A stretch of 59,956 nt of DNA, the filler included, from Basidiobolus meristosporus CBS 931.73 (lineage: Eukaryota > Fungi > Basidiobolomycota), in assembly GCA_002104905.1 (NCBI GenBank). It is 3 parts of 3 records of this genome, joined end to end, with 100 filler letters (N's around TTAATTAATTAA, not from the genome) between each part and the next. Parts side by side here need not be neighbours in the genome. Positions count along the whole stretch, not along the records: positions 40,818 to 59,956 come from MCFE01001042.1; 2 more parts are not named here. One strand, 5' to 3'. A model generated the notes under the pieces. It made no database searches and had not been told where the DNA came from. It worked only from the letters and a program-made list of their open reading frames with translations. Below are positions 1-59,956 of this stretch, in pieces. How positions within the stretch are numbered: position 1 is the first letter of the stretch; each line of letters begins with the position of its first letter. The position numbers and the translations under genes are program-made.

Positions 1-27
1 AAGTATCTGGCAAAAAATCTAAACTGG

Positions 28-306
28 GTGCCTACCAAATTCACAATCATTCCACCAGAGTCAATGGACACTGAGCCAGGAATATTCAACAAGCCCCCAG
101 CTCACATGGCAATTATGGCTTTCTTTGCTGCCATTAAGAAACAGGCTCCAACCTATGATGTGGCCTACTTCTTGAAAGAGGAAGCAATTAGAATCCTGAA
201 AGACATTACGCAAGCTCCATTTGAAGAGTTGTGGAATAATTCTGGAAATTTACAAAGGGCAGTGCAAGAGTTTCAGCAGGAACAGGCAACCTCAGAGTCT
301 GCCTGA
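28..306 (+). CDS. LINE ORF1 C-terminal part
   Basis: Lies directly upstream of the endonuclease. F..IK...P...V..FLK segment resembles the ORF at 9860-10588. Confidence 0.6.
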   Translation: MPTKFTIIPPESMDTEPGIFNKPPAHMAIMAFFAAIKKQAPTYDVAYFLKEEAIRILKDITQAPFEELWNNSGNLQRAVQEFQQEQATSESA

Positions 307-311
307 CTACA

Positions 312-3154
312 GAACATACTCTTACTCAACTGCAACTCCATCACTCCAACTGTAGCTGAATTAGAAAACTTACTGAAAAAGGAATATTCCTTGCTCCTAC
401 TAATTGATGTTAAGTTGCCAAAACTTCCCTCTAGACTGAATGCATATTCATCTGCTCACCCAAAATTCCAGCTCACTCAATGGCACTTGTTGCTCTTTCA
501 TCTTCTAAGCTTGCACCCTCAGCAAATGTATCCATCATCTATGAGTATTACTGCTATGCTCTAACACTTCCAACTATAGTAGCCATTATTATCTATCTCC
601 CTCCATCTCTGTCTAACTCCATAACACTGGCAATTTTCTTGGCCACATCAGAATTCATTAACAGCTCATCAATCCCTTGTATGGTAGTGGGAGATATAAA
701 TATTCCCCACCCTGAAAATATCACCACTATTTCATCCAGACTTAGAACCCAAGAGGAGCACTTTACAAAGTTCCTCCGACAAAACCATCTGGTCACTGTA
801 AACACTCAGCAAGCTCAACGTTGTGTTGACTGGGTAACAGCTACTCCTGCTGCCTTACAGTACATCCACCAGGTTACAAGCATTCCAGAGGATATCAGCT
901 GTGGTTCACTAGAGAAATCTGATCACAAGCCAATACATATTATCATTTCTGCCAGAAAAACCCTACCAATTGGCACCCTTCTTCAGCCATTTACAATCCT
1001 GCCAGCCAAAGCTTCAGTATCACAGACACAGGACTTTGCCAACTACCTATCCTTGCTTACAGAATATGCATTTCCCAGCTTACCTGCATGGATTTGTGAT
1101 GATGTAAATGCATTATGGCTATTTTACCAGCATTTCATCATAATCACTGGCTGTCTGGCCCTGCCCACCAAGTCCTACCAAAAGCCATCTGCAAACCAAC
1201 TTAAATGGAAATCCATCATTTCTGCCTTAAATTCCAGCTACCTATGTTTCCCTAACCCAAAAACACAGAACCTCCTGGAAAGCGCAATCTCCTACTCCAA
1301 GTCACTACAGATCACTGAGCATACTAGATTATGGGCTCATATCATGGATACCTTGCCCTTAGTAAATATGAATGCCACCACAAGGTCTATATCAAGAGTA
1401 TACAAAGCCATGAGACCCCAAGCAAGGAGTATACCATCACCAGACAAACTGGCCCCTATATTCTTTGATTCAACCGTGCATCCCACTCCTCCTTTCTACC
1501 ATACTGGTAACATATCCAGCAGTCCAACATCTCCAATTTTGGTTTCAGCAAAGCTTCTGGAGAAAATTTTAAAGAAGCTTCCTGCAAATACTGCACCTGG
1601 ACATGACTTGATTACCTACAATCTACTCCGGGTGTGCTACTCCAAAATGAGTCACTTACTTCTCCCATTCTACTCTATCTGTGCCCAACAATTGACTACC
1701 CCAAAGGCCTGGTCACAGGCAAATGTAATACCCTTATACAAAGGGAAGGGGAAACACTCACTCCCAGGTTCTTACCGGCCAGTTTTGCTCCTACCAACCT
1801 GCCGGAAAATATTTGAGCTTATAATAGCAAGATCCTTGCAATCTCAACTATATCCATTCCATCCTTCCCAGTTTGGCTTCTTGCCCAAACTCTCCTTGGA
1901 TATGGCTGTAGTGCTAAGCCATGATCATTCACTTCAATTCTCATTGCCAACCATTCTGTTTGACATTACTAAAGCCTTTGACTCTGTGGACAGAGCTCTG
2001 CTTTGGAGAAAGCTATTAGCAGTTACCACACTACCAATGACCCTTCTTGTACGTTCTCTATTTTGTGAGAACTCAGCCAAAATTTTGCATCCAAGTTGTA
2101 CATCAGAGACTTATGAGGTTCCAAATGGAGTAGTCCAAGGATCTGTACTAGGTCCCTTACTATTTGTGATATTCCTACACGACTTTCCTTTATTTCCAAA
2201 AGGCCCCTCACCAGACTCTCCCTATCCACTACTAACTCTCTATGTGGATGATATCAAGATTGCTACTCCTAATCCCATAGCAGACACTGCCATCATTGAG
2301 AAGTACTTGGCTGCCAACAACCTCTCACTCTCAATTTCCAAGACAGTCCCAATTGGGTGCACTACAACTATACAGAACACTAGCATTCTGCCACAACAAA
2401 CTGCAATATATCTAGGTCTGCCGTTTTGTCAACATGGGATTGACTCAAAGCTCCACCTGAATAATAGGATCCGTCTTGCCCAACAGGCTCTCAAAAAGCT
2501 TCTGGTAGTAGTCACTCCAGACACTCCAATTCAAAAGATCCCAATACTTCTGAAGCAGTATGTACTGCCGGTACTTGAATTTGGTCTCCACATTATACCC
2601 CTAACCTCCAGAGAACTTCACCGCCTGGATAAATTTCTCCATCAGTGTATCAGATCCTTGGTACCTTATCTTCCAGTATCTCCCTATATCCATGCAACTA
2701 ATGGAGTTTTGGGTTCTACCCATACCAAATCCAAATGATCTATCTCTGTGCTTCCTTCCTAGTCAAACTTCAGAAATCACATAACCCCTCCATCAAACAA
2801 TGGCTTCAATCTAACTCCTCCCTGAAATCTTCTTGCTGGCACACCCTGGTTGGCTCTGCTGTAGTAACAGAGCTTGCTTCAAAACTTCAAAAAGCTGAGA
2901 AACCAAGACTACTGGCTCAGGACCATCTAAGATCTATGTGGCAGAGCTACTTACAAGTCCACACATCTTTCCTACTACACCTAATTCCAGGCTGGGTTCC
3001 AGTCTTGGATTATATTGATCAGAAACATCTACAATTTGTACTTCCCCCAAAACCCCTGAATTTTATATTTACCTCTGATGAGCTTCACTTTATTGAAACA
3101 AACATTAGAGATGAAACAAAACATAGATTAGATTACTTATTAGAGAGGTTCTAG
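312..3154 (+). pseudogene. LINE ORF2 (APE endonuclease-RT), frameshifted at ~478 and ~2735
   Basis: ORFs 480-2738 and 2735-3154 with the motifs above. Confidence 0.85.
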
Positions 3155-3369
3155 ACCTCTTAATTGGCTTCTTTATTTGTACTTAGATTAGTTCTTAACT
3201 CAAATAAAGATTTCACCAACTTGGTGACTTTCCCTCCCCCTACCCAGTAAGACCATGGGCACTATGCCGCAAGATATTTTCAGTCTCAGCACTTCCTTTG
3301 CCTTCCTCTCGTGCCACTGAGAGATTGCTGCCAATTCATTAAGAATGCGCCCTAGTAGCTGCTTTGTAC

Positions 3370-3785
3370 TCATTTCTTCCTGACTTGGATTGGGAGGTAA
3401 GTCCAGATCTGATTATTGACATCATAGGTGAATGTAACATTTGCATTGTTGATGTATTGGATTTGGTTGCCATACTCGTTTACCACAGCAATAAAGTTTT
3501 CTCCAAGCTCCTGTATTGCTGAGTGTTCATATTGTCTTTCCCAATCACCAGTTTGCAATTTTAAACAGTAGAACTTGTTTAAAAACTCCCATTTGGTTGG
3601 GTATAAGGTGGTTCCAATGGTGTAGGATAGCCGCCCAGCAAGAATAAGCAATCAAATGCGTACGTAAGAACTGCCCAACCTCTTGCTGAAGGCATATTCA
3701 CCGGATTATTCAAGAATGGCCTTGTCTCCAATACTCTGGAGCATCCATTGCCATCTTTGTACGTGATTACGTCCAGCTTGCTCAT
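3370..3785 (-). pseudogene. Kelch/beta-propeller-like fragment, frameshifted
   Basis: PSARGWAVLTYAFDCLFLLGGY resembles a kelch repeat; the second ORF ends TYDVNNQIW. Confidence 0.4.
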
Positions 3786-4714
3786 TCTTCTATTGATTGT
3801 CTCCCCACTCTTGCTTCGTATCGCTTTTTTCCCCCGTTTTTTGGCACTTTCATGTTGCCCTGAGTATTCTCTACGGCTCAGCTCAAAACCATCATATATG
3901 TACAGATTCTTGTGTCACTAGCACAGCTGTTGCCAATTAAAATCACCCCTTTGGCTGCCTCTGTAGTTGATATGTTGTCTGGAGTTGGAGAACTGTCACT
4001 GTGATGTCTTCATCACCATGTAGATCTGCAAGTGATCATTGAACTTTGAGCTGGCTCATAGAGTATTCCACGGCCGGATGTTTCTTCAGCTATATGCTCA
4101 TCATAGGTGATATTTGCTTCTGATGCTCACAGATACCCTCCATATAATAGCAGTTCTCATAGACGGGGTATGGTCATTGAGCAATAGCTGCGTTTTGTTA
4201 CACCTGCCACCGTTGCCAGTAAACGCCAAATTTTCCGATGTCTTGTAACTGCTGGCTTCTAATGCCATTGGGATAGGGATACAACAACTGCTGCGTGATT
4301 TATGTGATGGTGAATACTTGATAATACACCACAACTTGAAAGCTCTTAAGTACTACATACTTTACATATATTAGTCTGTAAATCGTCAATCTTATCAGTT
4401 CAACTTATTACTTGTCAATTCATTGATTTGGGATGGTGGAAATTCTTTATTTACTCAAGTTAGCCAGAGGATGGCGGTGGTGATGGGGGCACAGATAGTG
4501 ATGATGGGGGAAGTGATAGCGATGAATCAACCTGTGGTATTTTTAAGATGACAATATGACTTGGTCTCTCCGCCTCCATTACAGTTTCTGGTTGGCCTAT
4601 AGTATCCCCACTCTGCTTCTCCACGACTTCTTCGCACACTTCCATATCAACCTGCATGGGGCCATTCTCATTGTTGTGGAGGATTCTGCTCTTGTCTCTT
4701 GGCTTGTGGTAGGT

Positions 4715-5945
4715 TCAAGGGAGGAAGTAGTATCCCCTCCAATACTGTCGCTTGCAAGTACACCTGGGTCTGGAAGATGCACCCTGCTCATTGCTTGCCC
4801 TGATGCGGGCAAACTTTTCCACCATTTGTGCCACTAATGCCTCAGTAGAATGGTGGAAACTGAAATCAATCTGGGCTTGAAGTCCAGCAATATCCCGATT
4901 TAGCTTTACAATATCACCCCTCCTCTGTTTAATCTCCTGGCACATTCGTCGCAATATCTCATGGTGCAATGTTGTCCTATATTCCGGAAGCTCTTGTTGC
5001 AAACCTCTGACAATGCTTGGGAAACTTGGTTGACCAGGCCGCCTGGTAGTGACTACAGCAACTTGCTCAGCATCATCCACGTTTGCTGCAACACCTCCTT
5101 CACGCTCCTCTTGGATTTGGCCACTTCCTTGCCCTCTTCCTCTTCTGCGCCCGGTTCCGCATCCTCTTCCGCGTCCTTGTCCCCTTCCTCGCTCTCTTTA
5201 GTACTCTACCTTCACTCCTGGCATCTACCCGGCTACTGCCTGCTTCCATGCTTCTTGTTTTTTATGAAGGATTATGTCTCCTTTCTCCACTTTTATACTC
5301 ATTTGGATGATGTTGGTGGCCCATTCATCATATCTTTCCTTTGAGGTTACTGAGCTTCTTGCTCCTACGTAACATCCATCTAGCCAGTATTTGAATGCAT
5401 TTGATGTACACATAAGTTAACTTTATTCTGTTCTTATTAACACCCTTTTATTTTATTAAAATGCAAAACTACATTGGCAAAATTATTTGGTTTCTGTAAT
5501 TGTCAATTCTTGTTCTGTCTCTTGGCTGTGCAACTGTTTCTCTACCTGATCTAAGAAGTGATGCAATTGACTATCACTTAATTTATCAGTCTCTGCCTGA
5601 TTCTCCTTCATACGCTTATAATCCAAATAAGCCACTTGGAGTACTTTATAGTGTGGCAAAGAAGAACTAAGCTGAAGTTCATTTCGGAACTTGCTCAATC
5701 GCATTGGTTCGTTTTCTCCTCAGGACAACTGAGTCATCTGCCAATTTTTTCCGAGTTTTCTCCAGGTATTTGGGACTTCCAAAGGTACCACTACCAGAAT
5801 TGGTAATTGTACTGCTCTTCTTGCCGCAATCTTTGTCTATAATAGACTCTTGGTCTTCCTTTGGAGCGCGAGGACTGCTATGGTAGAGGCAGCTTCCTCT
5901 TTTGGTCTTGATCCCCAAGTAGCGGTCCTTAAGCTTTCCCTTCAT
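4715..5945 (-). pseudogene. Degraded ORFs of unknown function (RG-rich, coiled-coil and Ser-rich segments)
   Basis: Read-through of 5340->4715 gives RERGRGQGRGRGCGTGRRRGRGQG then a helical region, interrupted by stops. Confidence 0.3.
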
Positions 5946-6404
5946 GACTTGTTTATTGTCCGTGTTGGTGCTCTACTCAGTGGAGTGTCAGTGAGTGCTG
6001 TTTGTCTACTAGTTGTTCTCTTCTGTCCTGTAGATTTATATTACTTTCATATACACTTACTTCATCACAGTTCACTTTTGCCTCTCTTGTGACTGTACTC
6101 TGGTTTCATTCCTTGACGGCTAGACAAAACCAAGGCCATCGCATATTGGGTGCGGTGGTTTAGTGATCAAAGAGCAAGCTATTGATGCTAATATTGATTT
6201 TGAGCATATTGTCTAGGAATATCTTGGAACCAACTAGAGTAAATATTTACTCAATAATTCACATAGTACCACTATTTGCGGATCAATACTTGCTAACAAC
6301 AAAGCAATGCTTTTCTATGATGTTCCATTCCCACGCAGCTGTTTGTTGATAGTCCATACAATACACAAGTGAGCGTTTAAAGTAAGCATCCACACTACTT
6401 TCTG

Positions 6405-7115
6405 GGGGTATGGTTACCGCGCACTATGAAAGTGCATTAAGGACTCATGTAAAACTATCATGATGAAAAATAAAAGCACTTTATTACCGCGTGGCTGATA
6501 ATTGATAACTCCCGCTAGACACAAGTAAACGTAGCAAGTGGGTATCCTTAAAACCTGTTGGGGTATGGTTACCGCGCACTATAAAAGTGCGTGAGGGACT
6601 CATGTAAAACTATCATGATGAAAAATAAAAGCACTTTATTACCGCGCGGCTGATGATTGATAACTCCCGCTAGACACAAGTAAACATAGCAAGTGGGTAT
6701 CCTTAAAACCGGTTGGGGTATGGTTACCGCGCACTATGAAAGTGCGTTAAGGACTCATGTAAAACTATCATGATGAAAAATAAAAGCACTTTATTACCGC
6801 ACGGCTGATGATTGATAACTCCTGCTAGACACAAGTAAACGTAGCAAGTGGGTATCCTTAAAACCTGTTGGGGTATGGTTACCGCGCACTATGAAAGTGC
6901 GTTAAGGACTCATGTAAAACTATCATGATGAAAAATAAAAGCACTTTATTACCGCGCGGCTGATGATTGATGACTCCCGCTAGATACAAGTAAACGTAGC
7001 AAGTGGGTGTCCTTAAAACCTGTTGGGGTATGGTTACCGCGCACTATAAAAGTGCGTTAGGGATTCATACAAAACTAGCATGATGAAAAATAAAAGCACT
7101 TTTGTACCACGTGGC
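6405..7115. repeat. 155-bp tandem repeat, ~4.6 copies
   Basis: GGGGTATGGTTACCGC recurs at 6405, 6560, 6715, 6870 and 7025. Confidence 0.95.
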
Positions 7116-7632
7116 TAAGTTTTACAATTCCCGCGGGATACATGTGCGCATAGAACATAAGTAGTAGTTGCGATGGTGTCAAATAAAGTTTCTATTATAG
7201 CCATAATATATATTGAACTTTGGGATACACTTTATATTTGGTAAAAGCAATTGGGTTACAGAAAATTTGTATTGGCCATGAATTTTTTTATCATATTAGG
7301 GCCGCGCAATTTATGGTGCCCGAAGCTTATCAAAATATGGGATTGTGGTCAGATTGGGATGAATCCCATTGATTATTAGATATACATTAAAAATAACAAT
7401 TTATTAATTAAATAGTCATCAAGACTTATACAGAGCGTATGGACAGTATAGGGAGATAAATATTGGCCCAGACATGCCCACCGTATGAGCAGACAATGTG
7501 CCAATTGTAGGGTAAAAATATTTATCGTTAGGGTGATAAGGGTTAGGAGGAGGAGTTCTAACCCTAAGGGACCAGAACCAAGAATGAGTGAAAAGTAATC
7601 CAACAGGAGTTTAAAGAGTATGGGAGCAGTAT

Positions 7633-8084
7633 GGGGGATTGCATCCCCCAAACCCCCTGCTTTTTTATTCTCTAGGGGACTGCGTCCCCCAGACCCCCTG
7701 CTCTTCTAACCTTTTCCTAGCCCTTACTATAACACCTACACCCTACCCTACCCTAAATTTGGCCAGTGATTGCCCAGAAATTCCTCTCAGTTCCCCCAGT
7801 CTACTGGCCATTCCGGCCACAATTCAGCTACCGCAAACCAGTATAACTTAGCTCAGATATATTCAGATTCTCACTTCTCAGGCCTGGCTTTCCAGGAAAC
7901 CACTCTCAGACCTAGCTAACTAGGAAATATAGTACCACTCAGCTTCTCAACTCTCAGACCTGGCTTACCAGGAAGATATCTCTCAGACCTAGCTTTCTAG
8001 GAAAAACTTCAGAATAACTTGGCTTCTTTAGATACTTGTCATAAGTAAATAAAGATTTCACCACTTGGTGACTTTCCTCCCCTA
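7633..8084 (+). mobile_element. Non-coding SINE-like element ending in the LINE-type 3' tail
   Basis: Two GC hairpins (7633, 7675), four CCTRG-N4-CYAGG palindromes, tail at 8047-8084. Confidence 0.55.
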
Positions 8085-9286
8085 CTCAAGAAACAAGTTC
8101 AAAAGCTCTTTTCTGCCTTCTCTGATCTGCAAGAATTTATTGTCCCTGTGCCAACTCTTCCTGCCAACAAGACTCCCCAAGAATCATCTGCTCCTGCTCA
8201 CTCTTCCTACTCTGAAGTTGTCAAAAAGTCTGTTCCTGCTTCCTCAAGACATCCTGCCGCTCCTCCCAAGACTAAAAGAAAGTTTCCTGCCACTACTGAT
8301 TTGCCTCCTGCTACTGACTGGGCTGTCTGCTACTTTGCCAATGTGGAGTTCATTCCTATATCTGAGCATAGGATGTATCTCAAGCAACAAGGTTACAATT
8401 TATCCAAGATTGTTAACATGAGATTTATCAACAATCACACTCTGGAGGTAGTACTTGACAAAAGTATTGCTAAACAATTCTCTCAAAATGTCTCTGACCA
8501 GTTTTACTGTGAAAGCCTTTTTATGAATATGAAACAGGATCGAGACCCAGTCAATTTTAGTTTTTGATACGATTTTAATTTGGTTATGCGATAAATATAA
8601 TACATTTAAATAATAGCTTGCCATTTTGCCACTTGTACATAACGGACATTTTCATGACATATATTAAAATTGGCGTAGAGCAGTTTATATGCAATAATTA
8701 TAACATACCATTTTATAATTTGATGATAGCTTTTTAAATCTTAAAACGCATTTAAAATATTTTTTTTATGCCACACAATTAACTTTTAATATTGGCAAAG
8801 AAAAAAAAGTTTTAAAAAAATTATTTCGTGAATTAAAAAATTATATTTTGCATATCGTTAATTCCATATTTAAAATCGGAATATCGGAAAACAAAATTTT
8901 AAAAATTTATTTCGTAAATCACATTTTATATATTTTGGACATTGTTAATTCCATATTTAATATTGGACTCCAGTTTACAAGACCTTCTCATTAGAGGAAT
9001 CTCTGCTCTCAAGATTCACTTCACTTATCAAGAACTCCCCTTCACCTGCTGTTACCCACTTCCTTAAAGATTATTATATCTCTCAAGCTTATCTACTTCA
9101 CTCCCCCATGAACCTGAACTCCAGTGTACTCTGGGATACTGCCTTAACTTTAGCTTAGATTTACTCATATTCAACTTAGTATTTATTTTGGGAATCTCCT
9201 ATTCCCAACTGGCTTCTTTATTTGTAGTTAGACTTGTCTGAAATCAAATAAAGATTTCACCTACTTTGGTGACTTTCCCTCCCCTA
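8085..9286 (+). mobile_element. 5'-truncated ORF1-only non-LTR element with an internal AT-rich replacement (8510-8967)
   Basis: Near-identical to 9935-10716 except for the inserted segment; same 3' tail. Confidence 0.8.
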
Positions 9287-9288
9287 AC

Positions 9289-9818
9289 CCTTCTCTTCTC
9301 CCTGCTAATTTTCCTAACCCAGGAATAATCCATCCATCTACCCTTGTCCATCCATCTATAAATTCTGACTTCTGGAATTTTTGCTCCTTCCTTCTCTTCT
9401 CCCTGCGAATTTTCCTAACCCAGGAATAATCCATCCATCTACCCTTGTCCATCCATCTATAAATTCTGACTTCTGGAATTTTTGCTCCTTCCTTCTCTTC
9501 TCCCTGCTAATTTTCCTAACCCAGGAATAATCCATCCATCTACCCTTGTCCATCCATCTATAAATTCTGACTTCTGGAATTTTTGCTCCTTCCTTCTCTT
9601 CTCCCTGCTAATTTTCCTAACCCAGGAATAATCCATCCATCTACCCTTGTCCATCCATCTATAAATTCTGACTTCTGGAATTTTTGCTCCTTCCTTCTCT
9701 TCTCCCTGCTAATTTTCCTAACCCAGGAATAATCCATCCATCTACCCTTGTCCATCCATCTATAAATTCTGACTTCTGGAATTTTTGCTCCTTCCTTCTC
9801 TTCTCCCTGCTAATTTTC
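9289..9818 (+). repeat. 101-bp pyrimidine-rich tandem repeat, 5 copies + partial (5' UTR monomers of the ORF1-only element)
   Basis: CCTTCTCTTCTCCCTGC at 9289, 9390, 9491, 9592, 9693 and 9794. Confidence 0.95.
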
Positions 9819-9859
9819 CCACCCACCCACCCCATCTTACCCTCTTCTTCTTATTTCTT

Positions 9860-10588
9860 ATGCCTTCACTCCATTCCCTTCAGATTTCCTTCCTTGAGGA
9901 AAGGCTTGCACTTGTTGAAGCTGAAAATGCTTTACTCAAGAAACAAGTTCAAAAGCTGTTTGCTGCCTTCTCTGATCTGCAAGAATCTATTGTCTCTCTG
10001 CCAGCTGTTCCTGTCAACAAGACTCCCCAAGAATCATCTGCTCCTGCTCACTCTTCCTACTCTGAAGCTGTCAAAAAGCTTGTTCCTGCTTCCTCAAGAC
10101 ATCCTGCTGATCCTCCCAAGACTAAAAGAAAGTTTCCTGCTACTTCTGATTTGCCTCCTGCTACTGACTGGGCTGTCTGCTACTTTGCCAATGTGGAGTT
10201 CATTCCTATATCTGAGCATAGGATGTATCTCAAGCAACAAGGTTACAATTTATCCAAGATTGTTAACATGAGATTTATCAACAATCACACTCTGGAGGTA
10301 GTACTTGACAAAAGTATTGCTAAACAATTCTCTCAAAATGTCTCTGACCAGTTTTACTGGGAACCTACTGACCATGCCTTTAAAGAGTTTCCTGATTCTC
10401 CAGTTTACAAGACCTTCTCATTAGAGGAATCTCTGCTCTCAAGATTCACTTCACTTATCAAGAACTCCCCTTCACCTGCTGTTACCCACTTCCTTAAAGA
10501 TTATTATATCTCTCAAGCTTATCTACTTCACTCCCCCATGAACCTGAACTCCAGTGTACTCTGGGATACTGCCTTAACTTTAGCTTAG
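9860..10588 (+). CDS. LINE ORF1-like protein (coiled coil, SYSEAVKK, RRM-like region), 242 aa
   Basis: Intact from ATG 9860 (MPSLHSLQ...) to the stop at 10588. Confidence 0.7.
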   Translation: MPSLHSLQISFLEERLALVEAENALLKKQVQKLFAAFSDLQESIVSLPAVPVNKTPQESSAPAHSSYSEAVKKLVPASSRHPADPPKTKRKFPATSDLPPATDWAVCYFANVEFIPISEHRMYLKQQGYNLSKIVNMRFINNHTLEVVLDKSIAKQFSQNVSDQFYWEPTDHAFKEFPDSPVYKTFSLEESLLSRFTSLIKNSPSPAVTHFLKDYYISQAYLLHSPMNLNSSVLWDTALTLA

Positions 10589-10756
10589 ATTTATTCATAT
10601 TCAACTTAGTGTTTACTTTGGGAATCTTCTATTCCCAGCTGGCTTCTTTATTTGTAGTTAGACTTGTCTGAAATCAAATAAAGATTTCACCTACCTTGGT
10701 GACTTTCCCTCCCCTACCTTAGAACCAGATTATATCTCAGACTTCACCACTGCAAC

Positions 10757-11105
10757 TGTTGTAAAAATTTGTAATTCCACCTAAATATCCACCTAACTTA
10801 GTCACTTAGATCATCACCTTCAAATCCTAGAGAATACTGACCAAATTCCTTGTTGGGATATACTTAGAATATTTTCACCAAAATACCAGGTACCCAGAAC
10901 ATGAAAATTCTCAAAGTTGTCCAAACAGCCCCAAACTTTGCGTACATGTTCTTGGGACCTTTCTTAACCTATTCTACATGTTTGTAATGCCAAGACCATG
11001 TAAAAGTATAAATACTACTTTTACATTTATCAAATCATTAAGTGAAAACCACATAATCTACTTGTCCTCCCAATCACTTCCAATATCTCCAAGACTCTTA
11101 CAACA
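10757..11105 (+). repeat. copia 5' LTR
   Basis: Direct repeat of 15090-15420; TGTTG..CAACA ends. Confidence 0.9.
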
Positions 11106-14100
11106 GGATATGAGCCCCAAGCTGTCACTCTCTGTAATGTCTACTACTGCTATTACTGGAATTTTTCCCTCTGCTGAAAAGTTGGTTGGATTCAAGTACC
11201 AAGTGTGGAAGGTGAAGATGAAGATGCTGCTACAAGAAAGAGGCCTTTGGGATATTGTCATGGGAGAAGAATGCCCTCCTAAAAATATGGGAGAGGAAGC
11301 CTTAAAGTACCAGAAGAAAGAACAAAGTGCCTTTAACTGCATTTGCCTTAATGTCAAGGACAAGTTGCTAACTCAATGCTCAAGAGCAAAAATGGCAAAG
11401 AATGCCTGGAAAGCATTAGAAGACACCTACCAGTCATGTTCAGCTGCAAGAAGATGTATCTGAGATAAAAATTCTTTACTACAAAGATGCTGCCAGGAGA
11501 AGAAGTGAAAAATCTGATCAACAGAACTACCCTGCTGGTAGATGAGATGGAATCTGTGGGCGTACCAACTACTGATGAGGATGTGATAGTTACCATCCTG
11601 AATAGCCTGACAGACAAGTTTCAGGGCCTTGTATCAGCCCTAGAGTCCAGAACTGAAGATTTGACCTTAAATATGTATATGGAAGGCTCCTTGATGAAGA
11701 ATTAAGAAAATCAAGCGCCAACAAGAAGGAAGAAGAAAATTCTTTAATAAGCAATGATAGCCAACAAAGGAGGTACCCAAGACCCTACAAAGGCAACAGC
11801 AACCTATTTTGCAACTACTGCAAAAGGAAAGGACACACATCAGACCAGTGTCTCAAAAAGAGAGATTATTAGCAAATGAAGCCTGAATATGGAAATGCTG
11901 CAACAACTGAAGATAGACTATTTATATCTGCACTAAATATGACCGCACACAAGGATTTTCAGATGTGCTACATTGACTCTGGAGCATCTCAACACTCTAC
12001 ACACCAAAAAGAACTTTTACCCAATATCAAGAAATTCCAATTAAGAAGGTTTTCATGGGTGACAATAGAACACTTGATGCAGTGGGAGAAGGAACTATCC
12101 AAGTAAACCTTAGAAGCAGTGAAGGAAGCCATACACTGACCTTTAAAGAAGTACCCTATGTACCAGAAATAGCCAAGAACCTACTCTCTGTAAGCAAGAC
12201 CACAGCAGAAGGACTCAGTTTCAGTTTTGATAATTCTAGATGCAGGATTACTGATCAAAATGGTGCCCATATTGCTTCAGGCATCAGAGATCAGAATCTA
12301 TACAAGTTGACTTATATTCCATCATATCTGGAAGCCAATATAAGTAACTTAAATGAAGAAACACCAATGCTTTGGCACAGGAGATTTAGACACATCAATT
12401 TTGATTATTTGCGTAAAATGATCAAAGATCAGCTAATTTCTGGAGTGAAAACTGATCCCCCAGCTAATTGGGAGCACGGTGAAGCCTGAATATATGGGAA
12501 GCAAGCCAGACAACTGTTCAAGAGCTCTGGGTTAATCAAAACTAAGAAAAAATTAGATCTAATTCACTCAGATCTGTGTAGACTTATGCAAAATTTATCC
12601 TTAGGCAGGATGAAGTATTTGATCACTTTTATTGATGATTATACAAGATACACATGGCTCTACTTCATGGAGAGAAAGGAAGAAGCTCTGTCTAAGTTCA
12701 GGGAGCTTAAAGCCATGGTGGAGAGAGAAACTGGTGAAAAAATCAAGAAAATATGCTCTGACAATGGTGGAGAATATACCGCAAAACTCTTCATCCACTT
12801 CTGCAAAATTCATGGGATAAAGCAAGAGACTACTGTACCATACTCCCCCCAGCAAAATGGAGTAGCAGAACAACCTAACAGATCAATAATTGATATGGCA
12901 AGAACTATGATCCATGATCAAAAATTATCCCATGATTTTTTGGGCCAAATCAGTTGCCATTGCTGTATACCTTAAAAATTGGAGTTATAACAGAATACTT
13001 TGTGATTCTACTCCATTAGAAGCATGGTATGGATATAGACCAAGTGCAGAACATCTAAGAATATTTGGGTGTACAACATATACCAAAAAACTGGCTGGAA
13101 ATCAGTCAAAATTTGAGCCAAAAAGTGTAAAATGCACATTTTTGGGCTACTGCAATGAGAGTAAGGGATACAGACTCTACAATACCAAAGCAAAGAAGCG
13201 GAGCAAGTCCAGGGATGTGTTGTTTCATGAAAATTCAGAATTTTCACAAAAAATGACATCAAATGATAACAAAATCTGATCTCAAGTCCACCAATTGTCA
13301 GGATTGAATCAGAGCAAAACAATGAAGATTTTTTCACTCCAGAGGACTCTACAACCATGGTTCAGCCAGAATCAGTGCCCTGGAATATCCCAGAAGTGAT
13401 CATTCCAGTATCAAATGCCAGGAGATCCAATCAGACAAGAAATAGCCCAAATTACTATATCAATGAGGGTACAAACTTGGCCTATGACTATTCAGTCCAT
13501 GTTGATGAACCCCAGACTGTAAAGAAGGCCCTAAATAGCCCTCAGACAAAGTTTTGGAGATCTGCAATGACTGAGGAATATCAGGTCCTAATGGAAAATC
13601 AAACTTGGGACTTAGTCAAATTACCAATCAATTAAAAATCAATTGGATACAGATGGGTCTTCAAGACAAAATACAAGGCTGATGGTACTATTGAAAGATA
13701 CAAAGCAAGACTTGTAGCCAAAGGATACTCTCAAACAAAAGGACTTGACTATACTGAGACCTTTGCACCGGTAGCCAAGTTTAATTCCATCAGACTAATA
13801 TTGGCTATTGCAGCCAAATATAAGTTTATTATTCATCAAATGGATGTAAAAACTGCATTTTTGAATGGAGAACTTGATGAGGACATGTATATAGACCAGC
13901 CTGATGGGTTTGTTGACCAAGATAACCCCCACATGGTCTGCAAGCTTAAAAAGCCACTATATGGTCTCAAACAATCACCAAGAGCCTGGAATTGCAAGAT
14001 AGATTCTTATTTGGAACCTTTGAGTTTCAAAAGGAGTAATGCTGACTATAGGATTTACTATTAGCCAGATAGAGCAAATCCAGCTCTATTAGCTCTATAT

Positions 14101-15089
14101 GTGGATGATTTTATTATAGCCGCCAATAACCTTGCAACATTGGAAGAGACTATATCCAGCCTATCTCAAGAGTTGGAGATGTCCAATCTAGGAGAAATCT
14201 GTTACTACTAAGGGATTACATTCTCCATAGACAGAAGTACCCAGACTATCACCCTAAGCCAATCTAAGTATATTCAAGATATACTAAACAAGTACCAAAT
14301 GGAAGACTGTAAACTGGCAGCTACCCCAATGGAGACAAACCTTAACTTGGTTAAAACTCAACCAAATCAAGAGAGCTTGGTGCCATCTGAAAGCCCTGAC
14401 TTTCCCTATCAATCTATGGTTGGCAGTCTGTTGGCTATCATGCTTGGAACATGTCCAGATATCTCATATTCAGTGGGAGTTGTCAGCCAACATAATCAGA
14501 ACTATGGATCTGATCATATTGCAGCAGTTAAGCGGATTTTTAGATACCTAAAAGGAACTGCTGATATCTGCTTAAGATACACTTATAAGGATTCAGAACA
14601 GAATCTTGTGGGATACTCTGATGCTGATTGGGGACAAAATTTAGACGACAGAAGATCCACCACAGGATACACCTTTCTTTACTGTAAAGGAGCAATTTCA
14701 TGGAATTCAAGAAAGCAACCAACTGTAGCACTTTCCACCACAGAGGCAGAGTATATGGCAGCCTGTGAAGCTACAAAAGAAGCAATGTGGCTAAGAAAGC
14801 TTCTTACAGATTTAGGCCTATGTCAAAAAGCGCCTATTACTTTATTTCAAGATAATCAAGGATGTATACAATTAGGTAGAAATCCAACTTTTCATGCAAG
14901 AACCAAGCACATGGATATTAGACATCCTTTCATACATGAAGCTATAGAGAATAACTTAGTTAGCTTAGTGTACTGTCCTACAGATGAAATGATTGCAGAC
15001 ATATTTACCAAACCATTAGCTAGTGACAAGATTGAATATCTTAGGTCAAAATTAGGACTTGTTGGTATGAACATTTAGCTGAGTGGGAG

Positions 15090-15420
15090 TGTTGTAGAGA
15101 TTTGTAATTCCACCTGAATATTCACCTAACTTAGTCAGTTAGATCATTACCCTCAAATTCTAGAGAATACTGACCAAATTCCTTGTTGGGATTTACTTAG
15201 AATATTTACCCAGAGCATGAAAATTCTCAAAGTTGTCCAAACAGCCCCAAACTTTGCACACATGTTTTTGGGACCTTCCTTAACCTATTCTACGTGTTTG
15301 TAATGTCAAGACCAGGTAAAAGTATAAATACTACTTTTACATTCAATAAATCATCATGTAAAACCACATAATCTACTTGTTTTCCCAATCACTTCCAATA
15401 TCTCCAAGACTCTTACAACA
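15090..15420 (+). repeat. copia 3' LTR
   Basis: Follows the PPT; direct repeat of the 5' LTR. Confidence 0.9.
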
Positions 15421-15499
15421 CTTATAACATCTACACCCTCCCCCCTCCCCATGTATCCCTGAACTTGATATATTCTGTGATACTGCTTTGAATTCAGCT

Positions 15500-16263
15500 T
15501 AGATTTGTTGCATAAGGGACCTACATCCCTACTGGATTCTTTGCTTGTTTCAGTCCAGGCTGCAAACAAAGATTGCATCAATACTTTTTGACTCTCCACC
15601 CTCTGACACTACTCTCCACCCATGATTTTTACTGTCTAGATAGGTTTCTCAATGTTTATATTAGGACCCTAGTCCCTGACTTGCCTGGGTCCCCCAATTT
15701 GCATGTACTGAATGAGATTTTTGTGTTCTACCCATATCAAATCTGTACAGCCACTCTTACAGCTTCCTGCCTGGCAAGCATTGGCTGTTTAGTAGCTAAC
15801 TATTAAAACCATGACTTTATCAGCAACACTCCCACAGGTCTTCATGTAGGCACATCCTGCCAATTCTCCTCTTCTTACCAAGCTGGCTTCAAAGTTCCTG
15901 AAAGCAGAAAAACCCAAACATATGACCCTTGACCACCTTCCTGCACTTTGGCAGAGTTACCTCAAAGCAAAATACCCCTTTCCTTGACAACATGATTCCA
16001 GGCTTTTGCAGTAATATTCATTATGTAGACAAGTGTCACTTACAGTTTGTGATTCCTCCAACACCCCTCAGCTTTCTCTTCTCTCAAGACAAACATTATT
16101 TAATTCTGTGCAATCTTACCCAAAAAAATATTAAAAATTAGATTATTTACTTGAGAGACTTAAAAACTCTTAGTTGGCTTATTTATTTTGTTGCTTCAGT
16201 TATATTTGTAACTACTTAACAAAAAATAAAGGTTTCACCATAACAGTGACCTTCCCTCCTCTA
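15500..16263 (+). mobile_element. Degenerate 3' remnant of a LINE related to 1-3242
   Basis: Translations resemble the end of ORF2 (LDRFLNVYIRTLVP; CHLQFVIPPTPL). Diverged tail at 16224-16263. Confidence 0.75.
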
Positions 16264-16419
16264 ACTGTGTGCCCACTAATTCCATCTCATCAACCAACAG
16301 AGTAGCGCTATTGATCAGATATTGCATTTCTTCTCTTGGGATCATATGTGTAGTAAAAAATACTTGTCTAAGATTCATTTACTTAGGGGTTAGATCCCCA
16401 TGCCAAGGTACTGAAGGTT

Positions 16420-17280
16420 CACAGCTCCTCCCATCAATTCTTGGACTCTTGTGGCCGAACTCAGCGGTTTCATGGAACAAACGTAGTGAAGAAATGGGAA
16501 CCTTGGTATCTGGCCACCGGCCAAGCTTGCAGCCATATCCTAGAGTATTCCTTCTGTACTGGAATACTGGAATTGCCTTGCCGTCGAGTATGGAGGATAC
16601 AATAGCGTATTAGGATACGATCTGCTCAATGGTAGGCGAAAACGGTCTATCCTTCTGTTTCACAACTGACTTGCTTTTGATAGAGCCATGGTCAGACCCA
16701 ACTCTACTAGTGCCTGGTGTTGTGTGTGTAGCCACTGTGGAGCAAGTGCAACAAGGAGATCCGGTCGGTGGATAACACCACCCTGGTGTTCTTTGAAGGA
16801 GTGACATAGGATATCAGTGCTGGACACGAGGATGTTCCGGGCCATTACTACAAGCCCTCTCAAACCTCGCTGGAGGGGATGTTCAAGAACCGCCGTAATG
16901 ACCAGGATCGCCTCTGCACTGAAGGTATGTTGACAGAGTTTCAGATGTGGATGGGCGACGATAAGGTCATGAAGGAGATGCGCCAGACTGTTGACCTATC
17001 CGACCAATACTTGCAATCCTGGATGGGATGGGAGTTTAAGAACCTCTTCGATGACAATGGCAAGCCCCATGCTGACCTGGGAAGGCATTATGCTCGCACA
17101 TTGTCAAGTCAATGAGGTTCAATGAAGATACCTCTGATTATCAAATCACTTGGACTGCAGATAGCTCTATTACTGCGCCTACCGAGGTCAAGCTCAACCG
17201 TCGTATTTACTATCCCAGCGGCTTCAACCTTACAATCTCGCCCTCCGGCGCGACCCTCAAAACATCGAAATCAAATATTC
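16420..17280 (+). pseudogene. GH5 endoglycoceramidase-like pseudogene, 5' end lost at the TE border
   Basis: VLGYDLLN|EPW across an intron, VFFEGVT*, HYY, MLTEF, SWMGWEFK, YYPSGF; in-frame stops. Confidence 0.65.
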
Positions 17281-17973
17281 TGACGAAGTCACCCAAAGCA
17301 CTCTGCGTATTGTCAAGACACAGTAGCTTACTAATCAATAATCTACCTAGCAATGGAACCCCTCGTATCATTTGACCATGAAACACCTAGGCAGCCAATT
17401 CACCACCAGTTATGTCTGTACCAATCATGGGCCCCTGACAATAAATTATGTGACTGCTTTATGCAATTGCGTGCACGCAACAACTCACGACACACTAATC
17501 AACGGTTCACCTCTCATGTTTCTCTGGTGAGTTTTAGCGAGGGTTTTCGTTGGTGGGCCTTGGGATCGCCTTGAAGAAGGTCGAAGATGGTAAAGTTATG
17601 GGGAAGCTTACTTTGGATATGAAAAACTGGGCTTGAACCAACAACACAATAAAATAAACTGACACACGACCATCTTTGCTCAGGTAAGCCAAAATGGGTG
17701 CTGATATCGTATCAGTATGTGTGTGTGTGTGTGTGTGTGTGGCATCCAATATTGCTACACAGAAAATTTTCAATGATGTGCAACGCCCATTGTTGGATCT
17801 GCATGACGATTTTCTACATTAGGCATTCTTAAATGACAGAGGAACATCCAATCCTTAGGCAATTAAATGTATGCTCAATTATTACCAAATGGGTGAATTT
17901 TATGTTGGACCGCAACTCTGGAAGTTGTGATACAGATATAAAGTGCCTATGAGATGATTTGGCATTAGCAACT

Positions 17974-18915
17974 ATGGAATCGTTCATCGGTAGTCAATTG
18001 TTGACAGAGTTCACCGGCATAACAAACAATGAGGCCTACAAGAGGGCCTTCAATGACAGGGTTTTCCAAAGGGACGAGCGTACTGGCCATGTCATTGGAA
18101 ACGATCAGAGGGAACTGTTTACACCGTACTTGCTGGACTTTGTGAGCGGCAAGAAGGTCATTGTGGACTTGGGCGCCGGGGCCGGTGAACTTTTGGACGA
18201 CATTCATCCATACGTCTTGGAGTCCACCTTCTACATAGAAGAACCCAACCGCATGCTACTAAATGAATACATAGAGCGCTTGCGTCGCTACGATATCCAA
18301 CTAAGGGAGGCCAGTTCAAGCCCAGCACAGGAGTATTTGAAGAGGAAGGACAAGCAGAATTTTGCCGACTGCGTCCTATCGATTCACATGATATACCATT
18401 TGACCGATCTTACTGCTGAAGATGTCAACCCCGAGGCCGACCTGAAAGATTTTATTGTCCAGTTGTACGACTTGCTCGCGGACGGCGGCGGCATATTCCT
18501 GGTGTACGCCGACATGGAGAAAGCCTTTGCAGGAAAGGTTGCTGCTAGTTACTTCGCCACCCATGGGCAGAAACACCACCATTCCAACTTGCTTAGACTC
18601 TACAGAACCCGGAATGAGGTGCTTCAGGAGCGAGGGATTCTCCCTGTATTACAATCGCTGTACCCTCGTGATAAGATTACCATGAGCTCAGTTGTATGTA
18701 ACAGCAGGTTCTACGGAGATAGTGTCGATGACTTGGCTGCTATGAGCTTGGTTGGGGAGTTGATCGAATCCAATGATGAACCGTTTGACGTGAGAAAGCT
18801 CCAACACGCACTCAACATGCTTCATAATCCTCAGAGCGATATCAAGCTGGGCAAGAGAGCGGGCATGTGGAGTGCAAACGAGGAGCAAGTGGTCTGTATT
18901 ATCAATAAAAACTAA
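17974..18915 (+). CDS. Class I SAM-dependent methyltransferase, intronless
   Basis: IVDLGAGAGEL motif I, acidic EEPN, DCVLSIHMIYH. Confidence 0.75.
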   Translation: MESFIGSQLLTEFTGITNNEAYKRAFNDRVFQRDERTGHVIGNDQRELFTPYLLDFVSGKKVIVDLGAGAGELLDDIHPYVLESTFYIEEPNRMLLNEYIERLRRYDIQLREASSSPAQEYLKRKDKQNFADCVLSIHMIYHLTDLTAEDVNPEADLKDFIVQLYDLLADGGGIFLVYADMEKAFAGKVAASYFATHGQKHHHSNLLRLYRTRNEVLQERGILPVLQSLYPRDKITMSSVVCNSRFYGDSVDDLAAMSLVGELIESNDEPFDVRKLQHALNMLHNPQSDIKLGKRAGMWSANEEQVVCIINKN

Positions 18916-19047
18916 ACTCGAAACACGGCAGAGGCTTCTAACCATGACCGAGGCAACATCAAGAAATAAGCAACATGCATTGTTTTGAGATCTGCTTTAT
19001 TCTGGACGTCGGCGGAGAGTGGCACAAGGATGTGTGAAGCCCTCCTT

Positions 19048-20219
19048 TCATGCCACAACGAACTCTGCATGCCTATTCATCAACTGGCAGCCTAGCTCGT
19101 GGAACCACCTCCTGATGGCCAATTTGTCCTCTTGGCTGAATTGAGGCTTGCAGATTTTCCAGCAGTGATCGAGGTGGGCTTGAGGCATTCCCCACGAACT
19201 CAGTAAAGGCTTCCAGTATCTCACTTCGAATAGTTCGTGCTCATCATCGTCAAGTCTTAGCTTCGTACATGGTGGTGGATAGATTGACCGGTGGAACGCA
19301 GAGATCCATTTAGCCTTCAGGAAGGACAGTAAATGAATGGAGGCCGAATTCATGTCAGATATACAGTGGTCAAAGTCAGCCGCAAAGTACGGGTCGCTAA
19401 AAAACTCTCGCAGTCCAGGGTATTCCAAGGTGGAGGCCAGGCAATGAGCAAAACCGACCTAGTATAATTTATCTTAGCTGAACGAAGAGGTGGTGGTACC
19501 ACGAGGAGCCCCTCGTACCTGTTCAAAATACAACGATGGCTCGAAGAACGCTTGCAAATGCTTCAAGTCATGGATCATAAATCCGACCACATCCCGGCTT
19601 TCGTATGGTGGGTAAGTGTCAGTAAGAATCTGCTCCAGTTCGGTGGCTTTCAAAAAGCAAGTTACTATTCTTGAGCCTTCGGCTTGGAATTTTAGGACCC
19701 GCACTGCCGAAGGGATGTGAAACAATAAATGGATTGTAGGTGAGCCTAGAGCTGGATGATCGGTTAGCGCAAGTGATGGTAAAAAGAACCGCCGCATTTC
19801 TTACCCAAATTGACGATCGCTTGATTAACATAACGCTCTACTCCGTAGACTGCTGCGTATTTGAATACATCCGTAAAGGTCAACTCCTTTTCGGAATCAC
19901 CTTTTGGTAGCATTTTTCGAAGTCTTGAGAGATCTTGTGGCGAGATTCCCAGCTCATCTTGATATTTACATAATGAGGCGGCAGTAGCGTTCTGCATCTC
20001 TGGATACAACCAAGAAAGCTCATACTCAATGGTTGGGTTCAGTTTACCAGTAAGCCATTTGTTGGGTCGTTTGTTGGCAGTAAATAGGATAATGTATGCC
20101 GAAATAAACTCGGAAACTGTCAAGGAGCCATTTTTAAACTCAGCTCGAAATGTCTGCAATGTCGCAGCAAGCTCTTGTGTATTTTTCCTTGGCTCAACCT
20201 GGAAATGATTCTTGGCCAT
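19048..20219 (-). CDS. Hypothetical protein with an HDLxH motif (spliced)
   Basis: ORFs 19764-20219, 19474-19797 and 19048-19428 can be joined by short introns; contains FMIHDLKHL. Confidence 0.55.
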
Positions 20220-20792
20220 CGGAGTTTACAGTTGAAATCCACATGAACATTCAATTTCCTTATTTTAATATTTTTGGGAAATCGAGTAAATTATGCAATT
20301 TTGCTACCGAAGAGGAGCAAAAAAGATTGATCCAGCTAAAGTGGCAGTGAAGGCTTAGCGGTATCGACTACGGATACTGTCTTCTCATCCGTGGTAAATA
20401 TTTTACCTACATCATCTGTCACTGCTTTCAGCTTTCTACTGCAACTACCATAGGGCCTGACCAGAATCAGTATACATTCCACCAATTCCGAACGCCTCTT
20501 GCAAATATACTTCGAAATCTTTGGTTTTCCCGCAAAATGTTTACACGTGCTATTTCTGAATCATCTATAATAGAATGATCCATCTGCCCCTATTCCATGG
20601 CTGGACAAATCAGGCTTATCAAACCAAACTCGATTGAACTAGACAGTCGTTGAGCGTCCTGATTTGGTCATCAAAACTAAAGGTTTTTTATTGCCACATA
20701 TGGTTATTTTATCATGGCTTCTTTTTTCTATATAATTGCGGGTTCGCGCAAATCGTCGTACAGTTAGAACGTTAATTTGTGAACATTTTGCG

Positions 20793-22394
20793 ATGGATCT
20801 GAACGTTGCTTCCCCCATCAACCACGGAGATAACGCGTGGATGCTCACATCCACTGCCCTAGTCTTCATCATGTGCCTCGGTCTCGGGTTCTTCTATGGT
20901 GGTCTTGCCAGAACTAATCACACCCTCTCCCTCATGTTCCTCATGATGATCTCCACCTGTGTGGTCACCATCCAGTGGTACTTCTGGGGATACTCTCTCA
21001 CCTACAGTGTCACTACGAACAACAACTTCATCGGTAATCTGCACCATATCATTGCCCGCCATGTCGACAATGTGCCTCATCCCAACGCCCCCACCATTCC
21101 CGGTGGAACCTACTTCATCTACCAGTGCATGTTCGCAATCATCACTCCAGCCCTTGCCTTCGGATCTACCGCTGAGCGTATGAAGATCGGACCTGTTGTG
21201 ATCTTCTTGTTCGTCTGGTCCACCTTGGTGTACAACGTGATTGCCATGTGGGTGTGGAACCCTAAGGGTTGGTTGTACAAGCTTGGTGTTCACGATTTCG
21301 CCGGTGGTATTGCTGTGCATCTTGGATCAGGAGCTGCCGCTGGAGCCTACGCCCTTTTGATCGGTGACAGAAAGGATTATAGCAAGCACGGTCACTTCAC
21401 TCCCAACAACGTTGCCTTTGTATTCTTGGGTACCGCCTTCTTGTGGTTCGGATGGTTCGGCTTCAACGGAGGAAGTGAAGGAGCTGCCGACGGAAGAGCC
21501 GCCAACGCTGTCATCGTCACTCACATTGCCGGAGCTGTTGGCGGAGCCGTCTGGGTCTACATCGACTTCCTTCGTACCAAGAAGTGGTCGTTGGTCGGTA
21601 TCTGTACTGGAGCTGTTGCTGGTCTTGCCACCATCACTCCCGCATCCGGATTCGTCACCCCCAGTTCTTCTTTGGCTTTCGGATTCTTCGGAGCCATTAT
21701 TTGCTACGCATGTGTCTTGTACAAGAACATCTTGTTCCCCTTCGATGATTGCCTCGATGTGTTCGCCGTCCATTACGTGAGTGGTATCGTAGGTACTTTC
21801 ATGAACGGTATCTTTGCCGAGCAAGCAGTCATTGCTATGGGATATCCCCCAGGTGCCACCAATGTTCCCCTCGGTGGCTGGTTCGACAGACACTGGATCC
21901 AGTTGCCCATCCAAATGGCTGGTATTGGAGCAGCTTCCGTTTGGTCCTTCGGAATGACCTATCTTATTCTTTGGGTGATGCTTAAGTGCGGACTTCGTCT
22001 CCGTCTCCGCGATGATGAGGAAGATCTTGGTACCGATCTTGCCATTTTGGGAGAAACTGCCTACGGATTCATGGAGCCTGCTCATGGTCATGGTCATGAC
22101 CCCGAAAAGGGCGAGAAAATGACCAGTGCTCCCGAACAAATGGAAGCAGTCCCCGAATTACCTAATATCGTTCCAATTTCGTCCAACTCGGAAGTAGCTG
22201 AAGTTGCAGCTGCAGCCAAGGCCGAACGTAACTCTATGATCGGAATGGCCAGTGGTTCAATTGCTCGTCTATCGACCGGCTCCATAACCCAAATTCAGAA
22301 AACACCTGAAGGAGAATCCTCCACTTCCGCCACGGAAGTAGCGGTCGTCTCCACCCCTAGTGCAGAAGAAACTCCAGCTGAAGAAACTCAGTAG
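20793..22394 (+). CDS. Ammonium transporter Amt/Mep, copy 1
   Basis: GDNAWML, HDFAGG..VH, WFGWFGFNGGS, GLATITP, DDCLDVFAVH. Confidence 0.95.
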   Translation: MDLNVASPINHGDNAWMLTSTALVFIMCLGLGFFYGGLARTNHTLSLMFLMMISTCVVTIQWYFWGYSLTYSVTTNNNFIGNLHHIIARHVDNVPHPNAPTIPGGTYFIYQCMFAIITPALAFGSTAERMKIGPVVIFLFVWSTLVYNVIAMWVWNPKGWLYKLGVHDFAGGIAVHLGSGAAAGAYALLIGDRKDYSKHGHFTPNNVAFVFLGTAFLWFGWFGFNGGSEGAADGRAANAVIVTHIAGAVGGAVWVYIDFLRTKKWSLVGICTGAVAGLATITPASGFVTPSSSLAFGFFGAIICYACVLYKNILFPFDDCLDVFAVHYVSGIVGTFMNGIFAEQAVIAMGYPPGATNVPLGGWFDRHWIQLPIQMAGIGAASVWSFGMTYLILWVMLKCGLRLRLRDDEEDLGTDLAILGETAYGFMEPAHGHGHDPEKGEKMTSAPEQMEAVPELPNIVPISSNSEVAEVAAAAKAERNSMIGMASGSIARLSTGSITQIQKTPEGESSTSATEVAVVSTPSAEETPAEETQ

Positions 22395-23191
22395 TTTAAT
22401 GTGGAGTACCTCCTTGTACACTCAGGAATAGTTCAAGCTTAGAGAACGTTCCCGGACAGATATTCAATCTCTTTATTCAATGTAATATTTTTATGAACGC
22501 GTCGTTTCTTTCGGATACATATATAGATACCTAATAAAGTACTCATGAAAACAAATCACTCCCCCATTTTCCATCACAGAATTCCATCTATCAACAACTC
22601 TTCTGCAAGAACTAAGGCTATGTAAATGTTTCAGTTACTTGCATATTTCCATATTTACTTTGCTTTGAACAAAGTCGTGGGATGGAGTAAACAACCATGT
22701 GTTTTACCCCCTTTTCCGCGACCTAGGAACGACACCACTCCCACCATCCAGATCAACATGGCAAATGCAAATTGAGTAGCACTTTCTAAGATCAATCAAG
22801 TCCCAAAATCGGCTAATGAGCAGAGGGATATCTACCAAATCGCAATCCCGGTACCGATTTCTGATTAATACATTCGAATTGGAAACATCCAATAATTACC
22901 AAGTTCCAAATAAATTTCCATTTCACATTTTGGGAAAAAATTCTGTTTAGATTCGGATCTCGGATGCGATTGATTGGCCAATGCTTCGTTGTGAGGAAGG
23001 TTCTTTAAGCAAAAGTAAGAGTGCGGAAGGTCTTGATAACAGTTGAGTTCAAATAACAGTCTAGAAGGAAGCCACATTCCTTTTTCATGTTGAGGTACGG
23101 CCACCTTCTGTTGCAACATTTCTTTACCATGAATGTATAAATATCGGCTGTGAAAGCGTCAAGTGAAGTTCACGTCAAGTTTGATACAACA

Positions 23192-24757
23192 ATGGACCTG
23201 AACGTAGCCTCCGTCGTCAACCATGGCGATAACGCGTGGATGCTCACATCCACTGCCCTAGTCTTCATCATGTGCCTCGGTCTCGGGTTCTTCTATGGTG
23301 GTCTTGCCAGAACTAATCACACCCTCTCCCTCATGTTCCTCATGATGATCTCCACCTGCGTGGTCACCATCCAGTGGTACTTCTGGGGATACTCTCTCAC
23401 CTACAGTGTCACTACGAACAACAACTTCATCGGTAATCTGCACCATATCATTGCCCGCCATGTTGGCAATGAGCCTCATCCCAACGCCCCCACCATTCCC
23501 AGTGGAACCTACTTCATCTACCAGTGCATGTTCGCAATCATCACTCCAGCCCTTGCCTTCGGATCTACCGCTGAGCGTATGAAGATCGGACCTGTTGTGA
23601 TCTTCTTGTTCGTCTGGTCCACCTTGGTGTACAACGTGATTGCCATGTGGGTGTGGAACCCTAAGGGTTGGTTGTACCAACTTGGTGTTCACGATTTCGC
23701 CGGCGGTATTGCTGTGCATCTTGGATCAGGAGCTGCCGCTGGAGCCTACGCCCTTTTGATCGGTGACAGAAAGGATTATAGCAAGCACGGTCACTTCACT
23801 CCCAACAACGTTGCCTTTGTGTTCTTGGGTACCGCGTTCTTGTGGTTCGGATGGTTCGGCTTCAACGGAGGAAGTGAAGGAGCTGCTGACGGAAGAGCCG
23901 CCAACGCTGTCATCGTCACTCACATTGCCGGAGCTGTTGGTGGAGCCGTCTGGGTCTACATCGACTTCCTTCGTACCAAGAAGTGGTCGTTGGTCGGTAT
24001 CTGTACTGGAGCTGTTGCTGGTCTTGCTACCATCACTCCCGCATCCGGATTCGTCACCCCCAGCTCTTCTTTGGCTTTCGGATTCTTCGGAGCCATTATT
24101 TGCTACGTCTGTGTCTTGTACAAGAACATCTTGTTCCCCTTCGATGATTGCCTCGATGTGTTCGCCGTCCATTACGTGAGTGGTATCGTAGGTACTTTCA
24201 TGAACGGTATCTTTGCCGAGCAAGCAGTCATTGCTATGGGATATCCCCCAGGTGCCACCAATGTTCCCCTCGGTGGCTGGTTCGACAGACACTGGATCCA
24301 GTTGCCCATCCAAATGGCCGCTATTGCCGCATCCTCTGTCTGGTCCTTCGGAATGACCTATCTTATTCTTTGGGTGATGCTTAAGTGCGGACTTCGTCTC
24401 CGTCTCCGCGATGATGAGGAAGATCTTGGTACCGATCTTGCCATTTTGGGAGAAACTGCCTACGGATTCATGGAGCCTGCTCATGGTCATGGTCATGGAC
24501 ACGACGCCGAAAAGGGCGAGAAAATGACTAGTGCGCCTGAACAAATGGCCACCGCTGAAGAGATTCCTACCATCGTTCCCATTAACGCCACTCCCGAAGA
24601 GGTGCCTGCCGTTGCTCCCGTTAACACCACTCCCGAGGAGGTACCCGTCGTTGATTCCGTTAACACCACTCCCGAAGAGGTACCTGCCATTGTTCCTGTT
24701 AACTCCACTCCTGAAGAAGCTGCACCTGCTTCCTCTACTCCCGAGGAGGAACGTTAA
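23192..24757 (+). CDS. Ammonium transporter Amt/Mep, copy 2, with a repetitive acidic tail
   Basis: Same motifs; near-identical core to copy 1. Confidence 0.95.
   Translation: MDLNVASVVNHGDNAWMLTSTALVFIMCLGLGFFYGGLARTNHTLSLMFLMMISTCVVTIQWYFWGYSLTYSVTTNNNFIGNLHHIIARHVGNEPHPNAPTIPSGTYFIYQCMFAIITPALAFGSTAERMKIGPVVIFLFVWSTLVYNVIAMWVWNPKGWLYQLGVHDFAGGIAVHLGSGAAAGAYALLIGDRKDYSKHGHFTPNNVAFVFLGTAFLWFGWFGFNGGSEGAADGRAANAVIVTHIAGAVGGAVWVYIDFLRTKKWSLVGICTGAVAGLATITPASGFVTPSSSLAFGFFGAIICYVCVLYKNILFPFDDCLDVFAVHYVSGIVGTFMNGIFAEQAVIAMGYPPGATNVPLGGWFDRHWIQLPIQMAAIAASSVWSFGMTYLILWVMLKCGLRLRLRDDEEDLGTDLAILGETAYGFMEPAHGHGHGHDAEKGEKMTSAPEQMATAEEIPTIVPINATPEEVPAVAPVNTTPEEVPVVDSVNTTPEEVPAIVPVNSTPEEAAPASSTPEEER
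24553..24750 (+). repeat. ~36-bp coding repeat (xxVNTTPEEVPA) in the Amt copy 2 tail
   Basis: TPEE occurs five times in the C-terminal 60 aa. Confidence 0.8.
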
Positions 24758-25736
24758 AGTTCGATAGACCTATATCTCTATCTCCATTCTGGAATGTATA
24801 TTCAATTTAACTAGATAATAGAGTAATTTATACCGACACCTATTTCCGTACATTGATTGTTGATGAAAACTTTGAAACCAATAAATCGTAGTACTTTATG
24901 GACGTGCCTGATACCACTCTCTATTCGACAATCCCACGGGCCGCCAGTGGGTTACGCTCAGTATTTGGATGTATCGGCACCGTCCAAGATAGGTACAGCC
25001 GTAGATAAAGAATTGTTTGCAGAACCTACGGATTGTTCTGTTGGGAACAATCTTGGGAAAGCGTATAACCGGAGCGCTAGGTATTCGCAAAGGAGCTTAC
25101 TACTTATGGGAAGGTATCTTATCTAATTGACTGAATTGACTAAGCCTCCCCCCAAATATTCCCCTACAAATGGCTTGGGACGTACTTGAAATCCACGCGA
25201 TTAGTGCTTCCGGGAAATAGTATTGCAAGCAAATTTTTGGCAATTATTAGATGCCTTTTTCGAAGAATGTCTTAAAAAGGCCCTTTGATCCAACTGACAA
25301 AAATGTTCTGGTATGAGCTGCTAGGGAAAGGTCTGCTTCGTATGAATTCACTCCAAAAGGCTCATTCCGAAATGGTTGCCTCTCTACTAAGACACATGGT
25401 TTCGGGAATCGAGTATTGACTGATGGCTTCCAATCAGGGGCAGGCCGCTCGTCACATGATCTTCTGCGTTACCCCACCTTATTTCACCGAATTTTCCAAC
25501 TTTGTAAGGTTGAAATTTTATTTTAGATAACAACAAAGTCAATCTTTCATATGGGAAAGCACAAGGGGAAAGAATTTGGAGGTGGCGGAATATTTGACGC
25601 ATTTGTAAACAATCTCCCAAATACAAGTCAAGGTTGGTACTCGATCTGGCCGCCATCCTGAACCAGTCTTGGTTTTAACCTATTTGGTCAACTCGCTTTA
25701 GGCTCTTCCAATGGAGAAGTCTCTTTTCCGGACAGC

Positions 25737-26715
25737 ATGGTACGGCTCGTTCGGGGCGTCCCTTTTTGCACTACACCAAGAGGCTAATGCGGTTTGACGC
25801 TTCCCGTAGAAAGCATCCACTCTGTTGGAGCAAATCGCTTCCGAGAGAAGTTGGAACCGTAAGGATGTCAACGATGATTTGACCATACTAGAGAAACATC
25901 GACTATATGCGGTTCGAGATTTGAGGGATCTCAGCGAAGAGAGCTGGAAGGTAAGCGAAGTTGAAGAAAGGGTTGGGATTTCACACTGGAGCGTACAAAC
26001 TCACCATATCGACACGTCTATTCAACCCGCGCGAATAGGTGATCGAACTTCTACCACTTGTCAAGGATTTGCTAAAGAAATCCATCCAGATCGGATTGGC
26101 CAAACCAGGTACGAAACAAATCCTCTTCATTCGACCTAGTGTGTCCCAGATCCTCATATCTATCCATCAGAGGAGGAGTATCGGCGATTGAAGATCGAGA
26201 AAAAGATCAAGAAAAAGCAAAAGAAAATGGAGAAGCGCTTGGCAAGGGAGGGGTTGCGCTCGCAGGAACCAGGGAATGGAAGCGAGGCCAAGCTGGCGGA
26301 GAGTATGAGTTCCAGCTCCAGCAGTTCTTCCGAAGAGGAGATCAGCGAATCCCCCAGCAACAAGAATGCTGGTTTGGTAAAAGTAGACAACCCAAACCAA
26401 AATAGACTCAAGTATCTCCCCGGACCCGGCCGTATTCAGGCCAATGGCAACCGTATCAGAGTGTCGGCGGGCAATGGACAGGTATACGAAGTGGATAGAT
26501 ACTGCCCACATAAGAGGGTCGATCTTTCCTCCAAGGTAATCCACCAGCACAAACGCCACCCGTTCCGAAGTACTAACACTCACCTCGAACAGGGAATTGT
26601 CGTTGGAAACAATCTGATCTGCTCCAAGCACAACTGGAGCTTCTCGTTGGACCGCGGAGGTCAATGCACTCAAAACAGTAGCAGCATTCATGCTTGCGCT
26701 GTCAACGATTGGTAA
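25737..26715 (+). CDS. Spliced protein with a C-terminal Rieske [2Fe-2S]-type domain
   Basis: YCPHK...LICSKH (CxH/CxxH). Probable ATG-only first exon at 25737 with intron 25740-25809. Confidence 0.6.
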
Positions 26716-26955
26716 TGTGTGGGTGGAATCTTGCATCTTTTGTATATTAACAGCCACCGTGTTATATCCCACAATAAATCCCACTTCTGTAAACATAAAT
26801 CCAATCCAATCCAATCCCATTGTACGCTAGACATGACGGTGTGATCTGCCTGTCATTCAGGTGGTATGCTGACATGATGTGATCTCAACGTCATCTATCT
26901 CAATAAATATGTGGCTTACGAGTAAAGCCAAAGGAATCCATTTCCTTCCCAAAAA

Positions 26956-27522
26956 ATGTCCGACAAACTCGACGAAACCCGAGAGAAAGGTAGGTTGGCG
27001 CATCTCTGAGCACCGCAACTGGCCACTCAACCATTCATGACAGGCGTGCAGATGATCTTTGAGGCCTTGAAAGAGGACCCAGTCGCCAATGAGAAGCAGG
27101 AGTCGATATTGCTCCAGAAAGCGGTCAACATAGAAGCAGGTATTTTTCGGCCCCACTCCTGAACAGCCTGACATATCCACCCAACGCTTCCAGGCTCCAG
27201 TTACTGACCAACCGCAAAAACTGTCTTGCATATAGAGATCTACTCTGAGGAGCACGCTACAAACCACGAGTATAAAAGCAACATCCGGTCGAAAGTGCTG
27301 AATCTGAAGGACCAAAACAACCCCGAGCTGCGTAAGAGGGTGGTGCTGGGTGACCTGAGCGCCAAAGAATTCTCCGAACTCAACGGGGAGGAGCTCGCAA
27401 GCGACCAACGCAAAAAGGAGAATGAGGAGATTAGAGAAGAGGGGTTGAAGGGGGCCATCGGTATTGATGCCATGATACCGAATAGTCAGCCCAAGATGGA
27501 TCTGATCGATGATGGAATCTAA
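26956..27522 (+). CDS. Stand-alone TFIIS central (domain II)-like protein, spliced
   Basis: YKSNIRSKVLNLKDQNNPELRKRVVLG..EELAS; no zinc ribbon before the stop. Confidence 0.65.
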
Positions 27523-27793
27523 CCCCCGTCCCTTCCCCCAATGTTCTTTTCATTAAAGTATCGACACGATTGTTCTCCAGCAATGCAACTATCCGATGTG
27601 CTTTGATCCTATTGTCTGGATGCGATTCAGGTGGTGTATCTAAACTCCCGAAAGGGTGGGCTGATGGATGATAGAGGTACGCCCTATTGCCTGCCAGAAA
27701 ATATACCAATTCCGTATATAAGCGGGCGATTCCACATAACGAATCCCCACTCTTCTTGCTCTCTTTTTCTCCACCAGGGTGAACATCTCAAGA

Positions 27794-28132
27794 ATGCTTT
27801 CTATCGGTAAGCTTTTGTTCATCGTATCTGGCGCGCTTCTAGCCTCTGGCCATGTGGTGGAGAGAGCCTACACCCCTCCGGTTGGGACAAGCTACTGTCA
27901 GGAATTGGTGACCCATCTGAACACTCGCTACTCGGCAGGTATCCCGTTGAGAAGTGCGTAGCCGACTTCCTGCCGTCAGCAATGGAGATTCCGAGCTACG
28001 CGATCCTGCCGAGTTGAAGTGTAACGAAACTCGTTCGAAAGGCACATGAACACGGGATTCGTGTTGGTGTTTAGTTTGTCCCATAAATGAGGTGCCCAGT
28101 AGGGAAGGCGGAAGAGAAAACGAGCATGAGCA
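27794..28132 (+). CDS. Start of a probable secreted protein, cut by the gap
   Basis: MLSIGKLLFIVSGALLASG signal-like N-terminus; GT-AG introns. Confidence 0.35.
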
Positions 28133-28232
28133 NNNNNNNNNNNNNNNNNNNNNNNNNNNNNNNNNNNNNNNNNNNNTTAATTAATTAANNNNNNNNNNNN
28201 NNNNNNNNNNNNNNNNNNNNNNNNNNNNNNNN
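28133..28232. other. Assembly gap/spacer with all-frame stop linker
   Basis: 100 bp of N with TTAATTAATTAA at 28177-28188. Confidence 0.97.
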
Positions 28233-28707
28233 ATCACATGAATCGGTATAGAGTGTCATTATCATGTTCCATTTTATTATATGATATGGAGATTGTTATA
28301 TTCCATGAGTTACAAGATTAATAGAAAATTCCAAAGTTTAACGTTAGCGCCTTTGATTGTATCGAATTCATGCAGGTGATGAGCGGATACCGTAATCCTC
28401 ACGGGCCTAGTCCGTCGTATCACATTCCTTAGAAATGGCGGCTAACTAAATCATTAACTCTAAAGAGATACCGTAAATGGAAATATCAATTCCCATTTTT
28501 ATTATAATTGAATATGCGACAGTTTAAAATCCGTGTGGATATTCAAATTTAAGTCAGCGTATTTCAATATCATTGTATGGTATATTATATTATCATACTG
28601 CTTTTGCGTGTAGTGAGAAATTCGGGTTTATTGCAATTTTTATATATAATAACCATCTATGGAAAGGTTAGAGTAAACTGTACAATACTAGATATTTAAG
28701 TCACTAT

Positions 28708-29619
28708 TTAGTTGCACTCTGAAAGAACCGACTTCATTGCTGCAACTGCATTATCCATCTTCTTTTGCTCGGTTTCATTCAGTTGGATGTCAATGATGCT
28801 CTCCACTCCATTCGATCCCACAACGGCTGGCATAGAGACGTACGAGTCATACTTCTCGTTGTAGCAGGAGATAGGTCGGATATCACGACGATCATGGAGA
28901 ACAGTGTCACAGAGGGAGGCAACACAGGCACCGATACCATAGTAGGTAGCTCCCTTGCGCTCGATAATCTCATAGGCCTTGCGGGATACTCCATGAGAGA
29001 GTGCGTCGAGGTCGACTCCCTTCATCTGAGGATAGTCAAGGAGTGGAACGCCACCGACGCGAGCGGAGGACCAGGCAACGAATTGATGATCTCCGTGCTC
29101 ACCCATGGCGTAGCAGTGGATGGCTGGCTCACTGACCCCGAGGATCTTTGAGAGCTCAAGACGAAGGCGGCCAGAATCAAGGAAGGTACCAGACCCGAAT
29201 ACTTGGTTCTTGGGAAGGCCAGAGATCTTCTGGGCGATGTGGGTGAGGACATCGACAGGGTTGGCAACAAGCATGATCTTGGCAGTGGGCTTGATGGGGG
29301 CCATGCTGGTGATCACACTGTTGAGGATGTTGAAGTTCTTGGCAATCAATTGGAGACGGGTCTCGCCTGGGCGTTGATTGGCGCCAGCAGTGATCACGAT
29401 GATGTCGGCTTGACCGGCCTCTTGGTAGGTACCAACTCTGACCTTCGTGGAGGAGAGGAATTGAGAGTCGGCCAAATCGAGGGCTTGTCCCTCAGCAACC
29501 TTCTGGTTGATGTCGACCATCAACAACTCGCAGGAAACATTGCGGAGAATGATGGAGGAAGCGCAAGAAGCACCGACGGCACCACATCCGATGATAGCAA
29601 TAGTCTTGTTGGCGGGCAT
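28708..29619 (-). CDS. ldh: NAD-dependent L-lactate dehydrogenase, copy 1
   Basis: IIGCGAVG, GANQRPGETRL, ANPVD, GSGTFLDSGR, GEHGD, KGATYYGIG. Confidence 0.9.
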   Translation of the reverse strand: MPANKTIAIIGCGAVGASCASSIILRNVSCELLMVDINQKVAEGQALDLADSQFLSSTKVRVGTYQEAGQADIIVITAGANQRPGETRLQLIAKNFNILNSVITSMAPIKPTAKIMLVANPVDVLTHIAQKISGLPKNQVFGSGTFLDSGRLRLELSKILGVSEPAIHCYAMGEHGDHQFVAWSSARVGGVPLLDYPQMKGVDLDALSHGVSRKAYEIIERKGATYYGIGACVASLCDTVLHDRRDIRPISCYNEKYDSYVSMPAVVGSNGVESIIDIQLNETEQKKMDNAVAAMKSVLSECN

Positions 29620-31267
29620 ATTGTTGAAATTGTTTAATATATAAACTGAAGAATATGCAACAGATCTTGCCTCTATATATATTTTCGAAGGGTAAAGATT
29701 AGATAAAGGAATTTTCTTTTCAGGCATACATTTGCAAGCTCAAAGTACAGTAACACGGAAGTCTTTCGGTCTTCCCGGAATCGTAACCCTAAAATCACGT
29801 GACTTCTGTACCTGAACACAGATTGTTTTCAACTTGTTCTTACTGATTCCATGACGTACAAGGCATTATTGTCTACAAAGCTTTCTATATCTACCAAATA
29901 ATCAATATTCAATCCATAGTCTAATTCAGATTAGATTTCGGTACTCATCATAATAGGGCAGTGTAGCTATAAAAGGTATATGTCAATTAGGCGAAGAATG
30001 CTCCATAAGGTAATTATTGCCAGCACCAAGTGCTTCTAGAAACGTTAAACTTGAGATTTCACCACCTAGATCAACTACTGCAAGTACCTGAACACTATCG
30101 CAAGTCACTTGTCTTAACCTATCCAGGAAAGATGATTTAATATCAACCTTTAAGTAAGCGTCTGGTTATCTCGGAGGATTCGGACCACGTCGGCACTAAT
30201 TTCTTCGTAAATTAAAAAAACACTCGTAACAGAATTTCTGATGAAAAGCGCCCTGCGGAGTAGCATGTGCCTTCTGATTGCGCTGGAATGCAAAAGGTGA
30301 CATTTGTATTTGAAGAACAAGATAATTTCCCCTGCTTCTGGGCTACGAACCGTTCTCACTTGATCCAGACTAAAGACGGCTAGAATAAAATTCAATCGAT
30401 TGGACTGAGTGCGAATGGATAAAGTTGTGGGGTACCATTTTACTTCTAACTCTCGAAGTAACTCTATCGCAAATAAACATCAGGATGGGGTTTATCAAAA
30501 AGCATCTAACAGGAAGAGTATCGGTGATGTGCATAACGTCGATTCCATGAAGAGCTGTAAGGTCGCTCTAGATTGTGAGCTTCGTGGCCTAGATTACCTC
30601 GGCATACATATCAAACTCACCCTCCTAAGTATGTGTCATTATCAGACAGTTGGCGATATGAATGATCGAATGTGTAATAGACCACGAACCTAGTGCTTTG
30701 AATCTAAGATCGATTCGGATGTGTCCAATCATGGGGTGATGTTCACCAATATTTCAGGTTCGTTGGTTGACTATGAATTTGCTTTTAAAGGAATATATCG
30801 ATCAGATAGACTTCCGATACCTTATGTGGTTGTCCTTTGTCTAGTTTAAAGTGGGTGAAATGTTAACTCGGAAGTTACTTGTTCAGCAATAGCTGTGGTT
30901 CATTTAGCCTCAATAAGAACCAGATTGACGATCCTGCGCAAAACGTGGAATCGCCAGAAGGTTTTTAATATAATAACAGTAAAGTATTAACATCGTTTAC
31001 TATTTATGGAGAGATGTTGTGCTTTTTTGTAGTCAAGATAAGCGATTGTGCAATGATGGTATCGTTATGAGTACAAGCAATAATATATGCTGACAAGTAA
31101 AGCCGCCAGTCCTAATTGGAATTTACTTATTTCGCCAAACCTGGGCTTTCAATGGGTCCATCGAGATGAAAACTTGAAAAAAGATGTATCGAGAGAGATT
31201 TGCACATCCATATATAAAGAATAATGCAATCAGCACAACCTCATCATTCCTCAATTTTCTGCCTCAA

Positions 31268-32179
31268 ATGCCTGCCAACAAGACTATTGCTATCATCGGA
31301 TGTGGTGCTGTCGGAGCCTCATGCGCTTCCTCCATCATTCTCCGCAATGTTTCCTGTGAGTTGTTGATGGTCGACATCAACCAGAAGGTTGCTGAGGGAC
31401 AAGCCCTCGATTTGGCCGACTCTCAATTCCTCTCCTCCACGAAGGTCAGAGTTGGTACCTACCAAGAGGCCGGTCAAGCCGACATCATCGTGATCACTGC
31501 TGGCGCCAATCAACGCCCAGGCGAGACCCGTCTCCAATTGATTGCCAAGAACTTCAACATCCTCAACAGTGTGATCACCAGCATGGCCCCCATCAAGCCC
31601 ACTGCCAAGATCATGCTTGTTGCCAACCCTGTCGATGTCCTCACCCACATCGCCCAGAAGATCTCTGGCCTTCCCAAGAACCAAGTATTCGGGTCTGGTA
31701 CCTTCCTTGATTCTGGCCGCCTTCGTCTTGAGCTCTCAAAGATCCTCGGGGTCAGTGAGCCAGCCATCCACTGCTACGCCATGGGTGAGCACGGAGATCA
31801 TCAATTCGTTGCCTGGTCCTCCGCTCGCGTCGGTGGCGTTCCGCTCCTTGACTATCCTCAGATGAAGGGAGTCGACCTCGACGCACTCTCTCATGGAGTA
31901 TCCCGCAAGGCGTATGAGATTATCGAGCGCAAGGGAGCCACCTACTATGGCATCGGTGCCTGTGTTGCCTCCCTCTGTGACACTGTTCTCCATGATCGTC
32001 GTGATATCCGACCTATCTCATGCTACAACGAGAAGTATGACTCGTACGTCTCTATGCCAGCCGTTGTGGGATCGAATGGAGTGGAGAGCATCATTGACAT
32101 CCAACTGAATGAAACCGAGCAAAAGAAGATGGATAATGCAGTTGCAGCAATGAAGTCGGTTCTTTCAGAGTGCAACTAG
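31268..32179 (+). CDS. ldh: NAD-dependent L-lactate dehydrogenase, copy 2 (same protein sequence)
   Basis: 303-aa translation identical to copy 1. Confidence 0.9.
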   Translation: MPANKTIAIIGCGAVGASCASSIILRNVSCELLMVDINQKVAEGQALDLADSQFLSSTKVRVGTYQEAGQADIIVITAGANQRPGETRLQLIAKNFNILNSVITSMAPIKPTAKIMLVANPVDVLTHIAQKISGLPKNQVFGSGTFLDSGRLRLELSKILGVSEPAIHCYAMGEHGDHQFVAWSSARVGGVPLLDYPQMKGVDLDALSHGVSRKAYEIIERKGATYYGIGACVASLCDTVLHDRRDIRPISCYNEKYDSYVSMPAVVGSNGVESIIDIQLNETEQKKMDNAVAAMKSVLSECN

Positions 32180-32894
32180 ATAGTTACCCATACTTTCGTA
32201 TTATATAATTCAAGTCCTACATTTATAGATCTAATAAAACATCATTCAGTTGAATTAAACATTGGAGCCGGACTAAACTCGCAGGAAACACCGCCAATGG
32301 GTAAAATATAGGAGCGGGATTATAAATAATTCAGTCGATGGAAAATACAAAAATTCCTCTCTGCATGGAAATTCAGCAACTTCCAGAATTCCGTATTATT
32401 AGACATGCTTCTGCACGAGAGGAAATTTAATTCATAAGCCCGCGCGCGCGGATCACTGGCGGCTGGATGGTTTCCTGAAATAATTACAATTAAAATCCAT
32501 GTACAAGTCAAGCATGTTTGGTAGGATATTTTGCCTTCAGATTAAGCTGGAACGGGATATTGCAACATGCTCATTATGCATTCTGCTTTATATATGAGGA
32601 CCATCGTTTTTGATTCTTGTAATAGCTGGATTGATTTTACTACAACTTCGACCGACACCACAAGTGTTTGAGGCTTTACTTTATCTATTGACTGTTGGAT
32701 ACCATTATTTTTTGTTTTGGCTGGCGCCGCTTTCCAAATCTTCACTAGGTTTATGATCTGGTGATATTCCCTCGAAATCATATACAGATAGATTATAGTA
32801 GATTTGCGTCAAATCATATATATCATCCAGCATCCCGACATTACCAGCACTTTCAGCCCCTTCCAGTTTTTTCACTTCCTTCCCCACAAAAACC

Positions 32895-34289
32895 ATGAAA
32901 ATCTCGAAATTGTTCAAAAATCCTCTACTACTCCCGTTGTTTATCCAATTAGGCAACAATCTGATAAGCTATGCGTGCGAATGCCCTCTACCTACTCCCA
33001 AAACATATACAAGTTATCGACGCTCTGGGACGATTGAAATCGATGGCAAGTTGGACGAAGAAGCTTGGGACAGAGCCCCTTGGACAGAAACATTTGGCAA
33101 TGTCTTTGGAGAGGACGAACAATTCCCTCGTCCTCCAGAAAACATTGAAACCAAAGTCAAGGTATCCTCGATATTGATATTCATTACCAACAATCTTAAC
33201 CGACCATGCTAATCATGTTTACACTAGTTGATTTGGGACGATCAATACTTGTATGTAGGTGCATTGTTATTGGATCCAGTGATCAGAGCATTGGAAAATG
33301 AAGCAGTATTAGGTGAAGGTGAGTATTATGACACTCATAACTTTCTGGATAGACTTATTAATTCCAAAGCAGTTTTTGACGACAACACTTTCCAGCTATA
33401 CTTGGATCATGACAGGACAAACCACAATTACAAGGTCATCCAGATGAATCCTAATGGTGTCTATAAATCTTCCATATACAACAAACCTCCTTCCGACGAT
33501 GGGTATGAAAGTTGGTGGGATTTAGGCCCAGACTTCGAATTCAAGATTTACACCCATGGCGAGGTAAATAACAAGGATTGGAAGCCTGTGGAAGACGGAT
33601 ACTGGTCAGTAGAAATGAAGATTCCCCTCGATCGACTTTCGGCCAGAGTTTTCGATTCCCTCGGAATAAAAAAAAGAGCCGAAGAAACCTCAGCGATGCC
33701 AACATATATGGGGCTCAACTTTTTAAGGTAAATTATTGAGTCTTTCGCCTGCTTAAACGCTACTAAATAGGGCAACCTCCTTTACAGAACAGGGTTCCCA
33801 CCTAAAGGAGTAGTGAACATCCAAGCACAGTCTACTACCGTGCAAAGCACGGTTTCGAGTTTCTTTTTGTTTGGGTTGGGTAACTTCAACACGTTGTTCA
33901 AGCGCCATGAAGTTGGGCCCAAGTACCAAACCTCCTGGTCACCGCTACACTCAAATGATATACATCATCCCGAACTTTGGGGACAAGTAATGTTCCGGAA
34001 CACAACGAACACCTACAAGCCATTTGTCCCGGATCAAAGTTATCCAACAAGATTTGCCCTGATGCAGATATACTACGGAGAAAAAGCATATGCCGCGACA
34101 CACGACGGAGTGTACACAGAAAACTACCAGGATTTGGATATTGATGTGCAGCTAGTCGAGGATTGCATTGGGCCGCTTAAAATTCGAACATCGGATGACG
34201 GTGTCTCATACGAGGCATCTATTAGATACCGAAAGCAAACAGGACATATACGAGAGGATAGATATCTCCATTTTACTGATAACCACTAA
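32895..34289 (+). CDS. Secreted carbohydrate-binding family 9-like (DOMON-type) protein, spliced
   Basis: Signal peptide, IEIDGKLDEEAW, WDDQYLYVGA, YKVIQMNPNG, WSVEMKIP, HHPELWGQV. Confidence 0.7.
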
Positions 34290-34656
34290 TCTTGAGGATC
34301 CACCCGTTTTCTTGACAAAAATGCCTCTGTATTCATAGCTTAAACATTCTATCAGCATCCGGTCCGTATCCATGTGTGCTCAACGAGTATTGTTATGACC
34401 TGAAGTCGTAGCATACTGCTTTATTAACTCATTTCAAAAACTGAATATCCGATAAAATATCGCAGGCATTCCATGTCCCAACCACTTTTACTTTTAATTA
34501 TACTTCTGGCCATTCAACTAGCGACTAATTGTGAATGCATTGTGTTAATGCTAAGCAGCTTTTGTGTAATAAATACTTGATGTAGTAGATATCGCTTTAT
34601 TTTAATTTTACATGTATTTTAATTACAAAACCTAGGAAACATAATATTCATATAAA

Positions 34657-36870
34657 TTACTCAAACATTGGTCCTTCTTTGAGTTCAAAGGTGAATTTGA
34701 ATTGGTCGTTTTCTACTCCAATATGAACAATCGCATGTTCCAGAAGTTGGCCGGAGAGCAGAGCACGGCTCAATTGTGTCACTAGATGCTTCTCAAGGAA
34801 TCTACGCACTGGTCGAGCTCCATACGTGGGGTCGTACGAGAGTCGGAGTACAAGGTCCGACGCTGCATCCGACATCACCAGATCTATGTCCTTGTCCACC
34901 AAACGCTTCGCAATGCGCTCCACTTGGATCTTCACAATGTCACGTAGGTTGTCCTGTGACAGCGGCGAGAAGACGATGATGTCATCCAGTCGATTCAACA
35001 ACTCTGGTCGGAAGTGTCCCTTCACCTGGTTCATCACAAGCTGCTTCGTTCCCTCGTCCAGCACGCCTGCATTCTCCGGATTCCCGAGTGTGTTCAGGAT
35101 CAGCTCTTGACCGACATTCGAGGTGAGAATGATCACCGTGTTGCTGAAGTCCACCACCCTTCCTTGCCCATCAGTCAACCGGGCGTCATCCAACACCTCC
35201 AACAGCACATTCAGAACTTGTGGATGCGCCTTCTCCACCTCATCGAACAGCACCACCGAGTAGGGCTTGCGACGAACCACCTCCGTGAGCTGGCCACCGT
35301 CCTCGTGTCCCACGTAGCCAGGTGGTGCTCCAATCAATCTCGCCACGGAATGAGACTCCATGTACTCTGACATGTCGATACGCACCATGTACTTCTCGTC
35401 GTCAAAGAGCTCTGCCGCGAGACTCTTTGCAAGCTCAGTCTTGCCAACACCTGTGGGTCCAAGGAACAAGAATGAGCCGATCGGCTGGTTCTCACGCGCG
35501 AGTCCAGCCCGTGACCGAAGGATCGCTTCTGACACTGCAGTGACAGCCTCATCCTGGCCAATCACCCGCTCCGCCAATTTGTTGCCCAGTGAGAGTAGGC
35601 GATCGATCTGTGTCTTGGAGAGACGGGTGACCGGGATTCCGGTCCATCTGCTCACCACCTCCATGATCTGCTCCGGGCCAACTATCTCCGTGAGTAGGCG
35701 ATCGTTCGTCTCCACATCCTTCATCTCCTCGTCTTCTTGCTTCTTCAGGTCCGATAGCTCCGCAATCCGTTTCTCGATATCTGGAATGGCATAGTACCGG
35801 ATATCGGCCGCTTGTGCCAAGTCCCGATGACGCTCGGCCTCATCCGCCTTGTGGCGCAGCTCCTCGAGTCGCTGGTTGAGCTGGCGAATCTCGTCCAGAC
35901 TTCCTTTCTCTGTTTGATACTTCAGCTTGAGTGGTCGAAGCTCCTCCTCGATCTTGAGCATCTCCTCCTGGACTCGGTGAAGTCGTTGCTGACTTGCTTG
36001 ATCCTTCTCCTTGCTCAACGCTGTCGCTTCGACCTCGAGTTGCAGGTGTCTGCGCTCAAGCTGGTCAATGATCTCTGGCTGCGAATCGAGCTGCACTCGA
36101 GTGTTGGCACACGCTTCGTCCATCAGGTCAATCGCCTTGTCAGGTAGGAATCGGTTCGTGATGTACCTGTCTGAAAGCTGCGCTGCTGCCACTAGCGCCG
36201 TGTCGAGGATCTTCACTCCGTGGTGTGCCTCGTACTTCTCCTTGAGCCCACGAAGAATACTGATCGTGTCGATCACGTTCGGCTCTCCCACAAGCACTTG
36301 CTGGAAACGACGCTCAAACGCCGCATCCTTCTCCACGTACTTCTTGTACTCGCTCAGCGTGGTGGCTCCAATGCAGCGGAGCTCTCCACGCGCAAGCATG
36401 GGCTTCAACAGATTCGCCGCGTCCATGGAGCCCTCACTCTTCCCTGCCCCAAGGACGAGGTGGATCTCGTCGATGAACAGAATGATCGGCGTCTCCGAGT
36501 CTTTGATCTCCTTGAGGACTCCCTTCAGTCTCTCCTCAAACTCTCCACGGTACTTGGCCCCTGCGACCAGTGCTCCCATGTCCAGCGAGAAGAGCTTGCA
36601 CTGCAGGTTGGTGGGGACATCCTTGCGAACGATTCTGGCTGCAAGTCCTTCCACCACAGCAGTCTTGCCGACACCAGGCTCGCCGATGAGCACCGGGTTG
36701 TTCTTTGTTCTACGGGAGAGGACTCGGATCACTCGGCGGATCTCTTCGTCACGTCCAATTACGGGGTCGAGTTTTCCCTTCTCTGCCATTTCGGTCATAT
36801 CAATGGCGTATTTGGATAATGATTCGTAAGGACCTTGTTGGTCTGCTTCAGGTTGTGTGTAGTTACTCAT
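34657..36870 (-). CDS. HSP104: Hsp104/ClpB disaggregase paralog lacking the N-terminal domain (737 aa)
   Basis: Walker A GEPGVGKT and GPTGVGKT, M-domain coiled coil, GYVG pore loop; starts ~20 aa before NBD1. Confidence 0.9.
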
Positions 36871-37058
36871 GATTTTTTAAAGTCTTCTTTAAGAGGATAA
36901 GTTTCTAACGTGATAATGTACAATGTAAGTGAAAGTGAAAGTGATTTTTCATCAGTCGATTTCTTGTTTCTTTTATATGAAGGGTTGGTTCCTTTTTGAT
37001 ATACACTAGATACCACGAGAATTTCCTCGAATAGCCAGGAGCTTGCATGATTCTCCGT

Positions 37059-37071
37059 GAATATTCTGGAA
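37059..37071. promoter_or_regulatory. Heat-shock element in the shared divergent promoter
   Basis: GAAtaTTCtgGAA, a perfect nGAAn triplet. Partial elements at ~37019 and 37394. Confidence 0.7.
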
Positions 37072-37527
37072 CCATTGGCTAAACAGAGTAGCCAAATTCC
37101 GAGGATAGATTGAATGACGATTGGCTGATGACTTACCAGTAGCGATTTGATTGATATGCAAACGTTCATTTGAACGCGCTTCGAGTTAGTCATTTTCTTT
37201 TTATGCTAAAATTCTACGTCACTCCTTGGTACTCCGCCAAGGGAGACGTCAGGCTTACGTTGCTTTAGGATGCATATAATCTAAACCCAACTCTTTACCA
37301 TGAGTAAGCCTCTAAGCCACTGTGTATCTAAATCGATTAACACGTGGTTAAAATCCCCCAGTTGAGATTGTATTATCCAATCATTATGAGAGAGAACCTT
37401 CTCAACGTAACTGGTGGTTTGTGGAATTTACCTGAATGAATCAAGGACTGCTCTTGATTCATATAAATATGATTCCGAGCAGATACAAATAACTTCAATA
37501 TTCGAAATTTCGTCAGTCTCTTAGAAA

Positions 37528-40164
37528 ATGAATCCAGAACAGTTCACAGAAAAAACTCTAAAAGTCATATCCGCTGCTATTGAACTAGCTCGCGAACATG
37601 GCCACATTCAGTTGTCACCGATACATATAGCCTGCGCTTTGTTTAGCGACACCGATAACTTTTTGAAAATGGCCATTCAAAAGGCTGGCGGTGACCCCAA
37701 GGTACCTGAACGTACTTTCGGTCGGTTGTTGACAAAACTTCCGTCGCAAAGTCCCCCGCCCGACCCAAGTTTATCTTCGCAGGCATTACAAGTCATTCAA
37801 GAAGCTCAAAAGATCCAAAAGGAAAACGGAGATTCCCACGTCTCTATAGACGTGCTTATTCGGGCGCTGGCAAAACAAAAACAAATCTCGGACGTGCTAC
37901 TTGATGCTGGAGTTAGCCAAAAATTACTGGAGGCTACCCTAGCTAAAATTCGTGGAAACCGTAAAGTAGACAGCGCCACTACTGAAAATTCATATGATGC
38001 ATTATCCAAATATGCCATTGATATGACCGAAATGGCAGAGAAGGGAAAACTCGACCCCGTAATTGGACGTGACGAAGAGATCCGCCGAGTGATCCGAGTC
38101 CTCTCCCGTAGAACAAAGAACAACCCGGTGCTCATCGGCGAGCCTGGTGTCGGCAAGACTGCTGTGGTGGAAGGACTTGCAGCCAGAATCGTTCGCAAGG
38201 ATGTCCCCACCAACCTGCAGTGCAAGCTCTTCTCGCTGGACATGGGAGCACTGGTCGCAGGGGCCAAGTACCGTGGAGAGTTTGAGGAGAGACTGAAGGG
38301 AGTCCTCAAGGAGATCAAAGACTCGGAGACGCCGATCATTCTGTTCATCGACGAGATCCACCTCGTCCTTGGGGCAGGGAAGAGTGAGGGCTCCATGGAC
38401 GCGGCGAATCTGTTGAAGCCCATGCTTGCGCGTGGAGAGCTCCGCTGCATTGGAGCCACCACGCTGAGCGAGTACAAGAAGTACGTGGAGAAGGATGCGG
38501 CGTTTGAGCGTCGTTTCCAGCAAGTGCTTGTGGGAGAGCCGAACGTGATCGACACGATCAGTATTCTTCGTGGACTCAAGGAGAAGTACGAGGCACACCA
38601 CGGAGTGAAGATCCTCGACACGGCGCTAGTGGCAGCAGCGCAGCTTTCAGACAGGTACATCACGAACCGATTCCTACCTGACAAGGCGATTGACCTGATG
38701 GACGAAGCGTGTGCCAACACTCGAGTGCAGCTCGATTCGCAGCCAGAGATCATTGACCAGCTTGAGCGCAGACACCTGCAACTCGAGGTCGAAGCGACAG
38801 CGTTGAGCAAGGAGAAGGATCAAGCAAGTCAGCAACGACTTCACCGAGTCCAGGAGGAGATGCTCAAGATCGAGGAGGAGCTTCGACCACTCAAGCTGAA
38901 GTATCAAACAGAGAAGGGAAGTCTGGATGAGATTCGCCAGCTCAACCAGCGACTCGAGGAGCTGCGCCACAAGGCGGATGAGGCCGAGCGTCATCGGGAC
39001 TTGGCACAGGCGGCCGATATCCGGTACTATGCCATCCCAGATATCGAGAAACGGATTGCGGAGCTATCGGACCTCAAGAAGCAAGAAGACGAGGAGATGA
39101 AGGATGTGGAGACGAACGATCGCCTACTCACGGAGATAGTTGGCCCGGAGCAGATCATGGAGGTGGTGAGCAGATGGACCGGAATCCCGGTCACCCGTCT
39201 CTCCAAGACGCAGATCGATCGCCTACTCTCACTGGGCAACAAATTGGCGGAGCGGGTGATTGGCCAGGATGAGGCTGTCACTGCAGTGTCAGAAGCGATC
39301 CTTCGGTCACGGGCTGGACTCGCGCGTGAGAACCAGCCGATCGGCTCATTCTTGTTCCTTGGACCCACAGGTGTTGGCAAGACTGAGCTTGCAAAGAGTC
39401 TCGCGGCAGAGCTCTTTGACGACGAGAAGTACATGGTGCGTATCGACATGTCAGAGTACATGGAGTCCCATTCCGTGGCGAGATTGATTGGAGCGCCACC
39501 TGGCTACGTGGGACACGAGGATGGAGGCCAGCTCACGGAGGTGGTTCGTCGCAAGCCCTACTCGGTGGTGCTGTTCGATGAGGTGGAGAAGGCGCATCCA
39601 CAAGTTCTGAATGTGCTGTTGGAGGTGTTGGATGACGCCCGGTTGACTGATGGGCAAGGAAGAGTGGTGGACTTCAGCAACACGGTGATCATTCTCACCT
39701 CGAATGTCGGTCAAGAGCTGATCCTGAACACACTCGGGAATCCGGAGAATGCAGGCGTGCTGGACGAGGGAACGAAGCAGCTTGTGATGAACCAGGTGAA
39801 GGGACACTTCCGACCAGAGTTGTTGAATCGACTGGATGACATCATCGTCTTCTCGCCGCTGTCACAGGACAACCTACGTGACATTGTGAAGATCCAAGTG
39901 GAGCGCATTGCGAAGCGTTTGGTGGACAAGGACATAGATCTGGTGATGTCGGATGCAGCGTCGGACCTTGTACTCCGACTCTCGTACGACCCCACGTATG
40001 GAGCTCGACCAGTGCGTAGATTCCTTGAGAAGCATCTAGTGACACAATTGAGCCGTGCTTTGCTCTCTGGCCAGCTCCTAGAGCACACGATTGTCACCGT
40101 TAATGCACAAGGGGACAATTTCGTATTTGACATGGAAACCAAGCAAGTCGCTATGCTCGACTAA
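37528..40164 (+). CDS. HSP104: Full-length Hsp104/ClpB (878 aa)
   Basis: Clp N-domain (MNPEQFTEK...HI) plus both AAA+ domains. Confidence 0.93.
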
Positions 40165-40717
40165 TAGCTTTACAAATGTAGCCACCCTCCAACATGATTT
40201 TGCCTTTATGTAAATTTTATCCGGTATATTATTGAATGTTATTTCTGATAATCATCAAGCATCATAACTATAAATAAACATACACTATCTTGTAATTATT
40301 GAATACTCATAAATCTCGAGATGATTTTTTGAAACAAGACAGCTTCCGCAAGTTGATGTTTCAATATGCCCTTGGTTACACAACAGAGTAAAGTATATTC
40401 GGAAACTGTAACGTTACATTGGCTTGTGCATTACCTTTCACAAATTATCTCGTATGATACAATATCAAGCGGACAATTGGTTGATTTGGTGTTGATTATC
40501 TCTCTGTGAACCCCATCCTAAAGCGCAAGAACGTTGTTGTTTGTATCGTGTAGTACAAATAGTATATTTAGTTGCCTGAGAGATGATTTGGATGAATTTA
40601 CTGTTAGTTTATTAAGCAGGTAAAAGATGTCTAACACCATGGTCCAAATTTGAGATCCCAATAAGTCATGTGGGAAATAATATCCACAGGTAAGTAACCA
40701 CGGATACAATCTCTATC

Positions 40718-40817
40718 NNNNNNNNNNNNNNNNNNNNNNNNNNNNNNNNNNNNNNNNNNNNTTAATTAATTAANNNNNNNNNNNNNNNNNNNNNNNNNNN
40801 NNNNNNNNNNNNNNNNN
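40718..40817. other. Assembly gap/spacer with all-frame stop linker
   Basis: 100 bp of N with TTAATTAATTAA at 40762-40773. Confidence 0.97.
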
Positions 40818-41005
40818 TTGTAGTTCAATAGTTTTCCCTTGACAAGCTTGAGGCTTTATCCCCCATCACTTAGATTAGATAAAAGACCCAGTATTCCTAG
40901 CAAGCTTTTGCCAGAGGTTATCGCACCCAGTGAACACCCCACACACATTCACACTTGAGAAGTGTTGGCCGTATTTTGCCCCTTTGGACTTATACACCAC
41001 CACAG
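40818..41005 (-). repeat. Partial LTR of the family seen at 57447-58517 and ~53785-54050
   Basis: Reverse complement of the 5' part of 57447-57640. Confidence 0.75.
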
Positions 41006-42090
41006 CGCCACTCCTACGGTTGTGTCCAGTTGGTCATTTGTTAGCTGTACCCAAATGGTGTCATTGGGGACTATATCTAACTTTAGATATTTTGCTAATG
41101 ACTCTGACATGATTAACATAGAGGATCTTGTGTCAATAAGGGCAAGAATTTCCTTATTTTCTATATGTACCTTTACATATGTATCCTTATTTGGTTTTTG
41201 TAGGACCATCCAGTTGACATGAAGGGTTGTCATCTCCTTCAATCCCTTTATCAGTTCCTTGACTAGAGCTGGGGCAGGTCCCATTAAACTGGTTATTTGG
41301 AGGGTTGCCTTGGTTTGCTCTAGTATCTTCATCACAGGGAATAGGCCATGGGAAGACATACTAGCTTTCTTTGTTTGCTTCAACACTTCTTCTCAAGGCT
41401 CATTCCATACTTCTTCACCTAATTTGGCATTCTTTCCTTTTGACAGAACCTGTACTATATAGTTCCTTTGCCTCCTCTCTAGAAGCATCATGTTGATGCT
41501 TCTTCTTCTGCACTTTGACTGTTCTGACTGGAGGGTTTAGAATGACTGAGTCCTATTGGCTTCCTGGCAAGAGACTCTCTCTTTTGATGCCTTCTTCTTT
41601 TTTGTGTCCAGTATGGGTTCTTGTCTGTACCATTTTTCACATCTGTGGGCTTGGTGGCCTACTTCTCCATAGGTAATGTCATTGCAGCTGTTCCATCTTT
41701 TAGGTTAAGGGCTTGCACCTGGACCTTTAGATCTATGACAGCTTCTCAGAGTTTATCACCTTCTTTGGGGACTTTGTGGACTTTGTTGCTTGAGAGTTCT
41801 TGGACCTTTCACTGTAATTCCTGTAACTCACAGTCTGTTGGAGAGGCAATTTTTCCTTTCTTATGGAGGATTCCTGTCCTTCAATTACTTGTATCACTGT
41901 AGGATAGCCCCCATAGCAAGATGATCACTTGTACTGGTTTGACCAACTTTTGCAATGTTTTACATCCCTGTTGTTCTTTGGATGCCTTACGTCTTACTTT
42001 TTTGTCTAAGCCTATGATGTAAAATCTCATGAGCTGTTGTTTAGCAATTTTGTCCTTCAAGAGACATCAAGCTTGTTGGAGAAACAGCTC
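41006..42090 (-). mobile_element. Gypsy gag/protease remnant
   Basis: ALIDTRSS protease-like motif in ORF 40949-41386; decayed gag upstream. Confidence 0.7.
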
Positions 42091-42092
42091 AG

Positions 42093-43175
42093 TGTAGGCT
42101 GTGAGTACTAAATGCAGTACCCACTCTTTGCCAAAGAGTCCTCCCCAGAATCCTACCCAAAGTCCCCCAGTATCCTCCCTATGATTCCCCCACATGCCCT
42201 CCCTTCTATCCATACCCTTATCTAGTTAGAACACTTACCATAACAGAAATGTGCTCACACCCCTATTATATAACACATTGACTATTATCTAAACCCCCCA
42301 AGTGATATATATATGTACCCAATTGAACCAAGACAGAGAGATTTGGGACGGAATAAACACAAGTCTTTATTACCTTGCTACCTTCTATTGGAATCTATTC
42401 TGAACCAAGTGGTACTGACTTGACCTACAAGCTCTCCCACTCACCAAGTACAGTCAGTAATAACCCACATATTTGGTGCCATCTCTGCCAAAAGAAGCAC
42501 AAGTGAGGTAATGACTACTACAATCAAACTAAAAACATACAAGGGAAAGAGAGAGAGAGCCCTTGAGTGGTTTGATGAGTTTGAGAGAGTTGCGGTTGAT
42601 GCAGGATGGGACAACAATAAGAAAGTGAGGGAGCTTGCAAGACATATGGAAGGGTCAGCATGGCAATGGCATTATGGGTTGGACTCTGGGGAGGACTCTT
42701 GGGCAAAGAGTGGGTACTGCATTTAGTACTCACATGGGCTTCATCTAGTGCATTCCAGTCATCTTTAACTGCAACTTCCAAGCCATAATGGCAGCAAATA
42801 TGCGGTTATCACTGACTGTACTTGGTGAGTAGGGGAGCTTGTAGGTCAAGTCAGTACCACTTGGTTCAGAATAGCTTCCAATAGAAGGTAGCTAGGTAAT
42901 AAAGACATGTGTTTATTCTGTCCATATCTTGTTGTTTGTTCACTTGGTTTATCAGATACATATATCACTTGGGAGGGCTTAGATAATAGACAATGTGTTA
43001 TGAAATAGAGGTGTTAACACCTTCCTGCTACGGTAAGTGGTCTAACTTGATAAGGTCAGGAATAGGAGGGAGGATGTGCCAGGGATTCATAGGGAGGATA
43101 CTGGGGGACTTTGGGTAGGACTCTGGGGAGAACTCATGGGTAAAAAGTGGTTACTCCATTTAGTACTGACAACCT
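42093..43175. mobile_element. Two inverted LTR-like arms (~390 bp) flanking a gag start
   Basis: 42093-42485 is the diverged reverse complement of ~42787-43175; gag ORF 42511-42726 (WFDEFERVA). Confidence 0.7.
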
Positions 43176-43254
43176 ATAAGTGCGTAGGTGGTGCCACAAC
43201 TTTATTTATAACTCTTACTAGGGCAGGTCATTGATGAATCCTACATTCATGTAT

Positions 43255-45062
43255 GTGCAATGTCTCAAATGCAAGACTGTCTTAAATTCACATGAGTACT
43301 CACAAAAAGGAGATATAATAGCATTAGGTTGTTGAGTAGCAAACTGTTTGCCCCATGGACAAGACTACTTTGATTCAATGCTGTAGAGAAGAGAAGAAAG
43401 ACCATGTGCCTACTGTAGCAAGCTTCTCAGCCATGAAGGTCACAGAGAGCATAGGAAGTACAACAAGGATCATGGCCAGTGTTCTACAACACAAGTCATA
43501 TTTGACCATTCTTCAGACACTACTGTACCAATAATATCTTGCTGGGCACTTGATACTACTAAAACAGCTTCTGGATGTACTTGTCATTGTGCACAAACTA
43601 AGTCACAAGAATTTGTGTCACTTTTAGGCTCACCCCAGCCTTCTGAATATAGCCTGCAGAGTGATAGCTCTAAAGAATCAGGCTCACTGATGGATTGGGA
43701 GCCTATTTTCCCTAACAACAGTACCCTGCATGAGCCCAGCAAAATCCCATTTTGCAATTAGACAACATCCATGGAAAAAATGCCAAGGATGCTTGGTGGA
43801 GCCAAGTGAGCCCAGTATTACATCCACTGGTGAATGATGAGATGTTGTGGCCAGAGCAGTGGTGCATTTCCACTAATATCAGTAATGGGGGCTTTGAGGA
43901 TTTACACTACTTCTTGCCAAAATCATTTCAAGATGCAAGCTTTCATGTACATGATATAAATGGAAAACTATCATGCAGCTGGCAACATATGACCCAGAGA
44001 CCTTTCTGTTACCAGCATGTGTTGGCAGTTGCATGGTGTCCACATCAGAAAATGCCACCATTGTAAGGTGTCCAACTTGTCAGGAATCCACCACTATTAG
44101 GGGAAAACATTGATCACACAGTGGATATATTCCAGTAATGTCCCATATAAAGAATCACATGCAGTCCAACAGATATTGTGAGCTATAAAGTACCATACTC
44201 AGCATCAATCAAGCACACACAGATCAGATATATTTTATGGCAAACGTTACAAACAGCTATGAAGCAAGGGCTACCTTGAAGGTATTTATGACCATGCCTT
44301 TGCCTTGGTACCTGGTGAATTCTCATTAAACAAGTGCTCTACCAACAACTCCTGCTAGCCACTGATTCTCATAAACCTGAATCTGCCACCTATCTTACAG
44401 TATTAGAGTAGAAATCTGATGGAAGTCCCACTGATATCTGGGCCTAAAGCATTGTCCTACCTGGATGCCTACTTGAATCCATTGCTGGATGAATTTTGTA
44501 TGCTTTTAAGCAGGATAACAGCTAATGGCCATCATGTAAAAGCACATATTACTATCTGCATTGAGGAGACCCCAACCATCAGCAAAATAGCCAGCTTTTC
44601 TGGGCACTATGGATGGTATTGCTATCAAGTGTGTGAAATCCAGGGGACTTACTCCATAACTCACTCACATTATTATTACCTAAGCACCAAAACTAAGAAC
44701 ATCATCTATCCACAGAGAGAACATACAGAAGTCAGCATGCAATTGCAGCAAAGCTGGCAAACTATAAGCCAATGGCAACATTATGAAATTAACTGGACAC
44801 CACATAGGCTTAAAATAGAGGGTATTTTTGGAGCAAAGGCTTTCCACTGGGAGCAATGCATTTGCTTCTGAAAAATATCCCTATACTGATCACCAAGCTG
44901 TACATGGGGCATTTCAAGCTAAATGAGCCCTTTGAGATACAGGAGAAATCTGAAAGAAATGGTAAGACATTACAGAGTATCAGCTACCCCAAGTACTTCT
45001 CACAGGCTCTAATCAATATGCAACAACACAAGTGCAAGGACTGGATGAGCTGGATATGTATT
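43255..45062 (+). pseudogene. EnSpm/CACTA-like (tnp2 type) transposase, 5' part
   Basis: ACVGSCMV, PLISGPKALSYLDAYLNPLLDEF, KIASFSGHYG..C..CEI, HLLLKNI, KDWMSWIC. Confidence 0.8.
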
Positions 45063-45248
45063 AGACTTCTTCTGTTGAATAGTGCCACATTGAGCCATGA
45101 GTGCCAAATGAAGTCCTAGTGTGCCAGAGAGGCCATGTGAACCTGTACTTGGCTACAGAGTGTAAAACTTAGCTCTGCATCTTCATGCCAAGCAGCCCTT
45201 GTGTTTAACCTATGATGCAGGAGAAAATCCATTTTTTGATGTTTTTTT
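45063..45248 (+). repeat. Left terminal inverted repeat
   Basis: AGACTTCTTCTGTTGAATAGTGCCAC... aligns with the reverse complement of 50700-50885 (roughly 80% by eye). Confidence 0.85.
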
Positions 45249-45440
45249 CAGTATGCCTCCCAGTTGGAATCTTACATTTTAGACCATCAATTCTGTATCA
45301 AAACAGTAAGATACTCTGGAAGCAACGCAACTTAAGAGTGTATGTATTTGCATACCTTGCATGTCAAGGGTTAAGAAGTGTGTAAAGTAGATGCCCTTTG
45401 CACATTACTAAATAAGCAAATATTTGTATGTTATCAAACA

Positions 45441-45514
45441 GCTTGCATAGCTCAGTTGGTTAGAGCATGGTGCTAATAACACCAAGGTTGTAGGTTTGAC
45501 CCCTGCTGTGAGCA
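45441..45514 (+). tRNA. tRNA-Ile(AAT), CpG-decayed
   Basis: Anticodon arm TGGTG-CTAATAA-CACCA; T-loop GTTTGA. Confidence 0.9.
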
Positions 45515-45687
45515 AATTTCCTTTTTTGTTTTTTCCTAGCCAACTCATTTCCCTCAAGTTATTGTCAAAATAGATACATACACAAGTGTACTTTCACAAA
45601 GTTGTTGTTTAGTGGCTTTGTTATATTGTATGCTGATAAACACTTGGAAGAAATATACAGTTTATTCTTTATTTTATTGTAACTAAT

Positions 45688-45759
45688 TCTCAGATAGTAT
45701 AGTGGTAAGTATCCCCACCTGTCTTGTGGGAGACCCGGGTTCAATTCCCAGTCTGAGAG
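45688..45759 (+). tRNA. tRNA-Asp(GTC), CpG-decayed
   Basis: CCCAC-CTGTCTT-GTGGG; TCTCAGA/TCTGAGA acceptor stem. Confidence 0.9.
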
Positions 45760-46118
45760 CTTTTTATATGGCACTCTAAGTATAGTAGTATAGGCAGTAG
45801 CAATATTATATTACTTGATAACCTGTTTATTTGAAAATACATAGATAAAGTTTTTACAACAGTATTTCTGCCTCATATATATATATATACATATATGTGC
45901 CTCTGTTTGCATCTTGGCCCATAGTTATAGGATATGAATCTTTACTGGGAATTGTACAAAAGATTTCACCCACACAAAGAGCAAGTATACCGCCAAATCC
46001 TCAAGGCAATACCACCCTAACAAGATGCACAATACACTATTTGTCATTTTACAAAAGTCCTCAAGAATATACCAGTACCTAGCAATATCACCACTACTCC
46101 AGAAAGCCTAATATAAAT

Positions 46119-46191
46119 GGGGGTCTAGCTCAGATGGTAGAGCACTTGCTTAGCATGTGAGAGGCACTGGGATCAATACCCAGGTCCTCCA
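46119..46191 (+). tRNA. tRNA-Ala(AGC)
   Basis: CTTGC-TTAGCAT-GTGAG; G3:U70; T5 terminator. Confidence 0.9.
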
Positions 46192-46308
46192 TTTTTGCCA
46201 TGTTGCAGTAAAGAATTTTAATATTTGCAGCAATGCTATTTTCCATTTGCTCAAAGCCATTCATTTATATTTATCTTGGGCATAAAAAAACTGTTAAAGT
46301 GTGTAAAA

Positions 46309-46380
46309 AGGATGCAGGCAAATTTGAACCACCAACCTGTTGATCTGCAGTCAATTGCTCTACCACTGAGCTATATGTCC
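46309..46380 (-). tRNA. tRNA-Cys(GCA)
   Basis: TTGA-CTGCAGA-TCAA. Confidence 0.9.
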
Positions 46381-46504
46381 GTTACTTGGAAGGCTAATAT
46401 TATACAGATTCACATATCTGTGAATGCAACAATGATCTGTCAATCTCATCAATTGCTGTTTGAAAAGTAAATCCATCAAAAGCGGATCAAGGCAAAAGTA
46501 TAAG

Positions 46505-46577
46505 CACCCAATGTGGGGGTCAAACCCACAACCTTGGGATTAAGAGTCTCACGCTCTACCAATTGAGCTAGCCAGGC
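46505..46577 (-). tRNA. tRNA-Lys(CTT)
   Basis: TGAGA-CTCTTAA-TCCCA; GCCTGGCTAGCTCA start. Confidence 0.9.
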
Positions 46578-46854
46578 CACATGGCTGTATGTGTAAAAGC
46601 TTAGTTATATTCCTTTTGTTTGCTTGAAAAGACCTGCGACCATTAAAGCATAGCATAAAATCATACCACCTATATAGACATATATACTTCATCCCAAGGG
46701 ATTTTCAAATATTGACAATATTTCATTGTGTGAAACAGACACCCAGAGCATGGTACTGCATATATTAGGAGAACCTGAGGTATAGAATCACCGCACAATT
46801 GTTGTTTTGTGATGCATAGTAACAACACAGAGTAAAAAAAATATCAAAAGAAAC

Positions 46855-46927
46855 TACTCCCTGCCAGGATTGAACTGGTGACCTTCAGATTATGAGACTG
46901 ACATGCTGCCAACTGCGCTAAGGAAGC
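46855..46927 (-). tRNA. Elongator tRNA-Met(CAT)
   Basis: TCAG-TCTCATAA-TCTGA arm. Confidence 0.88.
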
Positions 46928-47096
46928 ATGTATACCGGGGATATCTTATATCAATATATTACAAGCTCCAGACTATTTTGCATGATTTAATACCCCACAG
47001 TAGGGTAGCAATAATCATTCAGGAGGTACAATATTGTGCCAGCAAAATTCAAACAACATTAAAAATGAGCCTTTACAACGTAGTTGAATGCAAAAG

Positions 47097-47168
47097 TTCC
47101 CCATTGGGGAATCAAACCCTGGTTGTCTTGGTGAAAGCAAGAAATCCTAACCACTGGACCAATGAGGA
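47097..47168 (-). tRNA. tRNA-Glu(TTC)
   Basis: TCTTG-CTTTCAC-CAAGA. Confidence 0.88.
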
Positions 47169-47511
47169 ATACATGAAAACATTCTAACTACAATGCTGTG
47201 TTAATGTGTAAGTGTAATGTTGCACAGCAGTTCAATCGTTAATACATCCCTTTGCTAGGTCTATTTTGCATGATAAAAATTGCACCCTTGGCAGTACAAT
47301 AAGTTATTGTATGTGAGTGCTTAGAAGCCTCTGGTCAAGGTAAAGGCTTCTAGCATATATGGCAAGTTCTTGGGCAAGATTTGATTGCAGACTCTGCAAA
47401 GAGAAGCAATAAGTATACATATTCTTCAACTCCTATTTAGCATTCACACATTTTCATGGTATAAATGTAATAGTGACACTCATACATTTGAGGAGTCAGC
47501 AAAAGATTAGA

Positions 47512-47583
47512 TAGAAGCAAGAGGTTTTGATCCTCCAACCTCAGGGTTATGAGCCCCGTGTGCTTCCTCTGCGCTATGTTGCT
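47512..47583 (-). tRNA. Initiator tRNA-Met(CAT)
   Basis: A1 start, GGGGCTCATAACCC arm, GGATCAAAA T-loop of the eukaryotic initiator type. Confidence 0.9.
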
Positions 47584-47824
47584 TTGTTGAATATCTAAGA
47601 CAAAGACGCCCTTTTGACCCTTTGGTAGGACTGTATTACAATCTGATATTTTGACTGTGCCCATGCACGCATACCTCCAGTTTAAATAGTATACAAAGTG
47701 TAACCATTCAAAAGGGTATGATTCACACCTCTGAAATGGCTCTTCCTACCCAATCCTATAAAACACATGTCAAGCAACAAAAGACTCTTGATGCCAACCA
47801 GTAATCAGTACAAAAAGAGAAAGC

Positions 47825-47898
47825 CACCCCCGGTGGGACTCAAAACCACAATCCTCAGATTAGAAGTCTGATGCCTTATCCAATTAGGCCACAGGGGC
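47825..47898 (-). tRNA. tRNA-Arg(TCT)
   Basis: TCAGA-CTTCTAA-TCTGA. Confidence 0.9.
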
Positions 47899-48057
47899 AT
47901 TTTGTTCTTGTTCCCTTTGTTTTGCGTATAGATGTAAACTAAATGAAGTACTATGCGGTGATTCCCTTGTGACTCTAGTGACTGTATTCTTATGACCGTC
48001 CAAATTTCTGCCAAACCTTAGCCAATTCTAAGTAACATTGGCTAAAAAAATAAAAAT

Positions 48058-48130
48058 TGCCGTCTCTGCAGATCAAACGCAGGTCCTTCAGAACTTCAGT
48101 CTGATGCTCTCCCAACCAAGCTATGGCGGC
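48058..48130 (-). tRNA. tRNA-Phe(GAA)
   Basis: TCAGA-CTGAAGT-TCTGA. Confidence 0.85.
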
Positions 48131-48373
48131 TATACATTTGCTTGAATATTGAGTATGAAGTAAGTTAGTTGACTAATAGTGTAAGATAGTGTCATCACTA
48201 CCTTGGGCAAGCCCTGTTTGCCATAGTATCTGCAATACATCCTGTAGTCATGGCATTCTCTGGATAATAGTTATTTTAATGAATCGCAGTAACCCGTATG
48301 GATTTTGTACTACTTAGCCCCTTTTTAACTACTAAGGTGATATATCTGATTAAGATTTGGTTGCAAGCATTTT

Positions 48374-48447
48374 GCTCTTGTGGCGCAATTGGCTAGCGCA
48401 TCTGACTGTTAATCAGGAGGTTGGTGGTTCAAGCCCACCCAGGAGTG
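48374..48447 (+). tRNA. tRNA-Asn(GTT)
   Basis: CTGA-CTGTTAA-TCAG. Confidence 0.92.
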
Positions 48448-48668
48448 ATTACCTTTTGCTTGAAGCTTTAGCACTCCCTTTTTTGCTATTCAGCTGGAAA
48501 TGGGTTAGGAGTCTGGGGTATATTTGTATGTGCCACACACATGTTACTGTCAACTATCTACTTTAATGAATGTACTTGAATACTGAAGCAAAGAGCTGCA
48601 CCGCCATTATCCAAGGAGTAAAACTCAAAACTTCTCAGCCAATTAATGTAGCTGGGACAAAACAAGAC

Positions 48669-48754
48669 TCCAAACACCCGGATTTGAACCAGGGACCTAA
48701 AGATTGCTATGGTAACACTACAGTCTTCTGCTCTACCCACTGAGCTATGTTTGG
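48669..48754 (-). tRNA. tRNA-Tyr(GTA) with ~13-nt intron
   Basis: AAGA-CTGTAG | TGTTACCATAGCA | ATCTT; intron at the canonical 37/38 site. Confidence 0.88.
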
Positions 48755-48854
48755 GAGCTCACAGGAGTCAGAACCAATATCAATGATAAACTAGATGTTT
48801 CAAATAATTGCAGCATTCCCATAGATTCCTTTATAACAACTGGAACGTGAAAAT

Positions 48855-48937
48855 GGAGAGATGGACAAGTTGGTCTAAGGTGTCACATAAAGGCCGTGAT
48901 CTCTTTGGAGGCGTGGGTCTGAATCCCACTCTCTTCA
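48855..48937 (+). tRNA. tRNA-Leu(AAG), long variable arm
   Basis: TCAC..TAAAGGC..GTGA; variable arm CTCTTTGGAG. Confidence 0.85.
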
Positions 48938-49184
48938 TTTGTTTTTGCTCTCTTCTTTTTCCTGGTATTTCTCTTGACCTTTGGGATGTACACCACCGGT
49001 GATCAGGTAGAGCAACAATTTTATGACATGGCCACTTCACTATATGGATAGCCACTATGATTATGCTCAGTTTAGGCATTGATATGATTGATTTGCCCGC
49101 ACAGCATTGATGAATATCTTGGCAAATCCCCACGCTTACAAAAAAACCAGCAGCACCTACATTCAGGTAGAGCCCTTGGCAAAA

Positions 49185-49257
49185 TGCCTTCTGCCGGAAT
49201 TCAACCAGCAACCTTCTGCTTACTAGGCAGATGCTCTGCCAACTGAGCCAAGAAGGC
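49185..49257 (-). tRNA. tRNA-Thr(AGT)
   Basis: TCTGC-CTAGTAA-GCAGA; GCCTTCT/AGAAGGC acceptor stem. Confidence 0.9.
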
Positions 49258-49815
49258 AACATGTCTGAGCATACTAGATGGGCTCTATGAGGAAAATACC
49301 TAAGCAAGAGTCTTATTCTATAAGGCTATTTGGGGTGATAAACTGATGTAGCACCAGAGCCATGATGTCAGAAGGTAGGGTGGCATGATTGTGCGCAACA
49401 ATGATAGGTTTGAATTGCAGTTGAACATACCCACAGAGTGGCTAACCAGATGATAAACCGTAAGGCAGTTATGCCAAAAGTTTTGGCAGCCGGCAGTGTT
49501 GTTTTGAGGGGCAGTTTAGCCTTGATATTTTGCATTGATTAACTAACCCTAATCAAAGGAGGAAACATGCACATTCCTGGGTATATGACTTGGCCATCCA
49601 AGTCCTTTTTCTGTTTTATCAGCTTTATGGTGAGTAAGGTAAGAAGCAACACCTGTGTCCAAGCAGGCACATAACTCCTACTCTTGCCATTCCCAGCAAA
49701 ACAGCAACAATACAGTAAGCCAGATGCAGCTAGCCAACAAAATAATGAAACATATTATCTCATGTGTCCAGGTATTGCTCAAAGAAAGGAAATTGCAAAG
49801 ACACCTACAGCAAAA

Positions 49816-49886
49816 TGCATACTTGGGGAATTGAACCCTGGTCTACCGTGTGGCAGGCGGTAATTATACCACTAAACCAAGTATGC
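49816..49886 (-). tRNA. tRNA-Gly(GCC)
   Basis: ACCGC-CTGCCAC-ACGGT; GCATACT/AGTATGC acceptor stem. Confidence 0.9.
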
Positions 49887-50012
49887 AATTACAATAGGGG
49901 GGCAGAAAGGTAGTTCATGATAATATTCAGGGGAAGCAGTGCACAACTTTGGATGTCACCACCAAAGGCTAAAGAGATTCATAGTCCACCAGCTGGCAAG
50001 TATATGCTATAA

Positions 50013-50085
50013 GGGTGTATGGCCAAATGGATAAGGTGCCTGACTACAGATCAGGAGATTCCAGGTTCAATCCCTGGTATGCTTG
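50013..50085 (+). tRNA. tRNA-Arg(ACG)-like body whose anticodon now reads ACA
   Basis: ATGGCCAAATGGATAAGG D-arm and CCTGA-CTACAGA-TCAGG; ACG>ACA is a CpG transition. Confidence 0.8.
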
Positions 50086-50293
50086 CTATTATGCAACCAA
50101 CATTTTGTAGTCTACAACTATGAGAAAATGTTACATGCAATGAATCAATGAAATACCATTGAAGGAGAGGTCAATTCATCAAGTGTGCTGAGTTCTTAGT
50201 CACAAAAGCATAACATTGGTGAATAAAATATTGGCTTATCTAGCCAAACATACAGTGTACTTAGTCAAGAATGTATTTAAATTCAAAAAGGTT

Positions 50294-50365
50294 TTCCCCA
50301 TCAGGGAATCAAACCCTGGCCGTCTCAGTGAGAGCAAGAAATCCTAACCACTGGACCAATGAGGA
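50294..50365 (-). tRNA. tRNA-Glu(CTC)
   Basis: CTTG-CTCTCAC-TGAG; body nearly the same as the Glu(TTC) copy. Confidence 0.88.
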
Positions 50366-50392
50366 CAAACACAGAAGAGCTGAGGACATACA

Positions 50393-50646
50393 TCAGGTAC
50401 TCAATACCCATGGCACTCTGAATCTAGCTCCTGTGGCTTGTAACATGTCACAAAAATGCATGGCACTATCTTGGTCCACTGATATTATCTGGCACTATAA
50501 GTGCTTTGTATAGATCTTACTTTAGGGCTAATAATTATATATAGTGCCAGATAATATCAGTGGACCAAGATAGTGCCATGCATTTTTGTGACATGTTACA
50601 AGCCACAGGAGCTAGATTCAGAGTGCCATGGGTATTGAGTACCTGA
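50393..50646. repeat. Perfect 107-bp inverted repeat with a 40-bp spacer
   Basis: 50393-50499 is the exact reverse complement of 50540-50646. Confidence 0.97.
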
Positions 50647-50699
50647 CACATGTCTTCAGTTCTTCTATGCACTTACGCATCCTGCACTACATTGACCAA

Positions 50700-50885
50700 A
50701 AAAAAAGGTCAGAAAATGGATTTTCTCCAATACAATGGGTGAAGCACAGGGTTGGCTTTGCATAAAGATGCAGAGCTATGTTTCACACTCTGTGGCCAAG
50801 TATAGGTTCACTTATCCTCCCTGGCATACTATGGCATCATTTAGCACTCATGGTTCAATGTGGTACTATCCAATAGAACAAATCT
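50700..50885 (-). repeat. Right terminal inverted repeat
   Basis: Ends ...GTGGTACTATCCAATAGAACAAATCT|ATT. Confidence 0.85.
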
Positions 50886-51420
50886 ATTTACTCAAGTGGC
50901 CTTTTGAAGCCATTTCTACTAAAAGTACATTGGAAGCATTGGGAGCCATATGTGGACACTGTACAAATACTTATCCAGAAGCAGATCAACAATGCCAACT
51001 TGATGCATCTAGAGCCTTTGTGCAAAGAGTTTATGGTAGGATTTGAGCAGCTATACTACAAGCATAAAGCTGAATGTGTAGATATCTACTACTACTAGTT
51101 CCATTTTCTACTTCATCTTGCTTGGTGTGTTGAAAATAATAACCTTGCTTCACCTTTTGAGAGTTTCCTATCAAGCAGATGTGTAGCAACATGGGAAGAC
51201 AAGTCAAGTTGCAGGTACTACCCTATCCCAATTTTGTAAATGTTACCTTCAAGCCCATCATGGATGTGATGAGTTGGCAAATGGAGGACAGCCACAAAGA
51301 GTTGCAAAATACTGAGGATAGATGTACACATGGAGACACCTATGCCTATGGCTTTAAGAAGCTAAGTGGCCCCTATGCATGGGTACTCAGTTAATAATCA
51401 AAATTGGGTTGGGTGCAACA
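50886..51420 (+). pseudogene. EnSpm/CACTA-like transposase, 3' continuation
   Basis: IYSSGLLKPFL..HWKHW..FEQLYY..FHFLLHLA..PYPNF. Confidence 0.75.
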
Positions 51421-51559
51421 AGCAACTAGTTTTCATTTAGAAACTCTATTAAGGTGTGTCTGATTTCTCTTGGTCACAAGCCAACTTCTACACCATTGAA
51501 TACCATAGCCACATAGTATTGTTTGATTTAATCTAAATGTGAAATACCCAAGGTAGTGA

Positions 51560-51711
51560 CTAATACTACTGATTTGATAGTTAAAACTGTTATACTGAAC
51601 AGTTAAACAAAAAATTAATTGATTTGACTAAAAACTGGTATAAGTTAGGCATTCAATTTGCAGATCATAACACTGTAATATCTTGCCAATCTTTCAAATT
51701 TCTAGAGTAGC
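51560..51711 (-). repeat. Fragment of a gypsy LTR related to 54921-55288
   Basis: Shares TAATTGATTTGACTAAAAACTG...GCAGATCATAACA. Confidence 0.6.
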
Positions 51712-53440
51712 AAAAAGGGCTTATTCAGCTGAAGTGCTCAGTATACAACTAGGCCATTAGAATAGGGATATTGTGGAAGAGCAAATGCATTGCTCTTGGT
51801 GGAAAGCTTTTGCTCCAAAAATACCCTCTATCTTAAGTATCTCTGGCTTCCCATTAATTCCTTATTCTGGCTAATGGCTTATGGCTTACCAGCTTTGCAC
51901 CAATTGTATGCTGACCTTTATACATTCTCACTGTGGGAGGATGATGTTCCTAGTATTGGTGTATAGAAAATAACAAAACATGTGAGTTCTGGAGTAAATC
52001 CTCAAATCTCACTTGTACAATGAAAATACCTTCCATTGTGCCCAGAGGAGCCAGCCATCTGGCTGATGGCTGGGGTATCTCCAATGCAGATAATGAAATA
52101 CTCTTGGATATTACAGTTTTTTTGTAGTATCCTGCAGAAAAGCATACAAAATCTATAGCAATGAATACAGATAGCTTTTCAGGTAGGATGGTAATTTAGG
52201 CTTATATAATGGTGAGACCATCATCTGATTTGTGCTCTAATAGAGTAAGATGGGCTGCAGATTCAGTATGATGATAATTAGTGGCCATTAGTGCTTGCTG
52301 TTAGAGTGCTTGTTTAATGAGAATCCATCAAGTGCAAAGGCAAAGGCATTTTAATACATACCTTGAAAGAGGCCCTTGCTTCTTTGCTGTTTGCAATGTA
52401 TACCTTCAAATATTTTGCATAAGTTTGCCCTTGATTGCTACTTGACTTGTTCTGTTGGATAGTGCCACATTGAGACATGAGTACTAAATGATGCCATAGT
52501 GTGCTGGAGAGGCCAAGTGAGCCTATAATTGGCCACAGAGTGTGTTGGTCAGATATTTTCAGCCACCTGGTGGTTGTCTATTTGTACCATGTACATTACA
52601 AGTTGCATCCTGAAATGCTTTTGGCAGGTAGTAGTACAAAATCCTCAAAGCCCCCATTACTGATATTTGTGGAAACATGCCACTTCTTTAGGCATAATAT
52701 CACATCATTCACCAGTAGAAGGATTATTGGGCCCATTTAGCTCCATTAGGTATGCTTAGTGTTTCTTCTATGGGTGCTGTGTCATTGCATATTAGTATCT
52801 TGCCAAGCTCAGGCAGAGTACTGATGTCAGGAGATATTGGCTTACAACCCATCAGCAAGCCTTCTTCATAGGATATATTACTCCACATGTCATATTTAGC
52901 AGGCTGAGGTGAGCCTAAAGGCGGCTCAAGCTCACCTGACTGAGTTTGCGCAAGGTGGCTAGGTGCTCTTTTAGAAGTATCAAGCTGCTGTCAAGATATT
53001 GCTGGTACAGGAGTGGCTGATTAATGGTCAAATATGACTTGAGTTGCATTGACTGTCTGTAAAACTTATAATACTTCCTTTGCCATCTGCATTCTTCATA
53101 GCTGAGAGGCCTGTTACAGTAGCCACATGGTCTTTTTCTCTTTTCCTACAGTCTTGTCCATGAGGCAAACAGTTTGACACTCAACAGCATAACACTATTA
53201 TATCACTTTTTGTCAATATTTATGTGAATTTTGGATATTCTTGAATTTAAGACATTGGACTTGTTCCATTGTGCCATTGGTCATAGTGCCAGAAAGAGCT
53301 GTATATTTTATTATTAATTTGCTATTCTAGGGTCATATGCATGTCAATTTTGATCCCAAATTGGCACTGTATGGCACCATCTGGCATGCTATGGCACTAT
53401 CAGGCACTATGATCAGCTGGAGTGATGGAACAAGTTTATT
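51712..53440 (-). mobile_element. Second, inverted, diverged EnSpm/CACTA-like copy with its 5' terminus
   Basis: Reverse complement aligns to 43255-44930; cluster of GTGCCA motifs at 53265-53410. Confidence 0.75.
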
Positions 53441-53784
53441 GCAACTTTATGAGTGTGAGATTTGATGATGACCAGCCATAGTAAGCAATTTAAGTAAAGT
53501 TATATCATTAAATACACAAGTATATGTGACACTTTTTCCCCTTTGGTATGAGCCATTACTATATATGTGGCCAGAAATTAACACAAAGTTGTCAGGTCCC
53601 AAACCAACCCCAATGATCACTGCCACAGAAGAACAGCAGGACAACCACTTGTGTAGACATTCAGTGCAACAAGCATGACTACATCCAAAAAAGGCCATGT
53701 TGTCAGTGTGCACACTGAAGGTAATAATGCTAATTTCTCAGGCTCTCAGTCAAGTAGGCAAATGAGAATCAGTGAGGTGCTGCT

Positions 53785-54050
53785 GTAGTGGTCTAAAAGT
53801 CCAAGGAAGAGATACATCTAACACTTCTCTAGTATTTTGTGTATAGGGTATTCACTTGATGCAATGACCTTGGGCAAAAGCTTCATAGGAATACGTGGGC
53901 GCGGTCTCAACTCTAATGTGAGGGGTAATAAAGCCACAAACATGTCTAGGGAAAACTATTAAGCTACAATCCCTAACTTAATTGGCATCTTGGCAAATGA
54001 ATGTGCCACCCTCATTGTCCTTTGAGATGACTATGTACTAAAGCTTCCAA
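53785..54050 (+). repeat. Partial LTR of the 57447-58517 family
   Basis: TGTAGTGG...AAGTCCAAG...CTAAAGCTTCCAAA. Confidence 0.7.
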
Positions 54051-54920
54051 ATAAATATTTTTCCCTTTACCTTTTCCTTCATCACTACCAGGTCTTTCAT
54101 TGCCACTTTGTCTGCATGCGTCTTGTAAAGAACTACATTTTCTCCTTGATAAATTCTGCTCTGATGCATCTGTTTTGGCCTGGTTGTCCCTTGCCAGCAC
54201 TTTTCTGCAACCTGATGTTTCTTTCTTGCTTGTTTTGAGCTCTGAACCATAGTTGTGACAGGCTCCTGTAAAAGCTGCTGTTTTTTATCACTTTCAGCTC
54301 CTTCACTGCTACTTTGACTAAGTACTTCTAGAGTGGTACTATGCTTTTTCCTCAATAAATGTTATGCTGATGGATCTATGTCTGCCTGCTTGTCCCTAAT
54401 TGGCATTCTTCCAGCTACCTGATGTTAACACTTTTCTGGAGCTTCCAGCCCTGCTTGTGATGGGCTCTTGAGAAAGCCATTGGTTTTTAACATGGCACTC
54501 TTATTCTTCTGCCTTTGATAGTTTCTGCCATTCTTAAGATACTGTCTTGGCATACCAATGCTGGCACAAACTCCATTTGCCTATTTGGATCCAGGATAAT
54601 GCTCAGGGAACAAGTCAAGTGCAGTCTGCTTGGCCTCAAGCTCCTAATGGTCCTATGGTATAGTGACCTGTTAGTGATGGTAAAACACCACATTGTCTCC
54701 CTCACACATTGTGATAAGTATTTCAGTGGGCTTTATCTTACAACACTGTTGTTGTGCTTCAAAGACTGTACAGTGTTCCTCCGCTGTTAGATTGGGAAAT
54801 GGCTCAATTCTTGGCTGTGACATTGAGCTACTGGAGTTCCTTCCTTGCAGCAAAAATACTGCTTTCTCTGCCTGGGATATTGATTGCTCTACATGTATTT
54901 TCTACTCATCCTGCTTCTGC
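54051..54920 (-). mobile_element. Decayed gypsy gag-like remnant
   Basis: Fragmentary ORFs resembling 41450-42000. Confidence 0.4.
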
Positions 54921-57900
54921 TGTTACAAGTCTTAGTATAAGAGTTGTAGAGGAATAGGGAGTTTAGCTAGTATTGTATTCACTAAAGCTTGAACTGATTT
55001 TTATTGAGGTTCCAGCAGCTCCTTATATACATTCTGTCAGATCAATTGCTGACTAATTGTATTTCCTAATGTAGGTTGTGGCTGATGACTCATTTGATTG
55101 CATCATCATCACCCAATAAGATCCTACTTAATATATCTATTTCTGTCTGATAAGGATCTGCTGATTCATTTGCTGACTAATGCTACTGATTTCAAAGATA
55201 ATACTGATATACTGATAACCTAAACATATACTAATTGATTTGACTAAAAACTGATCTAACTTAAACATTCAAGCAGCAGATCATAACATTCTCCCCTACT
55301 AAAGTTGAGGGGGTTCTCCTGAATCTCTTTTCTTGTGATACCAATATCTTGATGGTTCAGTATTGTCAGCAAGTCTTGCAAGCTTGAGTCTGTCCTTATG
55401 CACTAAGTCTTCTGGGATATTACCTTGTTTGTCCACCAGTTGGTAAGTTGCAAATGGACATTCTCTGATGATCTTGAGTGGTCCTGTCCATTGTGGCTCA
55501 AACTTCTTCCAAGTGTTGTTTCTTAGCAATACAAAGTTCCCAACTGTCAATGCTTCTGGTGCTATAGTCTTATCAAATCTCTGCTTCATCTTTTCTGCAC
55601 TTTGAGATACTTTGGTCTGTGCCTCTTGACGTCTTTGTTCCAGTTGCTGGTGTCTACTTGGCTGACTGAGTTCATCTTCTAAGGTGTCTGTAAGCTTTGG
55701 TGGTGTGAGATCTCCTGGAATTCTTGGTTCACATCCATAAACTAAGTAAAATGGTGATTGCTGGGTGGTGTTGTGTACTCTGACTCTGCATGCAAAGAGT
55801 GCTTGGTCTATATACTCATCCCATCTACTGACAACTCCATTTGCATACTAGGTCAGCATTTTTCCAAATAATCCATTAAACCGCTCAGTGACTCCATTAG
55901 TTCTGGGGTGATATGCCGAGGTTTTCAAGTGTCTGATCTGCTGCATTTCCAGGTAAGCCTCTAATGTCTTTGCCATAAAGTTCGCACCTCTATTGGATAA
56001 GATCTCCACAGGGCATCCAAACTTCATCAGGATCTCATGGTAAATGAAACTTGCAACTTCTTGTTCACTGGCTATTGGTACAGCTTTAGCAACTGGCCAT
56101 TTAGTGGCATGGTCAATAGCTACTAGGATCCAATGGTTGCATTTCCTGGTAGTTGGCAGTCTTCCAATAAAGTCAATTCCCCATCTCTCAAATGGTCTTA
56201 CAGGCTCCAAAGGGAAGAGTTTGGCAATTCTTTGTAGCTGGCCTTGATTGATTTGGCAGTTTGGGCATGTTTTCACTAGCTTCTCAATATCTTGTTTCAT
56301 TCTGGGCCACCATGCTCTGGCTTTTACAAGGCTATAGGTTCCTTCAATCCCAAGATGTCCATATCCATTGTGTAGCTTATGTATTAAATCCAGGCAAGCA
56401 ACATAAGGACAATAGGCAATAGGGCATCCATCAACAATTTGGTAGAGTGTTTCATCCTGTACAACAAATTTGCTGGCTTCATCACGGATTATCTTCTTGA
56501 TATCTTCATCCACCTCATTAGGAATGGCTTGGTCCTCCAAGTACTTTGGTAATAGGCTAGGCCAATCTGATTCATGCACCAAGTTGAGTTGTGCAACTTG
56601 ATCTAATCTTGATAAGACATCAGCAACCGTGTTGTTTTTTCCTGGGCAGTAGACAATCTCCAGGTCAAATTGCTGAATGTATTCACTCCATCTTGTCATT
56701 CTTCTAGAGAGTACCTTCTGAGTAAATATATACTTGAGGGAGGCATGATCAGTCTTCACAGTGCATTTGACTCCTTCAATATAGAATCTCCATGTCTTCA
56801 AACAGTGTATTATAGCAAGCATCTCCTTTTCATGGACTGGATAGTTTTGTTCTGCTGAGTTCAGTTTCTTGGATTCAAAGGCAACAGGGTAGTCCTTTCC
56901 CTCGTGTTCTTGGCTCAGCACTCCACCAATTGCATAATCTGAAGCATCTGTGCACAGAGTGAACTCTTTTCTGAAGTCTGGTATTCTTAGGCTTGGCAAC
57001 TTAGCAAGTTCATTCTTGAGCATCTGGAAGGCAGTCTCACAAGCTATGTCCCACTTGTAGGTATTGTCTTTCTTGAGGATATCAGTTAAAGGGGCTGCAA
57101 TACTTGCAAAAGACTTGACAAATCTCCGATAATAGGAAACCATTCCGAGGAATGATCTGAGTTCTGATATGCTATGGGGCTGCTTCAAATTCTTGATTAC
57201 TTCCACCTTCTTTGGGTCTAAGGTTACTCCTGTGCTAGTCACTATGTGTCCCAGGTATTCAACGTGCTCCTTGAAGAATTCACACTTGGCTAGCTTGCCA
57301 TATAGCTTGTTCTCTCTTAGTTTCTTCAAGACCTTTTCAATGTGCACTACATGATCCTCTTCTGTCTTGCTGTATATCAATATGTCATCCAGGTAGATTA
57401 TCACAAACTTGTCTAAGTACTCCTGAAAGACAGTCTGCATCAGCGTTGTGGTGGTGTATAAGTCCAAGGGAGAGATACGTCCAACACTTCTCAAGTGTTT
57501 TGTGTGTGGGGTGTTCACTGGGTGCGATAACCTCTGGCAAAAGCTTGCTAGGAATACTTGGGTTCTGTCTCTAATCTAATGTGAAGGGGAATAAAGCCAC
57601 AAGCTTGTCAAGGGAAAACTATTGAGCTACAATCCCCAACTTAGTTGGCGTCTTAACAAAAGTATGTGCTGGGTTCAGCGTCCTTTGAGATGACAATGTA
57701 CTAAAGCTTCCAAAGTCAAAACAACTGTAAACTCCACCAGCAGGGACTTGATAAGAATGCAGCTTTGGTCAATAGTTACAAAGACAGAAAAGTATTTTTG
57801 CCTGTACAAGAACAAACTTGGGAAAGAATCAAATATAATAAAAGATACCTACTCTGAGTATTCCTCACAAGTAGTGCCTCCAAGGTCAGTTGGCTGTCAG

Positions 57901-59956
57901 CACGGTTTCCTGGGAGTGTCCTGTGGTCTAGGGTTGGAAGTTCAGGTAGCAGCAGGTAGCAGTGATCACACTAATCAACAAGTTGGTATATTGATAAAAG
58001 GGATGATGATTTATTGTTGAGGGATAGCCTCCCTTATATACTTTTCTTACTGGCTAAGTGATTACTAATCATGGTGTTCCAGAAGGTTCCGGATATCAAT
58101 AGAAATCTTAATGACATCAGAATGACCTAAGAATGTTCTAAGTGGGTGCCGGAAGGTTCTAAGAGGCACAGCACATCCAACCAATCAGGAATCAGTATTC
58201 TGAAACCTGTGTAACATGGGGATACCATATATGGTATGGAAATGGTAGGGATGGTGACACGGGTTGATCATGTGTCACGGGTACTGGCGCGGGTACTTGC
58301 CTAATATAGAAGAACTTGTAACTAGTAATCTTACATAAAGTGAGGGGTAACTTATGCAATAAGGTAGCAGGTGTGATAGTCAACCGGCTTATGGGATAGT
58401 ACTGATTGGGTAAGACAAAATGGGATAAAACTAAAATGAGTGTAGTAGGGATATAGGGAAGTAGAAAATAAGGGAATGAGCACATCTGTCAGTGGGTGTC
58501 ACTGTCACCCCACTACAGCGTCATGAATGTTGCAGTGGCATTGATGAGGCCAAAACTCATGACTAAGTACTTGTAATGTCCATATCTGGTCCTGAATGCC
58601 GTCTTGGGGATGTCTTCTGGCTTCACCCAAATCTGGTTGTATCCTGACATGAGGTCAATCTTGCTGAAAATAGTGGCTCCATTAAGTTGGTCTAAAAGCT
58701 CATCAATCCAAGGTATGGGGTACTTATTCTTGACGGTAACTGAGTTCAGGGCTCTGTAGTCAATGCACATCCTAAGTGTTCCATCCTTCTTTTTCACAAA
58801 AAGCACTGGTGCTCCCCAGGGTGACTTGCTGGGCCTGATGTATCCTTGCTCCAATAGCTGATCAATTTGTCTCTTCATTTCCTCCAATTCTAATGGACTC
58901 ATTCTGTAAGGTGTCTTGCTCACTGGAGGGCTATCTCCTGTGTCAATGGCATGATCCACGTCTCTGACTGGTGGTAGGCTTACAAGCTCATCTGGGAACA
59001 CGTCAGAATATTTCTTCAAGAGAGTCTGGACCTGTTGGGGTGCTGGGGTAGAGGAATCCTCCTGTAATACTGCCATGAGGAACATCTTGGTACCTTTTCT
59101 AAGTGCTCTACAGAACTGGGTCTTGCTAAGTTCACTTGTCTCACACACACTGGAATTGATCAAGTGGAAATCCAGCATGGCAGGTAATAGCTCATAGGTC
59201 TTGTTGTCTTTTTGGATCTGAGTAGCATGGGTTCTCCAGTTGATTGATGGATTACAACAAAATAGCCAGGTTTTTCCAAGTACAAGGTCAAACTTGCAGT
59301 TCCCAAATATATAAGCCTGTAGGTCTTCTTAATAGTCATTGATCTTCATTCTTACTGGCTGGGTAATACGGTTGATTATGTGGGAGTTCCCATCAGCTGT
59401 GGAAACTGAAGTTGATTTGGTAGGTTCCAAGTTGATTCCAGCTTTCAAAGCAAATTGCTCTGACATGTACTCATGCAATGCTCCTGAGTCAATCATGATC
59501 TTGGCAGGTACTCCATTGATCACTCCATTCAAGTACAATAACTTCCCTGAGTTTGAAGTCATTTGGGACAAGTACTCTTCTGTCATATGGAAGGTGAGTT
59601 CCGAGTCTTCTTCAAGCTCATCTTCCACATTACTGTGTTCATGGGACTCAATATGGTTGAAGGTTCTTGTTGGCTGGTGTCCATTTCTTCTCTGAGGGCA
59701 GTACTTTGCAATATGTCCCTGCTGGTGGCAATTGAAGCAAAGTCCTCTCTTCTTGCATTCTTCTGAGGAGGGATTCTTCTGCATAGCGTCTATTTCCATT
59801 AGTACTGCTGCTGATTGTCTTCTTTCATAATGATTATAGCCTTTCTGATTAGTCACTGTAGGCTTCCCAACTCCAAACATAGCTGAGTCATAGTCAATGG
59901 CAATCTTGATGGCTTCTTCAATAGTCTGAGGTCTTTGGTAATTGACTTCCTTGCGA
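54921..59956 (-). mobile_element. Ty3/gypsy LTR retrotransposon (PR-RT-RH-IN), runs off the window, interrupted by a solo LTR
   Basis: CCHC knuckle, MIDSGA, SPWGAP, YLDD, DASDY, H2C2, WGIDF, YHPRTNG. PPT 55289-55300. 3' LTR 54921-55288 (TGTTA..TAACA). Confidence 0.93.
57447..58517. mobile_element. 1,071-bp solo LTR inserted in the gypsy RT
   Basis: TGTGGTGG..CCACTACA with GCGT duplicated at 57443-46 and 58518-21; removal restores FMTLMQTVF. Confidence 0.88.

Follow-up and report, generated by a model that had tools for sequence, protein, structure and literature searches.

A putative non-autonomous DNA transposon with an array of tRNA genes as cargo in Basidiobolus meristosporus

The element, its ends and the gene that it interrupts

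The window, a stretch of 59,956 nucleotides in three joined parts from the Basidiobolus meristosporus CBS 931.73 assembly (GCA_002104905.1), contains in its last part (positions 40,818 to 59,956, from MCFE01001042.1; hereafter the piece) a tRNA gene array enclosed by terminal inverted repeats (TIRs) within a decayed transposase gene. The locus is laid out as follows.

43172..45059, +: host gene, upstream part (copy A), a decayed EnSpm/tnp2-type transposase, from Pfam Transposase_21, translations and homologues
45060..45062: left target-site duplication, ATT, from sequence reading; a single ATT restores the host frame, gap-free against four homologues
45063-50885: whole element, 5,823 bp, between the TIRs with ATT on either side
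45063..45248, +: left TIR, beginning AGACTTCTTC and containing AGTGCCA-type subterminal motifs
50700..50885, -: right TIR, terminus AGATTTGTTC (reverse strand)
50886..50888: right target-site duplication, ATT, from sequence reading and empty-site alignment
50889..51391, +: host gene copy A, downstream part; tblastn matches of P0122, P0124 and P0126 extend across the join to about 51391
51670..53256, -: copy B, a second decayed transposase copy, inverted, with about 73% identity to copy A, ending at the point that matches 44978

The initial annotation had proposed TIRs of about 185 bp flanked by ATT at 45060-62 and 50886-88. Both triplets are present, and the arms measured 187 nt with 81% identity in inverted orientation (blastn E = 3e-45; aligned ends 45062-45248 and 50700-50886), corresponding to a K2P distance of 0.23 between the two TIRs. 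Removing 45063-50888 (the element and one of the two ATTs, 5,826 bp) restored an in-frame W-I-C-I-Y-S-S-G-L-L, and four of four tnp2-type proteins (P0122, P0123, P0124 and P0126) aligned over the reconstructed join without a gap, P0122 matching the empty site at 44.5% identity over 164 aa (155 bits). The interrupted gene was identified as an EnSpm/tnp2-type transposase, as proposed, by a weak Pfam Transposase_21 match (E = 0.008) together with clear tnp2-type homologues. Its upstream part carries stops and frameshifts and has a CpG observed/expected ratio of 0.01, and copies A and B differ by a K2P of 0.30-0.33. The TIRs, the ATT flanks and the gap-free empty site all agree with the earlier proposal that a TIR element lacking a transposase arrived in one insertion.

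A TA duplication had been offered as an alternative boundary. This choice is disfavoured, because under it the three homologues alignable to both reconstructed sites each acquired a gap of one residue, and because a 181-bp relative of the element (described below) is likewise flanked by ATT on both sides. The sequence thus supports the ATT duplication as the correct boundary.

The repeat family is dense locally (the 19 kb contain three other fragments bearing its ends), as might be expected if two independent insertions of family members had bracketed a pre-existing tRNA cluster. However, the two flanks follow each other codon by codon in one transposase gene, through a single ATT, and homologues cross the join without gaps, so the 5.4-kb tRNA cluster is not native to this frame; the gap-free alignment refutes two independent insertions. 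Moreover, a scan of the piece allowing at most one mismatch found the element end motif only at 45063 (+), 50885 (-), 52443 (+) and 53257 (+); neither TIR arm therefore has a second, inward-facing terminus that would make it a complete small element. We therefore regard the bracketing of an older cluster as extremely improbable. An assembly artefact joining a tRNA cluster to transposon sequence deserves consideration in a repeat-rich region, particularly as the piece may derive from a short-read assembly, but a chimeric join would explain neither the inverted ends that match each other, nor the exact 3-bp duplication, nor the return of the host gene to frame once the block is removed; we give this explanation the least credence of all.

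The tRNA array and the rest of the interior

ARAGORN and Rfam at its gathering score agreed on 16 tRNA genes in the element, all of different species.

45441..45514, +: tRNA-Ile (AAT), Rfam 59.8 bits; C56 lost, T-loop TTTGACC
45688..45760, +: tRNA-Asp (GTC), 49.2 bits; T37 and T38, one T-stem mismatch
46119..46190, +: tRNA-Ala (AGC), 46.1 bits; T-loop ATCAATA, five G-U pairs
46309..46380, -: tRNA-Cys (GCA), 48.2 bits; three stem mismatches
46504..46577, -: tRNA-Lys (CTT), 47.8 bits; C56 lost, two mismatches
46854..46928, -: tRNA-Met (CAT), elongator type, 43.4 bits; three mismatches
47096..47168, -: tRNA-Glu (TTC), 44.5 bits; C56 lost
47512..47583, -: tRNA-Met (CAT), initiator type, 42.9 bits; T-loop ATCAAAA, three mismatches
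47823..47899, -: tRNA-Arg (TCT), 58.8 bits; C56 lost
48058..48130, -: tRNA-Phe (GAA), 39.2 bits; C56 lost, two mismatches
48373..48448, +: tRNA-Asn (GTT), 63.6 bits; intact cloverleaf
48669..48754, -: tRNA-Tyr (GTA) with a 13-nt intron, 59.8 bits; intact cloverleaf
49184..49258, -: tRNA-Thr (AGT), 65 bits; intact stems, C56 lost, T-loop TTGAATT
49815..49887, -: tRNA-Gly (GCC), 49.3 bits; four mismatches
50013..50086, +: tRNA called Cys (ACA), 54.2 bits
50294..50365, -: tRNA-Glu (CTC), 50.6 bits; C56 lost

These results bear out the initial description of an array of different tRNA species with unique spacers (118-556 bp between genes), and revise its counts of 17 genes and 14 amino acids to 16 genes whose present anticodons specify 13. 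A 17th candidate at 45936-46007 (-) appeared in ARAGORN only at the 85% threshold, with a poor cloverleaf and no T-run, and relaxing Rfam to E <= 1 revealed no additional tRNA in the element. All 16 genes are followed by a run of at least four Ts within about 20 nt, and neither a CCA nor a poly-A is encoded at any of them; they are therefore genomic gene copies rather than retrocopies. The Tyr intron, the A34 anticodons and the eukaryotic T-loop of the initiator mark the set as eukaryotic nuclear-type; we take the tRNA-Met at 47512..47583 to be the initiator from its A54/A60 signature. The two Glu genes are paralogues with 90% identity. The tRNA called Cys (ACA) is most likely an Arg (ACG) gene in which the anticodon CpG has decayed to CpA: its D-arm matches that of the array's Arg (TCT), its overall identity to Arg (TCT) equals that to Cys (GCA), and it presumably resembles tRNA-Arg-ACG.

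Apart from the tRNA genes, the interior contains, as initially noted, no convincing protein ORF. Four ORFs of at least 80 aa had no Pfam match, and searches with the longest interior ORF and a TIR-encoded ORF found nothing related among 5.8 billion proteins. One further feature stands out.

50370..50669, no strand assigned: 300-bp palindrome with 130-nt arms that are 95% identical, and six AGTGCCA motifs

Only 4 nt separate this palindrome from tRNA-Glu (CTC), on the upstream side of that gene. It resembles a foldback insert of more recent date, with a K2P of 0.05 between its arms versus 0.23 between the TIRs. Its Rfam matches were sub-threshold miRNA hairpins only. Another short palindromic element lies at 42095-43176.

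Relatives in the piece and superfamily assignment

Two other copies of the family's ends lie downstream of the element.

52443..52543, +: solo TIR end, outer 100 nt, 84-85% identical to both TIRs, inside copy B
53257..53437, +: miniature element of the same family, 181 bp, with many TGGCAC motifs; its ends are GGACTTGTTCC and, on the reverse strand, AAACTTGTTCC

The miniature element is flanked by ATT at 53254-56 and 53438-40, and the corresponding paralogous site in copy A is empty, with just one AAT. When the 181 bp and one ATT were removed, homology to copy A became continuous, raising the alignment score from 88 to 131. At the solo end, copy B lacks 211 bp of host sequence, and the flanking triplet is ACT. 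The ATT-flanked miniature element with its empty site, together with the solo end, shows that this repeat family was mobile. Its signature comprises terminal 5'-RGACTTGTTC, subterminal AGTGCCA/TGGCACT repeats and 3-bp ANT duplications; 12 of the 14 AGTGCCA motifs fall within family elements, which make up 5% of the piece (binomial p = 2e-14).

The ends and duplications are consistent with the Pangu group within the PIF/Harbinger-ISL2EU-Spy superfamily, an assignment based on these two features; the piece contains neither a Pangu-group transposase nor a second ORF. Pangu elements are present in fungi and have ANT duplications and TIRs that usually start with AG or GG (PMC4482050). Similarly, the flanks here are ATT, ATT and ACT, the five termini start with AG, AG, GG, AA and TG (AG or GG at three of five), the host is a fungus, and short non-autonomous relatives occur. 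By contrast, Pangu TIRs are described as 11-40 bp, whereas the similar arms here extend over 187 nt, and the Pangu descriptions consulted, PMC4482050 among them, mention no element with RNA-gene cargo.

Decay and origin of the cargo-bearing element

C56 is a near-invariant tRNA base at the core of the B box. In this array, it is lost in 7 of 16 genes, and the T-loop sequence TTCGA is kept in none of the 16, being TTTGA in six and TTGAA in one. G-U pairs (47) and mismatches (21) together account for 20% of the 339 stem pairs. CpG is as depleted in the tRNA genes as in the spacers (observed/expected 0.21 versus 0.19), which, together with the C56 losses and stem decay, indicates that silencing and decay affected the array as they did its surroundings. 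By its sequence, this copy appears old, methylated and mostly dead, with most of its tRNA genes now probably pseudogenes.

These observations bear on whether the array is a working mobile cassette under selection, for tRNA supply or as a Pol III/TFIIIC boundary, in a copy that still functions. Sixteen different species among 16 genes would arise in about 1 in 20 random draws from about 45 species (a rough estimate), all 16 have terminators, and three or four cloverleaves are intact (Asn and Tyr, plus the Thr and Ile stems). However, besides the C56 losses, the mismatched and G-U pairs and the CpG depletion shared with the spacers, one anticodon now reads ACA, Rfam scores are mostly 39-55 bits and the surroundings are a graveyard of methylated transposons. 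A functional cassette is thus very unlikely, and the insulator, translation-booster and primer-source roles suggested initially find no support in this copy.

The order of events can also be read differently. A foldback of about 390 bp, consisting of the left and right arms, could have inserted first, with the 5.4-kb tRNA block added later in place, as filler DNA from break repair in the palindrome centre or as another insertion, so that no transposon ever carried the array. The elements at 50370-50669 and 42095-43176 have such a palindromic shape, searches of proteins and metagenome contigs found no second composite copy, and the CpG ratio of about 0.2 in the interior, versus 0 in 372 nt of TIR, could mean a later arrival, although the numbers are small. 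On the other hand, the end-motif and repeat scans found no end signals or duplications at the inner borders of the element (about 45258 and 50690), and the 20% stem decay is close to that expected from the TIR divergence, suggesting a similar age. Copying 5.4 kb into a break is also the Pack-type capture mechanism, so this route would differ from our main reading in timing only. We consider it unlikely, though less so than the other alternatives.

Our main reading, to which we assign a probability of about 0.7, is that the 5,823-bp block is a non-autonomous cut-and-paste transposon that inserted once at an ATT with a cargo of 16 tRNA genes and then decayed. Lacking a transposase, it would have been moved by an enzyme made elsewhere. 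Its cargo would be host-type nuclear DNA, about 5.4 kb long, in which all 16 tRNA genes form complete Pol III transcription units with T-run terminators of their own, and the entire block would have entered the EnSpm/tnp2-type reading frame in one event. The cargo may have been acquired when two family members flanking a mixed tRNA cluster used their outer ends together, or gap repair may have copied the cluster into the element, in the manner of Pack-type elements. Once inserted, the copy would have been methylated like neighbouring transposons and left to neutral decay, and today it would have no measurable activity.

Several known systems share parts of this arrangement. Like Pack-type TIR transposons (Pack-MULE, Pack-CACTA), the element has inverted ends, a target duplication and no transposase, and captured host DNA would form an interior that moves as one unit; unlike them, it carries 16 whole Pol III genes with terminators rather than fragments of protein-coding genes, its ends and 3-bp ANT duplication indicate another superfamily, and one copy is known. 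In composite or macro-transposition (maize Ac/Ds, the foldback-flanked giant elements of Drosophila), two same-family ends likewise flank chromosomal DNA and a long stretch lands as a single insertion with one duplication; those events are known from genetics with donor sites, whereas ours is deduced. Phages, giant viruses and bacterial mobile elements also carry varied, non-redundant tRNA sets, but these are viral or prokaryotic and thought to serve their own translation, whereas the tRNAs here are eukaryotic nuclear-type and accompany no genes to translate. Cassandra TRIM retroelements, with 5S rRNA sequences in their LTRs, are non-autonomous mobile elements containing Pol III gene sequence; there, however, one kind of RNA gene is a structural part of a retroelement, as opposed to a mixed array in a DNA transposon. 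Dada DNA transposons, too, are closely associated with genes for tRNAs and other small RNAs, but they insert into tRNA or snRNA genes as targets (PMC3706591, PMC8869645), whereas here the tRNA genes would be passengers and the target was an ATT in a transposase gene.

A single copy of the cargo-bearing element is known, and scanning metagenome contigs with the TIR core gave chance matches only. If our main reading is correct, an array of tRNA genes would be a rare kind of transposon cargo.

Insertion into a decayed transposase gene

The main element (45063-50885, 5,823 bp), which carries the tRNA genes, interrupts one of two decayed EnSpm/tnp2-type transposase gene copies in the 19-kb piece of the window at 40818-59956. 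These copies, here called A and B, lie inverted and tail to tail, and are ~73% identical (K2P 0.30-0.33). Copy A begins beside a foldback element.

43172-45059 and 50889-51391, + strand: copy A, decayed EnSpm/tnp2-type transposase, start ~43172
~53525 down to 51670, - strand: copy B, decayed EnSpm/tnp2-type transposase, ending abruptly at the point that matches 44978
42095-43176: foldback element whose two ~388-bp arms are 84% identical, with a centre of 300 bp between them and TA on either flank (42095-96, 43175-76)

The similarity of copies A and B ends at the right edge of the foldback element, and no homology resumes to its left. Copy A has a weak match to the Pfam family Transposase_21. 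Its relatives in a search of 1.8 billion representative proteins were clear but distant, the best showing 39% identity, and one of them is named (from Rhizophagus irregularis).

As the initial annotation had described, the main element ends in inverted repeats (45062-45248 and 50700-50886), which we found to be alike over 187 nt at 81% identity (blastn E = 3e-45), and ATT stands directly outside both ends. That annotation had also predicted that excision would rejoin the transposase, with a TA duplication as its alternative boundary. We built the two possible empty sites, ATT and TA, and aligned transposase homologues to them by tblastn. When 45063-50888 (the element plus one ATT) was removed, four tnp2-type proteins (P0122, P0123, P0124 and P0126) crossed the join without a gap; residues 99-262 of P0122 span it at 44.5% identity and 155 bits. 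The ATT empty site preserves the exact conserved spacing K-x-W-x-x-W/F-x-x-x-Y/F-S-x-x-L-L, and the host frame runs on past the element, with the expected motifs present, to ~51391. With the TA boundary, by contrast, the three homologues that aligned (P0122, P0124 and P0126) each had to be gapped by one residue and scored lower (150 versus 155 bits for P0122). A TA boundary of the Tc1/mariner-like kind would also turn the flanks of the 181-bp relative described below into TG/TA in place of ATT/ATT. Because the homologues align gap-free across the ATT empty site, the tRNA block is one insertion, which entered the transposase reading frame and duplicated the 3 bp ATT. The possibility that its ends are two separate small elements did not hold up: neither arm has an inward-facing end, so the main element is not a pair of complete small elements placed next to each other.

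A mobile family of transposon ends

The terminal motif RGACTTGTTCYRTTG, allowing at most one mismatch, was found at four places only: both ends of the main element, 52443 and 53257. A partner with three mismatches lies on the opposite strand at 53437. These sites mark two further members of a local end family, both in copy B.

53257-53437: miniature element of 181 bp in copy B, rich in TGGCAC, with ATT at 53254-56 and 53438-40
52443-52543: solo TIR end in copy B, the outer 100 nt alone, 84-85% identical to both arms of the main element, with ACT outside

Once the 181-bp element and one ATT were taken out, copy B aligned straight onto copy A (score 131, versus 88 with the element in place), where a single AAT stands at this point. 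Copy A preserves the paralogous empty site of the 181-bp element, an independent demonstration of mobility and of a 3-bp duplication for the family. The solo end stands in place of 211 bp of host sequence that copy A keeps (43995-44205) and appears to be what is left of an insertion after a later deletion. The end family thus has copies elsewhere: the 181-bp element, with its own duplication and empty site, and the solo end. Each of the three family insertions is present in one gene copy only, and they therefore post-date the duplication that gave rise to copies A and B. The 181-bp element shares only about its first 15 nt with the main element. Of the 14 AGTGCCA motifs found across the piece, 12 fall within family elements (5% of length; p = 2e-14).

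The Pangu group, which belongs to the same superfamily as PIF/Harbinger (PHIS) and has been reported in fungi, plants and animals, makes 5'-ANT-3' duplications and has TIRs of 11-40 bp that usually start with AG or GG (Han et al., PMC4482050). The flanks in the family are ATT (main element), ATT (181-bp element) and ACT (solo end), all of the ANT form, and the five termini start with AG, AG, GG, AA and TG, so that AG or GG is found in three of five, which we counted as agreement. The arms of the main element, alike over 187 nt, are longer than the Pangu range. No PHIS/IS5-type DDE transposase and no second Pangu ORF was found in the 19-kb piece. Judged by its duplications and ends, the element would fit the Pangu group. 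Canonical PIF/Harbinger elements duplicate TWA; the flanks here are ATT, and a TTA reading leaves the ends unequal by 3 nt. The 3-bp duplication rules out Tc1/mariner-like families. EnSpm/CACTA transposons duplicate 2-3 bp, as the main element does, but its termini are AGACTT and AGATTT, not CACTA or CA..TG, and it is not EnSpm-like. With TIRs, a restorable target duplication and no internal transposase, the main element has the features of a non-autonomous TIR transposon.

The tRNA cargo

Seventeen tRNA genes had been counted in the initial annotation. ARAGORN and Rfam both gave 16, all of different species, and a permissive Rfam scan (E <= 1) returned no tRNA beyond these.

45441-50365, both strands: 16 tRNA genes, namely Ile-AAT, Asp-GTC, Ala-AGC, Cys-GCA, Lys-CTT, elongator Met, Glu-TTC, initiator Met, Arg-TCT, Phe-GAA, Asn-GTT, Tyr-GTA (13-nt intron), Thr-AGT, Gly-GCC, a tRNA with anticodon ACA and Glu-CTC
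50370-50669: palindrome of 300 bp with arms 95% identical, 4 nt upstream of the 5' end of tRNA-Glu-CTC

A seventeenth gene at 45936-46007 appeared only when the ARAGORN threshold was set at 85% and is a very poor candidate; a second extra candidate at that threshold has an intron at a non-canonical position, and both were rejected. From the eukaryotic A34 anticodons, the Tyr intron and the initiator T-loop on one Met gene, we take the tRNAs to be of nuclear type. A run of at least four T follows within ~20 nt downstream of all 16 genes (for Thr and Gly, ARAGORN's extra eighth acceptor pair was discounted), and all 16 lack both an encoded CCA and an A-tail. The tRNAs are therefore not retrocopies but were copied from genomic Pol III units.

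The spacers between the tRNA genes proved to be unique, as had been noted from the first reading, and measure 118-556 bp. The earlier view that the interior holds no credible protein gene also stood: four interior ORFs reach at least 80 aa, and no Pfam family was found for any of them. Neither the longest interior ORF (48834-49307, - strand) nor the TIR-encoded part of the ORF at 50735-51043 had a homologue among 5.8 billion proteins. Scanning metagenome contigs for the invariant TIR core yielded 18 matches, none with wider similarity, as expected by chance. Ten ORFs of the window had no identical counterpart in the protein collection.

The Glu-TTC and Glu-CTC genes (47077-47168 and 50270-50365) share ~20 nt of 3' flank and are 83% identical over 96 nt. 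All seven within-gene differences between them are transitions. The pair arose by local duplication, before the cluster formed or within it. The palindrome occupies the former upstream region of tRNA-Glu-CTC and has the AGTGCCA motif without the family's terminal motif. Since its arms are 95% identical, it is much younger than the main element. Rfam hairpin matches that might have made it a miRNA gene were below threshold (mir-5014, 74 bits against 101) and of a generic long-hairpin type.

TIR transposons that capture host DNA are well known for carrying fragments of protein-coding genes. In the full-text literature, we found no described eukaryotic DNA transposon with a mixed array of whole tRNA genes as cargo, and a cargo of 16 different whole tRNA genes is unusual. 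The main element may be akin to Pack-type transposons: nuclear-type tRNA gene units make up its interior, and its TIR family also includes ordinary short members, but its cargo consists of whole RNA genes rather than coding-gene fragments. It would work like a Pack-type or composite transposon with Pangu-type ends. The nearest analogues are Cassandra retroelements, which carry 5S sequences, Dada transposons, which target tRNA genes, and the tRNA arrays of viruses.

Decay, origin and significance

The surrounding piece is eukaryotic (G+C 41%) and consists of transposons nested in transposons.

55299-59880, - strand: Ty3/gypsy gag-pol with reverse transcriptase, RNase H and integrase domains and gag-protease, split over several ORFs
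40818-41386, 53782-54051 and 51557-51672: scattered pieces of Ty3/gypsy-related copies

The 5' end of the Ty3/gypsy element is lost at the edge of the piece. The closest database relative of its pol ORF (70% identity) lies on a 1.7-kb ENA metagenome contig that contains zero CpG, and the named relatives of this ORF and of the transposase are all fungal (Ustilago, Absidia, Circinella, Puccinia and Rhizophagus), so the DNA is probably from a fungus. CpG observed/expected is 0.12 for the piece as a whole and falls to 0.01-0.02 in its oldest repeats, where TpG and CpA are correspondingly in excess. The loss is strongest at TCG/CGA (5 + 7 of the 93 CpGs left), and the RIP-like index is 2.83. CpG loss of the TCG/CGA type has been described for a RIP-like process in Microbotryum (PMC10502011), which has the same bias as the piece. 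The pattern may hint at a basidiomycete from the lineage of the rusts or anther smuts.

The tRNA genes were not spared. Their CpG observed/expected, 0.21, is about that of the spacers (0.19), and they were thus exposed to the same methylation-driven decay. In the tRNA stems, 47 G-U and 21 mismatched pairs were counted among 339, so that ~20% are non-Watson-Crick, which is roughly the neutral expectation from the divergence between the two TIR arms (K2P 0.23). With CpG loss concentrated in the TCG/CGA context, TTCGA is gone from the T-loops of all 16 tRNAs, six of which have TTTGA and one TTGAA. C56 is a near-invariant residue of the B-box core; it has been lost from 7 of the 16. The array does not retain the cloverleaf, the T54/T55/C56 residues and B box, and the anticodons of functional tRNAs; Asn and Tyr are the only two that look intact throughout.

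The gene called as Cys-ACA (50013-50086, + strand) has an Arg-type D-arm like that of the array's Arg-TCT gene, and matches tRNA-Arg-ACG through its anticodon and T arms. Overall identity does not separate the two assignments (Arg-like 46/77 versus Cys-like 45/78). On the basis of the D-arm and the likeness to tRNA-Arg-ACG, it is most likely an Arg-ACG gene in which the anticodon CpG was deaminated (ACG to ACA), a change that clearly marks the array as no longer under selection. The main element is a fossil, an old silenced copy that later decayed neutrally. Roles as an insulator, a translation booster or a source of primers, which had been suggested for the cassette, find no support in this copy.

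Together, the analyses show that the element arrived by one insertion, that its ends belong to a mobile family making ANT duplications, that it lacks an internal transposase and carries whole Pol III units, and that it later decayed neutrally. One possible mechanism is that a Pangu/Harbinger-type transposase supplied from elsewhere would recognize the subterminal TGGCAC repeats together with the terminal motif and cut ATT with a 3-bp stagger. The cargo may have been acquired when two family members came to flank a mixed tRNA cluster and their outer ends were then used jointly; alternatively, gap repair may have copied the cluster in. It is also conceivable, although we consider it unlikely, that a foldback element was first at the site and later took up a copy of the tRNA block in its centre; such a history would differ from our main reading in timing only. 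A more far-reaching reading, to which we assign a probability of roughly 15%, is that a Pangu-like non-autonomous family may spread a non-redundant cassette of at least 16 tRNA genes by cut-and-paste, that young copies would be transcribed and would move tRNA dosage and TFIIIC-bound sites around the genome, and that the copy studied here would be an old silenced member.

This copy carries a negative lesson, in that its 16 Pol III genes gave it no shield from methylation and decay. The Pangu-like family documented here, for which a paralogous copy preserves an empty site, helps the annotation of this poorly sampled genome. Binding sites for Pol III and TFIIIC act as chromatin boundaries in yeasts. 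Should elements of this kind amplify, the dispersal of tRNA genes, the seeding of tRNA clusters and the movement of Pol III/TFIIIC sites would have a direct route at the DNA level.
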